This document shows, in pieces, positions 1 through 32,000 of a DNA stretch of 32,000 bases; positions within the stretch are counted from its first letter, which is position 1, and the number at the start of each line of letters is the position of its first letter. The notes beneath the pieces are model-generated. The model did no database searches and was not told where the DNA came from. It was given only the letters and a program-made list of their open reading frames with translations. The position numbers and the translations under genes were made by a program. Source of the DNA: an uncultured Alphaproteobacteria bacterium (lineage in GTDB: Bacteria; Pseudomonadota; Alphaproteobacteria; CAWJRW01); assembly GCA_963845385.1 (NCBI GenBank), contig CAWJRW010000006.1, positions 1,142,274 to 1,174,273 of the forward strand, in the 5' to 3' direction.

Positions 1-60
1 GGCGATCGGGACTCCAGGGCAGCATGCTCCGAGCGAATGGCCCTGGATCCCCGAGCGCGC

Positions 61-81
61 GCCCCGGATTAAATCCGGGGC
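61..81 (-). terminator. GC-rich stem-loop just downstream of the leuA stop (possible terminator, no U-tract)
   Basis: Perfect 9-bp inverted repeat gccccggat / atccggggc (61-69 pairs with 73-81) with a 3-nt loop. It lies 35 nt beyond the leuA stop codon (116-118) on the minus strand. No T/U run follows on either strand, so the function is tentative. Confidence 0.3.
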
Positions 82-115
82 GGCCTCGGGGATGACGTTC
101 AAATGTCGATAGGCC

Positions 116-1672
116 CTAGCGCGACGCCGTGAGCGCCTCGGGTGCCGTGCGCTCGCGCTTCACCATGAGGCGGTTGAGGGCGCTCAAGTAAGCGCGCGCG
201 GAGGCGACAAGCGTGTCGGGATCGGCGCCGCGGCCGGTGACGGTCTTGCCGCTCTCCTCGAGCCTCACCGAGACCTCGGCCTGAGCGTCGGTGCCTTGGG
301 TCACCGCATGCACCTGATAGAGCTGCAACGTCGCCTGATGGGGCACGAGCGTCTTGATGGCATTGAAGATCGCATCGACCGGGCCGTTGCCGGTCTGCTG
401 CACCGTCACATGGCGCCCGTCCATATCGAGGGTGAGCGCCGCCGATTGCGGCCCCATGGTGCCCGCGACGACCAGGAGCGAGACGAGCTTGATGCGGTCA
501 TGGGCCTGGGCGATCTCGTCGTCGACCAAGGCCTCGATGTCCTCGTCGTAGATCTGCTTTTTCTTGTCGGCGAGATCCTTGAAGCGCTTGAAGGCGTCCT
601 CGAGCTGGTTGTCGCCGAGCGCAAAGCCCAGCTCCTTCAGCTTCTCGCGGAAGGCGTGGCGGCCCGAATGCTTGCCCATGACGAGCGCCGTGTCCTTCAC
701 GCCCACGGTCTCGGGCGTCATGATCTCGTAGGTCTGGGTGTGCTTGAGCATGCCGTCCTGATGAATGCCGGCCTCGTGGGCGAAGGCGTTCTTGCCCACG
801 ATGGCCTTGTTCACCTGGACGTCGAAGCCGGTGACGTTCGAGACGAGCTTCGAGGCGCGCGAGATCAGCTCCGTGCGAATGCCCGTCCAATAGGGCATGG
901 CATCGCCGCGCACTTTCAGCGCCATGACGATCTCTTCGAGCGCCGCGTTGCCCGCGCGCTCGCCGATGCCGTTGACCGCGCATTCGACCTGGCGCGCGCC
1001 GGCGCGCACGCCCGCGAGCGAGTTGGCGACCGCCAGCCCGAGATCGTTGTGGCAATGGGTCGAGATCACCGCCTTGTCGATATTCGGCACGCGGTTCTTG
1101 AGCATCTGGATGAGCGCGAAATATTCCTCCGGCACGGCATAGCCCACGGTGTCGGGAATGTTGACCGTCGTGGCGCCCGCCTTGATCGCGGCCTCGATGC
1201 AGCGGCAGAGGAAATCGTGCTCCGTGCGCGTGGCGTCCTCGGGCGACCATTCGACGTCGTCGGTGAGGCGGCGCGCGTGCGACACGCTCGCGATCACCGC
1301 CTCGTAGACCCTCTCGGGCTCCATCTGGAGCTTCCACTTCATGTGGACGGGGCTGGTCGAGATGAAGGTGTGGATGCGCGGCCGCGCGGCGGGCTTCAAG
1401 GCTTCGCCCGCGCGGTCGATGTCCTTTTGCGAGGCGCGCGCGAGCCCGCAGACCACGGATTTCTTCACGACCTTGGAGATTTCGCGCACGGCCTCGAAGT
1501 CGCCGTTGGAGGCGATGGGAAAGCCCGCCTCGATGATGTCGACGCCCATCTCCTCGAGGAGCAGGGCCACCTTGAGCTTTTCCTCCAAGGTCATGGAGGC
1601 GCCGGGCGATTGCTCGCCGTCGCGCAAGGTGGTGTCGAAGATGCGAACCTGGTTGTCTCTGTTGGCCTTCAT
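116..1672 (-). CDS. leuA: 2-isopropylmalate synthase
   Basis: Minus-strand ORF 116..2074 trimmed to the ATG at 1670-1672 (MKANRDNQVRIFDTTLRDGEQSPG...). Residues upstream of this are Gly/Arg/Pro-rich and look non-coding. Motifs LRDGEQ, IHTFISTSPVHM and THCHNDLGLAVANSLAG are present, plus a C-terminal LeuA-type regulatory domain. Confidence 0.95.
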   Translation of the reverse strand: MKANRDNQVRIFDTTLRDGEQSPGASMTLEEKLKVALLLEEMGVDIIEAGFPIASNGDFEAVREISKVVKKSVVCGLARASQKDIDRAGEALKPAARPRIHTFISTSPVHMKWKLQMEPERVYEAVIASVSHARRLTDDVEWSPEDATRTEHDFLCRCIEAAIKAGATTVNIPDTVGYAVPEEYFALIQMLKNRVPNIDKAVISTHCHNDLGLAVANSLAGVRAGARQVECAVNGIGERAGNAALEEIVMALKVRGDAMPYWTGIRTELISRASKLVSNVTGFDVQVNKAIVGKNAFAHEAGIHQDGMLKHTQTYEIMTPETVGVKDTALVMGKHSGRHAFREKLKELGFALGDNQLEDAFKRFKDLADKKKQIYDEDIEALVDDEIAQAHDRIKLVSLLVVAGTMGPQSAALTLDMDGRHVTVQQTGNGPVDAIFNAIKTLVPHQATLQLYQVHAVTQGTDAQAEVSVRLEESGKTVTGRGADPDTLVASARAYLSALNRLMVKRERTAPEALTASR

Positions 1673-2031
1673 GGTCACGCGAATTGTCCTTCTTTCGGCT
1701 GTCTCTGGCTTTAAGCGGCGGTCATCCCCCGAATGCCCGCCTCTTTGCTCAGAGGTCAGCCGGCACCCAGGGGCGCTTAAGGAGAAGGACCGTGCCGAAG
1801 GAAAGGCCCGCCAAGAGCGCGCGAAAAAAGCTATGTCCGGGCAGCGGCTTGCGCCGCCTGGCTCACCTTTTCCTTGTCCTGCGCCCTGTCCATGGGGGAC
1901 CTCAAGCTGCCGATGCGCAAAGCTAGAGGGGCGTCCGTTAACGGCCCGTAAACCCTCTGCCTTGCGGCTACCCCTATGAGGTAGCGGATGACCCCCAATG
2001 GCGCAAGGGGCGGGGTCTCGAAGCGCAGCCC

Positions 2032-2507
2032 CTAGCCCTTCTCCCGCATGAGGCGCGCCTTGGTGCGGTCCCACTCGCGCTTGCGCTGCGTCTCGCGCTT
2101 GTCGTGGAGCTTCTTGCCGCGGGCGAGCGCGAGCTCGACCTTCGCGCGCCCCCTCGGCGTGAAATAGATTTCAGCGGGATGAGCGTCATGCCCTCGCGCT
2201 CGACCGCGCCCATGAGGCGCGAGATCTCGCGCGCGTGGAGAAGAAGCCGCCGCGGCCGGCGCGGCTCGTGCTGGGCGCGCACGGCGGCGTGGCTGTATTC
2301 GGGGATGTAGGCGTTGACGAGGAAGATCTCGCCCGCTTCCGGCGCCGCGTAGGCCTCGGCCGAGCTCGCCCTGCCCTCGCGCAGGGACTTCACCTCGGTG
2401 CCGGTGAGCGCGATCCCCGCTTCGAAAGTCTCGTCGATGAAGTAGTTGAAGCGCGCCTTACGGTTTTCGGCCGCGACGCGGGCCGCGCTGCCGGCTCTCT
2501 GCGTCAT
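2032..2507 (-). CDS. smpB: SsrA-binding protein SmpB (apparent 1-nt frameshift)
   Basis: [46 protein letters not shown]...[11 protein letters not shown] reads in the frame of ORF 1974..3227. After a 1-nt slip at the T3 run 2169-2171 the conserved C-terminus appears: [45 protein letters not shown], with the stop at 2032-2034. The span is 476 nt, which is not a multiple of 3. Confidence 0.9.
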
Positions 2508-2530
2508 GGTCCGCCGCCCGCATGGCGCCT

Positions 2531-3415
2531 CTAGTTCAACAGCCCGGCATGGCGCATGGCGTCGCGCACGCGCTCCTCGGCCATGGCGCTGGCGGGCACG
2601 AGCGGCAGGCGCAGCTCGTTCTTGACGTGGCCCAAGAAGGCTTGCGCCGAATTTCACGGGCGCGGGGCTCGCCTCGACGAACAGCGCATCGTGCAGCGGC
2701 ATGAGCTTGTCTTGAAGTGCCAACGCACGGTCGAATTTGCCCGCGAGACAGGCATGGTCTGGAACTCGGCGCAAAGCCGGGGCGCGATGTTCGACGTAAC
2801 CGAGATGCAGCCCTCGCCGCCATGGGCCATGAAGCCGAGCGCGGTCGCATCCTCGCCCGAGAGCTGGATGAAGTCCTTGCCGAGTATTGAGCGCTGCAGC
2901 GAGGCGCGGGCGAGATTGGCGGTTGCGTCCTTGATACCGACGATGTTCGCAAGCTCGGCCAGGCGCCGCAATGTGTCCACCGAGATGTCGACCACGCTGC
3001 GGCCTGGGATGTTGTATATGAAAATTGGAATGTCGGCGGCCTCCGCCACCGCTTTGAAGTGGCGGTATAGCCCCTCTTGCGTCGGCTTGTTGTAATAGGG
3101 CGTGACGACGAGGGCCGCGTCCGCGCCCACGCGCGCCGCGTGCTGGGTTAGCTCGATCGCTTCTGCGGTGGCGTTCGAGCCCGTGCCCGCGATCACCGGC
3201 ACCCGGCCTTTGGCCGTCTTCACGCACAGCTCGACGACGCGGCGGTGCTCTTCATGGGAGAGCGTCGGCGACTCCCCGTCGTGCCGCAGGGGACAAGGCC
3301 ATGGCTGCCCTCGCCGATCTGCCAGTCGACGAAGCCGGGCGAAGGCCTCTTCGTCCACCCGGCCGTTGCGGAAGGGCGTGATGAGCGCCGTAATCGAGCC
3401 TCTAAATCTCGACAT
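2531..3415 (-). CDS. dapA: 4-hydroxy-tetrahydrodipicolinate synthase (four apparent indels in two compensating pairs)
   Basis: [64 protein letters not shown] and VGIKDAT (Schiff-base Lys) lie in ORF 2654..3430. The conserved stretches [21 protein letters not shown] (about 3278-3336) and [41 protein letters not shown] (about 2637-2757) are readable only in other frames. The C-terminus [32 protein letters not shown] returns to the first frame, with the stop at 2531-2533. Confidence 0.9.
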
Positions 3416-3615
3416 CTTCAAGGGCCTCAAGGGGTTGCGGCCGTGCGGGCGCGCGCGCGAAGAGCTCGAACCTTAACGGGACGCCGCTGGCCGCTTCAAG
3501 CGGAACGCGAGCGTGCCGAAATGGCATGGCTATTTCGCGTCCTTCCTGCAGACTTTTAGGGCAATCTTGCCTAGAATGCCCGGTTAAATCGCTTGATTCG
3601 CGCGAAAGGCCGCGA

Positions 3616-6251
3616 ATGCCTCGAGCATTGCAAGTCACGCGGACGCCGAGGGGGATCGTCCGCGCCTTGGGCGCGGTCGTCATTGCTTTTAGCCCTCTTC
3701 GCCATGCGTCTCGACGCCGTCGCGGCCGAGCCCGCCGCTCCGTCGAGCGAGACCAAGGCTTTCGTTGCACGCGCCGCCGACGCCGCCAATCGCGGGCGCT
3801 GGAACGACGTCCACGCATTCGCGCTGAGCGCCAAGGACCCGCTCGCACGCGCGCTCATCACCTGGCTCTATCTCGCCGATGACGCGACCGAGCCTGCGTT
3901 CGGCGAAGCCACCCAGTTCCTCGCCGACCATCCAACTTGGCCGGACCGCGCAGAGGATCCTCCGCAAGGCGGAGAAAGCGCTGCCGCCAGCATGCCGCCC
4001 GACGAGGTCTTGGCTTTCTTCGGCACGCGCGCGCCTCTGACGGGCGAAGGCATGGTGCGCTTGGGTGAGGCGCTGCGCGCCCAGGGGAACAAAAGCGCGG
4101 GCGAGGCGCTCATCAAGAAGGGCTGGATCGAAGGCGACTTCACGCTCGCCCGCGAGCAGGAAATCAAGGCCGCCCACGGCAAGCTCTTGCGCGGGGCGCC
4201 CACGGCCGCACGCGTCGATCGCCTGTTGTGGGCGCGGCGCCTGAGCGACGCCCAGCGTGTCGTCGGCGATGTCGACGGCGAAGCGGGCCAGCTTGCGCAG
4301 GCGCGCATCACGATGATGACCGCGCCATCGCGCGCGGACGCCGTGATCTCGAGCCTGCCGAGCGCGCTGCGTATGGATTCGGGGCTTCTGTTCGAGCAAG
4401 TGCGCGCGGTGAACAGCTCCGGCGACACGCGGCGCGCATTGCCGCTCGCGCTCAAGGCCGATCCGTCCGTTGCGCCCAACAAATGGTGGAGCCAGCGCGA
4501 AGCGCTGGCCCGCGACGCGCTCGCCTTGGGCCTCTATAGCGAGGCCTATCAGGTGGCGAAGTCCCACGGTCTCTCAAGCGGCGCGGAGTTCGCCGACGCG
4601 GAGTGGCTTGCGGGTTTCATTGCGCTGCGTTTTCTCGATAAGCCCGACGTCGCGCTCGGGCATTTCCAAGCGCTTCTGCGCGGCGTCAATTACCCGGTGA
4701 GCAAGGCGCGCGCGGCTTATTGGTCCGGGCGCGCGGCGGAAGCGGCAAACAAGCTCGCGGACGCCGTGCTGATGTACGAGGCCGCGGCCGAATACGCGAC
4801 CACCTTCTACGGCCAGCTCGCGGCCGTTCGGCTCGCCGACCGCCAAGCCTCACTTGCGCTTCCCGTCGACACCCGCGCCGAACGGCGCCCTGCGCGCGGC
4901 GTTCCTCGCGGACGAGGTCGTGCGCGCCACCGCGCTCGCCGCCGCAAGCGGTTACGAGCCGATGTTCAAGCGCTTCTTCCTCTCTCTCGCCGAGCGCGCA
5001 CGGAGCCCCGAGGACTATGCGCTTGCCGGCGAATTCGCGCGCAATCTCGGCTACCCGCAATACGCCGTGCGCATCGCGAAGAAAGCGATGCAGCAGAACA
5101 TCGTGCTGACCGCGCTCGCCTATCCCGTGGTGAGCGTGCCCACGCAGCTCGCCCACGGCGTAACGCCCGAGCCCGCGCTCGTGCTCGGCATCACGCGCCA
5201 GGAAAGCGAATTCGACAGCAGGGCCGTGAGCAGCGCCGGCGCGCGCGGCATCATGCAGCTCCTGCCGTCTACGGCGAAGCTCGTGGCGCGCCAGCAGAGC
5301 ATCGGCTACGACGCGGGCAAGCTCTCGGATCCGGCTTACAACGCCAAGCTCGGCTCGGCTTATCTCGGCAGCCTCATCGACAACTTCGGCGGCTCCTATG
5401 CGCTTGCGATCGCGGCCTACAACGCAGGCCCAGGTCGGGTGCGCCAATGGATGTCCGAGAACGGCGACCCGCGCGATCCCAAGGTCGACGTCATCGACTG
5501 GGTGGAGCTCATTCCCTTTAGCGAGACACGCAATTACGTGCAGCGCGTGCTCGAGAATACGCAAGTCTATCGCGAGCGGCTGGCCGGCAAGCCGGTGCTC
5601 ATCCGGATCGCCGAGGATCTGAGCCGGCCCTCCTTGCCCCAGGCGGTCGCGGATCTGCGCAATTACCGGACCCTTGCCACGACGTCGTCAGCCGCGCCCA
5701 AATCCGCACCGATCACCACCGCCGCGCCCGCCGAAAGCGTGGCCATGGCCGAGCCTGTCGCCAGCCTGCCCACGACGCCCGAGGCCAAGCCCACACCGGC
5801 TAAGGCTGCTGCAGCAGCGTCTGAAAAGCAAAGCGCAACAACGCCGCAAGCGGCAGCACCGGTCGCCGTCCCCGATCAGAAAGCCGCATCGGCCGAAGCA
5901 AGCAGCGCCTTGCCCATCCCAATCGCGAAGCCTTCGGCAAAGGAACCGTCTCAGCCGAAACCGCCAGCCGTGACGCCCGCTGAAGCCGCGGCTCCCGCGC
6001 CGGCGGCAACATCAGCAAAAGAGGTTACGGCCGCCGACGCTGCGCCGCCGCCCAAGAAAAAGAAACGGCAAGAGCAGGCCAAGTCCGCCGAAACAACAGT
6101 TGCTGCCGCGCCCGATGCGGCCGCGCCGGAGACGAACCCCTTCAATGCCGGCCAGCCCGAGACCATGGCAGGCACCAGTGCGTGCATGCGTCTGTTGATG
6201 GCGAAGGACGGCAAGCTCCGTTGCACCCAGCAGTCGGCCTCGCTGCCGTAA
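3616..6251 (+). CDS. soluble lytic murein transglycosylase (Slt70-like) with a long Pro/Ala-rich C-terminal tail; apparent frameshifts
   Basis: N-terminal superhelical region lies in ORF 3593..5521 (WNDVHAFALSAKDPLARALITWLYL...). The SLT catalytic domain lies in ORF 4854..6251 (LGITRQESEFDSRAVSSAGARGIMQLLPSTA, AIAAYNAGPGRV, PFSETRNYVQRVLENTQVY). The two frames join near 4858-4875. ATG 3616 with an AAAGG Shine-Dalgarno gives a good signal peptide (MPRALQVTRTPRGIVRALGAVVIAF...) but needs one further shift near 3690. Otherwise TTG 3593 is the in-frame start. The stop is TAA 6249-6251. Confidence 0.85.
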
Positions 6252-6317
6252 TCCTTGCAGGACGCTGACTTTCTCCGTCTACGGATTGTCCAGACGCGCC
6301 GTGCGCCCGCGGCGTTT

Positions 6318-7275
6318 TCAATCCCATCCGCTCGGTGAGGCGTAGGGCACGCGCGGCATGGCCGCGGCGTCGATCCGGCTGATCTTTCCCTTCTTGACGC
6401 GAATGAGCTCCGTGACCGGCGCGCTGAAGGGCTGCTGCTCGCCCGGGCTATAGATCATCGTCTTGCCGTTGCTCAGCACGGTCGAGGTCAAGGTTCCCGG
6501 GATGTTGAAGCGGAAGTAGCCCATGACTAGGCCCCGCTCCTCGTCGACCGCCCAGATGCGCCGCGGCGTGACGGTGTTGTTCGTGACGAGACCGCGCGAG
6601 CTGATCTGATCCGCGCAGCCGAGCGCCCAAATGTCGAGATCGCCGGGCTTGACCGGGATATAGCCCGGATTGTGCGTCGTGGGCACGCCGTTCTCCGCAC
6701 GCTCGCAATCGGAGGCAAAGGGCGCCACGGCGCCATCGGCCCGCTCGACGGCGTCGAAATAGAGATCGGCGATGGCGACGAGCTCTTGCCGGCTCGAACG
6801 ATCCGCAGGGGCAAGAGATTTCGGCGAAGTCCGGCTTCGGCGCGACGAGCTTGTCCGCGGCGCTCAAGGTGCTGCGTCCGACGAGGGTCTCGATCTCCGT
6901 GATGCGATTTTTCACCACCTTGAGGCGAAGGCCCAGCATCACCGCCGTGTCGTGCTCCTTCGCCACGCCGATGAAACCGATCTGGCGGGCTTGCGGATCG
7001 GCGACGTAGATCTTGTAGCTGCCCACCGCCGTCGCCGTGCCCCAAAGCCCTTCGCCGAGCTTCAGGGCGACGCCGTTTTCGGTGAACTTGACGCGCTTGG
7101 CCGTGGGCAGAGCCGACGGATCACGTTTTGCGAGCGCTGCGAGATATTGATCGACGAAGCCGATGAGGCAGGCGCGGTCGCAGGGTTGAGCCGCGCGGGC
7201 GGGCGCCGCGGGCCCGCCGGCCAAGACGCACAGAAGCGCGCCGAGAAAACCCAGAGCCAACGGCTTTGTCGTCAT
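6318..7275 (-). CDS. secreted protein of unknown function (possibly NTF2/SnoaL-like halves); apparent 1-nt frameshift
   Basis: Signal peptide MTTKPLALGFLGALLCVLAGGPAAPARAAQP in ORF 6448..7275. This frame reads sensibly up to ...LVAPKPDFAE. It then continues in the frame of ORF 6318..6728 as KSLAPADRSSRQELVAIADLYFDAVERADGAVAPFASDCERAENG...ASPSGWD*. The shift is near the A3/T3 run at 6815-6825. The span is 958 nt (3n+1). I do not recognise the function. Confidence 0.65.
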
Positions 7276-7354
7276 GCCCCCTCCGCTTTGACTGCATTGG
7301 CCGAGAATGGCCGGGCCACGACCGGGTCGCGTGTGCGGCCTGAACGGGCCTGCC

Positions 7355-10300
7355 CTATTCGGCGGGCGCGCTTTGCAGTTGCGCGGGCTTGGCCTCGGGA
7401 AACTCGCGGTCGCGCTTGGCGATGTAGGTATAGAAGACCGGCACGACGAACAAGGTGAAGAGCGTGCCCACGGACATGCCCGAGAAGATCACGAGCCCGA
7501 TGGAGAAGCGCGCTTCCGCGCCCGCGCCGCTTGCGAGGAGAAGCGGCACGACGCCCACGACCATGGCCGCCGTGGTCATGAGGATCGGCCGCAAGCGCAC
7601 GCGCGCCGCCTCCTCGACCGCGGCGCGGATCGAATAGCCTTCGGCGCGCCGCTCGTTGGCGAATTCGACGATCAGAATGCCGTGCTTGGTGATGAGGCCG
7701 ACCAGCGTGATGAGCCCCACCTGCGTGTAGATGTTGAGCGTGGCGAGCCCGAGATTGAGAGGGACGAGCGCGCCGAAGATCGACAAGCGGAACCGCCATC
7801 ATGACGATGAGCGGGTCGCGGAAGCTCTCGAACTGCGCGGCAAGCACGAGATAAATGACAAGGACGGCAAGCCCGAAAGCAAGCGCCAGCGTGTTGCCCT
7901 CGCTGAGCGAAAGCCGCGCTTGGCCCATGAAATCGTCGAAGAAGCCGTCGGGCATCACTTGCGCGCCGGCCGCGCGCAGGCTTTCGATCGCCTGATCGAG
8001 CGTGACGCCGGGTGCGGGCGCGGCCGTGAGCGTCGCGGAATTGAGCTGATTGAACTGGTCGATCGTCCCGGGGCCCGCGAGAGTCTCGATCCGCGTCACG
8101 GCGGTGAGCGGCACCATCTTGCCGCTCATGCTGCGCACATAGTAGCCGCCCAAGCTTCCGGGGTTGAGCCGGTCGCGCGCGGGCGCCTGGGGAATGACGT
8201 CGTAGCTCCGGTTGTCACGGTCGAAGCGCGAGATGTAGTTCTCGCTCAAGAGCACATTCAGCGTGTTGCCGATATCGGCGACGGTCACGCCGAGGGCCGC
8301 CGCACGCGCGCGGTCGATGAGAATGCGTGCGCGCGGCAAATCGTAGCTCGCCGAATTCTGCACGAAGAAGAAGCGCCCGCTCGACATCGCCTTCATGCGC
8401 ACCTGCTCGGCGACTTCGTAAACCTCGGCCGGCGAGCGGACCGAGCGGATCACATACTGCACGCCGAAGCCGCCGGCGCCGGGAAGCGTGTTGAATGCGA
8501 AGACGGCCGTCTGCAGGCCAGCGACGTTCCCCGCCTTGCGCGCGATGTCCTGCATGACCTGGAATTGGGTCCGGCTCCGCTCGGACCAGGGCTTCAACAC
8601 CCAGCCCGAAATCGCGGCGTTCTCGCCGAAAAAGCCGGTGAACGCAAAGTGGGTCCTCGCCTCCGGCAGGTTTCCCACCGCGCGATCCAGTTGCTGCAGG
8701 TATGTCACCATGTAATCCGGCGTCGCATAGCGCGGCGCATAGCTGATCGCCGGGATGAAACCGATGTCCTCCGGCGGCGCAAGTTCCGAAGGAATGCGAC
8801 CGTAGAGGAAAACCGAAGTTGCGAGAATCAAGCCGAGCGCCGCGAGAACCGACCCGCGCATGCCGAGCACGATCGCGAGCGAGCGCGCATAATAGGCCGA
8901 CAGGCGGCTAAAGCTGCGATCGACGCGCGCCGCGAAACCCGCAGCTACGCTGCCGGGCTTTGCGCGCCGCAAGATGCGCGCCGACATCATGGGCGAGAGT
9001 GTCAGCGCGATGATGCCCGAGATGATGACCGCGCCTGCAAGCATGAAGGCGAACTCGCGAAAGAGCTTGCCCGTGAGCCCCTGGGTGAAGCCGATCGGCG
9101 CGTAGACGGCGGCGAGCGTGATGGTCATCGCGACGACGGGCCGGAAGAGCTCCCGCATCGCGTCGATGGCCGCTTGCGCGGCCTTCTTTCCCATCTCCAG
9201 GTGACGGTTGACGTTTTCGACCACCACGATGGCATCGTCGACGACGAGCCCGATGGCGAGCACCATGGCAAGCAGCGTGAGCAGATTGATCGAGTAGCCC
9301 AGCATGTAAAGCACGAACAAGGCGCCCACGAGCGAAAGCGGGATCGTCACCACGGGGATGAGCATGGAGCGCAGCGAGCCGAGGAAGACGAGGATCACCA
9401 GGACGACGATGATGACCGCTTCGCCGATCGTCTTGTAGACTTCGTCGATCGCCGACCGGATGGCATCGGCCTGATCGTAGAAAATTTCGGTTTCCATGCC
9501 CGGCGGCAGCTCGTGACGGATCGCCGGCAGCTCCGCGCGGACGGCGTCGGACAATGCGACCGCATTGGCGGAGGGCGTCGGTTGAATGACCATGGCCACG
9601 ACTTGCCGGTCGCCCGTTATCATACGCACATCATCGTTGGCGGCTCCGAGCTCGACATGCGCCACGTCGCGTAGCCGCACGACGTCGTCGCCCGAGCCGC
9701 GGATCGGCAGAGCGCCGAACGCATCAGGCGTCTTGAGAGTCGACTCCGCCTCGACCGAAAATGCCGTAAAGGCGTTCTCCGTCTTCCCGGGCGCCGAGAG
9801 AAAATTGGCGTTCCTGATGGCGGTTGCGACTTCGGCCGCCGTGACGTCGTGGGAGGCGAGCAGCACCGGATCGAGCCAGATGCGCATGGCGAAGTCTTGG
9901 CCGCCGATGATGGCGGCGTCCGCCACGCCCGGAACGGTCGCCATACGCGGCTGGATGACGCGCTTGATGTACTCCGTGATCTGAAGGTCGTTCATCCGGT
10001 CGCTGGTGAAGGAAAAAAACAAGAGGCCGTAAGCGCGGCCGGTTCCTTTGATGACGACCGGGTCGTAGGCGTCCTGCGGCAGATCGCGGCGCGCCTGCTG
10101 GGTCTTGGCGATCACCTCGGTGAGGGCGGTATCGGGATTGGTCCCGAGGCGCATCTGAACCGTGACCGTGCTCCGGCCCTGCACGCTCGAGGAAGTCACG
10201 TAATCCACGCCTTCGGCGCTCGCGGCGGCCTTGGCGATGGGTGTCCCGATGAAGCTTTGGACAAGCTCGGAGCTGGCGCCCGGATAGGCGGTCGTGATCG

Positions 10301-10436
10301 TGATGACCGTCTCGTCCACCTTCGGATATTGGCGGATCTCGAGATTGGTCGCCGATTGCGCGCCGAGCAGCAGGATGAGCAGGCTCAAGACCGTCGACAG
10401 CACCGGGCGGCGAATGAACACCGCGGCGAAATTCAC
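7355..10436 (-). CDS. RND (HAE1-type) efflux transporter permease subunit; apparent 1-nt frameshift near the C-terminus
   Basis: GTG start at 10434-10436 overlaps the adaptor gene stop (GTGA). N-terminus is MNFAAVFIRRPVLSTVLSLLILLLG, and typical AcrB-family TM and porter segments run throughout ORF 7272..10436 up to ...FESFRDPLIVMMAVPL. The conserved final TM bundle (SIFGALVPLNLGLATLNIYTQVGLITLVGLITKHGILIVEFANE...) is in ORF 7355..7786, with the shift near 7783-7790. The span is 3082 nt (3n+1). Confidence 0.92.
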
Positions 10437-11806
10437 CGAATTTCCTCCGCGCTGCGCACGGCGATGCGGGCCGGGTCGATCGTGTTGTCGATGAGCACAA
10501 GCGAGCCGTTCTGGAGCTTGTTCTGGCCGGCGGTGACGACCTTCTGTCCGGCTGTCAAACCCTTCTCGATCGCGACCATGCCGTTGTCGCGCGGGCCCAC
10601 GGTGACGTAGACCTGGCGGACGACGGAGGGCATCTGCTTGCCGGGCGTCATCGCGGCGGCTTTCCGCGCGCCGGCGGCAGCATCGCCCTCGGGCGCCTCG
10701 ACGACATAGACGTAATCGCCATAGAGGCTCGAGATCACCGCCGTTTGCGGCAAGGCGATGACGCCCGTTTGCGCGGGCATTTCGATGCGCGCGCGCAAGA
10801 ATTGCCCCGGCAGGACGCGGCCATCGGCGTTGTCGAGCTCGGCCTGAACGGCAACAAGCCGCGTTTGGGGATCGACCTTGGGATCGATGCCCGTGATCAC
10901 GCCCATGAATTCCGGCGTGTCCGGCCCCACGCTGAAATGCGTGGTCTGGCCGACATGAACAAATGACGCGGACTGCTCCGGAACCGTGAAATCCACGCGC
11001 ATGCGCGCGAGATCCTGAAAGGTGACGACGATGGTTCCGGGCTCCACATATTGACCGACATCGACGCGCGCAATTCCGAGGATGCCGTCGAAGGGCGCCT
11101 TGAGGGCCTTCTGGTCGAGAATGGCCTGCAGCCGCGCATCGGTCGACTTCGCAACGTCGAGCTGGGCGCGCGCGTCGTCGAGAGCCGCCTGCGAGCTCAC
11201 GCCTTTCCGGCGGAGCTCGGTCTGGCGCGCGAGCTGGTTTTCGTAGAGCTTGATGTTGGCTTCGGCCGCGATCAGATCGGCGCGCTCGACCGCGTCGTCG
11301 ATCTGCACGAGCACCTGGCCCGCCGTCGCGTGCTCATTGGCCTTGAAGTTGATGGCCGTGACGACGCCGCCCGTCTCGACCGCAATGTCGACGCCGTGCA
11401 CCGCTTTCGCGGTGCCGACGGCTTCTATACCCGGCGTCCAGGTGACGGGCGACACTTCCGTGGCCGAGATGGTCGCCACGGGCGGGGGCATGTGGCTCAT
11501 GAAGAAGCCCATGAGCCCTTGCATGCCGAGATTGTAGACCACGAGCAGCGCGCAGACGGCGCCGACCACGAACAAGAGCTTGAAGCGCGGCGAGCGTCGT
11601 GTGAACCACCGAAAGCGCGGCCATCTGAGCCGAGGCCCGCGCAGACGCCGCGACAAGCGCTTGCGCAGTTGGCGCGGCCGATTGTGCGGATCCTCGCGCG
11701 CGACCTCTGGCGCCTCGCCCGCCGCATCGGGGGCTTTGCGCGCGTCTCGCTCAGCGTCCTCGCGCAGCGGCTGGGCGTCATCCAGTGGCTTCGGTTGCAA
11801 TCCCAT
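10433..11806 (-). CDS. efflux RND periplasmic adaptor (membrane fusion protein, HlyD/AcrA family)
   Basis: 457-aa ORF with a single TM anchor (FKLLFVVGAVCALLVVYNL). It has a lipoyl / coiled-coil / beta-barrel pattern (GVVTAINFKANEHATAGQVLVQIDD, LKAPFDGILGIARVDVGQYV). It is translationally coupled to the RND gene. The Arg-rich 75-aa N-terminal extension makes the exact start uncertain; there is an in-frame TTG further downstream. Confidence 0.9.
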   Translation of the reverse strand: MGLQPKPLDDAQPLREDAERDARKAPDAAGEAPEVAREDPHNRPRQLRKRLSRRLRGPRLRWPRFRWFTRRSPRFKLLFVVGAVCALLVVYNLGMQGLMGFFMSHMPPPVATISATEVSPVTWTPGIEAVGTAKAVHGVDIAVETGGVVTAINFKANEHATAGQVLVQIDDAVERADLIAAEANIKLYENQLARQTELRRKGVSSQAALDDARAQLDVAKSTDARLQAILDQKALKAPFDGILGIARVDVGQYVEPGTIVVTFQDLARMRVDFTVPEQSASFVHVGQTTHFSVGPDTPEFMGVITGIDPKVDPQTRLVAVQAELDNADGRVLPGQFLRARIEMPAQTGVIALPQTAVISSLYGDYVYVVEAPEGDAAAGARKAAAMTPGKQMPSVVRQVYVTVGPRDNGMVAIEKGLTAGQKVVTAGQNKLQNGSLVLIDNTIDPARIAVRSAEEIR

Positions 11807-11906
11807 GAGCCGTGAGCTTTGGCCCCCTCCGACGACGGCGCCCTCCGAAAAAAGCCGGGGACCCTATCACAAGAAGCATTGACGTGACGTTGCAATTTCT
11901 CGTAGG

Positions 11907-11926
11907 TATACCGTCCGGATGGTATA
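11907..11926. promoter_or_regulatory. imperfect 20-bp palindrome in the TetR / efflux divergent intergenic region (candidate TetR operator)
   Basis: The sequence tataccgtccggatggtata differs from its reverse complement tataccatccggacggtata at one symmetric position. It lies 38 nt upstream of the TetR ATG (11964) and 100 nt upstream of the adaptor start (11806). Confidence 0.4.
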
Positions 11927-11963
11927 GTCAAGTTGGGCAGGACGCAATCGGGGCCTTAACAAG

Positions 11964-12623
11964 ATGAGCCTTTCACAGGCCGCCAAGCCCCCCAGGGAGC
12001 GCGCAAACTCGCGCAAGGCCATTCTCGACGCGGCGGTGGCGCTCGTGGCCGAGATGGGCGCCGCCCATCTCACGCTCGAGGCGGTCGCGCAGCGCGCGGG
12101 CATCAGCAAGGGCGGGCTTCTCTACAACTTTCCAACCAAGCTTGCCCTCCTCCAGGCAATGATCGAGAGCTATGTCGAAGGATTCCTCGCGCTTGCAACG
12201 TCGGAAAATGGAAAGGCGCAAGAAGGCGCGAGCCGTGCCTTGCGCGAGCTGCTTCAGTCGAGACTCGGGATTTCGAGCAAAGAGCCCCCTTCCAAGCGGC
12301 CGCACGGAATTCTCGCCGCCATGGTCGAGCATCCGCAACTTCTCGATCCCATTCGCGCGCTCCATCGCACGCTTTGGGCGCGCTTGAAGGAAACGCGGCG
12401 CGATCACGAGAATGTGTTGCTCGGCTGGCTCGCGATCGAAGGCCTCTTGTCGTTCGAGCTGTTCAACACGACCCCGCTCACCGCCGGCGACCGTGCGCGT
12501 CTCGTACGTTTGGCCACGCGGCTCATCGAAGGCGACCTCGTACTCACCGAGGGGGAGCGCGCTCAACCGTCCCAGCCGGCGCACAACATCCGCAAGAAGA
12601 GAGAAGACATCCCCGCGCGTTGA
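11964..12623 (+). CDS. TetR/AcrR-family transcriptional regulator
   Basis: N-terminal HTH ILDAAVALVAEMGAAHLTLEAVAQRAGISKGGLLYNFPTK. The gene is divergent from the RND operon, which is the typical local-repressor arrangement. Confidence 0.9.
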   Translation: MSLSQAAKPPRERANSRKAILDAAVALVAEMGAAHLTLEAVAQRAGISKGGLLYNFPTKLALLQAMIESYVEGFLALATSENGKAQEGASRALRELLQSRLGISSKEPPSKRPHGILAAMVEHPQLLDPIRALHRTLWARLKETRRDHENVLLGWLAIEGLLSFELFNTTPLTAGDRARLVRLATRLIEGDLVLTEGERAQPSQPAHNIRKKREDIPAR

Positions 12624-12712
12624 AGCCTTTCCACGGCGCGTGACGAACGGATGACAAGCCGCGCGCCATCCCCTAGGCTCCGACCACAAGAACTCGACGG
12701 GCGGAGATCGCG

Positions 12713-13795
12713 ATGGGAAATCCGCAAGACGAGCCCGAAGCTTCGCCTTCGGCAGCGTCGCGGGAACCCGCTGAGCAGCCGGCAAATCCAGGTCCGGCGC
12801 AAGCGCCTGCAACGCGCGCAGACCTCAGGCCCAACCGCTCGCGCCCCGGCTCTCGCTTCGCCCGAAAGACGCCCGTGCGCCAAGACGCGCCAAGCGAGGA
12901 TGCGCCGGCGCAGGCCCCGCCCTGTCCGAACCTCACGCCGGCCCCATCGCCCGCCTCTGCGCCGACGGCGGCCGCACGCAAGATCGCCTTCATCGCGCGC
13001 CACAGCTTGGCGGTGCGCGCGACGCATTGGCTCAATGTCGTGATCCTCACGATCATGCTGATGAGCGGTCTGCAGATCTTCAACGCACACCCCGCGCTCT
13101 ATTGGGGCGCGCGCTCGGACTTCGAGCGTCCGCTGCTCGCGATGAAGGCCGAGACAGCCGAAGACGGCGCGCTTGTCGGCGTCACGACGCTGTTCGGTTC
13201 CCGTCTCGAGACGACAGGCGTTCTCGGCGTGTCGAACTACAGAGGAGAGCCCGAGGCACGCGGCTTTCCCGCCTGGATCACCCTTCCCGGCGCGCGTTGG
13301 CTCGCCATGGGACGGAGTTGGCATTTCTTCTTCGCCTGGCTCTTCGTGCTCAACGGCCTCGCCTATATCGCTTATGCGCTCATCCGCCGTCACCTGCAGA
13401 AGGATCTCCTGCCGACCAGAGACGAGCTTCGCCATATCGGGCGCACGATCGTGGATCACATGCGCTTCCGCTTCCACAGGGGCCGGGAAGCGCGTCACTA
13501 CAACGTGCTGCAGAAGCTCGCTTATCTCGGCGTCGTGTTCGTGCTGGGACCGCTCGTCGTGCTTACGGGGCTTTCCATGTCGCCCACCATCGACGCGGCC
13601 TTCCCGTGGCTGCCCGAGCTTTTCGGCGGACGGCAAAGCGCGCGCACCATTCATTTCCTCTGCGCGGCGGGCTTCGTCGGGTTCTTTCTGATCCATGTCT
13701 TCATGGTTCTGGTGTCGGGCGTGTGGAACAACATTCGCTCCATGATCACGGGGCGTTATGCGATCGACGTGACGGGCGACGGCGATGGACACTGA
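12713..13795 (+). CDS. cytochrome b561 / PhsC-like membrane di-haem subunit with an N-terminal Pro/Ala-rich extension
   Basis: ATG 12713 is preceded by GGAG (12703-12706). The first 88 or so residues are low-complexity P/A/S. The cytochrome b core follows: RHSLAVRATHWLNVVILTIMLMSGLQIF, SWHFFFAWLFVLNGLAYI, NVLQKLAYLGVVFVLGPLVVLTG, RTIHFLCAAGFVGFFLIHVFMV. It overlaps the next gene by 11 nt. Confidence 0.8.
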   Translation: MGNPQDEPEASPSAASREPAEQPANPGPAQAPATRADLRPNRSRPGSRFARKTPVRQDAPSEDAPAQAPPCPNLTPAPSPASAPTAAARKIAFIARHSLAVRATHWLNVVILTIMLMSGLQIFNAHPALYWGARSDFERPLLAMKAETAEDGALVGVTTLFGSRLETTGVLGVSNYRGEPEARGFPAWITLPGARWLAMGRSWHFFFAWLFVLNGLAYIAYALIRRHLQKDLLPTRDELRHIGRTIVDHMRFRFHRGREARHYNVLQKLAYLGVVFVLGPLVVLTGLSMSPTIDAAFPWLPELFGGRQSARTIHFLCAAGFVGFFLIHVFMVLVSGVWNNIRSMITGRYAIDVTGDGDGH

Positions 13796-14566
13796 GAAAA
13801 AAGGCGGCCGCATCATCGCGCGCCGGCGGTTTCTCGCGCGCAGCGCGGCGCTCACGGGAACGCTGCTCGTCGGCGGCTGCGGCGACGAGATGTCGAGCAA
13901 CGATCGGGTGCAACGCACGCTCGGCCGCGCCGAGGGACTCAACCGAAGGGTTCAGCGCTTTCTCGCGGGGCGCGGCGCGCTGGCGCGCGAATACACGATG
14001 GCCGATCTTTCGCCGGCCTTCAGGGCAAACGGCTCGACGCAGCCCGGCGATCCCGGCTACTTCATCCACGCGCTCAGCCAGTTTGCCAATTGGCGCCTCG
14101 AAGTGGGCGGCCTCGTGCGCAGGCCCATGCGTCTTTCGCTCGCGGAATTGCGCCTCCTGCCCGCGCGCACGCAAATCACGCGCCACGATTGCGTGGAGGG
14201 ATGGAGCTGCATCGGCAAATGGACCGGCGCGCGCTTGGGGGCGGTCCTCGATCTCGCGGAGCCCTTGCCCAACGCGCGATACGTGGTCTTCCACTGCGCC
14301 GACAGGCTGGGCGGAGCCAGTACTACGAGAGCATCGACTTTTTCGACGCCTATCACCCGCAGAGCATTCTCGCTTACGATATGAACGATCTGCCGCTCCC
14401 CATCGCCCACGGCGCGCCCCTGCGCGTCCGGCTCGAGCGCATGCTGGGCTACAAGATGGCGAAATACATCATGCGCATCGAGCTCGTCGAAAGCTTCGGA
14501 CATCTCGGTGACGGCAAAGGCGGCTATTGGGAAGACCGCGGCTACGAGTGGTATGCGGGGATCTGA
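13785..14566 (+). CDS. molybdopterin-dependent oxidoreductase (sulfite-oxidase / YedY-MsrP fold), Tat signal; apparent 1-nt frameshift
   Basis: Tat motif ARRRFLARSAALTG. RHDCVEGWSCIGKWTGARLGAVL and ARYVVFHCADRLGG lie in ORF 13785..14384. The reading then continues YYESIDFFDAYHPQSILAYDMNDLPLPIAHGAPLRVRLERMLGYKMAKYIMRIELV in ORF 14090..14566, with the shift near 14311-14322. The span is 782 nt (3n+2). Confidence 0.85.
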
Positions 14567-14589
14567 GCCGCGCAGCTTTCCCCGATTGC

Positions 14590-15882
14590 TTAGTTGCGGT
14601 GGGTCCTGAGAAACAAGGCCGGGATCGCGGAGCACAAAACCACCACTGCGAGCGCGATCATCGCCGGTGTGTAGCTATCCATGCGCTCCTGGAGCCAAGC
14701 GACGCCCGGCGCACCGCCCGAGCTCAGCGGCATGAACAGAGCCATGAGGCCGAAGGCGCGCCCAAACGAGCGTCCGAAGGTATAGGAAAAGGACGCCCCC
14801 ATCATGGGCAAGATGCCGCCCGCGGCAATGCCGAGAAACATCGCGGCGGCTGCTACGCCCGTGAACCCCGACGCGAGCCCAAGCGCGACGTAAGCTAGGG
14901 CGCTCAGGACCGAGGCCAAGCAGAACAAGAGCCGGTGTTCCACGCGGTCGGCGAAATGGCCCCAAACGAATTTCGCCGCAAGAAGCATCGACGCCATCAG
15001 GGAGAACAAGGTCCCGGCCTGCACCGGCGTGAAGCCGCGCTCGGCGGCGTAGGCGGCGAGATTTGCCTGGAAGCCGCCGAGACACGCGACGACGGGAATG
15101 ATGATCAGGCACATGGCCCAAAAGTTCCGCTCACGGAAGATCGCCCGCGCGGTGAACTCCTTTTCGGCGGGAGGCTCGGCTTGCGCCGGACTTTTACCCG
15201 CGGTCAAGTCACTGGCGGCAGGACCGTTTCTAATGACCGCCAAGACCAAAGGCAGGATCAAGACAAGAGAGCCGATCGCAAGCAGGTCGAGCGTGTGCCG
15301 CCAGCCGAATTCCCCGATCATCCACACGACAGTCGGCGGAGTGACGATGGCGCCGAGGGAGATGCCGGTCGAGGCAAGCCCAATTGCGAGCCCGCGGCGC
15401 TTTGGAAACCAGCGCGCCGCCAGCACTTGCGCCGAAAGATTTCCCGCAAAGCTGAAGCCCAAAGCCAAGACCGTGCTGTAAACCACGGTGACTTGCCACA
15501 CGGCCGTCACCATGGACAGCAAGGCCAATCCCGCCGAGAACGCCACCATGCCTCCGGCCACGAGCGCGCGCAGGGACATGGTGTCGATGGCCCGTCCGAC
15601 GAACGGTCCAAGGGCCGCGCCGACAAAAGCGGGAACCGTCATGGCAAGCATGATGTGACTGCGCGCGACGCCGAATTCGGTCACCCATTTCTCGGCGTAG
15701 AAGGTGAAGCAGCTGAACGGGACGGCGAATGTAACCGCCTGAAAGAGGAGGCTTACGGCAAGGACGTTCCAGCCCCAATACCAGGGCGTGCGCAATCTGG
15801 GCATTCGATCGAGCGCCGGGCGCAAAGCCGACGGCCAGCGCAGCACACGAATGCCGCCGACCCGCTTCTCTGCGGTCTGCAT
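14590..15882 (-). CDS. MFS transporter
   Basis: Intact 430-aa ORF with about 12 hydrophobic helices. It has the MFS loop motif (GRAIDTMSLRAL, WFPKRRGLAIG) and a central hydrophilic loop. Confidence 0.9.
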   Translation of the reverse strand: MQTAEKRVGGIRVLRWPSALRPALDRMPRLRTPWYWGWNVLAVSLLFQAVTFAVPFSCFTFYAEKWVTEFGVARSHIMLAMTVPAFVGAALGPFVGRAIDTMSLRALVAGGMVAFSAGLALLSMVTAVWQVTVVYSTVLALGFSFAGNLSAQVLAARWFPKRRGLAIGLASTGISLGAIVTPPTVVWMIGEFGWRHTLDLLAIGSLVLILPLVLAVIRNGPAASDLTAGKSPAQAEPPAEKEFTARAIFRERNFWAMCLIIIPVVACLGGFQANLAAYAAERGFTPVQAGTLFSLMASMLLAAKFVWGHFADRVEHRLLFCLASVLSALAYVALGLASGFTGVAAAAMFLGIAAGGILPMMGASFSYTFGRSFGRAFGLMALFMPLSSGGAPGVAWLQERMDSYTPAMIALAVVVLCSAIPALFLRTHRN

Positions 15883-16015
15883 TGGCTCGAGCGGACCTCC
15901 CTGTCGTTTTTTCCGATGCTAGTTTGGCTATCGCCAACGCGCAATACGGAATAGTCGAACCAGCGCCCGTTTGCCGTGCGCGAGCGATGCGCAAGTTCTA
16001 TGTTAGCGATAGAAT

Positions 16016-18517
16016 TTGGCGGAAAAGCCGCAGCGCGCTCGGGTGAGGAGAACAAAACCGGTGGCCCCATACAGCTCCGCGACCCCGGTGCGTACCAAGA
16101 GCACGCCGAACGAAATCCTGAGCTTCGTGCTCGTGCGTTTCGCCATTGTGGGCGGGGTGCTCGCGCTTGTGGGCTACATCCTGCGCGCGGATTCCTGGAC
16201 GCATCCCTCGCTGGGCAACATTCTCCTCGACATTTCCGACACGCTCTACAGGACGATCCGCATGTTCTTGCTGGGCGGCGACGTTGCGCGCGGCGAGGGT
16301 GACGGATCGTTGCGCTGGACCGTCTCCACAGGGCTCCTCCATGTGGCGCGATTTCTCGCGCCGGTGTCGTTCTACGGCATGCTCTTTCGGGTGCTCTTCG
16401 GACTGGTGCGGCCGCATCTTCAACGGCGCCGGCTTTCGCACTTGCGCAACCACACCATCGTTTGCGGCCTCGGCGAAACCGGACAGCAATTCGTGCTCAA
16501 CCTCATGCGCCGCGATCCGCAAGCCGCGCGCAGCACCGTCGCCATCGAAAGCCGCGACGTCGAGGCGGCGCGCGCCTTTGCGGCGCCGCTCGGCATCGAG
16601 CTCGTCGAGGCGAGCCCGCGCGAGGCGCAATCGCTCATCCGCGCCAATGTCAAGGACGCCGCAGGTCTCGTCATCGCGACCGACGACGACTCGGCCAATC
16701 TCGACATTGCGGCGCTCTTGCCGGGCCTGGTTGCGACACGCAGCGCCGAGGCTCCCCTCGAAGCGCATATGGAGGTGCGCAACGACACGCTCTTGAAGGA
16801 GCTCACCGACCGCGACGCGTTCTTGCGCCCGTCCGAGCGACTGGAGTTGCGCCCCTTCAACGTCGACGTGCTCGTCGCCCGCCGCTTCTTCGCCGAGCAT
16901 AATTTGATGGCTGAGGCCGAGCTGCGCGACCAGAAGCAGGTTCATTTCCTGTTCGTCGGCTTCGATTCCGTGGGGCTTCAAGTCATGTTGCAGCTCGCGC
17001 GCATCTCGCCCTATCGCAATTTCGCGCGGGCCCTTGTGACGCTCTTGGTCGCAGCGCCCGAGGATTGCCGCGAGGCCTTGAGCGCCACCTATCCCGAGCT
17101 CGCGGGGGGAAACGGCGAGGCGGATGCGGACAAGGTCGTGGACCTCAAGCTCGAGCGCTGGGCCGCCGAGCAGGACGGGCTGCCGCCCGCCTTGATGCGC
17201 GCGGTCGAAGCCGATGCCGAGATCACCGCCATCATCGTCTGCCTCGGCGAAGACGCGCTCAACGCGCGCACCGCGCTTCTCATCCGCTCGCTATCGCAAC
17301 GCGAGGCGCGCTGGCGGGCGCCCATCTACGTCCACCAGCGCGGCGTCGGCGGCCTTGGCCGCTTCGTGCAGGCGAGCACGGGCGCCAAGGACTTCGTCGA
17401 GATCATCGAGCCTTTCGGCATGCTCGACGAGATTTGCCGCGTGGAGGATCTCGGCGGGGAGAGCGACGCGGTGGCGAAAGTCTTGCACGAGGGCTATCTC
17501 GCGCTGCGCAGCGAAAGCGGATCGGGCGAGCCTTCGCCCAGCATGCGGCCATGGAACAGGCTCGACGAGATCTACCGCCGCGCCAACCGCCGCGCGGCCG
17601 ACCATATTCCCGTGAAGCTCGCAAGCGCAGGCTTTCACGTGACGGGCCGTCCCTTCGCGCGCCGGCGTGGAAGGCCTTTCGACCTCAGTCCCGATGAGCT
17701 GCGCGAGCTCGCGCGGCTCGAGCACGAATCCTGGATGAACGGCCAGAAGCTTGCGGGCTGGCGCCGCGGCGCGCTGCGCGACGAGCGGCGCCGCTATCAC
17801 GAGTTCCTTGTTCCCTTCGACGCGCTCTCCAAAGCCGTCCAGGACTACGACTACGATCAAGTGCGGGTCGTCTTGGAGAAGGTCGTGCGCGAAGCCGACG
17901 CCGACAGAGCAACGGTCTTTCGCGAACGCCGCATCGGGCTTTTCGCCGAGCCGCATTTGACCGAAGTGGAGACGGCCGCGGCTCTGCGCGATTTTTCCGA
18001 CCGCACGCTGCCGGCGTTGTTGTCGCGTTACGAGGGCTGCTGGCTCACCATCATGACGCGTCTTTCTCCCGGTGCCGAGCTTTCGCTGTGCGAGACGCTT
18101 GTTTCGACACTCGATGCGGCGGCCCGCAGGGCGTGGCGCTTGATCGTCGTGAGGGGCACTCCGGAAAGCATCGCCTTGCGGGGCGAGGCCGTGGCGCCGA
18201 CGGGTGCGAGCGAGCCCCGGCAAGACGCCATCCGCGCAGACGAGCTGGCTCGGCGTCTTGCCATCATCGCCCGCCCCGAGACCGAGTTTACCGTCGACCT
18301 CACCCCGCCCGCCTTGCGGCTCGAGGATTGGCTTCAAGACGCCTCGCTGCGGGCGCGGGGCGATGCGCGGGCGCGCGACTACCTCTTGCGCAAGTGCGAC
18401 GTGGTCGTCGAGATCCCGGGTAAGGCCGTGCAGAGCGGGGGCATAAGTGTTAATGCCGACGCCGGACGCAGCCCAAGGCCCGGCGCCGAAAGGCTTATTC
18501 GCCTTCCCTCGGGGTGA
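16016..18517 (+). CDS. 2TM channel-like / tandem TrkA_N (RCK-like) / RyR-domain protein with a C-terminal SLOG-like domain
   Basis: 833-codon ORF from TTG 16016. A better start is GTG 16061, preceded by AGGAGA 8 nt upstream. TM helices are ILSFVLVRFAIVGGVLALVGYIL and LLHVARFLAPVSFYGMLFRVLFGLV, flanking a pore-loop-like TLYRTIRMFLLGGD. Rossmann motif TIVCGLGETGQQF is followed by a second, degenerate one (VHFLFVGFDSVG). RyR-domain signatures are KVLHEGYLAL...RPWNRLDEIYRRANRRAADHIPVKL and LARLEHESWMNGQKLAGWRRG...YHEFLVPFDALSKAVQDYDYDQV. The C-terminal 180 or so residues resemble the N-terminal domain of the gene at 20096..21934. Confidence 0.85.
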   Translation: MAEKPQRARVRRTKPVAPYSSATPVRTKSTPNEILSFVLVRFAIVGGVLALVGYILRADSWTHPSLGNILLDISDTLYRTIRMFLLGGDVARGEGDGSLRWTVSTGLLHVARFLAPVSFYGMLFRVLFGLVRPHLQRRRLSHLRNHTIVCGLGETGQQFVLNLMRRDPQAARSTVAIESRDVEAARAFAAPLGIELVEASPREAQSLIRANVKDAAGLVIATDDDSANLDIAALLPGLVATRSAEAPLEAHMEVRNDTLLKELTDRDAFLRPSERLELRPFNVDVLVARRFFAEHNLMAEAELRDQKQVHFLFVGFDSVGLQVMLQLARISPYRNFARALVTLLVAAPEDCREALSATYPELAGGNGEADADKVVDLKLERWAAEQDGLPPALMRAVEADAEITAIIVCLGEDALNARTALLIRSLSQREARWRAPIYVHQRGVGGLGRFVQASTGAKDFVEIIEPFGMLDEICRVEDLGGESDAVAKVLHEGYLALRSESGSGEPSPSMRPWNRLDEIYRRANRRAADHIPVKLASAGFHVTGRPFARRRGRPFDLSPDELRELARLEHESWMNGQKLAGWRRGALRDERRRYHEFLVPFDALSKAVQDYDYDQVRVVLEKVVREADADRATVFRERRIGLFAEPHLTEVETAAALRDFSDRTLPALLSRYEGCWLTIMTRLSPGAELSLCETLVSTLDAAARRAWRLIVVRGTPESIALRGEAVAPTGASEPRQDAIRADELARRLAIIARPETEFTVDLTPPALRLEDWLQDASLRARGDARARDYLLRKCDVVVEIPGKAVQSGGISVNADAGRSPRPGAERLIRLPSG

Positions 18518-18644
18518 AGAGCCCGAGATTCCAATGCAGGATAATCCTGGCAGAGCATTGCGGAGCCGTGCCCGCTTACGCCATGATCGCGCCGCTCATG
18601 GTCGCTCTTAAGCGCCACAATGCGCCAGCCATGAGGGGGATACG

Positions 18645-19994
18645 ATGACCGAGCAGGGCCAAGCGTCGATCGCGTTCATCAGTTACGCCACCCAAGACCG
18701 CGACAAGGCGTTCGAGATTTGCCGCCAGCTCGAGACGCGCGGGCAAAAATGCTGGATCGCGCCGCGCGACGTGCGCGCGGGTCGCGAATACGCCGACGAG
18801 CTCGTGAGCGGCATCGAGCGCGCGCAGGCGCTCGTGCTTGTCCTCTCGAGCGCGGCGAACGATTCCATCTTCGTGCGCCGCGAGGTCGAGCGCGCGGTCA
18901 GCAAAAAGAAGCCGGTCTTTCCCATCCGCATCGAGAACGTGGCGCCCTCGCCTTCGCTTGAATTCTTCGTCTCTTCGACGCACTGGATCGACGCCTGGTC
19001 GGGCGGCTTGTCCGATCACATGGACCTGCTCGCCCGCGATCTTTCGGGCGGCACGTTCGTCATCGCCGAGCCTTCGCCGTTGAAGAAGCAAATTCGCCGC
19101 TGGCAGAACCTCTTGCGTGGTCCCATGCTGATCTATGCCGGCGTCGCCGCGGCGCTCGTCATCGGCGGCATCATCTTCCTCACCCGGGCGCCGAGCGAGG
19201 AGGCGCTCTACGACCGCCAATCCTGGCAGCAGGCCGCGCTCGCCGACACCGTCGACGCCTACAGCACTTATATCCGGCTCGTTCCCGAGGGGCGGCACGT
19301 GCGCGAGGCCAAGCGCCGCGTCGAAACGATGAAGGAAGCCGAAGCCGAGCGCGCCATCCGCACTCAGATCCAAGGGATGCTCGCGAGCTTGGGCTACGAC
19401 GCCGGGCCCGCCGATAACCCGATGAACGACAAGCTCGAAAGCGCGGTGCGGGAGTTTCAGGCGGACAACGCGCTCGGCGTGAACGGCAAAATGACGCCCG
19501 ATCTCGCTGCCGAGCTCAACAAGGTGCGCGGCGCGAAAGCGCCGGAAATCGCCGCGCGCGAACAAGCCTTGGTCAAGAAATCGCGCGTGGCCTATGAGAA
19601 CTTCTTGAGCCGCTTTGCCACCGGCCGCATGGCCGACGACATCCGCGCGCGGCTCGCAAGCTGTCGCACCGAGACCGGGCCCACGACGCGCCAGAAGACG
19701 AGCCAAGTCTCCGCGCAGGGACGCGGCAGCGCAGGCGCCGGCGGGAGCGCGTGTCAGATCGCCGAGAACAATGCGCGGGCCGAGATTCAGTCCGCTTGTC
19801 CGGGCGGCGTCCTGGGCCGGGTCGCGGTAAACTCTTCGCCGGACGCGGGCTCTGCGGCCCTTGGCATCATGGGCAGCATTCTCGGCGGCGCCACGAACCG
19901 CAACGTCAATGTGCAGGCGGCCTGCACGGCGACAGCGAGTGCCAACTGCACCCGCGTCGTAACCGAATCGGCGACCCGGGAAGTCTGCGACTGA
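18645..19994 (+). CDS. TIR-domain protein, single-pass membrane anchor, periplasmic PG_binding_1 domain and Cys-rich tail
   Basis: ATG 18645 is preceded by GAGGGGGA. TIR_2-type motifs: IAFISYATQDRDKAFEI, GQKCWIAPRDVRAGREY, ALVLVLSSAANDSIFVRREVERA (conserved Glu codon at 18882-18884), PVFPIRIE, THWIDAW. A positively charged KKQIRRWQNLLRG precedes the TM helix MLIYAGVAAALVIGGIIFL. PG-binding motif: IQGMLASLGYDAGPADNPMNDKLESAVREFQADNALGVNGKMTPDLAAEL. The last 110 residues contain six Cys. Confidence 0.9.
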   Translation: MTEQGQASIAFISYATQDRDKAFEICRQLETRGQKCWIAPRDVRAGREYADELVSGIERAQALVLVLSSAANDSIFVRREVERAVSKKKPVFPIRIENVAPSPSLEFFVSSTHWIDAWSGGLSDHMDLLARDLSGGTFVIAEPSPLKKQIRRWQNLLRGPMLIYAGVAAALVIGGIIFLTRAPSEEALYDRQSWQQAALADTVDAYSTYIRLVPEGRHVREAKRRVETMKEAEAERAIRTQIQGMLASLGYDAGPADNPMNDKLESAVREFQADNALGVNGKMTPDLAAELNKVRGAKAPEIAAREQALVKKSRVAYENFLSRFATGRMADDIRARLASCRTETGPTTRQKTSQVSAQGRGSAGAGGSACQIAENNARAEIQSACPGGVLGRVAVNSSPDAGSAALGIMGSILGGATNRNVNVQAACTATASANCTRVVTESATREVCD

Positions 19995-20095
19995 AAGCGC
20001 CCGAACAAAGCCGCGCGGCGGAGATTCACATCTCCGCAAGCTCGGAGCCGGGCTCCGCGGCCGAGCGGGCCGCAGCGGGGCGGCTATCCCCCGCA

Positions 20096-21934
20096 CTGCA
20101 TCCGCGCCTCACCTTACGCATCGGCGTCACGGGCCATCGCCTCGGCGGCGAGCGGCTTTCGCAAGACCATCTGCCGGCGATCGAGAAAGCGGTTGCACAC
20201 ATTCTCCTCGTCATCCGCGGCGCCCTCGATGAAGTGCTGATAAAGAACCACGAAATCTTCGCCGCCGCGCCGCCGCTCATCCGCTTCGTCTCGCCGCTCG
20301 CCGAGGGCGCCGATCAGTCGGCGGCCAAGGCCGCGCTCGCCGCAGGCGTCGAGCTCGAATGTCCGCTTCCTTTTGCACGCCGTGATTACGCGCGCGACTT
20401 CAAGAACTTCTTTCGTCGCGCCGCGAATTCTATCGTCTGGTGCGCGCCGCGTCGGCGGTGTTCCAGCTTCCGGGGCGCCGCCGCGACGAGGAGGAAGCCT
20501 ACGAGACGGTGGGCCTGATCACGCTGCGCCAGAGCGATCTCGTTGATCGCAGTCTGGGACGGCAACCTCAAACAGCCTCGGCGCGGCGGCACGGCGGAAA
20601 TGGTGATCAAGGCCTTCGAGAGCGGCATTCCCGTGCTCTGGCTGCACCCCGCGCATCCGGAGCCCCGGCTGCTCGAAAAGGAGGACGCAGCCTTCGGCAC
20701 GACGCTGTGGGAGCTCGTCGCCCAAGGCGGGCAAGACATCGACGATGCGGGCATTCAAACGCTCGTCCACGGTCTCGCCGCCCCGCCGGGCAGCTTCAAG
20801 AGCGAGCGGAATCCTATACAGAGGGAAGCGCGCGCGCGCCTTTGCGCCTTTCTCGGCGAGACGGAAAAATCCGCGCCGCGCCTATGGCTCGCCTATCCGC
20901 TGCTCATCCGCCTCCTCGGAAACAAGCGCGGCGCGCCGCAGCGTCAATCGGCAAGCTTGCGCGAGACCCTCTCCGCGCCGCCGGCCAAGATTCGCAATCT
21001 CGACGCCGCGCGCGCGCTGATCGATACGCGTTACAGCCGCCCCGATCGCCTGAGCGTCCATCTCGGCCAGGTCTATCGCTCGGGCTATGTCATGAATTAT
21101 CTGCTCGCCGCGCTCGCCGTTTTCTTAGCGCTCGCCGGCATCGTCTGGGACCACGACCTCAAGCCGATATGGACCGATCTCGAGCTCGCCGTCATCTCCT
21201 TCATCCTGGCCGTGACCCTGATCGGGAACCGTTTGCGCTGGCATGATCGCTGGCTCGATTATCGCCAGCTCGCCGAGCAGCTTCGCCATTTGCGCTTCCT
21301 GTGCTTTGCGGGCGCACGAACCGAAGACGCGCGCGTGCCCCATGTCAGCGAGGCGATCAAGCCCGGGTCGGCCTGGGCCAGTTGGTATTACCGCGCGAGC
21401 TTGCGCGAATTGCCCATGCTGCATGCGCGCGTCGACCACGCCTATGTCGGCATGCTGAGCGAAGCCGTGGTGAGCGAGATCGAGGAGCAGGCGCATTACC
21501 ACGCGCTCAACGCGCATCGGCTCAAGCATGTCCACGAGGCCCTGCACTATGCGGGAAATTTCTTCTTCGTGCTCACCGCCGTGACCTGTCTCGCGTTCGC
21601 CACGTTTGCGGCGGCGAACAGCGCCTGGCACTTTGCGGGCGCCACGCTCCTGAACTGGGTCATGGCGAGGGTAAGCTTGCTCGGCGGGCTTTTGCCCGCG
21701 ATCGGTGCCGCGCTTTACGGCATCCGCATCCAAGGCGACTTCAAGGCCGCAGCCGAACGCTCGGCCGTGGTCGCGGCGCGCCTGTCGTCCCTCATGCGCG
21801 ACCTCGGCGGAAAACATCCCACCTCATTCGCCAAGGCCGCGCGCATCGCCGACGAGGCCGCCAATATCATGACGGCCGAGCTCTCCGATTGGAGCATGAT
21901 CTTTCGCGAGAAGCCGCTGTCGCTGCCTGCGTGA
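20096..21934 (+). CDS. SLOG (LOG/YpsA-like) domain fused to two SLATT/DUF4231-like 2TM modules; two compensating frameshifts; start codon unresolved
   Basis: Frame A (ORF 19751..20518): LRIGVTGHRLGGERL...LIRFVSPLAEGADQSAAKAALAAGVELECPLPFARRDYARDFKNFF. Frame B (ORF 20440..21246), about 20425-20540: EFYRLVRAASAVFQLPGRRRDEEEAYETVGLITLRQSDL. Frame C (ORF 20543..21934): IAVWDGNLKQPRRGGTAEMVIKAFESGIPVLWL. Then come TM pairs YVMNYLLAALAVFLALAGIVW / LELAVISFILAVTLIG followed by RWHDRWLDYRQLAEQLRHLRF. A second unit follows: EQAHYHALNAHRLKHV, FFFVLTAVTCLAFATFAA / VSLLGGLLPAIGAALYGI. There is no ATG, GTG or TTG in any frame between 19995 and 20125. CTG 20096 is used here only as a placeholder start. Confidence 0.75.
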
Positions 21935-23338
21935 GGGAGCGGCGCTCACGGTGTCCAGTCCGCCCCGAGGCTCGGCCTCACGCGCAAGCCCAATTCTTGC
22001 CAAACGTCGAGCCAAGCCAAGACGGCGGGCGCCGCCCACCCCGCCATCGCATGGGCTTCCGCTAGCTCCTCGCATCTCTTCCGAATTCAGTCCCGAGCCT
22101 CCGAAGGAGATCCCCTTGCCGATATAGTTCGTCTTTCCGACAAGCGTGACAAACTCTTCGCCCACGATTTGCGGCAGACGCGAACCGCCCGATGCCGTGT
22201 TGTTGTCGTAGATGCAATTGTAGGAAAAGCTCGCAAGCGGCGTGGCGGCGCCCGAAGAATAGGATGGGCTTGCCAGCCCGCCCGAGGCGGCAACGCCTGC
22301 GCCCACATTTCGCGCGATGACATTGTTTTCAAAGCTCGGCTCGATGAAGCCTCCTGGAATGTAGCCGCCTGCCCCGTAGGACGAGCTGTAGCCGTCTTGC
22401 TGTCCCGGGAGTCCCGAACTGCCGAGCTGGCTCGCGCCCGCGCCGTAAGTGAGCCCGTCGTCCATGCTCTCATTAAGGCTCGACTGCGCCGCGAAGTCCG
22501 CAAATTCGTCGACCGGCTTCTCGGAATAGATGAGCTGGACGCCGGTGCCATTCTTGTAAACGAGATTTGACGAATACGTGCCCCCGCCATTGATATTGAC
22601 AATGCCTGTTCCCGCGTTCCGATGAATGAGGTTTTGGGCGGCATAGAGCTGGGCGCCGCCGCTCACGACGAGCGCGACCACATTGTCGTCGATGTCGTTG
22701 CCGGCGACGAAATGCTGTCCCGCACCAGTGTTGCGCAGGACGATGCCCACCTTCGACCTTGCGATGTAATTGCCATCGATAGACGACTTCGGGCCGCGAA
22801 TGACGACCGCGTCCGTATCGGGCGTGCCGACAACGGTGCTTCTGCTGAGCACGAAGTCCGACGCGATGACGTCGATGCAGGGCGCATTCTGGTCTGAGCT
22901 CGCGAGCACGACGAGGCCGCGGATCCTGACCGTGCCCTGCGTCACCTTCACGCGAATGCAGGGATTGGCCGCGTTCGTGGCGGAGAGCCGCACCGTTCCG
23001 GAGCGAACCGCGACGAGGGTCAGAGGTTTCCTGATGACCAGGTTGCCCTCGTATTTCCCCGCCTCGATGCGCACCACGCCCGAGGGCTTGGTCCTGTCGA
23101 TCGCATTCTGAATGCTGTCGCCCGGCTTGACCCTGGTTTCGCTTTCGCCGCCGGCATAGGGAGAGGGATAGAACGGAAAGTCGGGCGGCGCGGGTACCGC
23201 ATCCGAGCAGCACGCGGCAGCCGCCATCGAGCTCTTGACGATTAAGAGCGCGAGCAACAACAGCGGCAGGAAAGAGCGCCTTCTCGCATGCCGCATAAGA
23301 GCAAGCCGTTCGCGCATGACCTGTTCCCCCAACTTCAT
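21824..23338 (-). CDS. secreted right-handed parallel beta-helix repeat protein (C-terminal boundary doubtful)
   Basis: ATG 23338 is preceded by AGAGG 7 nt upstream. Signal peptide is RRRSFLPLLLLALLIVKSSMAAAA. Repeated beta-helix rungs are visible (GNLVIRKP, VRIRGLVVLASS, AVVIRGPKSSIDGNYI, VGIVLRNTGAGQHFVAGNDI, ALVVSGGAQLYAAQNLI, GTGIVNINGGG, GTGVQLIY), followed by a Gly/Ser-rich region. The last 80 or so codons (below about 22060) are Arg/Gly/Ala-rich and overlap the convergent gene by 111 nt. The true stop may therefore lie near 22060-22090. Confidence 0.7.
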   Translation of the reverse strand: MKLGEQVMRERLALMRHARRRSFLPLLLLALLIVKSSMAAAACCSDAVPAPPDFPFYPSPYAGGESETRVKPGDSIQNAIDRTKPSGVVRIEAGKYEGNLVIRKPLTLVAVRSGTVRLSATNAANPCIRVKVTQGTVRIRGLVVLASSDQNAPCIDVIASDFVLSRSTVVGTPDTDAVVIRGPKSSIDGNYIARSKVGIVLRNTGAGQHFVAGNDIDDNVVALVVSGGAQLYAAQNLIHRNAGTGIVNINGGGTYSSNLVYKNGTGVQLIYSEKPVDEFADFAAQSSLNESMDDGLTYGAGASQLGSSGLPGQQDGYSSSYGAGGYIPGGFIEPSFENNVIARNVGAGVAASGGLASPSYSSGAATPLASFSYNCIYDNNTASGGSRLPQIVGEEFVTLVGKTNYIGKGISFGGSGLNSEEMRGASGSPCDGGVGGARRLGLARRLARIGLAREAEPRGGLDTVSAAPSRRQRQRLLAKDHAPIGELGRHDIGGLVGDARGLGE

Positions 23339-23356
23339 CGTGCCGCCTCTTCTCGT

Positions 23357-24877
23357 CTAGCGCGCGTCATCCATGGGTTTCGCTCGCGGAGAAGCCGTCT
23401 CTGCCCCTTGCTTCGGACAAGTGGCGCTGGCTTTCGCACTGCTTTCATCGGACCAATTCACTTCCTTGAGCCTGCAGGCGATCTCCTGCTTGTTCGGATA
23501 TTCGGCCTCGCGCGCGGCCAGGAAATAGGTCGCGGCCTGGCCGAAATCGACGCGGACGCCGAGCCCGTCGCGATACATGATCCCGAGATTGTAGAGCGCG
23601 TAAGGATGCCGCTGGTTCGCAGCCTTTTCGAACCAGGTGCGCGCACGGGGATAGCTCACCGGCACGCCATAGCCGTAGTGGTACATGTAGCCGAGCGTGA
23701 ATTGGCTCGGCGCAAATCCGTTCACGGCCGCGGTCCGGATGAGCTTGACGGCTTGAGGCGGCATGAGCTCGCCCGTGACCGGGCCGCCGAGGGACGCCTG
23801 ATAGGCGAGCGTCGCCTTGCGCGTCGTGGGCCCGCACGCATTGTCGATTTCACCGCGATAGAAGCCAACCTCCCGCAACGCTCTCTGGAACGACGCGCAC
23901 TCGATCTTGCCGATGCGGGCGAGCGCGGCTTCCTTGAGAGAGTCGACGCGCGACTCGTCGCTGTAGGGCTTGGGATAGACCTCGAAGGGCGGCTCCCACA
24001 GCTCGGCCATCCAATCGGCCGCGTCCTTGATCTCGCCGCAGTAGTGCTCGTAGCTCGCCCCGGACGACGCCGGAGGACTTCCGCTCTGCGGCGACGTACA
24101 GGACTTGCCATTCACGAGCTGCTCGACCTTTTTTTTCGCGGTCGCGGCATATTTGTAGCCGAGCTCCTCGGCGATCATGAAATAGGCAAGCCCGTCGATG
24201 GGATCTTCTTCAAAAACGCTGGCCGACGGGGATCGCGCCACCGCGTCGTTCGGGTACCGGCAGAGAACACTGTCGGCGACGGCCGGCACTTCGTTCGTCG
24301 CCGGGTTCCAATTCAACATGCGCGGGCAAGCGAAATAGATCTCGCCCAACCGGTAAAAGCCCTCCGCACCCCGGCTCGCCAGAATGTAGATGATGCGCTG
24401 CTCGGCATCGCGCCTCTGCGTCGAGGTCATTTGGTTGTAGATCCGCGGCATGTCGTTCTTGAAGCGATCGGAAAGGCGCGTGCTCAGTTCCTGGGTGAGG
24501 ACCGTCAGGGTGCCCTGGGATCGCTGTTTGTTGATGAGGGCGAGGTACGTCCACACATAGGCTTCGACCACATCCCGGGGTACATACTGCAGCGCCAGCT
24601 TCCTGCCGCTCGCGCTCTTCCCCGTCATCGCGGTCTTTGCCGGAAAATACAGATCAGCGAGCTGGAGCTGGGCGTCGATGTCGTCGTTGACCCAGGCCGC
24701 GTCGCGCCAGAGCGAGATGGCGCGCGCATAGTCGCCCTGCTCGAAGGCGCGCGCACCCTCGGCATATTCGGCGGCGGGGGCCGGAGTGGCCCGCGTCAGG
24801 CAGGCTAGGAGAGCGAGAAGGACGCCCGCGCGGCGCAAGACGCACAGGACGCCAGCCTTTGGATCGCTGTCCCCCAA
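23357..24877 (-). CDS. secreted Sel1-like repeat (TPR-family) protein with an internal PG_binding_1 domain
   Basis: Signal peptide LRRAGVLLALLACLTRATPAPAAE. The start is TTG 24877 or the in-frame TTG at 24838. Sel1-type repeats: EGARAFEQGDYARAISLWRDAA and GYMYHYGYGVPVSYPRARTWFEKAANQRHPYALYNLGIMYRDGLGVRVDFGQAATYF. PG-binding motif: FQRALREVGFYRGEIDNACGPTTRKATLAYQASLGGPVTGEL. Confidence 0.85.
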   Translation of the reverse strand: MGDSDPKAGVLCVLRRAGVLLALLACLTRATPAPAAEYAEGARAFEQGDYARAISLWRDAAWVNDDIDAQLQLADLYFPAKTAMTGKSASGRKLALQYVPRDVVEAYVWTYLALINKQRSQGTLTVLTQELSTRLSDRFKNDMPRIYNQMTSTQRRDAEQRIIYILASRGAEGFYRLGEIYFACPRMLNWNPATNEVPAVADSVLCRYPNDAVARSPSASVFEEDPIDGLAYFMIAEELGYKYAATAKKKVEQLVNGKSCTSPQSGSPPASSGASYEHYCGEIKDAADWMAELWEPPFEVYPKPYSDESRVDSLKEAALARIGKIECASFQRALREVGFYRGEIDNACGPTTRKATLAYQASLGGPVTGELMPPQAVKLIRTAAVNGFAPSQFTLGYMYHYGYGVPVSYPRARTWFEKAANQRHPYALYNLGIMYRDGLGVRVDFGQAATYFLAAREAEYPNKQEIACRLKEVNWSDESSAKASATCPKQGAETASPRAKPMDDAR

Positions 24878-24934
24878 GGTCCCCCCACTCGCCTCACGCC
24901 AAGCGTCTGAAATTGATTTATTTTTTCTTGCCGT

Positions 24935-24952
24935 TGTTAATTTAGGTTAACA
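24935..24952. promoter_or_regulatory. palindrome TGTTAA-N6-TTAACA inside an AT-rich patch of the divergent intergenic region
   Basis: tgttaa (24935-24940) and ttaaca (24947-24952) are perfect inverted 6-mers. They sit in a stretch of about 45 nt (24908-52) that is roughly 25 percent G+C by hand count, in an otherwise GC-rich window. The patch lies between the Sel1-like gene (-) and the CaCA-like gene (+). Confidence 0.3.
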
Positions 24953-25136
24953 TGGCGTATCGAGCCAGACAAGCGAACGGGCTTGGCTAGGCGAGAGGGG
25001 CGCGTTTCGTCGAGCGTGCAAGAAAGCCACGCTGCCGGGCTTGACGGTTGTCGCGGGTCGATAAGCCCGGGCAAATGCGGGGTGTTTGGGTGGGGCGGCT
25101 TTACGAGACGCGCCGGCGTACCGGGGGGTTTGGCGC

Positions 25137-26456
25137 ATGGAAATCCTGACAAGCGTTGTTGCCTTATTGGCGGGCTTCGTGCTGCTCGCCTTTGGCGCCA
25201 ATGCCGTGGTGAGCGTTTGCCTGCAGGCGCTCGGCGGCAGGGGCGCGAGGGTGGGGCTCGCGTTCGGTCTCGCGCTCGTGACCATCGGCTCGATCTTTCC
25301 CGAAGCCTCGCTCATCCTGGGCGCCAAGCGTCTCGAGCAGCTCGTCGAGAACGGCCAGATCTATGTTCCCCTGGTCTCGGGCTCGATCCCCGACAAGGTC
25401 GGCCTGATCGAGAACTCGACGCAGCCCGTGGACCGAACGGCAGAGCCCGCAATCAACAAGCGCGCCATCGACGATCCGGCGCTCGAATCTCTCAAGAACA
25501 CGCTCGTCGGGCGTGTCACCAGCAGCGTCCCGGTCGGACTGATTTTCGGCAGCTCTCTCGTCAATTTGCTTTTGGTCGTCGGCATTGCCGGCCTGCGCTT
25601 CGGCCGGCCGCTGCCCACCAGCAAGCCCGCGCTCATGCGCGACGGCGTCTTTCTCCTTGGCGGCCTTGCCTATGCGGGCATCGTGCTCGCGAAGGTCGAC
25701 CTCGGCATTTCCAACATGCAGCTCGGCGGCGTGGGCATCGCGGCGGCGTTGGTCTATGTGCTCGCCGCCATGACGACGAGCGCACCGGCCGCGGCGCCAG
25801 CAGCGCCGGCCGAAGGCGCGGCGGCGCCGGTATCGCCGCATGCAGCCGCGCTTCCGGCGTCCATCCCCGGCTATCTCTATTTCTTCGGCGGGCTCATTGC
25901 GCTGTGGCAGGGTTCGAGCCTGATCATCAACTTCATTGCCGAACACTTCCTCTGGCTCCATCTCAATTTCAGCGCCGGCAAGGAAGACCTGTTTGCGCCG
26001 CTTGCGCTATTTGGGCTGGCCATCGGCGTCGCGATTCCCGAGCTCGTGGCGGCGTCGATCATCGCGCGGCGCGACGAGCCGGACCTCGCGCTGGCGACCG
26101 TGCTCACCGCGACCGTGCTCAATCTCTTGGGCGGCCTCGGGCTTGCGATCGTGCTCTTCAACGGCTTTCCGAGCTTCGAAAGCACGGCGGGAGTAGTCGC
26201 CAATCCGCTCTCTCAATTCGCCGTCGACTGGCTGCTGCTGGTTGTCGCCGTAGTCTTCGTGATCTTCTTCCTGAGCTCGGGCCGGGAGCTCAGCACGGGC
26301 GAAAGCTTGGTTCTCATTCTTCTGTTCTTGGCCTATGTCGCCATTCGCCTGCCGCTGCCCATGAGCGAGGACTGCGGCACCATCGCCAACTGCGCGTCCC
26401 AGTGGATTGACGGCCTCACGGCACCGGCACCGGAAGCGGGGGCGAGCGGTGCATAG
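25137..26456 (+). CDS. divergent CaCA-family (Na+/Ca2+ exchanger, YrbG-like) membrane protein
   Basis: Start taken at ATG 25137 (MEILTSVVALLAGFVLLAFG) inside ORF 25086..26456. The alpha-1-like repeat is IGSIFPEASLILGA ... FGSSLVNLLLVVG. The alpha-2-like repeat is IGVAIPELVAASIIARRDEPDLALATVLTATVLNLLGGLGLA. There are about 10 hydrophobic helices and a central Pro/Ala-rich loop. Both signature repeats deviate from the usual GSNxxN. Confidence 0.6.
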   Translation: MEILTSVVALLAGFVLLAFGANAVVSVCLQALGGRGARVGLAFGLALVTIGSIFPEASLILGAKRLEQLVENGQIYVPLVSGSIPDKVGLIENSTQPVDRTAEPAINKRAIDDPALESLKNTLVGRVTSSVPVGLIFGSSLVNLLLVVGIAGLRFGRPLPTSKPALMRDGVFLLGGLAYAGIVLAKVDLGISNMQLGGVGIAAALVYVLAAMTTSAPAAAPAAPAEGAAAPVSPHAAALPASIPGYLYFFGGLIALWQGSSLIINFIAEHFLWLHLNFSAGKEDLFAPLALFGLAIGVAIPELVAASIIARRDEPDLALATVLTATVLNLLGGLGLAIVLFNGFPSFESTAGVVANPLSQFAVDWLLLVVAVVFVIFFLSSGRELSTGESLVLILLFLAYVAIRLPLPMSEDCGTIANCASQWIDGLTAPAPEAGASGA

Positions 26457-26582
26457 GCGCTGTGGCGCTCGGTTGAGGGCCCGCCTTTCGCGTGCGGGCG
26501 TACGGGGCGACGCGTCCGCGCCTATGACCGCCTGCGCCGCGATCGCGACACTCATGATCGCTTCGGCGGCGCTTGCGCCCTG

Positions 26583-27353
26583 GTGCCCGGCACGCGCCGC
26601 AATCCGCCGCTGCAATGCACCGAATCGCCTGCCTCCCAATCCGACAATCCCGTGGCGAAATATCAGATGTTCGGGCTCCATCTCGACATGACCGAAGCCG
26701 ACGCGCGGTGCGTCGTGAACGCGCTGGCCTACAGCGCAGACTGCATTGACAACCACGCCGTGCCGGGGCCGGACGACTTTTGCTGGAACTCCTCGATCTA
26801 TCGCGATAACGAGCGGGTGCTCGAGGGTCGCCAGAGCATGGCCTTGCGCAGCGCCCAGCCGAACAAGTGGGCGGCGCTGCTCCGCGTCTATTTCACGGGA
26901 GCCACCGCAACCGCGAGCTCGGACACGCAGCAGAACGTCTCGAAAGTCTATCGCATCGAGTGGATGGTCTATTGGGCCAACGCGGACCTTTGGCTTGCGA
27001 CCGTGCGCGACCGGATGCGCGATCGCGCCATCGGCAATATCGACGGCGCCGGGCTCAAGCTGAAAAAGTCGCGGCGCATTCTCGAACACGGCGCGATCCA
27101 CCATTTCGAGTGGAAGGCCCCCGCCAAGGAGGAGAAGCTCAAGAGCTACATCGCGTTGGACATTTCCTATGAGCCGCAGCTTGCGGTCATCGTTTCGCGC
27201 GGGGAATATGAAGAGGTTTATGCGCCGCGCGTCGCCGCCTTGAAGGCCAACCAGGGTGCCGAGGCGGCCGAGGAAGGCGAGGTTCAGGATTTTCTGTCGA
27301 AACCCAGCGCCGAGGATCCTTGGCTGCCGCTGCCGCAAGGCTTGCCCAAATAG
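26583..27353 (+). CDS. hypothetical protein
   Basis: 256-codon ORF with normal-looking composition (WMVYWANADLWLATVRDRMRDRAIGNIDGAGLKLKK..., acidic C-terminus). I recognise no motif. A signal-peptide-like MTACAAIATLMIASAALAP starts at ATG 26524 in another frame and would join this ORF with a 1-nt shift near 26578-26586. The N-terminus is therefore uncertain. Confidence 0.5.
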   Translation: MPGTRRNPPLQCTESPASQSDNPVAKYQMFGLHLDMTEADARCVVNALAYSADCIDNHAVPGPDDFCWNSSIYRDNERVLEGRQSMALRSAQPNKWAALLRVYFTGATATASSDTQQNVSKVYRIEWMVYWANADLWLATVRDRMRDRAIGNIDGAGLKLKKSRRILEHGAIHHFEWKAPAKEEKLKSYIALDISYEPQLAVIVSRGEYEEVYAPRVAALKANQGAEAAEEGEVQDFLSKPSAEDPWLPLPQGLPK

Positions 27354-27452
27354 GAAGCGATTGACGGAACGCGCACGGCGGCGGCGGTCGGCGCCCGGAC
27401 GTCGCTGCGCCGGCTCGTGGGCCGTTTGGCTCCAGCGAGAACGATTTATCAT

Positions 27453-28373
27453 TCAGCGCACGCGCATGCCCGCCTTCTCGTCCCAATGGAGCCTGCGCTC
27501 GAATTTCGGCAGCGGCGCGTCGGCGGGCCCGATCGTGGCGCCCTCTGTCCAGCTTGCCGGGCAGACCGCGACATAGCGGGCATAGCCGCCCGTGCCGCCC
27601 CGAAACTTCGCAAAGCCCATGGCAACGAGGCAGCCCGTGGGCGCCACCTTGTCCAAGTTGGCGACGCCTTCGGCTTGCGCGTAGCCGTGATGCATGAGCC
27701 AGGCTTCGCCCTCGAGCGTCGGCGTCGTGTCGGTATCGAGCGGCTCATGGCCGTGGAAAAGAATGTGGCGCTTCAAGTGCAGGAATTTCAGCGCGGCGAG
27801 CGACACGCCCGGGAAGACCGGGTTCGTGGCGAGCGCGGGATCGGGCCAGGCCTTCGACCAGTCCGAGCGGACGAACACCACGCTGCCTTCGGGAATCCGG
27901 CCGTGGTCGTTCTCGAATGACTTGATGTCGCGCACTGTGAGCGCGTAGCCGGGATTCTTGGCCACCCGATCGACGATCGAGATCACCACGAGCGGACGGA
28001 CCGCGTAGGTGGCCGGCAATTCGTCGATCGCGGCATATTCGGGCGCCCAATGGGCCGGCGGATCGAGCTGCGTGCCGAGCTGATCGGTCGACAGGTCGTA
28101 ATGCGTCGCTTCGAAGCCATCCTTCTCGTAAGCATAAGCCTTGCCCGTCGCGGGATCGCTTGCGGCCGCGAATTTCGACGGGCCGAAGCCATGCCAGACC
28201 GGACTTGAGGGCTCCATCGCATGAGTGAGATCGATGTACTTCGCGCCCTTCAGCGCGCCGTCGTAGAGCGACCAAAGGCCCTTGTCGTCGGCCGCCCAAC
28301 TCGCGCCGGACGCGCCGAGCGCGAGGCACAGACTGCAAAGAACGCATGCCTTGAACAGGCTCTGCCTCGTCAT
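27453..28373 (-). CDS. secreted cyclase-family protein (kynurenine-formamidase-like fold)
   Basis: Signal peptide MTRQSLFKACVLCSLCLALGASGASWA. Motifs: KYIDLTHAMEPSSPVWHGF, FEATHYDLSTDQLGTQLDPPAHW (His/Asp metal-site pattern of putative cyclases), GSVVFVRSDW, ILFHGHEPLDTD. A GGAGGAAAAGG Shine-Dalgarno lies upstream. Confidence 0.8.
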   Translation of the reverse strand: MTRQSLFKACVLCSLCLALGASGASWAADDKGLWSLYDGALKGAKYIDLTHAMEPSSPVWHGFGPSKFAAASDPATGKAYAYEKDGFEATHYDLSTDQLGTQLDPPAHWAPEYAAIDELPATYAVRPLVVISIVDRVAKNPGYALTVRDIKSFENDHGRIPEGSVVFVRSDWSKAWPDPALATNPVFPGVSLAALKFLHLKRHILFHGHEPLDTDTTPTLEGEAWLMHHGYAQAEGVANLDKVAPTGCLVAMGFAKFRGGTGGYARYVAVCPASWTEGATIGPADAPLPKFERRLHWDEKAGMRVR

Positions 28374-28560
28374 CCTTTTCCTCCTGACATGGCGATGAAC
28401 TTATATTGCGCACATCTCGTGCAAACGGACCGCTCAATTTGGCGAGTCCAAGACGAACGGGGCGTGGGCTACTGCTGCGAGCATCGGTCGGCGAACGGAG
28501 AGAAGCTGAAATTCGACATTCTCTGAAGAAATGGCCGATTTCCGCCAATCCAGCGATCCC

Positions 28561-29262
28561 TTAGACTGCCGTCCCGACGAGGGCGCCGATGCCGGCGGTC
28601 AGCGCCATTGCCAAGGCACCCCAGAAAGTCACGCGCGCCGTGGCTCTGAGAACATTCGCACCACCCGCTCTTGCCCCGATCGCCCCCAGAAGGGCCAGGA
28701 AGCCCAAAGATGCGGCCGAAACAATCGGGACAAGCATGGTCGTCGGTGACACGACAACCATCAGCAGCGGCATCGCCGCGCCAACGGAGAACGTCGCCGC
28801 CGATGTCAGGGCCGCCTGTACCGGGCGCGCCGTGGTGATTTGCGATATCCCCAGCTCGTCACGCGCATGGGCTGCCAAGGCGTCCTTTGCCATCAGCTGC
28901 TCCGCAACTTGACGGGCAAGCTCCGGATCGACGCCGCGCTTCACGTAGATGTCGGCGAGCTCCTTACGCTCGTAGCCGATGTCCGCGCTCAGTTCCTTTC
29001 GTTCGCGTGCCAGATCCGCCTGTTCGGTATCGGACTGCGAGCTGACCGACACATACTCGCCGGCAGCCATCGACATCGCGCCGGCCACAAGGCCCGCGAC
29101 ACCCGCAATCAAAACGCCGCCCGGCGGCGCCGCCGCGGCAGCGACACCGACAATCAAGCTCGCGGTCGAAACGATGCCGTCGTTGGCTCCCAACACCGCC
29201 GCTCTCAACCACCCTATGCGCGAAACGAGGTGGCTTTCCGGGTGCACGCGAAGGCGGCTCAT
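28561..29262 (-). CDS. VIT1/CCC1-family iron/manganese transporter
   Basis: Motifs WLRAAVLGANDGIVSTASLIVGVA and MAAGEYVSVSSQSD, a cytoplasmic acidic helix region (ERKELSADIGYERKELADIYVKRG), RPVQAALTSAATFSVGAAMPLL, and C-terminal TM helices. The 233-aa ORF is intact. Confidence 0.9.
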   Translation of the reverse strand: MSRLRVHPESHLVSRIGWLRAAVLGANDGIVSTASLIVGVAAAAAPPGGVLIAGVAGLVAGAMSMAAGEYVSVSSQSDTEQADLARERKELSADIGYERKELADIYVKRGVDPELARQVAEQLMAKDALAAHARDELGISQITTARPVQAALTSAATFSVGAAMPLLMVVVSPTTMLVPIVSAASLGFLALLGAIGARAGGANVLRATARVTFWGALAMALTAGIGALVGTAV

Positions 29263-29289
29263 AGTTTTCTCCTAATCGCACCTTCGAGG

Positions 29290-29314
29290 CTTGTCACGGT
29301 AGAAACCGTGCAAG
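29290..29314. repeat. 10-bp-arm inverted repeat (hairpin) 28 nt upstream of the VIT1 start, at the cyclase-fragment breakpoint
   Basis: cttgtcacggt (29290-29300) pairs with accgtgcaag (29305-29314) with one bulged T (29294) and an agaa loop. No U-tract follows on either strand. Confidence 0.5.
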
Positions 29315-29489
29315 ACGGGACTGGCGGGCTCCATCGCGTGGGTGAGATCGACGTACTTCGCGTCTTTCAGGGCTTGGTCGTAAAGCGCTCAATTCCCATT
29401 GCCGTCAGCGGCCCAACTCGTGCCCGCAGCACTGAGCATTAGATAAAGCCACCCGCCACGCACATCTTGAACAGACCTTGCCTCGCCAT
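29300..29489 (-). pseudogene. decayed 5' fragment of a second cyclase-family gene (paralogue of 27453..28373)
   Basis: The minus strand from ATG 29487-29489 (GGAGG Shine-Dalgarno upstream) reads MARQGLFKMCVAGGFI*, with the stop at 29439-29441. In a shifted frame it reads SAAGTSWAADGNGN*ALYDQALKDAKYVDLTHAMEPASPVLHGF. This is collinear with MTRQSLFKACV...GASGASWAADDKGLWSLYDGALKGAKYIDLTHAMEPSSPVWHGF of the intact gene. Nucleotide identity is roughly 70-75 percent by eye. Homology stops at about 29302. Confidence 0.7.
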
Positions 29490-29558
29490 CGCTCTTCCTC
29501 CGAAGCTCTTGTCCACGCCTCTAATCCGATCGAGGCCATGCCTGTCGCCCGAAGCCCG

Positions 29559-32000
29559 TTAGAGAGACTGTTCGCTGCGCGGCTTCCTGTAGGAGAGCGT
29601 AGCAAGATCGCCCTGCCCGGCCTGAGCCTGTGATGACCAGAGAGCGGCCCGCATGCGTTCGGCCAGAGCCTCGATGTGGGTCGTGACGCAGGTCGCATGG
29701 TCGCCCGGAACGACAAACACTTCGAGCGACGACCCGAACCCTTTCCAGGCACGGCCGGCAAAGTCCCAGCTCCGGCGGTTTGCGTGGGCGGTAAGACACA
29801 CCAGGCGCGCGCGCGTTGCCCGCGGCAAATGCGCAGCCATGGCACGAAAATATGCATTGGCCTGGGCCTGATAGCGGCGCTCGAGCTCCTCATAGAGCGA
29901 GCCATTTTTTTCCGCATCAAGAGACAGAGAGGCGAGCCCGCCGGATCCTCTGAAGATTGCGTTGAGGCGTTGACCGCTGCGGCGCGCGTTGTTCCACACC
30001 CGCGCCATGAAGGCGCCAAGCCGCCTTTGACGGCGCGCCGGCTCGCGATCGAAAAGCCGAAGAACGCTTCCGGCCAACCAGGCGAGGAGCCAGAACGGCC
30101 GGCGCGCATTGAGCGAAATCGGATCGATCATGATCACGACACTGACGGGCAGGCCCGCGGCCTCTGCTTGACGGGCGAGCTCGAGCGCAATCAGACCGCC
30201 GTTGCAATGACCGCCGAGAGCGATCGGGCCTTTGAAGCCGGCCTCCTTGATGAGCGCGAGATAGGCGCGGGCCATTTCTTCAATGGAGGGAACCGCGCCG
30301 TTCTCGGCCTTAAGTGGCCGCACGTCCCAAAGCGGCTGGTCATAGCCCAATAATGCAGACAGGCGACGGGTGTAATAGCCGCCGGCGAAATTCCCGTCGA
30401 GGAAGAAAAGGGGCGGACGGTCGCCTTTTGGCTGAAGTGGGATCAGATGACGCGTGCGCGCCGCCGCCTCGTTGGAAGCGATGTGGTGGGCCAATTGCCA
30501 GATGGTAGCCGCGTCGAACAATATGTCGTCGTCGAGCCGCTGCCCTGTCAGACGCTCGATTTCGAGCAGCATCTCCGTGGCGAGAAGCGAGTCGCCACCC
30601 AGCTCGAAAAAATCCTCCGTGAGGCCGACGCTCGGACGCTCGAGCAGGCGTGCCCATATTTCCGCGATCTGATGCTCGAGCATGTAGCGCGGCCGCAGAA
30701 CCCGCGTGTCGCCCGCCGCGTCGAGCAACATGTGGGCAAGCTCGGCGCGCCGAACTTTGCCACCTTCGTCTTTCGGCAATGCATCGACAATATGGATTCG
30801 CCTTGGGACTTTGAACGGGGCTAGCACCGTCCCGAGATGCCGGCGGAGCTCGTCCGACGTCGCATGCGCGCCAGCGCAGAGCACAACGGCAGCCGAGACG
30901 TCCTCCCCGAGGCGTGGATGCGGCACGGTGAAGGCCGCGGCCTCCGCCACCGCTGAATGACGCAGCAGCGCCTGATCGATCTCTGTCGGCGCGATCTTTT
31001 CGCCGCCGCGATTGATGAGCTCTTTGAGCCGCCCCGCGAGCGTAAGAAAACCATCCGCGTCGATCACACCGAGATCGCCAGTCCGGAACCAGCCGCCGAC
31101 GAAAGCGGTCTCATTCATGTCCGCATTTTCGAGATATCCCGGCATCAGCCCCGGGCCACGGACGACAATCTCGCCCGCGATGCCAGGCGGCGCCAGTGTG
31201 CCGTCGTCAGCGCGCACGGCAAGCGCGCCCGGCCAGGGTTTGCCGACCGTTCCGAGCTTCCGGCCTTCAGGCGCGACCGAATTTGCGGCCATGACGCCCG
31301 CCTCGCTCAAACCGTAAGCCTCCAACACCGGCACGCCGAAGGCGCTTTCAAGCCCCTCGCGCACCGCGGCCGTCATGGGGGCTCCACCGTTCTGTATGAA
31401 GCGTAGGCAATGACGCGGCACCGCTCCGCCCCGCGCTTGCACGCGCTCCAGTATCGCGCGGTGAAATGTCGGGCCGGCCGAGTACCAAGTGGGCTCCAGA
31501 TCGGCCAGCCACTCGAGGATTTGAAGTCCCGTGGATCGTTCCGGGCAAGCCGTGCTTCCGCCCAGGATGAGAGGCGTGAACAGAAGGGATTTGACGCCAT
31601 GCGCATAATAGAGCGGCACCGCGCAAAGCGCCCGATCCTGCGGCGTGAGCTGGAACCAATGCTGCTGCCGCATCGCCATCGACACGAGGTTGCGATGGCT
31701 CACCGGCACGAGCTTGGGGCGTGCTGTCGTGCCGGAGGTGCGCAGGACGAGCGCGAGAAAGTCGGGATCGTCATGGACATCGTCGGCCGCTTCGGGTTTA
31801 ACCCCGCTCGTTGTGCCCGACGCTAGATCGAGAAAGCCGGACTTGTTCACTGCGGCTTCGAGCACGCGAACACCGTGACGCGTTGCAATGCCGCGCGCGG
31901 CCGCGTCGAACCGGTTCGGGATGACGAGGGCATCGATGCGGAACGTGCAGAATAAGCTATCGAGTTCTGCCGTTGTGAGGCTGGGATTGAGCGGAACGGC
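29559..32000 (-). CDS. NRPS-like adenylation - carrier protein - thioesterase enzyme (5' end outside the window)
   Basis: The frame stays open to position 32000 (AVPLNPSLTTAELDSLF... precedes the GTG at 31865). A-domain cores: LRTSGTTARPKLVPVSHRN, LEAYGLSEAG, GEIVVRGPGLMPGYL, WFRTGDLG, LKELINRGGEKIAP, LPKDEGGKVRR. The PCP motif is FFELGGDSLLA (Ser codon 30588-30590). The TE domain has GGHCNGG (Cys codon 30204-30206), IMIDP and VPGDHAT. The stop is TAA 29559-29561. Confidence 0.9.
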   Translation of the reverse strand, partial: AVPLNPSLTTAELDSLFCTFRIDALVIPNRFDAAARGIATRHGVRVLEAAVNKSGFLDLASGTTSGVKPEAADDVHDDPDFLALVLRTSGTTARPKLVPVSHRNLVSMAMRQQHWFQLTPQDRALCAVPLYYAHGVKSLLFTPLILGGSTACPERSTGLQILEWLADLEPTWYSAGPTFHRAILERVQARGGAVPRHCLRFIQNGGAPMTAAVREGLESAFGVPVLEAYGLSEAGVMAANSVAPEGRKLGTVGKPWPGALAVRADDGTLAPPGIAGEIVVRGPGLMPGYLENADMNETAFVGGWFRTGDLGVIDADGFLTLAGRLKELINRGGEKIAPTEIDQALLRHSAVAEAAAFTVPHPRLGEDVSAAVVLCAGAHATSDELRRHLGTVLAPFKVPRRIHIVDALPKDEGGKVRRAELAHMLLDAAGDTRVLRPRYMLEHQIAEIWARLLERPSVGLTEDFFELGGDSLLATEMLLEIERLTGQRLDDDILFDAATIWQLAHHIASNEAAARTRHLIPLQPKGDRPPLFFLDGNFAGGYYTRRLSALLGYDQPLWDVRPLKAENGAVPSIEEMARAYLALIKEAGFKGPIALGGHCNGGLIALELARQAEAAGLPVSVVIMIDPISLNARRPFWLLAWLAGSVLRLFDREPARRQRRLGAFMARVWNNARRSGQRLNAIFRGSGGLASLSLDAEKNGSLYEELERRYQAQANAYFRAMAAHLPRATRARLVCLTAHANRRSWDFAGRAWKGFGSSLEVFVVPGDHATCVTTHIEALAERMRAALWSSQAQAGQGDLATLSYRKPRSEQSL

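Follow-up and report, generated by a model that had tools for sequence, protein, structure and literature searches.

Three genes on the same strand follow one another in the window (the whole 32,000-nucleotide stretch analysed, CAWJRW010000006.1:1142274-1174273 of GCA_963845385.1, from an uncultured Alphaproteobacteria bacterium). Their features are collected in Table 1. ORF calling placed 127 nt between genes 1 and 2, and the spacing from gene 2 to the point where the reading of gene 3 begins (~20096) is 101 nt. The layout of three same-strand ORFs with short gaps, described in the first-pass annotation of this DNA, was thus found in all but one respect: gene 3 is not a single ORF here. The divergent MFS gene and the convergent beta-helix gene, which had been named as its borders, were located on the opposite strand. 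As had also been stated, SIR2, Macro and nuclease domains were not found among the trio in domain searches, and PADLOC, whose models cover neither gene 1 nor gene 3, recognised no known system in the window.

Table 1. Coordinates of the three genes, their parts, the lesions of gene 3 and the flanking genes, counted from the first letter of the window
Feature	Position	Strand	Evidence
MFS gene, divergent	14590-15882	-	
Gene 1, 833-aa membrane protein	16016-18517	+	ORF, Pfam, AF2 model
Gene 1 channel-like membrane region, three long helices, residues 31-142	16106-16441	+	AF2
Gene 1 tandem RCK (TrkA_N-type Rossmann) gating-ring region, residues 148-480	16457-17455	+	Pfam, Foldseek
Gene 1 RyR domain, residues 564-621	17705-17878	+	Pfam E 3.8e-9, 37.1 bits vs cut-off 27.4
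Gene 1 C-terminal Rossmannoid SLOG-homologous domain, residues 634-813	17915-18454	+	hhalign
Gene 2, 449-aa single-pass membrane TIR protein	18645-19994	+	ORF, Pfam
Gene 2 TIR_2 domain, residues 11-120, cytoplasmic side	18675-19004	+	Pfam E 2.4e-21
Gene 2 predicted TM helix, residues 156-174	19110-19166	+	Kyte-Doolittle window mean 1.74
Gene 2 PG_binding_1 domain, residues 239-289	19359-19511	+	Pfam E 2.5e-10, 40.8 bits vs cut-off 23
Gene 3, SLOG-SLATT protein, ~611 aa frame-corrected, disrupted here	20096-21934	+	611-residue alignment to P0001
CTG at the site of the TTG start of the L001 orthologue	20096-20098	+	Comparison with L001
Gene 3 YpsA/DprA-like SLOG domain, residues ~1-200	20096-20698	+	AF2 model of P0001, Foldseek
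+2 nt insertion vs L001, first frameshift	20406-20407	+	DNA alignment, three-frame translation
In-frame TGA in the shifted frame	20516-20518	+	Translation
+1 nt insertion vs L001, second frameshift, frame restored	20542	+	DNA alignment
Gene 3 first 2TM module, DUF4231/SLATT, residues ~301-404	20999-21310	+	Pfam DUF4231 E 1.4e-7
Gene 3 second 2TM helical module, residues ~447-602	21437-21904	+	AF2 helices
Beta_helix gene, convergent	21824-23338	-	

Gene 3 has more than 341 homologues of ~600 aa each, and 545 tblastn-confirmed stretches of its family were present in GTDB species genomes. The AF2 model of the family was that of P0001, the intact orthologue in the related locus L001 (80% identical), and had a pLDDT of 91.5. 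The N-terminal domain carries the motifs GVTGHR, SPLAEGADQ, LIAVWDG and GGTAEMV. Its best Foldseek match in the PDB was YpsA (2nx2, E 5e-4, TM 0.66), followed by DprA, ShosA, TM1055, the Moco carrier protein and LOG; the BFVD matches were DprA-like and YspA SLOG proteins, and Pfam YAcAr or DprA was matched in 5/36 family members. At the level of the predicted structure, the LOG/SLOG-like domain suggested by the first-pass annotation was thereby confirmed as a SLOG fold. Of the two SLATT/DUF4231-like 2TM modules that it had placed downstream, the first was recovered: its DUF4231 match reached 32.3 bits (gathering cut-off 24.7), and the domain is present in 33/36 family members. NCBIfam SLATT_1 scored 31.7 bits on gene 3, under its cut-off of 41. 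The second module, with AF2 helices at residues 447-510, 515-546, 548-571 and 577-602, is not demonstrably SLATT. It had no SLATT/DUF4231 match and no recognised family in profile searches, no similarity to the first module was detectable by hhalign, and PADLOC '2TM effector' matched it weakly (E 0.029).

The product of gene 1, whose public record is an 818-aa version (P0127), consists of N-terminal TM helices, a tandem RCK region, an RyR domain and a C-terminal SLOG-like domain, in that order. In Foldseek, its AF2 model (pLDDT 75.7) matched GsuK, TrkA, CASTOR, MthK and Slo1. The two TrkA_N-like Rossmann domains and the RyR domain had been anticipated, and both assignments were borne out, the former by a Pfam TrkA_N match at residues 148-235 (E 5.1e-11) and by the Foldseek similarity of the model to GsuK, TrkA and CASTOR, which are tandem-RCK proteins (E 6e-9 to 5e-7), and the latter by Pfam and by matches to the RyR repeat structures 6uhi and 9l9b. 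The proposed MthK-like channel held as far as the fold is concerned, with alignments to full-length GsuK chains extending over 500-536 columns. However, gene 1 lacks a TVGYG-type K+ selectivity filter, and its pore-loop segment is unconserved among homologues; the membrane region is poorly modelled (pLDDT 44-68 in AF2).

The C-terminal domain of gene 1 is homologous to the SLOG domain of gene 3, as the same annotation had claimed. The two were aligned by hhalign over 146 columns with a probability of 99.0% (E 5e-18) when the gene 1 domain was represented by a profile of 79 sequences, whereas a 9-sequence profile gave a weak match (24%), and the AF2 model has the same beta-alpha order. In this copy, the motifs are degenerate, with IGLFAEP for GVTGHR, SPGAEL for LAEGAD and SGGISV for GGTAEMV.

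Gene 2 is 84% identical to its L001 orthologue. Its TIR domain also matched ThsB_TIR in Pfam (E 1.1e-4) and, as had been noted, keeps the conserved Glu: Glu80 (18882-18884) lies in the catalytic column. We compared 62 partner TIR ORFs, 61 from related loci and gene 2 of the window (61/62 confirmed by Pfam as TIR_2), and this column was Glu in 51/62 and Gln in 7. A Lys/Arg-rich stretch directly precedes the predicted TM helix of gene 2. A hydrophobic helix follows the TIR domain in most partner proteins as well, and the C-terminal domains past it vary (PG_binding, TPR, FGE-sulfatase, DUF4189, WD40). The PG_binding_1 domain of gene 2, an expected match, is presumably periplasmic, because the TM helix precedes it and because of its binding target. 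The membrane anchoring of the TIR domain together with a periplasmic domain is the clearest departure of gene 2 from the known ThsB proteins. Neither property was mentioned in the first-pass annotation.

In the window, gene 3 has lost its start and its frame. No ATG, GTG or TTG is present in its frame between 19991 and 20140, the two insertions relative to P0001 bring an in-frame TGA into the shifted part, and the open part of the gene is only a 463-aa ORF (20543-21934). With these three lesions and with a degenerate SLOG domain in gene 1, the locus might be a decaying remnant, with nothing functional in this genome whatever the family does elsewhere. Such decay would agree with the independent frameshift that a second relative, L083, carries in the SLOG-coding part of its gene 3, at a different place from the lesions in the window, and with the dN/dS of the gene 1 C-terminal domain (0.39), the highest among the gene 1 parts. 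However, the two insertions total 3 nt, and in the corrected frame the segment bounded by the shifts has a dN/dS of 0.17. For the whole of gene 3 the ratio is 0.20, the same as for its intact neighbours. Moreover, an msrP-like gene 6 kb away is frameshifted by a 1-nt deletion, suggesting assembly indels. Thus, we regard decay as unlikely, if still a serious contender. Either misassembly or inactivation in the very recent past explains the interruption of gene 3, and an assembly error is plausible, given the frameshift in the msrP-like gene and a dN/dS of ~0.2. The trio is under purifying selection: each of its genes has a dN/dS within 0.16-0.20, equal to that of adjacent housekeeping genes.

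The expectation that orthologues of these genes would stay together was supported in distant bacteria. A TIR_2 gene was found near the SLOG-SLATT gene in 59/81 loci of several phyla, the hosts being Alphaproteobacteria, Acidobacteriota, Dadabacteria and Thermodesulfobacteriota, with one Betaproteobacterial plasmid; the gap between the two genes had a median of 606 nt and was ≤150 nt in 16 cases. A gene 1-like gene directly adjoins the SLOG-SLATT gene in 14 loci, in 11 of which the TIR gene is present too. The trio occurs in three gene orders (gene 1-TIR-gene 3, gene 3-gene 1-TIR, and gene 3-gene 1 with a convergent TIR gene), with the smallest gaps being 3-8 nt. This conserved co-location, of the pair as well as of the trio, supports a functional link. 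A chance adjacency of three functionally unrelated genes, to which the persistence of the trio through rearranged orders and the specific SLOG domain family common to genes 1 and 3 are also opposed, is strongly disfavoured and in our view hardly credible. It would account for the solitary members of the family: one gene 1 relative stands alone, and no TIR gene was found at 10 SLOG-SLATT loci with ~2.7-10 kb of sequence on each side. It would also fit L001 and L083, the closest relatives, whose synteny is uninformative because they have the whole neighbourhood in common with the window.

Membrane effectors in TIR signalling are not new. TIR-SLATT neighbourhoods were predicted earlier, with SLATT as a membrane effector regulated by ADPr derivatives, and cADPR sensing was linked to the YpsA-like SLOG clade (PMC9503650). 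In a December 2025 preprint, Yirmiya et al. (bioRxiv 10.64898/2025.12.03.692087) verified Thoeris type VII, composed of TIR and SLATT and using canonical cADPR, and type X, composed of TIR and an ion channel. They also described rare Thoeris operons with two effectors for one signal, and listed SLOG-containing membrane candidates, including "SLOG and 4TM"; two SLOG-4TM systems were assayed there and gave no defence. That candidate belongs to a different family, unrelated to that of gene 3. Calling the present system undescribed was therefore an overstatement, since SLATT and ion-channel Thoeris systems have been verified, but we found no description in the literature of the SLOG-SLATT family, of the membrane-anchored TIR or of the dual receivers. 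The proposed arrangement of one TIR protein and two proteins with the same SLOG domain on different membrane modules is backed by profile and fold evidence.

As the three genes recur together in distant bacteria, their candidate function is probably a variant of Thoeris-type TIR signalling. On balance, we lean towards a membrane-associated Thoeris-type TIR nucleotide-signalling module. In such a module, gene 2, with its cytoplasmic TIR domain, retained catalytic Glu and putative periplasmic PG-binding domain, would be the signal generator. A change in the envelope or peptidoglycan, set off perhaps by an entering phage, by phage lysis or by wall damage of another kind, would cause its TIR domains to associate, and these would turn NAD+ into a signal derived from ADP-ribose, which is probably a cADPR isomer. 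The main receiver would be gene 3, the YpsA-like SLOG domain of which would bind the signal, leading the DUF4231/SLATT part to open or oligomerise and the membrane potential to collapse. Gene 1, a GsuK/CASTOR-like tandem-RCK channel-like protein with an RyR domain, would act as a second, accessory receiver; since the SLOG domain of gene 3 is present in it as a further copy, an ion conductance would respond to this signal as well.

The TIR protein could instead be an NAD+-depleting effector or a scaffold, with the SLOG domains being LOG-like N-glycosidases acting on nucleotides, or sensors of NAD+ or ADP, which the RCK region of gene 1 would read as well. NAD+ is depleted by many bacterial TIRs (bioRxiv 10.64898/2025.12.03.692087), the SLOG superfamily includes N-glycosidase enzymes (PMC9503650), gene 3 keeps a GGT-x-E motif resembling that of LOG, and GsuK, the top fold match of gene 1, has structures with bound ADP and NAD. 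Additionally, Gln replaces the catalytic Glu in seven partner TIRs, suggesting a non-catalytic role in some lineages. We consider this quite improbable, as most partner TIRs retain the Glu, the SLOG domain of gene 3 is structurally closest to clades other than LOG (YpsA and DprA), and the conserved association of a TIR with a SLOG membrane protein matches the split into generator and receiver found in Thoeris types I, III and IX.

A signalling module of this kind need not be directed against phages, and the defence role given to it in the first-pass annotation was overstated. The neighbours of the trio in the window, L001 and L083 are housekeeping genes (LeuA, SmpB, RND efflux, MsrPQ, MFS, Na/Ca exchanger), and no defence or mobile genes were found near it in any of the three; the TIR and SLOG-SLATT pair is kept in a conserved chromosomal context across Sphingomonadales, and the SLOG-SLATT family is absent from phages and present in only 3/72,556 plasmids. 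Hence, the same biochemistry could serve a resident envelope-surveillance or ion-homeostasis pathway, in which the TIR protein would report wall or periplasmic status through its periplasmic domain and the NAD-derived signal would tune membrane conductance by acting on both the RCK channel and the SLOG-SLATT protein, with no cell killing. The anchoring of the TIR proteins with varied extracytoplasmic-type domains, purifying selection no different from that on neighbouring genes, and the membership of gene 1 in a large RCK/RyR family (593 library representatives at E≤1e-30, with at least one close relative solitary) are consistent with such a pathway. Nevertheless, the characterised bacterial TIR-signalling systems in the cited Thoeris literature are all anti-phage, SLATT effectors are known to kill cells (bioRxiv 10.64898/2025.12.03.692087), and one Acidobacterial locus adjoins an MmeI-like restriction-modification gene. 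Defence modules, too, typically show a patchy distribution and permuted gene order. We therefore hold a purely resident pathway to be a minority possibility, on a par with decay of the locus. Under the favoured reading of the trio as a Thoeris-type signalling module, its physiological role could be either abortive-infection defence or envelope-stress signalling.

The three genes of the trio, which encode a tandem-RCK/RyR/SLOG protein (gene 1), a TIR-TM-PG_binding_1 protein (gene 2) and a SLOG-SLATT protein (gene 3), are co-directional and separated by short gaps. Their divergent MFS and convergent Beta_helix flanks, reported in the first-pass annotation, were verified together with the gaps. 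Promoter and terminator scans gave nothing above chance.

Coordinates of the trio genes and of their neighbours in the window
Feature	Positions	Strand	Remarks
Gene 1	16016-18517	+	ORF, 833 aa
Gene 2	18645-19994	+	ORF, 449 aa; 127 nt 3' of gene 1
Gene 3	~20096-21934	+	start 101 nt past gene 2; frame-interrupted
MFS gene	14590-15882	-	divergent, 5' flank of trio
Beta_helix gene	21824-23338	-	convergent, 3' flank of trio
msrP-like gene, Oxidored_molyb	13785-14566		split over two frames
PG_binding_1 protein with Sel1 repeats	23357-24877	-	two genes downstream of trio

The Beta_helix gene and the 3' end of gene 3 share 111 nt. The former is 39% identical to its counterpart in L001 (a related locus from a JGI metagenome), as compared with 77-87% for neighbouring genes, and the C-terminal 40 residues of its product appear out of frame. 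The PG_binding_1/Sel1 gene is kept in L001 and in L083, a more divergent relative, but is missing where the trio is more distant. We rejected the Beta_helix and PG-binding/Sel1 genes as parts of the system: neither is kept beyond close relatives, and the trio versions of loci L084 and L004 lack both.

The TIR protein appeared to be a membrane-anchored one. Residues 11-120 of gene 2 match TIR_2 (Pfam, E 2.4e-21), with weaker matches to ThsB_TIR and TIR, and Glu80 (18882-18884) stands in the catalytic column of the motif S-x-W-x-x-x-E, which bears out the TIR_2-type domain with a conserved glutamate that had been proposed for this gene. The same column holds Glu in 51/62 of the TIR proteins adjoining gene 3 homologues. 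Gene 2 thus has the TIR with catalytic glutamate found in Thoeris generally, and the PADLOC ThsB models match it weakly (E 0.015-0.057). Downstream of a Lys/Arg-rich stretch lies a hydrophobic helix (residues 156-174), followed by PG_binding_1 (residues 239-289, Pfam, E 2.5e-10); the topology predicted from the sequence is a cytoplasmic TIR, one TM helix and a periplasmic PG-binding domain. The partner TIR proteins at related loci have the N-terminal TIR in common, and in most of them a TM helix comes next, while their C-terminal parts vary (PG_binding, TPR, FGE-sulfatase, DUF4189 or WD40).

In the TIR partners from Marinicaulis/Parvularculaceae (L010, L011, L014, L017, L019, L022, L026), encoded directly downstream of the SLOG-SLATT gene with gaps of 77-105 nt, Gln occupies the catalytic Glu column and S-x-W is missing. 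Judging by these residues, they may be non-catalytic.

A SLOG-like domain had been proposed at the N-terminus of gene 3. The Pfam SLOG models did not match this domain of the window protein, and a gene 3 family profile found nothing meaningful among PDB sequences. The AlphaFold2 model of P0001, the intact 611-aa orthologue from L001, was built from 114 homologues (pLDDT 91.5, pTM 0.91), and its N-terminal domain matched by Foldseek YpsA 2nx2 (E 5e-4, TM 0.66 on target), DprA, ShosA, TM1055, Moco carrier protein and LOG, with a Foldseek probability of 1.00 to 2nx2, 3uqz, 4ljk, 1rcu, 2iz7 and 5wq3. Viral DprA-like and YspA SLOG proteins also matched the model, and weak Pfam matches to YAcAr or DprA (DNA_processg_A) were seen in 5/36 gene 3 family members. 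By its modelled fold, the domain belongs to the SLOG superfamily, as proposed. Its best structural matches are YpsA, DprA and YspA, from which the gene 3-type SLOG differs in its fusion partners, SLATT membrane modules in one case and an RCK channel-like protein in the other.

SLATT stands for SMODS and SLOG-associating 2TM, a name that itself reflects the association with SLOG; the names SLATT and SLOG reportedly come from Burroughs et al. 2015. Both 2TM modules of gene 3 had been taken for SLATT, which held for the first of them only. The first module is DUF4231 (Pfam, 32.3 bits vs a cut-off of 24.7), and through it gene 3 has a SLATT-family 2TM domain as in the type VII Thoeris effector. 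A SLATT_1 match in gene 3 (31.7 bits) stayed under the NCBIfam cut-off of 41, and a few members of the family matched SLATT_1, 3 or 4. The second module received no family assignment and showed no detectable similarity to the first, and we rejected the idea that the two are internal duplicates. No PADLOC v2 model matched gene 3 or gene 1.

The same sensor domain appeared to recur in gene 1. Pfam identified TrkA_N and RyR in this protein, and its model (pLDDT 75.7) matched by Foldseek the tandem-RCK proteins GsuK, TrkA and CASTOR, full-length MthK and Slo1, and RyR repeat structures. Gene 1 therefore joins RCK gating domains to a pore module, the membrane part of which was modelled with low confidence, and it shares with GsuK, MthK, CASTOR and TrkA a tandem-RCK fold on an N-terminal helical membrane region. 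It differs from the GsuK/MthK/CASTOR channels in having additional RyR and SLOG domains, an unconserved pore loop and no TVGYG-type selectivity filter, the corresponding segment reading MFLLGGDVARGEG and varying among homologues. Thus, of the channel, RCK and RyR regions that the first-pass annotation had assigned to gene 1, the RCK and RyR parts stood; it is fair to call the protein channel-like, whereas the name K+ channel is not supported. A second copy of the SLOG-like domain of gene 3 had also been proposed at the C-terminus of gene 1. BLASTP of this region against gene 3 was not significant, and hhalign with 9 sequences was only suggestive (24%). With a 79-sequence profile, hhalign paired the two domains at a probability of 99% (E 5e-18, 146 columns) with their motifs in register, confirming the relationship. 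The window copy of the gene 1 C-terminal domain has degenerate motifs, and its dN/dS of 0.39 is the highest among the parts of gene 1. The gene 1 family (593 representatives at E<=1e-30) is much larger than the trio and is found also without genes 2 and 3.

Homologues of gene 3 are widespread: we found more than 341 full-length ones of about 600 aa, and 545 tblastn-confirmed stretches in a scan of GTDB species-representative genomes. Linkage was analysed in 81 loci, comprising L001 and the best 80 from the genome scan, which come from Alphaproteobacteria, Acidobacteriota, Dadabacteria, Thermodesulfobacteriota and others. A TIR ORF, identified with an iterated TIR profile, was located near the SLOG-SLATT gene in 59/81 loci, and TIR_2 was confirmed by Pfam in 61/62 proteins (gene 2 of the window and 61 TIR ORFs from the loci). 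The gap between the two genes had a median of 606 nt (16 gaps <=150 nt, 56 gaps <=3 kb), and the TIR gene was found on either side of the SLOG-SLATT gene and in both orientations. Among the 22 loci in which no clear TIR was seen, about half end at a contig edge within 3 kb, and ten extend for about 2.7-10 kb to both sides. With its SLOG fold and this conserved TIR co-location, gene 3 qualifies as an adjacent signal-domain effector.

A gene 1-like gene directly adjoins the SLOG-SLATT gene in 14 loci, 11 of which also have the TIR gene. The trio occurs in three gene orders: gene 1-TIR-gene 3 in the window, L001 and L083; gene 3-gene 1-TIR in L084 (with an 8-nt gap) and L004; and gene 3-gene 1 followed by convergent TIR genes in Acidobacteriaceae. 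The co-occurrence of trio orthologues, on which the initial proposal had been made to depend, was thus found both for the pair and for the whole trio. The trio is a real, conserved module, and the alternative that its three genes became neighbours by chance is strongly disfavoured. In our view the core consists of the TIR and SLOG-SLATT pair, and gene 1, which has a wider distribution of its own, would be an accessory second receiver.

Two lineages carry variants of the pair. In L095 (Caballeronia sp. SBC2 megaplasmid pSBC2-4, NZ_CP049320.1 20517-33989), a plasmid-borne Betaproteobacterial version, DUF4231, TIR and 1190-aa WD40 proteins are encoded consecutively according to the RefSeq annotation. 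In Sphingomonad loci (L076, at 9057-9467 and 9701-9949, and L056, L064, L052, L072, L054, L063 and L080), the TIR-TM-TPR gene is separated from the SLOG-SLATT gene by a divergent ORF (about 135 aa, no Pfam match), which sometimes occurs in two copies and may belong to this version of the system as a third component. The common housekeeping neighbours of the Sphingomonad loci are presumably IspG, EamA, an isoaspartyl peptidase-like protein and an SPFH protein.

Initially listed as one of three ORFs, gene 3 has an interrupted reading frame in the window. In the frame encoding LRIGVTGHR, the interval 19991-20140 contains none of the start codons ATG, GTG and TTG, and in the alignment with L001 (about 90% identical in DNA and 80% in protein) a CTG takes the position of the L001 TTG start. 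That frame runs into a TGA at 20516-20518, while coding continues in another frame until the first is resumed at 20543. Relative to L001, the window has 2 additional nt at 20406-20407 and 1 at 20542, and the public record calls only a 463-aa tail (P0002). The interruption could mean that this genome carries the locus in a state of decay. The indels are not located in homopolymer runs, and in L083, the 67%-identical relative, the SLOG-coding part of gene 3 is independently frameshifted at another place (11986-12174 and 12146 onward), the called protein (P0003, 581 aa) lacking the first strand and the GHR motif. Scattered assembly indels are nevertheless a plausible cause, since the two insertions total 3 nt, the 46 codons between them show a dN/dS of 0.17 when the frame is corrected, and a split likewise affects the msrP-like gene 6 kb upstream. 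The latter lacks 1 nt that L001 and L083 both have, within 14315-14342 (GCC-AGTAC in the window vs GCCAAGTAT in both relatives), which suggests that indel errors in this assembly occur outside the trio too. The dN/dS values of gene 3 (0.20), gene 1 (0.20) and gene 2 (0.16) are close to those of two housekeeping neighbours (0.16 and 0.19). Whether mis-assembled or inactivated, gene 3 was under purifying selection until very recently, and we regard decay of the locus as unlikely.

The novelty that had been claimed for the system holds in part. Yirmiya et al. (bioRxiv 10.64898/2025.12.03.692087) described 29 putative Thoeris types and verified both TIR+SLATT (type VII, with canonical cADPR) and TIR+ion channel (type X) systems, and links of TIR to SLATT and of SLOG to cADPR sensing had already been drawn by comparative genomics (PMC9503650). 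In type VII, as here, the TIR gene adjoins a gene for a SLATT-family membrane protein, and the proposed logic is alike, with the TIR product, canonical cADPR in type VII, activating a membrane-breaching SLATT assembly. However, the type VII effector ThsH is annotated as SLATT only, with ligand pockets proposed between SLATT protomers, whereas gene 3 has a separate YpsA-like SLOG before the SLATT module and an unclassified 2TM module after it. The six type VII TIR domains shown in that preprint look ThsB-like by eye, while the TIR of gene 2 is of the TIR_2 type, membrane-anchored and joined to a periplasmic domain. Type X resembles the trio in that gene 1 is channel-like and lies in a TIR operon. 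The type X TIRs fall in another cluster, and gene 1 combines tandem RCK, RyR and SLOG domains without a K+ filter. Two effectors for one TIR signal have a precedent in rare operons such as ThsH + ThsI (Yirmiya et al., 10.64898/2025.12.03.692087), from which the trio differs in that both of its receivers carry the same sensor domain.

Type I Thoeris (ThsB with the SIR2-SLOG protein ThsA) likewise pairs a TIR generator with a SLOG-bearing effector. As stated in the first-pass annotation, the trio has no SIR2: Pfam, NCBIfam and PADLOC found none in the three proteins, the PADLOC ThsA models did not match any of them, and the output would be a membrane module rather than NAD+ depletion. The YpsA-like SLOG clade includes cADPR sensors (PMC9503650), and the reading that the TIR is itself an NADase effector while the SLOG domains are enzymes seems distinctly improbable to us.

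The trio also resembles in outline the "SLOG and 4TM" candidates, in which SLOG and four TM helices are encoded beside a TIR gene; two such systems, from Streptomyces sp. GKU 895 and Ca. Nitrospira nitrosa, were tested in E. coli and no defence was seen (10.64898/2025.12.03.692087). A protein search with the Nitrospira TIR returned only short relatives with uninformative neighbours. A metagenome scan yielded L089, the TIR of which is 60% identical to that of Ca. Nitrospira nitrosa, and which probably represents this class. The product of its effector gene (2829-4028), about 400 aa long, has a SLOG that carries a GGGNST-type motif and then four consecutive TM helices, and it is unrelated to the gene 3 family (no tblastn hit, hhalign probability 0.6%). 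The window effector therefore falls outside the "SLOG and 4TM" class, as judged from this L089 relative and not from the published gene. Directly downstream, L089 encodes a 463-aa protein (4035-5426) with a single Pfam TIR_2 match at its C-terminus and an extra N-terminal TIR-like region visible by eye only. No hydrophobic segment can be seen in its sequence by eye, and it looks soluble, unlike gene 2. What we did not find described in the literature consulted is the SLOG-SLATT effector family, a membrane-anchored TIR with a periplasmic domain, and the use of one SLOG sensor on two membrane proteins, and to these three features the claim of an undescribed system is now confined.

The domains, the common SLOG sensor, the linkage and the purifying selection are consistent with a pathway modelled on established Thoeris biology. 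The TIR of gene 2 would turn NAD+ into an ADPR-derived signal, the YpsA-like SLOG of gene 3 would bind it, and the SLATT membrane part would then open or oligomerise, while the SLOG of gene 1 would couple the same signal to an RCK-gated conductance. Since the TIR is membrane-anchored and carries a periplasmic domain, this arrangement points to the envelope as the site where the trigger would be sensed. We tentatively consider, as a possible but doubtful extension, that the TIR protein is an outside-in receptor in a resident envelope-surveillance pathway. Its periplasmic sensor (PG-binding in the window; TPR, WD40, FGE-sulfatase or DUF4189 in relatives) would control the cytoplasmic TIR across one membrane helix, in a topology analogous to that of Toll-like receptors, and two conductances would respond via one type of SLOG. 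Such a receptor would possibly detect phage attack at the cell wall, in contrast to the cytosolic phage sensor of classic Thoeris.

The main rival of the defence reading is that the same chemistry serves a non-defence role in envelope or ion homeostasis, and it is favoured by the genomic context. Besides the trio, the window encodes LeuA, SmpB, RND efflux, TetR, MsrPQ-like, MFS, Beta_helix, PG-binding/Sel1, Na/Ca exchanger, cyclase and NRPS-like genes, among which no defence or mobile-element genes were seen. Housekeeping neighbours surround the module in the window, L001, L083, L092 and L093, and L094 has an MmeI-like restriction-modification gene nearby. No member of the gene 3 family was found in 50,697 phage records, and only 3/72,556 plasmids carried one. 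Gene 3 is interrupted in the window, and a defence role of the trio would be one that its genomic context does not support.

The only defence-like neighbourhood seen was that of L094 (728-7773), an Acidobacteriaceae MAG locus. Immediately upstream of its SLOG-SLATT and gene 1-like genes, it encodes an MmeI/Eco57I-like methyltransferase-restriction protein, a TIR protein of 240 aa and an unknown protein of 748 aa.

Thoeris is known from cytosolic TIR sensors, each paired with a single effector. The trio keeps this generator-and-receiver logic with a TIR that is tethered to the membrane and carries a periplasmic domain differing by lineage. Its main effector joins a YpsA-like SLOG sensor to SLATT; the ligand-binding part would thus be separable and could help to identify the signal. 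The second protein reuses the sensor domain on an RCK/RyR channel-like scaffold, a natural case in which one signal would lead to two membrane outputs. If the module is defensive, the gene 3 family would be a new effector family for defence annotation; if it is not, TIR-derived nucleotides would have a physiological signalling role in bacteria.

What the first reader, a model, noticed from the sequence alone, without database searches (positions are those of the whole stretch)
16016..18517. MthK-like 2TM + RCK/TrkA_N protein carrying a RyR domain, encoded next to a TIR enzyme
**Seen.**
- Two TM helices flank a pore-helix-like segment TLYRTIRMFLLGGD (LLGGD at 16268-16282). By eye this resembles a degenerate TVGYGD K+ filter.
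- A GLGETG Rossmann domain follows, then a second degenerate Rossmann domain.
- A clear RyR-domain signature follows (about 17459-17881).

**Established.**
- 2TM pore plus RCK domains is the MthK/Kch-type ligand-gated channel layout.
- In animals, cADPR is a reported modulator of ryanodine receptors. TIR-family enzymes such as SARM1 produce cADPR.
- The ligand of bacterial RyR domains is unknown.

**Inference (speculative).** Adjacency of a RyR-domain channel-like protein to a TIR NADase suggests an NAD-derived nucleotide may gate this protein. That would make it an ion-flux effector.
Basis: partly seen in the sequence, partly recalled or inferred. Interest (0 to 1): 0.75.

Follow-up and report, generated by a model that had tools for sequence, protein, structure and literature searches.

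The report
TIR-linked membrane protein with RyR sensor domain
This gene encodes a channel-shaped bacterial membrane protein whose ryanodine-receptor-type domain keeps the residues that phage proteins use to bind cyclic ADP-ribose signals, and it sits repeatedly next to TIR enzymes, so it is probably a receptor or effector for a TIR-made signal, although pore activity is not shown.

Summary
An 818-833 aa ORF (probable start GTG 16061) has two TM helices, a TrkA_N Rossmann domain, a second RCK-like Rossmann domain and a Pfam RyR domain. A TIR_2 gene follows it.

Corrections and additions:
- 'LLGGD' is specific to the nearest clade. The family consensus is LQLFxLESG. No pore homology is detectable by sequence.

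The protein belongs to a large uncurated cellular family (over 4,000 cluster representatives at E<1e-30).
- Of 35 non-redundant family loci, 16 have a TIR gene within 3 kb. That is 17 TIR ORFs in 155 kb near the family gene and none in 146 kb of farther flank.
- All these TIRs keep the catalytic Glu. They are fused to varied sensor-type domains.
- The RyR domain keeps the residues H570, W573, R588, H595 and D612. Two 2026 preprints show these contact 2'/3'cADPR or cADPR in phage RyR-domain proteins.

Most likely this is a Thoeris-like module in which the TIR product acts on this RCK-RyR membrane protein. Ion flux is inferred, not shown. I rate it a new variant of a known kind, interest about 0.75.

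The parts
16061..18517 (+). Gene for the 2TM-RCK-RCK-RyR-SLOG protein. It is 818 aa from GTG 16061; the longest ORF starts at TTG 16016 and gives 833 aa. Residue numbers in this report use the 833-aa form.
   Evidence: ORF. P0001 is 818 aa and 100% identical. RBS GAGGAG lies at 16046-16051.
16106..16180 (+). TM helix 1 (residues 31-55), preceded by an Arg/Lys-rich N-terminus that is probably cytoplasmic.
   Evidence: Hydropathy. AF2 helix 31-55.
16205..16282 (+). Conserved amphipathic helix in the TM1-TM2 loop, ending in LLGGD (residues 64-89). The family motif is D..Y.[TS]LQLF.LESG. It is a candidate re-entrant or pore helix, but this is unproven.
   Evidence: AF2 helix 64-85 with low pLDDT. 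Column frequencies across 142 members. No match to known pores.
16328..16411 (+). TM helix 2 (about residues 105-132), starting with the near-invariant L..ARFLAP motif. It runs straight into the first Rossmann domain.
   Evidence: Hydropathy. AF2 helix 97-142. A111, R112 and P116 are conserved in more than 129 of 142 members.
16451..16915 (+). RCK1 / TrkA_N Rossmann domain with GLGETG and an acidic residue after strand 2 (VAIE). A nucleotide-binding site of KTN type is likely.
   Evidence: Pfam TrkA_N 148-235, E 5e-11. Foldseek hits GsuK, TrkA and MthK.
16937..17425 (+). Second, degenerate Rossmann (RCK2-like) domain, residues about 308-470.
   Evidence: AF2 alternating strand-helix pattern with pLDDT 85-93. 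The tandem-RCK proteins GsuK, TrkA and CASTOR are the best structural matches.
17459..17890 (+). RyR Repeat12-like four-helix domain (residues 482-625). Pocket residues are H570, W573, R588, H595 and D612.
   Evidence: Pfam RyR E 4e-9. PDB RyR R12 chains match. Foldseek hits 6uhi and 9l9b. Residue conservation. Ligand residues of RyDEP and RyR Tad.
17915..18430 (+). C-terminal YpsA-like SLOG-fold domain (residues about 634-805). Its subfamily motifs (IGL.GH, T.LAPG.D, GGT.E) are partly eroded in this protein (IGLFAEP, SPGAEL, SGGISV).
   Evidence: Domain model with pLDDT 82. Foldseek best hit YpsA 2nx2, E 2.7e-4, then PpnN/LOG. hhalign to the neighbour gene's N-terminal domain gives probability 83.5%, E 8e-6. 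Alignment.
18645..19994 (+). TIR_2 protein of 449 aa: cytoplasmic TIR (aa 11-140, 18675-19064) with the catalytic Glu in FVRREVE, one TM (aa 156-184, 19110-19196), and a periplasmic PG_binding_1 domain (aa 239-289, 19359-19511) followed by a Cys-containing tail.
   Evidence: Pfam. Hydropathy. Glu aligned with BcThsB WVRYEI.
20105..21934 (+). SLOG-like + 4TM SLATT (DUF4231) gene. In this window it is interrupted by two frameshifts (about 20400 and about 20541), which create an in-frame TGA at 20516-20518. The start codon is not fixed.
   Evidence: Three-frame translation. DNA. Comparison with the intact L001 orthologue. Pfam DUF4231. NCBIfam SLATT_1 E 4e-8, below the cut-off. Four TM segments.

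Best explanation
The ORF is an inner-membrane protein of a large, uncurated bacterial family. Its layout is two TM helices around a conserved loop helix, then a tandem RCK (TrkA_N-type) module like GsuK or TrkA, then a RyR Repeat12-type nucleotide pocket. This subfamily adds a C-terminal YpsA-like SLOG domain.

It works with the adjacent TIR protein as a Thoeris-like signalling pair.

1. The TIR protein has a cytoplasmic TIR domain tethered by one TM helix to a periplasmic peptidoglycan-binding domain. On activation it converts NAD+ into an ADP-ribose-derived signal, probably a cADPR isomer.
2. The signal binds the RyR pocket (H570/W573/R588/H595/D612), and possibly the SLOG domain.
3. Binding changes the RCK assembly and opens or perturbs the 2TM membrane part. 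Ion leak, depolarisation and growth arrest or death follow.
4. The SLOG-4TM SLATT gene next door is a second membrane effector of the same signal.

Shown here: the domain architecture, the conserved pocket residues, the catalytic Glu of the TIRs, and the strong, rearranging TIR linkage.

Inferred: the identity of the signal, the direction of signalling, pore formation, and the physiological trigger.
For: **Architecture.** Pfam TrkA_N and RyR. AF2 model with pLDDT 75.7. Foldseek top hits GsuK, TrkA, CASTOR and MthK, then RyR R12. SLOG fold of the C-terminal domain.

**Family size.** 4,249 cluster representatives at E<1e-30; the top 150 cover TM to RyR.

**Linkage.**
- The only neighbour family shared across many loci is TIR.
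- 16 of 35 non-redundant loci have a TIR within 3 kb: 17 TIR ORFs in 155 kb near the family gene and 0 in 146 kb farther away.
- By form, that is 12 of 19 long-form and 4 of 16 short-form loci.
- Pfam confirms TIR_2 in 13 of the partners.
- The TIR lies upstream, downstream or convergent. It is fused to PG_binding, WD40, RHS or other regions.
- In L002 the SLOG-SLATT gene moves to the other side of the target. L042, a 27%-identity short form, again has SLOG-SLATT plus a TIR fragment.

**TIR competence.** The catalytic Glu is conserved in all partner TIRs.

**Ligand pocket.**
- RyDEP residues H75/W78/H100/D117 and RyR Tad residues H129/W132/K147/H154/D171 contact 3'cADPR or ADPR.
- The target has H570/W573/R588/H595/D612 at identical spacings (+3, +18, +25, +42).
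- Among 150 aligned RyR segments (149 family proteins plus the target), these positions are H 149, W 133, K/R 138 and D 113.

**Precedents.** Thoeris type VII (TIR + SLATT, cADPR), type X (TIR + ion channel) and a predicted '4TM SLOG' effector.
Against: - No sequence evidence shows that the N-terminal part is a pore. There is no Pfam hit and no PDB profile hit. hhalign against the KcsA, MthK, NaK and NavAb pores scores about as shuffled controls do. AF2 confidence there is low, and no multimer model could be made.
- The window clade deviates from the family loop motif (R82, G87), and its SLOG motifs are eroded.
- About half of the family loci show no TIR within reach, including the 45%-identity relative L003/L004.
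- The locus lies among housekeeping genes (leuA, smpB, RND pump), not in a defence island.
- PADLOC has no model for the protein.
- The RyR dyad H570/D612 equals the RyDEP catalytic dyad, so the domain could degrade the signal rather than sense it.
- The third gene is disrupted in this assembly.
Confidence: 0.55

Rival explanations
1. Signal terminator or buffer. The RyR domain acts like phage RyDEP or RyR Tad but is host-encoded. It hydrolyses or sequesters the TIR-made cADPR isomer at the membrane, to set a threshold or switch the response off. The real killing effectors would be SLOG-SLATT, patatin or others.
For: - H570 and D612 correspond to the RyDEP catalytic dyad H75/D117, and RyR-domain proteins can be glycosidases or sponges.
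- Other effector-like genes occur in some loci: SLOG-SLATT in the window, L001, L002 and L042, and patatin in L007, L011 and L015.
Against: - Several TIR-linked loci show no other recognisable effector next to the pair: L008, L014, L017/L018, L028 and L033.
- A hydrolase or sponge does not need two TM helices and a conserved tandem RCK module.
- The dyad is also conserved in non-catalytic sponges, so it does not indicate catalysis.
Confidence: 0.15
2. NAD-level sensor. The TIR acts as an NAD+-depleting enzyme. The RCK Rossmann site senses the fall in NAD+ or the rise in ADPR/ADP, as NAD+ and ADP modulate GsuK. The RyR and SLOG domains are accessory.
For: - The GLGETG motif with an acidic residue after strand 2 fits a KTN nucleotide site.
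- The best structural matches include GsuK bound to ADP and to NAD (4gx1, 4gx2).
- The RyR R12 domain of RyR1/RyR3 also binds ADP or ATP (abstracts).
Against: - The most conserved soluble feature across the family is the RyR pocket. Its demonstrated ligands in microbes are TIR products.
- The TIR partners carry sensor-type fusions (WD40, PG-binding, RHS), which is typical of signal-generating TIRs.
Confidence: 0.12
3. Membrane-anchored scaffold or enzyme, not a channel. The two TM helices only tether a cytoplasmic nucleotide-sensing assembly, which acts on another target or organises the membrane-bound TIR protein.
For: - The pore signature is absent and no pore homology is detectable.
- The TIR partner in this clade is itself membrane-anchored.
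Against: - The TM1-TM2 loop helix and the ARFLAP motif are among the best-conserved parts of the family. That is unexpected for a passive anchor.
- TM2 runs directly into RCK1, as in MthK and GsuK.
Confidence: 0.13
4. Ordinary housekeeping K+ channel or transport regulator, with TIR adjacency as coincidence.
For: - The chromosomal context is housekeeping genes, with synteny conserved in L001.
- NCBIfam gives only weak TrkA-type hits.
Against: - There are 17 TIR ORFs within 3 kb against none farther out, across loci with different gene orders and in different phyla.
- There is no K+ filter.
Confidence: 0.05

Closest known systems
GsuK / MthK / TrkA-type RCK-gated K+ channels and gating rings
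   Same: - A 2TM membrane part is followed directly by RCK (KTN) Rossmann domains.
- The tandem RCK is as in GsuK and TrkA.
- These proteins are the best structural matches of the whole model.
- Pfam TrkA_N hits the first Rossmann domain.
   Different: - There is no TVGYG filter and no Ion_trans_2 signal.
- The loop motif is LQLFxLESG in the family and LLGGD here.
- There is no TrkA_C domain.
- Extra RyR and SLOG domains follow the RCK pair.
Phage RyR-domain anti-Thoeris proteins RyDEP and RyR Tad (Pfam PF02026)
   Same: - Same domain family, with the same pocket residues at the same spacing.
- Both phage proteins are functionally tied to TIR-made cADPR isomers.
   Different: - The phage proteins are small and soluble, and they destroy or sequester the signal.
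- Here the domain is one module of a roughly 820-aa host membrane protein.
- The gene is encoded beside the TIR gene, and none was found on viral contigs.
Thoeris systems: type X (TIR + ion channel ThsK), type VII (TIR + SLATT ThsH, canonical cADPR) and the predicted '4TM SLOG' configuration
   Same: - A TIR gene with the catalytic Glu lies next to membrane effector(s) carrying nucleotide-sensor domains.
- The third gene of the module is SLOG + 4TM SLATT.
   Different: - The TIR is only distantly related to those tested. The best match is 26% identity to the Streptomyces '4TM SLOG' TIR.
- No TIR with the WIAPR motif occurs in the stored part of their tables.
- The TIR carries a TM helix and a periplasmic PG-binding domain.
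- The module has three genes and is not in a defence island.
- An RCK-RyR effector is not named in the texts or tables I could search.
Animal ryanodine receptors (Repeat12 domain) with cADPR modulation, and TRPM channels (MHR1/2 region)
   Same: - A RyR R12-type pocket is attached to a membrane protein of channel-like layout.
- W573 aligns with RyR1 W882. The alignment is; that W882 is a dantrolene-site residue is from my own knowledge.
- TIR enzymes such as SARM1 make cADPR.
- A SLOG-like module in the same protein recalls TRPM MHR1/2 (own knowledge). The TRPM7 MHR hit is only weak.
   Different: - The membrane domain is unrelated: 2TM here against six TM helices per subunit in RyR.
- There is one R12-like unit per chain.
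- The RCK module is absent from RyR and TRPM.
- Common descent of anything beyond the individual domains is not shown.

Membership tests
2TM K+ channel pore (Ion_trans_2; KcsA/MthK/GsuK type) | Selectivity-filter signature T-[VI]-G-[YF]-G after a pore helix | tested here: not met
   The window has MFLLGGD. Across 142 family members the consensus is LQLF[VT]LESG. There is no Pfam hit at E<=10.
2TM K+ channel pore (Ion_trans_2; KcsA/MthK/GsuK type) | Detectable sequence or profile similarity of the TM region to known pores | tested here: not met
   A profile of 35 N-terminal regions against the PDB gives only chance claudin hits, E>=0.19. hhalign against KcsA, MthK, NaK and NavAb scores 8-15, about as shuffled controls do.
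2TM K+ channel pore (Ion_trans_2; KcsA/MthK/GsuK type) | TM1 - short helix - loop - TM2 topology with cytoplasmic ends | tested here: inconclusive
   Hydropathy and AF2 secondary structure fit this topology. pLDDT is only 45-65, and re-entry cannot be judged from a monomer.
2TM K+ channel pore (Ion_trans_2; KcsA/MthK/GsuK type) | Tetramer with a central conduction path; ion conduction | not testable with these tools
   No multimer prediction or experiment is available.
RCK/KTN (TrkA_N) gating-ring proteins | Rossmann fold with GxGxxG, matched by PF02254 above its threshold | tested here: met
   TrkA_N scores 43.3 bits against a cut-off of 23.8. Foldseek hits GsuK, TrkA, CASTOR and MthK with E 6e-9 to 1e-5.
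RCK/KTN (TrkA_N) gating-ring proteins | TrkA_C (PF02080) C-terminal lobe | tested here: not met
   No PF02080 hit. A second Rossmann-like domain follows instead.
RyR Repeat12 domain (PF02026), RyDEP / RyR Tad type | Pfam RyR match above the gathering score, and four-helix fold | tested here: met
   37.1 bits against a cut-off of 27.4. PDB R12 chains match at E 2e-9. Foldseek hits 6uhi and 9l9b. Helices at 482-499, 518-537, 559-579 and 606-623.
RyR Repeat12 domain (PF02026), RyDEP / RyR Tad type | Ligand-contacting H-x2-W ... K/R ... H ... D at +3, +18, +25, +42 | tested here: met
   H570, W573, R588, H595 and D612 are present. Residue identities in the phage proteins come; family conservation. 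The mapping rests on spacing and on the alignment to RyR R12, not on a direct alignment to RyDEP.
RyR Repeat12 domain (PF02026), RyDEP / RyR Tad type | Binding or hydrolysis of 2'/3'cADPR or cADPR | not testable with these tools
   Needs ITC, SPR or TLC with purified domain.
SLOG superfamily (YpsA/LOG/DprA-like) | Rossmannoid SLOG fold | tested here: met
   The domain model has pLDDT 82. The best PDB match is YpsA 2nx2 (E 2.7e-4, TM 0.53/0.60), followed by PpnN and YvdD of the LOG family. YpsA is a SLOG protein (PMC6459960).
SLOG superfamily (YpsA/LOG/DprA-like) | Conserved Gly-rich and GGT.E-type nucleotide-binding motifs | tested here: not met
   The subfamily consensus has IGL.GH, T.LAPG.D and GGT.E. 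The window protein has IGLFAEP, SPGAEL and SGGISV. No Pfam SLOG model hits it.
Thoeris-type TIR signalling system | TIR gene with catalytic Glu encoded next to the putative effector, linkage conserved in relatives | tested here: met
Thoeris-type TIR signalling system | Location in defence islands or recognition by defence-system models | tested here: not met
   PADLOC has no hit for the target or for the SLOG-SLATT gene, and only generic TIR hits for the TIR gene. The window neighbours are leuA, smpB, SLT, RND, MFS and similar genes. Some relatives do sit beside STAND, caspase or patatin genes.
Thoeris-type TIR signalling system | Phage-triggered signal production and effector activation; anti-phage protection | not testable with these tools
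   Experimental.

The most novel reading that the evidence does not exclude
Bacteria have a widespread class of ligand-gated membrane channels in which a ryanodine-receptor Repeat12-type pocket, mounted on an RCK ring, is the receptor for a TIR-made cyclic ADP-ribose isomer. This would be a prokaryotic counterpart of the 'TIR/cyclase makes cADPR, which acts on RyR' axis of animals. It would provide a small, tractable system to ask whether R12 domains couple cADPR binding to channel gating. In this clade the TIR is wired to a periplasmic peptidoglycan-binding domain. The module would then convert cell-wall damage, from phage or otherwise, into ion flux.
Probability: 0.3. Interest if true: 0.9.

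Novelty: new variant of a known kind. Interest (0 to 1): 0.75.

Why it matters
- **Animal RyRs.** Whether and where cADPR acts on ryanodine receptors has been disputed for decades. In 2026 phage RyR-domain proteins were shown to bind and cleave TIR-made cADPR isomers. A host-encoded, channel-shaped protein that carries the same pocket and is genetically coupled to TIR enzymes would give a simple bacterial system for testing whether an R12 pocket can transmit cADPR binding to a membrane gate.
- **Bacterial immunity.** It would add an effector class (RCK-RyR, with or without SLOG) to TIR signalling. The family is large and currently annotated only as 'hypothetical' or 'TrkA family'.
- **New triggers.** The TIR proteins with periplasmic peptidoglycan-binding domains hint at envelope-damage sensing, which has not been described for Thoeris-type systems in the papers I could search.

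Tried and rejected
- **Word-indexed protein search.** It found only 10-11 relatives, even with profiles. The third search added nothing new.
- **The search for related loci.** The first genome scan, with A3, found no confirmed locus. A4, using the NRRAADH motif, worked. This biases the sample towards proteins that carry that motif.
- **Viral contigs.** No relatives found.
- **P0001.** The relatives are mostly Alphaproteobacteria MAGs.
- **Pore homology.** By eye, LQLFVLES resembles the NavAb TLESW P-loop, but the score is no better than for shuffled sequences, so I do not claim it.
- **C-terminal domain.** A profile against PDB sequences gave nothing. Only the fold search identified it.
- **Literature.** Burroughs et al. 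2015 (the SLOG/SLATT definitions) is not held. One literature search was wasted on the word 'slog'. Table S1 of the Thoeris survey is truncated in the library, so the absence of RyR, TrkA or WIAPR entries there is weak evidence.
- **Operon signals.** The promoter and terminator scan gave nothing above the shuffled expectation.


Full report
**1. What is in the sequence**

The + strand carries an ORF at 16016-18517.
- An identical database protein, P0001, is 818 aa.
- A GAGGAG sits nine bases before GTG 16061. The gene is therefore probably 16061-18517.
- Residue numbers below use the 833-aa ORF, to stay comparable with the finding.

- Hydropathy gives two TM segments, at about 31-55 and 105-132.
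- An AlphaFold2 model built on nine homologues has mean pLDDT 75.7. It places a helix at 64-85 between the two TM segments. Confidence in this region is low (45-65).

The soluble domains also check out.
- Pfam finds TrkA_N at 148-235 (E 5e-11) and RyR at 564-621 (E 4e-9). Both are above their gathering scores.
- Solved RyR Repeat12 domains match the same stretch, down to E 2e-9.
- The next gene, 18645-19994, is TIR_2 + one TM helix + PG_binding_1.

**2.

*LLGGD is not a conserved filter.*
- In 142 family members the equivalent columns read LQLF[VT]LESG. G-G-D occurs only in the closest relatives.
- The N-terminal 145 residues hit no Pfam model, even at E<=10.
- A 35-sequence profile of this region finds no channel in the PDB.
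- hhalign against the KcsA, MthK, NaK and NavAb pores scores like shuffled controls.
- What does hold is the layout: TM1, a conserved amphipathic loop helix, a short loop, then TM2 starting with the near-invariant ARFLAP motif and running straight into a Rossmann domain.
- The whole-model Foldseek search puts GsuK, TrkA, the CASTOR gating ring, MthK and Slo1 on top (E 6e-9 to 1e-4). These proteins are channel-shaped, with a tandem RCK module as in GsuK and TrkA. A pore in the target is not demonstrated.

*There is a fifth domain, at residues 634-805.*
- Modelled alone with 18 homologues, it reaches pLDDT 82.
- Its best PDB match is B. subtilis YpsA (2nx2, E 2.7e-4, TM 0.53/0.60). PpnN and other LOG-family proteins follow. 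This is the SLOG superfamily (YpsA as SLOG: PMC6459960).
- A profile of this domain aligns with the N-terminal domain of the third gene. The probability is 83.5%, E 8e-6, through the shared T.LAPG.D and GGT.E motifs.
- In the window protein these motifs are eroded: IGLFAEP, SPGAEL, SGGISV.

*There is a third linked gene, at about 20105-21934.*
- It encodes that SLOG-like domain plus four TM helices.
- These match DUF4231 in Pfam and SLATT_1 in NCBIfam (E 4e-8, below the cut-off).
- In this window the gene is broken by two frameshifts about 140 nt apart. They create an in-frame TGA at 20516-20518.
- The 67%-identity syntenic locus L001 has a continuous gene there.
- The RND pump and the Mo-oxidoreductase gene in the window also show frameshifts relative to L001. 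Assembly error is therefore as likely as decay.

**3. The family**

- An exhaustive profile search finds 4,249 cluster representatives at E<1e-30. The best 150 all cover TM through RyR.
- The common form is about 590-600 aa: 2TM, two Rossmann units, RyR.
- Some members add more RyR repeats. P0013 has five.
- About 14 of the top 150 are long forms (713-835 aa) with the SLOG domain, like the target.
- NCBIfam and PADLOC have no model for the family.
- Database names are 'hypothetical protein' or 'TrkA family protein'.
- No relative was found on viral contigs.

**4. Genomic linkage**

I collected 56 loci from exact-protein look-ups and from genome and metagenome scans. Two more came from Sinorhizobium plasmid records; these were examined separately and are not in the tally below. 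I searched the six-frame ORFs of the 56 loci and the window with locally built HMMs.

*TIR is the recurrent neighbour.*
- All-against-all comparison of neighbouring ORFs shows one family shared by many loci: TIR.
- After collapsing family proteins at 70% identity there are 35 loci. Of these, 16 have a TIR ORF within 3 kb.
- That is 17 TIR ORFs in 155 kb of near flank against none in 146 kb of farther flank.
- Long forms: 12 of 19. Short forms: 4 of 16, and many of the short-form contigs have very short flanks.
- Pfam confirms TIR_2 in 13 of the partners.
- All partners keep the glutamate that aligns with the catalytic Glu of B. cereus ThsB. The ThsB sequence is from Table S1; the catalytic role of that Glu is from my own knowledge.

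*The TIR partners differ in placement and in fused regions.*
- The TIR lies upstream, downstream or convergent to the family gene.
- TM + PG_binding: window, L001, L002, L008.
- WD40 propellers: L012, L017, L018.
- RHS repeats: L014.
- Other fused regions occur too.

*Other recurrent neighbours.*
- In L002 the SLOG-SLATT gene lies on the other side of the target.
- L042, a short form with 27% identity, again has a SLOG-SLATT gene plus a TIR fragment. The SLOG-SLATT gene there has a weak Pfam YAcAr SLOG hit.
- A patatin phospholipase is a second recurrent neighbour, in L007, L011 and L015.
- A DUF4062-NACHT-TPR protein (L016) and a STAND-TPR protein (the Sinorhizobium plasmids) are adjacent in further cases.

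*Caveats.*
- About half of the loci, including the 45% relative L003/L004, show no TIR.
- The sample is biased by the NRRAADH search motif.
- The window itself lies among housekeeping genes: leuA, smpB, SLT, RND, MFS.

**5. The RyR pocket**

Two 2026 preprints bear directly on the ligand.
- RyDEP, from a mycobacteriophage, is a PF02026 protein. It binds 2'cADPR and 3'cADPR and cleaves them, and its homologues act as nanomolar sponges. H75 and D117 contact the terminal ribose, W78 stacks on adenine, and H100 holds the phosphates (PMC13232231).
- RyR Tad, from a Pectobacterium phage, binds 3'cADPR with a Kd of 43 nM. It also binds 2'cADPR and canonical cADPR. The residues involved are H129/W132, K147/H154 and K170/D171 (10.64898/2026.06.04.730250).

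The target matches this pocket.
- It has H570, W573, R588, H595 and D612, at exactly these spacings: +3, +18, +25, +42.
- In the alignment to RyR R12 domains the same columns pair up.
- Among 150 aligned RyR segments (149 family proteins plus the target), position 570 is H in 149. Position 573 is W in 133 and F or Y in 16. Position 588 is K or R in 138. Position 612 is D in 113 and N in 23. H595 is variable overall but invariant in the long forms.
- The first half of the unit (H491, Y494, W513, N524, R525, K534) is equally conserved.

The pocket is therefore under strong constraint, and its only demonstrated microbial ligands are TIR products.

**6. Most likely mechanism**

*Shown:*
- a channel-shaped RCK protein with a conserved R12 pocket and a SLOG fold;
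- catalytically competent-looking TIR neighbours with sensor-type fusions;
- statistically strong linkage that is independent of gene order.

*Inferred:*
- On activation of its sensor part, the TIR makes an ADPR-derived signal. In this clade the sensor part is a periplasmic peptidoglycan-binding domain.
- The signal binds the RyR pocket, and perhaps the SLOG domain.
- The RCK assembly then changes the 2TM part, and ions leak.
- SLOG-SLATT is a parallel effector.

I put this at about 0.55.

*Rivals:*
- The RyR domain degrades or buffers the signal. The RyDEP dyad H/D is present, but sponges have it too (0.15).
- The RCK site senses NAD+ depletion or ADP, as in GsuK (0.12).
- The protein is a membrane-tethered scaffold or enzyme rather than a pore (0.13).
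- The adjacency is coincidence (0.05).

**7. Comparison with what is known**

A Thoeris survey (10.64898/2025.12.03.692087) describes the following:
- type VII: TIR + SLATT, with canonical cADPR as the signal;
- type X: TIR + 'ion channel', with the signal unknown;
- a predicted '4TM SLOG' effector that gave no protection in E. coli.

The window's TIR + SLOG-4TM pair fits that last configuration. Several things differ.
- The TIRs of type X belong to another cluster.
- The window TIR is only 26% identical to the nearest listed TIR.
- I found no mention of RyR, TrkA or RCK effectors in the text or in the stored, truncated tables.
- Among all papers holding both 'RyR' and 'Thoeris', the two I read concern phage proteins only.

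The module is therefore best filed as a new variant of a known kind. It is a Thoeris-like TIR signalling system with an undescribed effector architecture (RCK-RyR with or without SLOG) and, in this clade, an unusual envelope-facing TIR.

It is not a demonstrated member of the K+ channel family. The filter and pore-homology tests were not met.

**8. Verdict**

The TIR-to-nucleotide-to-RyR-domain link is now well founded. The ion-flux step and the 'degenerate K+ filter' are not.
- Interest is 0.75. The finding offers a tractable bacterial test of whether an R12 pocket couples cADPR-type ligands to a membrane gate, and it assigns a probable role to a family with thousands of members.

Noticed in passing
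window 20380-20560: The SLOG-4TM SLATT gene reads in one frame up to about 20400, in another frame for about 140 nt (EEAYETVGLITLRQSDL, conserved with L001), then returns to the first frame at about 20541. This leaves an in-frame TGA at 20516-20518. It is either a very recent pseudogene or two assembly indels.
   Followed up: partly
window 7272-10436 (-) near 7785; window 13785-14566 (+) near 14320: The RND efflux pump and the Oxidored_molyb gene each switch reading frame relative to the intact L001 orthologues (tblastn split hits). This suggests that the assembly carries indel errors.
   Followed up: partly
window 21824-23338 (-) and 23357-24877 (-): Directly after the three-gene module lie a right-handed beta-helix (NosD-like) protein and a Sel1-repeat protein with a second PG_binding_1 domain. 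Both are conserved in the same place in L001. A link to the peptidoglycan-binding TIR protein is possible but untested.
   Followed up: no
L007 10463-11695; L011 5422-6681; L015 5814-7007: A patatin-like phospholipase is a second recurrent neighbour of long-form family members. It lies on either side of the family gene. L001 also has a patatin gene about 10 kb downstream.
   Followed up: partly
L014 3225-7889; L012 3868-7170; L017 4286-6424; L018 10113-12251: The TIR partners can be very large, carrying RHS repeats (1,555 aa) or WD40 propellers (about 710-1,100 aa). These look like sensor-TIR proteins.
   Followed up: partly
L016 3712-6027; L057 4124-5704 / L058 3617-5704 (Sinorhizobium meliloti plasmids): Family members without a TIR_2 neighbour can sit next to a DUF4062-NACHT/STAND-TPR protein or an AAA/DUF7779-TPR STAND protein. 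In the plasmid loci the N-terminus of that protein looks DUF4062-like by eye. DUF4062 may be TIR-related (my recollection, not tested).
   Followed up: partly
L011 6702-9905 (-): A WD40 + caspase (Peptidase_C14) protein of 1,068 aa lies just beyond the patatin gene, next to a long-form family member.
   Followed up: no
P0013, P0020, P0023, P0017 (family representatives): Some family members carry two to five extra RyR repeats after the core (Pfam counts 5 RyR stretches in P0013). This suggests multivalent ligand binding.
   Followed up: no
window 16235-16285 and family alignment A5: The family loop motif Y.[TS]LQLF[VT]LES resembles by eye the P1-helix/filter segment of bacterial sodium channels (NavAb ...YTLFQVMTLES...). 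The hhalign score (13.3) is within the range of shuffled controls, so this is only a lead.
   Followed up: yes
window 29559-31865 (-): An NRPS-like AMP-binding / PCP / thioesterase ORF begins at position 153 of the AMP-binding profile. It is therefore N-terminally truncated or frameshifted as well.
   Followed up: no

What the first reader, a model, noticed from the sequence alone, without database searches (positions are those of the whole stretch)
18645..19994. TIR domain built like a transmembrane receptor: cytoplasmic TIR, one TM helix, periplasmic peptidoglycan-binding and Cys-rich region
**Seen.**
- The TIR domain (about 18663-19019) is followed by a basic stretch (KKQIRRWQNLLRG) and one hydrophobic helix (19122-19181).
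- About 270 residues follow. They contain two W/AY-x-x-Y/F-hydrophobic motifs (DTVDAYSTYIRLVPEGRHVREA and RVAYENFLSRFATGRMADDIRA), a PG_binding_1 motif (about 19350-19523), and six Cys in the tail.

**Inference.**
- The positive-inside rule places the TIR in the cytoplasm. The PG-binding and disulfide-capable part would then be periplasmic.
- Thoeris ThsB-type TIR proteins are generally described as soluble. An envelope-anchored TIR that could couple cell-wall or periplasmic events to NAD-derived signalling therefore seems unusual.
Basis: partly seen in the sequence, partly recalled or inferred. Interest (0 to 1): 0.75.

Follow-up and report, generated by a model that had tools for sequence, protein, structure and literature searches.

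The report
Membrane-anchored TIR receptor with periplasmic sensor
This gene encodes a bacterial protein laid out like a Toll-like receptor turned around (TIR enzyme domain inside the cell, one membrane helix, a cell-wall-binding sensor module outside), and it sits next to two membrane proteins that look built to respond to a TIR-made nucleotide signal, so it may report events at the cell envelope to an NAD-based alarm pathway.

Summary
ORF 18645..19994 (+) encodes a 449-aa protein with these parts:
- TIR_2 domain (E 2.4e-21), with the catalytic-position Glu (E80) invariant in 120 relatives.
- One TM helix (residues 160-180).
- Two TPR-like hairpins, PG_binding_1 (E 2.5e-10) and a tail with six conserved Cys.

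N-in topology is supported family-wide: flanking K+R averages 4.4 on the TIR side against 1.4 on the far side, and is higher on the TIR side in 110 of 117 relatives.

What is rare and what is not:
- This PG-binding version is rare (about 7 sequences).
- TIR-TM-variable ectodomain is a large, multi-phylum family (at least 416 loci in species-representative genomes). I found no paper describing it.
- The same ectodomain also sits on receptor Ser/Thr kinases, so it is a portable extracytoplasmic module.

Context adds two linked membrane genes:
- Downstream, a SLOG-SLATT protein.
- Upstream, a 2TM channel-like RCK-RyR-SLOG protein.

The trio stays together across gene-order changes and across phyla.

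Best reading: a Thoeris-like NAD-signalling module whose TIR is a membrane receptor. The closest known systems are type VII Thoeris (TIR + SLATT) and the predicted "4TM SLOG" class. All biochemistry is inferred. I rate it a new variant of a known kind, with moderately high interest.

The parts
18645..19994 (+). Gene for the 449-aa TIR-TM-ectodomain protein (the finding)
   Evidence: ORF. Shine-Dalgarno GAGGGGG upstream. Orthologues at 51-87% identity.
18669..19046 (+). Cytoplasmic TIR domain (residues 9-134); catalytic-position Glu E80 at nt 18882-18884
   Evidence: Pfam TIR_2 E 2.4e-21. AF2 pLDDT about 95. Foldseek matches TIR domains. E80 aligns with the 'KFE' Glu of TIR-STING 6wt6 and is invariant in 120 of 120 relatives.
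19077..19121 (+). Basic juxtamembrane stretch PLKKQIRRWQNLLRG (residues 145-159)
   Evidence: 5 K/R and no D/E.
19122..19184 (+). Single transmembrane helix (residues 160-180), N-in orientation
   Evidence: Kyte-Doolittle maximum 2.48. AF2 helix at residues 164-179. An equivalent helix is present in nearly all 120 relatives.
19197..19310 (+). Periplasmic TPR-like hairpin motif 1 (W..A..DTVDAYSTYIRLVPEGRHVREA)
   Evidence: Conserved in orthologues and in kinases carrying the module. AF2 helices at 185-200 and 203-212. The motif recurs as a repeat in many proteins. Homologues give weak YfiO/BamD hits.
19359..19511 (+). PG_binding_1 domain (residues 239-289)
   Evidence: Pfam E 2.5e-10, 40.8 bits against a cut-off of 23. 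Modelled as a helical bundle.
19539..19658 (+). Periplasmic hairpin motif 2 (RVAYENFLSRFATGRMADDIRARLAS)
   Evidence: Y317, F320, L321, R334, R336 and L337 are invariant. AF2 helices at 299-325 and 328-338.
19662..19988 (+). Cys-rich alpha/beta tail domain (residues 340-448; six conserved Cys)
   Evidence: Cys positions. Conserved in all orthologues and aligned in the kinases P0254 and P0286 and in the TIR protein P0259. AF2 models beta-hairpins at 340-361 and 427-448, with pLDDT mostly 75-91.
16061..18517 (+). Upstream linked gene: 2TM channel-like + RCK (TrkA_N) + RyR repeat + C-terminal SLOG-like domain. An alternative TTG start lies at 16016.
   Evidence: Pfam TrkA_N E 5e-11 and RyR E 3.8e-9. 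Two TM helices. PDB profile hits to RyR repeats (E 1.7e-24) and to GsuK and MthK channels. hhalign of the C-terminus against the partner SLOG gives probability 92.5%, E 4.9e-7. The gene co-occurs with the TIR gene in L001-L007, L020, L033, L053, L071 and L081.
17909..18475 (+). SLOG-like domain at the C-terminus of the RCK-RyR protein
   Evidence: hhalign A5 against A3: query residues 611-798 align to partner residues 2-165, probability 92.5%.
20096..21934 (+). Downstream linked gene: SLOG-SLATT (DUF4231) 4TM protein. In this assembly it is interrupted by two indels.
   Evidence: tblastn against the intact 611-aa orthologue. Pfam DUF4231 E 1.4e-7. AF2 of orthologue P0126 gives pLDDT 91 and pTM 0.91. 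By Foldseek the N-domain matches YpsA, DprA, ShosA and LOG, i.e. the SLOG superfamily. It is the only neighbour that recurs across phyla.
20406..20542 (+). Out-of-frame stretch in the SLOG-SLATT gene: +2 nt at about 20406-20407 and +1 nt at about 20542, with a stop at 20516-20518
   Evidence: Nucleotide alignment to L001 and L005. The deposited genome calls only the 463-aa tail (P0127). A second frame break in the MsrP-like gene near 14320 suggests assembly indels.

Best explanation
The gene encodes a single-pass, N-in inner-membrane protein.
- **Cytoplasmic side:** a catalytically competent TIR domain, a family known to cleave or cyclise NAD+.
- **Periplasmic side:** a portable sensor module made of TPR-like hairpins, PG_binding_1 and a disulfide-stabilised alpha/beta domain.

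Together with its two flanking genes it forms a membrane-resident, Thoeris-like nucleotide-signalling module.

Proposed sequence of events (all inferred):
1. The ectodomain perceives a cell-wall or periplasmic cue.
2. This changes the lateral self-association of the receptor, and the cytoplasmic TIR domains assemble into an active oligomer.
3. The TIR converts NAD+ into an ADPR-derived messenger, of the cADPR type.
4. The messenger binds the SLOG domains of the two neighbouring membrane proteins: the SLOG-SLATT four-TM pore former and the 2TM RCK-RyR-SLOG channel-like protein.
5. These alter membrane permeability or ion flux, giving growth arrest, abortive infection or a stress response.

Shown here: domain content, fold, topology signals, conservation of the catalytic-position Glu, mobility of the ectodomain between kinase and TIR heads, and the conserved gene linkage.

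Inferred, not shown: enzymatic activity, the identity of the messenger, what the ectodomain senses, and the biological role.
For: **Architecture and topology.**

**Catalytic competence.** E80 sits at the canonical TIR Glu position and is invariant in 120 of 120 relatives, along with about 19 other invariant positions.

**Ectodomain as a sensor module.**
- The same hairpin, PG_binding_1, hairpin, six-Cys module follows the TM helix of the Pkinase proteins P0254 and P0286.
- Sister TIR-TM proteins carry Peripla_BP_6/ANF_receptor, TPR, WD40, DUF4189, SH3_3 or FGE-sulfatase domains instead.

**Linkage to the partners.**
- The trio is syntenic in orthologues at 73-87% identity.
- It is kept together in a different gene order at 51% identity (L006).
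- A SLOG-SLATT homologue lies within 10 kb in about 14 of 80 species-representative loci, from at least six phyla. It is the only neighbour that recurs across phyla.
- All three genes are present in Paraglaciecola (L007) and in Planctomycetota (L033), Dehalococcoidaceae (L071) and Syntrophomonadaceae (L081) genomes.
- Sampling from the partner's side, 5 of 7 distant homologues have an adjacent TIR_2 gene. I checked the first three of those TIR genes for a TM helix and all have one.

**Partner domain content.**
- The partner has a SLOG-fold N-domain plus DUF4231/SLATT.
- The third gene ends in a homologous SLOG-like domain.

**Precedent.**
- TIR + SLATT is type VII Thoeris and signals by cADPR.
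- TIR + ion channel is type X.
- A '4TM SLOG' effector class has been predicted (10.64898/2025.12.03.692087).
- SLATT has been predicted to be an ADPr-derivative-regulated pore (PMC9503650).
Against: - No biochemistry exists for any member of this TIR subfamily.
- About 80% of TIR-TM loci have no SLOG-SLATT gene within 10 kb, so the pairing is not obligatory.
- The window and most sampled loci are in housekeeping context, not defence islands. PADLOC recognises no system.
- The two '4TM SLOG' systems tested by others gave no phage defence in E. coli.
- The partner gene is frame-broken in this assembly.
- PG_binding_1 may only anchor the protein rather than sense anything.
- The TIR is only about 26% identical to catalogued Thoeris TIRs.
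Confidence: 0.5

Rival explanations
1. The biochemistry is the same, but the role is physiological rather than immune. The trio would be a chromosomally stable envelope-status or ion-homeostasis signalling pathway: a receptor TIR, an NAD-derived second messenger, and SLOG-gated channels. This is analogous to receptor Ser/Thr kinases that monitor peptidoglycan.
For: - The context is housekeeping, and synteny is conserved among relatives at 73-87% identity.
- There are no defence or mobile genes nearby.
- The ectodomain is shared with receptor kinases.
- One family ectodomain is a solute-binding domain (Peripla_BP_6).
- The family is essentially absent from viral contigs.
Against: - SLATT and TIR are so far documented almost only in conflict systems.
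- Distribution is patchy, and ectodomains are swapped extensively, which is typical of immune receptors.
- One locus sits beside toxin-antitoxin and STAND genes (L092).
- Phages encode stand-alone relatives of the partner SLOG domain.
Confidence: 0.25
2. The ectodomain is only an anchor or localisation device that tethers the TIR to the sacculus. Activation would come from a cytoplasmic cue such as a phage protein, as in ordinary ThsB proteins.
For: PG_binding_1 is mostly known as a wall-tethering domain, for example in cell-wall hydrolases (general knowledge). Soluble ThsB proteins are activated during phage infection.
Against: - The ectodomain is large (about 270 aa), multi-domain and conserved.
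- It is exchanged for ligand-binding modules in sister proteins.
- It is shared with receptor kinases, where ectodomains are the sensors.
Confidence: 0.15
3. The TIR acts as a stand-alone NAD+-depleting effector. Its neighbours would be functionally unrelated, or regulators only.
For: - Most TIR-TM loci lack a SLOG-SLATT neighbour.
- Many bacterial TIRs are NAD+-depleting effectors.
- The best PADLOC and Foldseek similarities are to effector TIRs from SPARTA/pAgo and SAVED-TIR systems.
Against: - The linkage is conserved across phyla and survives gene rearrangement.
- Two neighbours carry SLOG sensor domains.
- TIR + SLATT systems have been shown experimentally to signal through cADPR.
Confidence: 0.08
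4. The TIR is a non-catalytic protein-interaction scaffold, as in animal TLR and MyD88.
For: Foldseek also matches the scaffolding TIRs MyD88, MAL and TLR1.
Against: The catalytic-position Glu is invariant and many polar positions are invariant. The partners have nucleotide-sensor domains.
Confidence: 0.02

Closest known systems
Type VII Thoeris (ThsB TIR + SLATT effector ThsH; canonical cADPR signal), Yirmiya et al. bioRxiv 10.64898/2025.12.03.692087
   Same: A TIR gene lies next to a SLATT/DUF4231 membrane protein. The expected logic is a TIR-made ADPR derivative that opens a membrane effector.
   Different: - Here the TIR is a different subfamily, with about 18-30% identity over short local alignments to type VII TIRs.
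- It is membrane-anchored and has a 270-aa periplasmic module.
- The effector carries an extra N-terminal SLOG domain and four TM helices.
- A third gene (channel-like RCK-RyR-SLOG) is linked.
- The locus is not in a defence island.
Predicted 'SLOG and 4TM' Thoeris-like class (same preprint, Table S2), and type I/III Thoeris with SLOG-bearing effectors
   Same: The effector pairs a SLOG sensor with TM helices next to a TIR gene. In type I Thoeris, SLOG is the domain that binds 3'cADPR.
   Different: - That class is unvalidated: two systems were tested and showed no defence in E. coli.
- Their TIRs are at most about 26% identical to this one.
- No membrane anchor on the TIR is reported.
Animal Toll-like / IL-1 receptors
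   Same: The protein is single-pass, with a sensing ectodomain outside and a TIR domain in the cytoplasm. Activation is expected to work through receptor clustering.
   Different: - The order is reversed: the TIR is N-terminal (type II orientation).
- The ectodomain is TPR-like, PG_binding_1 and Cys-rich, not LRR or Ig.
- The TIR keeps the catalytic Glu and is probably an enzyme, not a scaffold.
- This is analogy, not orthology.
Bacterial receptor Ser/Thr kinases (PknB-type; here P0254 and P0286)
   Same: The post-TM ectodomain is homologous, with the same hairpins, PG_binding_1 and six aligned Cys. The layout is the same: cytoplasmic enzyme, one TM, wall-facing sensor.
   Different: The cytoplasmic output is a TIR rather than a kinase.
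Zorya (ZorAB), an envelope-anchored anti-phage system with a peptidoglycan-binding component (PMC11890865, seen in the listing; mechanism from general knowledge)
   Same: The concept is a defence sensor anchored to peptidoglycan that monitors the envelope.
   Different: The proteins are unrelated: Zorya uses a MotAB-like motor and involves no TIR or NAD signalling.

Membership tests
TIR domain superfamily (Pfam TIR_2, PF13676) | Profile match above the curated threshold | tested here: met
   76.9 bits against a cut-off of 28, E 2.4e-21, residues 11-120.
TIR domain superfamily (Pfam TIR_2, PF13676) | Flavodoxin-like TIR fold | tested here: met
   AF2 pLDDT about 95. Foldseek target-normalised TM-scores of 0.7-0.87 to TIR structures.
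Enzymatic (NADase/cyclase) TIRs | Conserved catalytic Glu after the third beta-strand | tested here: met
   E80 aligns with the Glu of TIR-STING 6wt6 and is invariant in 120 of 120 relatives.
Enzymatic (NADase/cyclase) TIRs | NAD+ consumption and a defined product | not testable with these tools
   Needs an enzyme assay and LC-MS.
Thoeris defence systems | TIR gene adjacent to an effector gene that carries a signal-binding domain | tested here: met
   A SLOG-SLATT gene lies 101 nt downstream. The linkage is conserved across gene rearrangement and across phyla.
Thoeris defence systems | ThsB-type TIR (Pfam ThsB_TIR, PF08937) | tested here: inconclusive
   A partial match at residues 49-99, 23.0 bits against a cut-off of 21.2. 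PADLOC ThsB models give E 0.015-0.057. The NCBIfam ThcB4 hit is far below its threshold.
Thoeris defence systems | Enrichment in defence islands | tested here: not met
   The window neighbours are housekeeping genes, and so are L087-L089. Only L092 lies beside toxin-antitoxin and STAND genes. The sample is small and this is not a statistical test.
Thoeris defence systems | Phage-triggered signal production and protection from phage | not testable with these tools
   Experimental.
Type VII Thoeris | Effector with a SLATT domain | tested here: met
   DUF4231 scores 32.3 bits against a cut-off of 24.7 in the window copy and the orthologues. The NCBIfam SLATT_1 hit is sub-threshold.
Type VII Thoeris | TIR related to the type VII ThsB clusters | tested here: not met
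   Matches to the catalogued type VII TIR sequences are only weak (E 8e-5 to 6e-4 against the family HMM; 18-30% identity).
PG_binding_1 (PF01471) | Profile match above the curated threshold | tested here: met
   40.8 bits against a cut-off of 23.
PG_binding_1 (PF01471) | Actual binding to peptidoglycan | not testable with these tools
   Needs a sacculus pull-down.
SLOG superfamily (partner N-domain) | SLOG/DprA/LOG-type Rossmannoid fold | tested here: met
   The top Foldseek hits are YpsA 2nx2 (E 1.3e-3, target-normalised TM-score 0.68), DprA, ShosA, TM1055 and LOG, mostly with probability 1.0. No Pfam or PDB sequence-level hit was found.
Toll-like receptor architecture | LRR ectodomain, type I orientation, C-terminal TIR | tested here: not met
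   The TIR is N-terminal and the ectodomain is TPR-like plus PG_binding_1. The resemblance is functional and topological only.

The most novel reading that the evidence does not exclude
Bacteria may possess a widespread, unstudied class of true 'TIR receptors'. In this reading, single-pass proteins use interchangeable extracytoplasmic sensors (peptidoglycan-binding, solute-binding, TPR, WD40 and others) to switch on a cytoplasmic TIR enzyme. Its NAD-derived messenger would then gate SLOG-domain membrane channels, one of which carries a ryanodine-receptor repeat. That would be outside-in TIR signalling in prokaryotes. It would also be a possible evolutionary counterpart of eukaryotic cADPR/ADPR gating of RyR channels and of TRPM2, whose N-terminus is SLOG-like.
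Probability: 0.25. Interest if true: 0.9.

Novelty: new variant of a known kind. Interest (0 to 1): 0.66.

Why it matters
- **Location of sensing.** As far as I know, the bacterial TIR immune systems characterised so far (Thoeris, CBASS/Pycsar effectors, SPARTA, AVAST) are triggered from inside the cell. A TIR wired to a periplasmic sensor would mean NAD-derived signalling can be triggered from the envelope. Candidate cues are phage adsorption or wall breaching, enzymatic attack on peptidoglycan, or a periplasmic ligand.
- **Parallel with animal immunity.** It would give bacteria the same topological logic as animal TLR and IL-1R receptors.
- **A testable pathway.** The linked SLOG-SLATT and RCK-RyR-SLOG proteins offer a concrete route from receptor to messenger to membrane channels.
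- **An unexplained domain.** They also give a first functional context for the bacterial RyR domain, whose role is unknown.
- **Scale.** The family is large and spans many phyla. It may have been missed because surveys that start from defence islands would not pick it up.

Tried and rejected
- **Source organism.** The exact protein is not on record for contig look-up and carries no name in the cluster table. The organism remains unidentified.
- **PDB sequence searches.** The TIR protein gave only weak TIR hits. The partner gave none. The channel N-terminus alone gave none.
- **PADLOC.** Hits were at TIR-domain level only; no known defence system was called.
- **NCBIfam.** No family passed its threshold.
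- **Promoter and terminator scan of 15800-22200.** Counts were at chance level, so it says nothing about operon structure.
- **tRNA and Rfam scans of the window.** Nothing found, so there is no sign of an integration site.
- **Burroughs et al. 2015 (the SLOG/SLATT definition).** The paper is not held. What I say about it comes from later papers that cite it.
- **Motif search in the Thoeris catalogue.** The strings CWIAPRD and REVERAV do not occur in the preprint's Table S1, but the stored file is truncated, so this is weak evidence.
- **Fold match for the Cys-rich tail.** Foldseek output was dominated by the TIR domain, so the tail's fold was not identified.
- **Unbiased neighbour clustering.** The largest clusters were antisense-ORF artefacts and lineage-specific synteny. 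Only SLOG-SLATT survived as a real cross-phylum neighbour.
- **Viral contigs.** Only distant, soluble TIR-only relatives and stand-alone SLOG relatives were found.
- **Rejected: the 506-aa antisense ORF 18576..20096 as a gene.** It is a high-GC artefact.
- **Rejected: a periplasmic TIR (reversed topology).** There is no signal peptide, the positive-inside bias is strong, and NAD+ is cytoplasmic.
Full report
**1. The observation**

The ORF at 18645..19994 (+) is real. It has an ATG start, encodes 449 aa, and is preceded by a GAGGGGG ribosome-binding site.

- **Profile hits.** Pfam gives TIR_2 over residues 11-120 (E 2.4e-21, 76.9 bits, cut-off 28). It gives PG_binding_1 over residues 239-289 (E 2.5e-10, 40.8 bits, cut-off 23).
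- **Hydrophobicity.** One segment, residues 160-180, is strongly hydrophobic (Kyte-Doolittle 2.48). Upstream lies PLKKQIRRWQNLLRG with 5 K/R and no acidic residue. The downstream flank has 2 K/R and 3 D/E.
- **Cysteines.** The tail has six Cys, at residues 340, 370, 385, 427, 435 and 448.
- **Structure prediction.** An AlphaFold2 model built on 110 relatives has mean pLDDT 81.6. It shows these elements:
  - a TIR fold at residues 9-134, pLDDT about 95;
  - a TM helix at 164-179;
  - a helical hairpin at 185-212;
  - a helical bundle covering the PG_binding_1 region;
  - a second hairpin at 299-338;
  - an alpha/beta domain at 340-448 with two long beta-hairpins.
- **Fold search.** Foldseek confirms the TIR fold against SARM1, AbTir, SPARTA, MyD88 and Hydra TRR-2, with target-normalised TM-scores up to 0.87.

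**2. Topology**

- There is no signal peptide; the TIR begins at residue 9.
- The positive-inside signal is not peculiar to this protein. Among 117 relatives with a post-TIR helix, the 15-residue flanks hold on average 4.38 K/R on the TIR side and 1.42 on the far side. N exceeds C in 110 and is lower in 1.
- The TIR substrate, NAD+, is cytoplasmic (general knowledge).
- The C-terminal half holds a wall-binding domain and six Cys that are conserved in all orthologues, which fits an oxidising compartment.

I regard N-in, C-out as well supported, although no dedicated topology predictor was available.

**3. How unusual is it?**

- **The exact architecture is rare.**
  - A word-indexed search of 5.8 billion protein clusters returned only six full-length TIR + PG_binding_1 clusters at 51-100% identity.
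  - A search with the ectodomain alone returned nine hits.
- **The TIR module is not rare.**
  - It has hundreds of relatives at 50-73% identity.
  - Almost all of the top 120 have a hydrophobic helix at about residues 155-190.
  - The ectodomains vary. Of 110 scanned, 6 have PG_binding_1, 3 have TPR, 1 has FGE-sulfatase and 1 has SH3_3. The rest are unrecognised by Pfam.
- **Phylogenetic spread.**
  - A scan of species-representative genomes found at least 416 loci.
  - They span Acidobacteriota, Alpha-, Beta- and Gammaproteobacteria, Verrucomicrobiota, Planctomycetota, Chloroflexota, Gemmatimonadota and Firmicutes, plus two archaeal MAGs.
  - Of the 95 TIR ORFs examined, 72 have a TM directly after the TIR. 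Most of the others are cut by contig ends.

A TIR followed by one TM and a variable ectodomain is therefore a large family, of which this protein is a rare PG-binding variant.

**4. The ectodomain is a portable extracytoplasmic module**

An exhaustive HMMER scan of 1.84 billion representative proteins with residues 181-449 found 2,418 hits.

- Many are proteins with multiple copies of the hairpin motif and of PG_binding_1.
- Several match the whole module, including the Cys-rich tail.
  - P0254 (701 aa) and P0286 (695 aa) are Pkinase, then one TM helix, then the same hairpin, PG_binding_1, hairpin, six-Cys module, with all six Cys aligned.
  - P0259 is another TIR-TM protein with the hairpins and the Cys tail but no PG domain.

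In receptor Ser/Thr kinases the post-TM domain is the sensor (general knowledge). Finding the same module behind either a kinase or a TIR argues that it is a sensor or anchor module facing the wall. It also supports the receptor-like reading.

**5. Genomic context**

*5a. The downstream gene (20096..21934).*
- It carries DUF4231, the founding SLATT family.
- Orthologous contigs encode an intact 581-613-aa protein.
- In the window the gene is broken by a +2-nt insertion near 20406-20407 and a +1-nt insertion near 20542. This puts about 45 codons out of frame and creates a stop at 20516-20518.
- The MsrP-like gene shows another frame break near 14320, so I suspect assembly indels rather than true decay.
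- An AlphaFold2 model of the intact orthologue P0126 is excellent (pLDDT 91, pTM 0.91).
- By Foldseek its N-domain matches YpsA, DprA, ShosA, TM1055/LOG and the Moco carrier protein, which are members of the SLOG superfamily.
- No sequence-level PDB or Pfam hit exists for that domain.
- It is therefore a SLOG-SLATT fusion with four TM helices.

*5b. The upstream gene (16061..18517).*
- It has two TM helices, a TrkA_N/RCK domain and a RyR domain.
- A profile built from its homologues hits ryanodine-receptor repeats (E 1.7e-24). It also hits the RCK-gated channels GsuK and MthK, and the GsuK match covers the membrane part.
- Its pore loop lacks the TVGYG filter of K+ channels.
- Its C-terminal ~190 residues are homologous to the partner's SLOG domain (hhalign probability 92.5%, E 4.9e-7).

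Both flanking genes thus pair a SLOG-type nucleotide-sensor domain with a membrane-permeability module.

**6. Is the linkage functional?**

- The trio is syntenic in relatives at 73-87% identity.
- In the 51%-identical orthologue the order is SLATT gene, RCK-RyR gene, TIR gene. The three stay together through rearrangement.
- I built HMMs from the cluster's own orthologues and searched six-frame ORFs of the 80 species-representative loci.
  - A SLOG-SLATT homologue is present in 12 loci.
  - An RCK-RyR homologue is present in 6 loci.
  - All three genes occur in L007 (Paraglaciecola), L033 (Planctomycetota), L071 (Dehalococcoidaceae) and L081 (Syntrophomonadaceae).
- An unbiased all-against-all clustering of neighbouring ORFs found SLOG-SLATT to be the only real neighbour recurring across phyla. 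It added two loci, giving about 14 of 80.
- From the partner's side, the family is large (at least 728 full-length relatives).
  - Of 7 distant homologues sampled, 5 have an adjacent TIR_2 gene.
  - I checked the first three of these TIR genes for a TM helix (L087, L088, L089) and all have one. Across the five loci the C-terminal parts include WD40, DUF4189 and TPR.
- In partner-linked loci the TIR ectodomains include Peripla_BP_6/ANF_receptor (E 4e-43), TPR and an MFS fusion.

The pairing is strong but not obligatory. About 80% of TIR-TM loci have no such gene within 10 kb.

**7. Mechanism**

- **Catalytic competence.** The TIR keeps Glu at the catalytic position. E80 aligns to the Glu of TIR-STING and is invariant in 120 of 120 relatives, together with about 19 other invariant positions. 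This favours an enzyme over a scaffold.
- **Precedent.** The literature supplies the logic.
  - TIR + SLATT is type VII Thoeris and signals through canonical cADPR.
  - TIR + ion channel is type X.
  - SLOG is the cADPR-isomer sensor of ThsA.
  - A '4TM SLOG' effector class has been predicted but not validated (10.64898/2025.12.03.692087).
  - The Aravind group predicted SLATT to be an ADPr-derivative-regulated pore (PMC9503650). It also noted peptidoglycan-associating domains after TM segments in other conflict systems (PMC7159879).
- **Proposal.** The periplasmic module senses a wall or periplasmic cue. This promotes TIR self-association. The TIR makes an NAD-derived messenger. The two SLOG-bearing membrane proteins respond by changing permeability. 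Only the architecture and the linkage are shown; the rest is inference.

**8. Arguments against**

- The window is in housekeeping context: LeuA, SmpB, SLT, RND efflux, TetR, MsrPQ-like, MFS, VIT1 and NRPS-like genes.
- PADLOC calls no defence system.
- The TIR is only about 26% identical to the catalogued Thoeris TIRs.
- The family is essentially absent from viral contigs.
  - Phages do carry soluble TIR-only relatives and stand-alone relatives of the partner SLOG domain.
  - The stand-alone SLOG relatives could be signal sponges or decoys, but this is a weak pointer.
- A non-immune role in envelope or ion homeostasis is a serious rival. So is a purely anchoring role for PG_binding_1.

**9. 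Comparison and novelty**

- The protein is a member of the TIR_2 and PG_binding_1 families.
- It works like a Thoeris ThsB paired with SLOG and SLATT effectors. It fails or leaves open several Thoeris membership features: TIR subfamily, defence-island context and phage dependence.
- It resembles TLR and IL-1R receptors only in topological logic, with the domain order reversed.
- I found no paper describing a bacterial TIR with a periplasmic sensor domain. One survey states that TLR-like TM features seem absent from bacterial TIR systems (PMC11350192).
- I class it as a new variant of a known kind. Interest is 0.66. The receptor-like family is broad, unstudied and directly testable, but every functional step remains computational inference.

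Noticed in passing
window 20096-21934 (indels at about 20406-20407 and about 20542; stop at 20516-20518): The SLOG-SLATT gene is frame-broken relative to two orthologues. The deposited genome calls only the 463-aa tail (P0127). Two indels that together restore the frame, within 136 nt, look like assembly errors.
   Followed up: yes
window about 14315-14342: The MsrP-like (Oxidored_molyb) gene changes reading frame relative to its orthologue. This is a second sign of indel errors in this assembly.
   Followed up: partly
window 16061-18517: This gene combines a 2TM channel-like part, an RCK domain, a ryanodine-receptor repeat and a C-terminal SLOG-like domain. I have not seen this architecture described. 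The pore loop lacks a K+ selectivity filter. It gives a possible functional context for the bacterial RyR domain.
   Followed up: partly
proteins P0254, P0286, P0272: These Ser/Thr protein kinases have one TM helix. P0254 and P0286 carry the same hairpin, PG_binding_1, hairpin, six-Cys ectodomain as the TIR protein. P0272 carries the PG_binding_1 part. The sensor module is shared between two kinds of signalling head.
   Followed up: yes
L071:4264-6642; L055:9986-11869; L040 and L042 (TIR ORFs at about 9962-11719 and 9917-12409): Sister TIR proteins are fused to a periplasmic solute-binding domain plus a 3-keto-disaccharide hydrolase domain (L071), to an MFS transporter (L055), or to 12-14 TM segments (L040, L042).
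   Followed up: partly
L077:9815-11358: A TIR ORF and a SLOG-like ORF overlap in different frames. This could be a TIR-SLOG fusion disrupted by a frameshift, or two overlapping genes.
   Followed up: no
L089:5141-8785 and L091:4237-7788: In L089 two tandem SLOG-SLATT paralogues precede a TIR-TM-DUF4189 gene. L091 has the same gene layout (a 585-aa gene without Pfam hits before the SLOG-SLATT gene), but I did not inspect that gene's sequence.
   Followed up: partly
L094-L107 and L109-L121 (IMG/VR contigs): Viral contigs encode soluble TIR-only proteins of about 180 aa related to this TIR family. They also encode stand-alone proteins of 150-180 aa related to the partner's SLOG domain, which could be decoys or sponges for a TIR-derived signal.
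   Followed up: partly
window 18576-20096 (-): A 506-aa antisense ORF spans the whole TIR gene. It is a high-GC artefact. Similar antisense ORFs formed the largest spurious clusters in the neighbour analysis.
   Followed up: yes
window 21824-23338 (-) and 23357-24877 (-): A Beta_helix/NosD-like protein and a PG_binding_1 + Sel1 protein lie just downstream. They are conserved next to the trio only in close relatives, so they may be ordinary synteny.
   Followed up: partly
L090:3775-6996 and L092:1-1893: Some SLOG-SLATT homologues sit beside nSTAND1/AAA_16 STAND NTPase genes. In L090 this is instead of a TIR gene; in L092 it is in addition to one. This hints at alternative upstream sensors for the same effector.
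   Followed up: no
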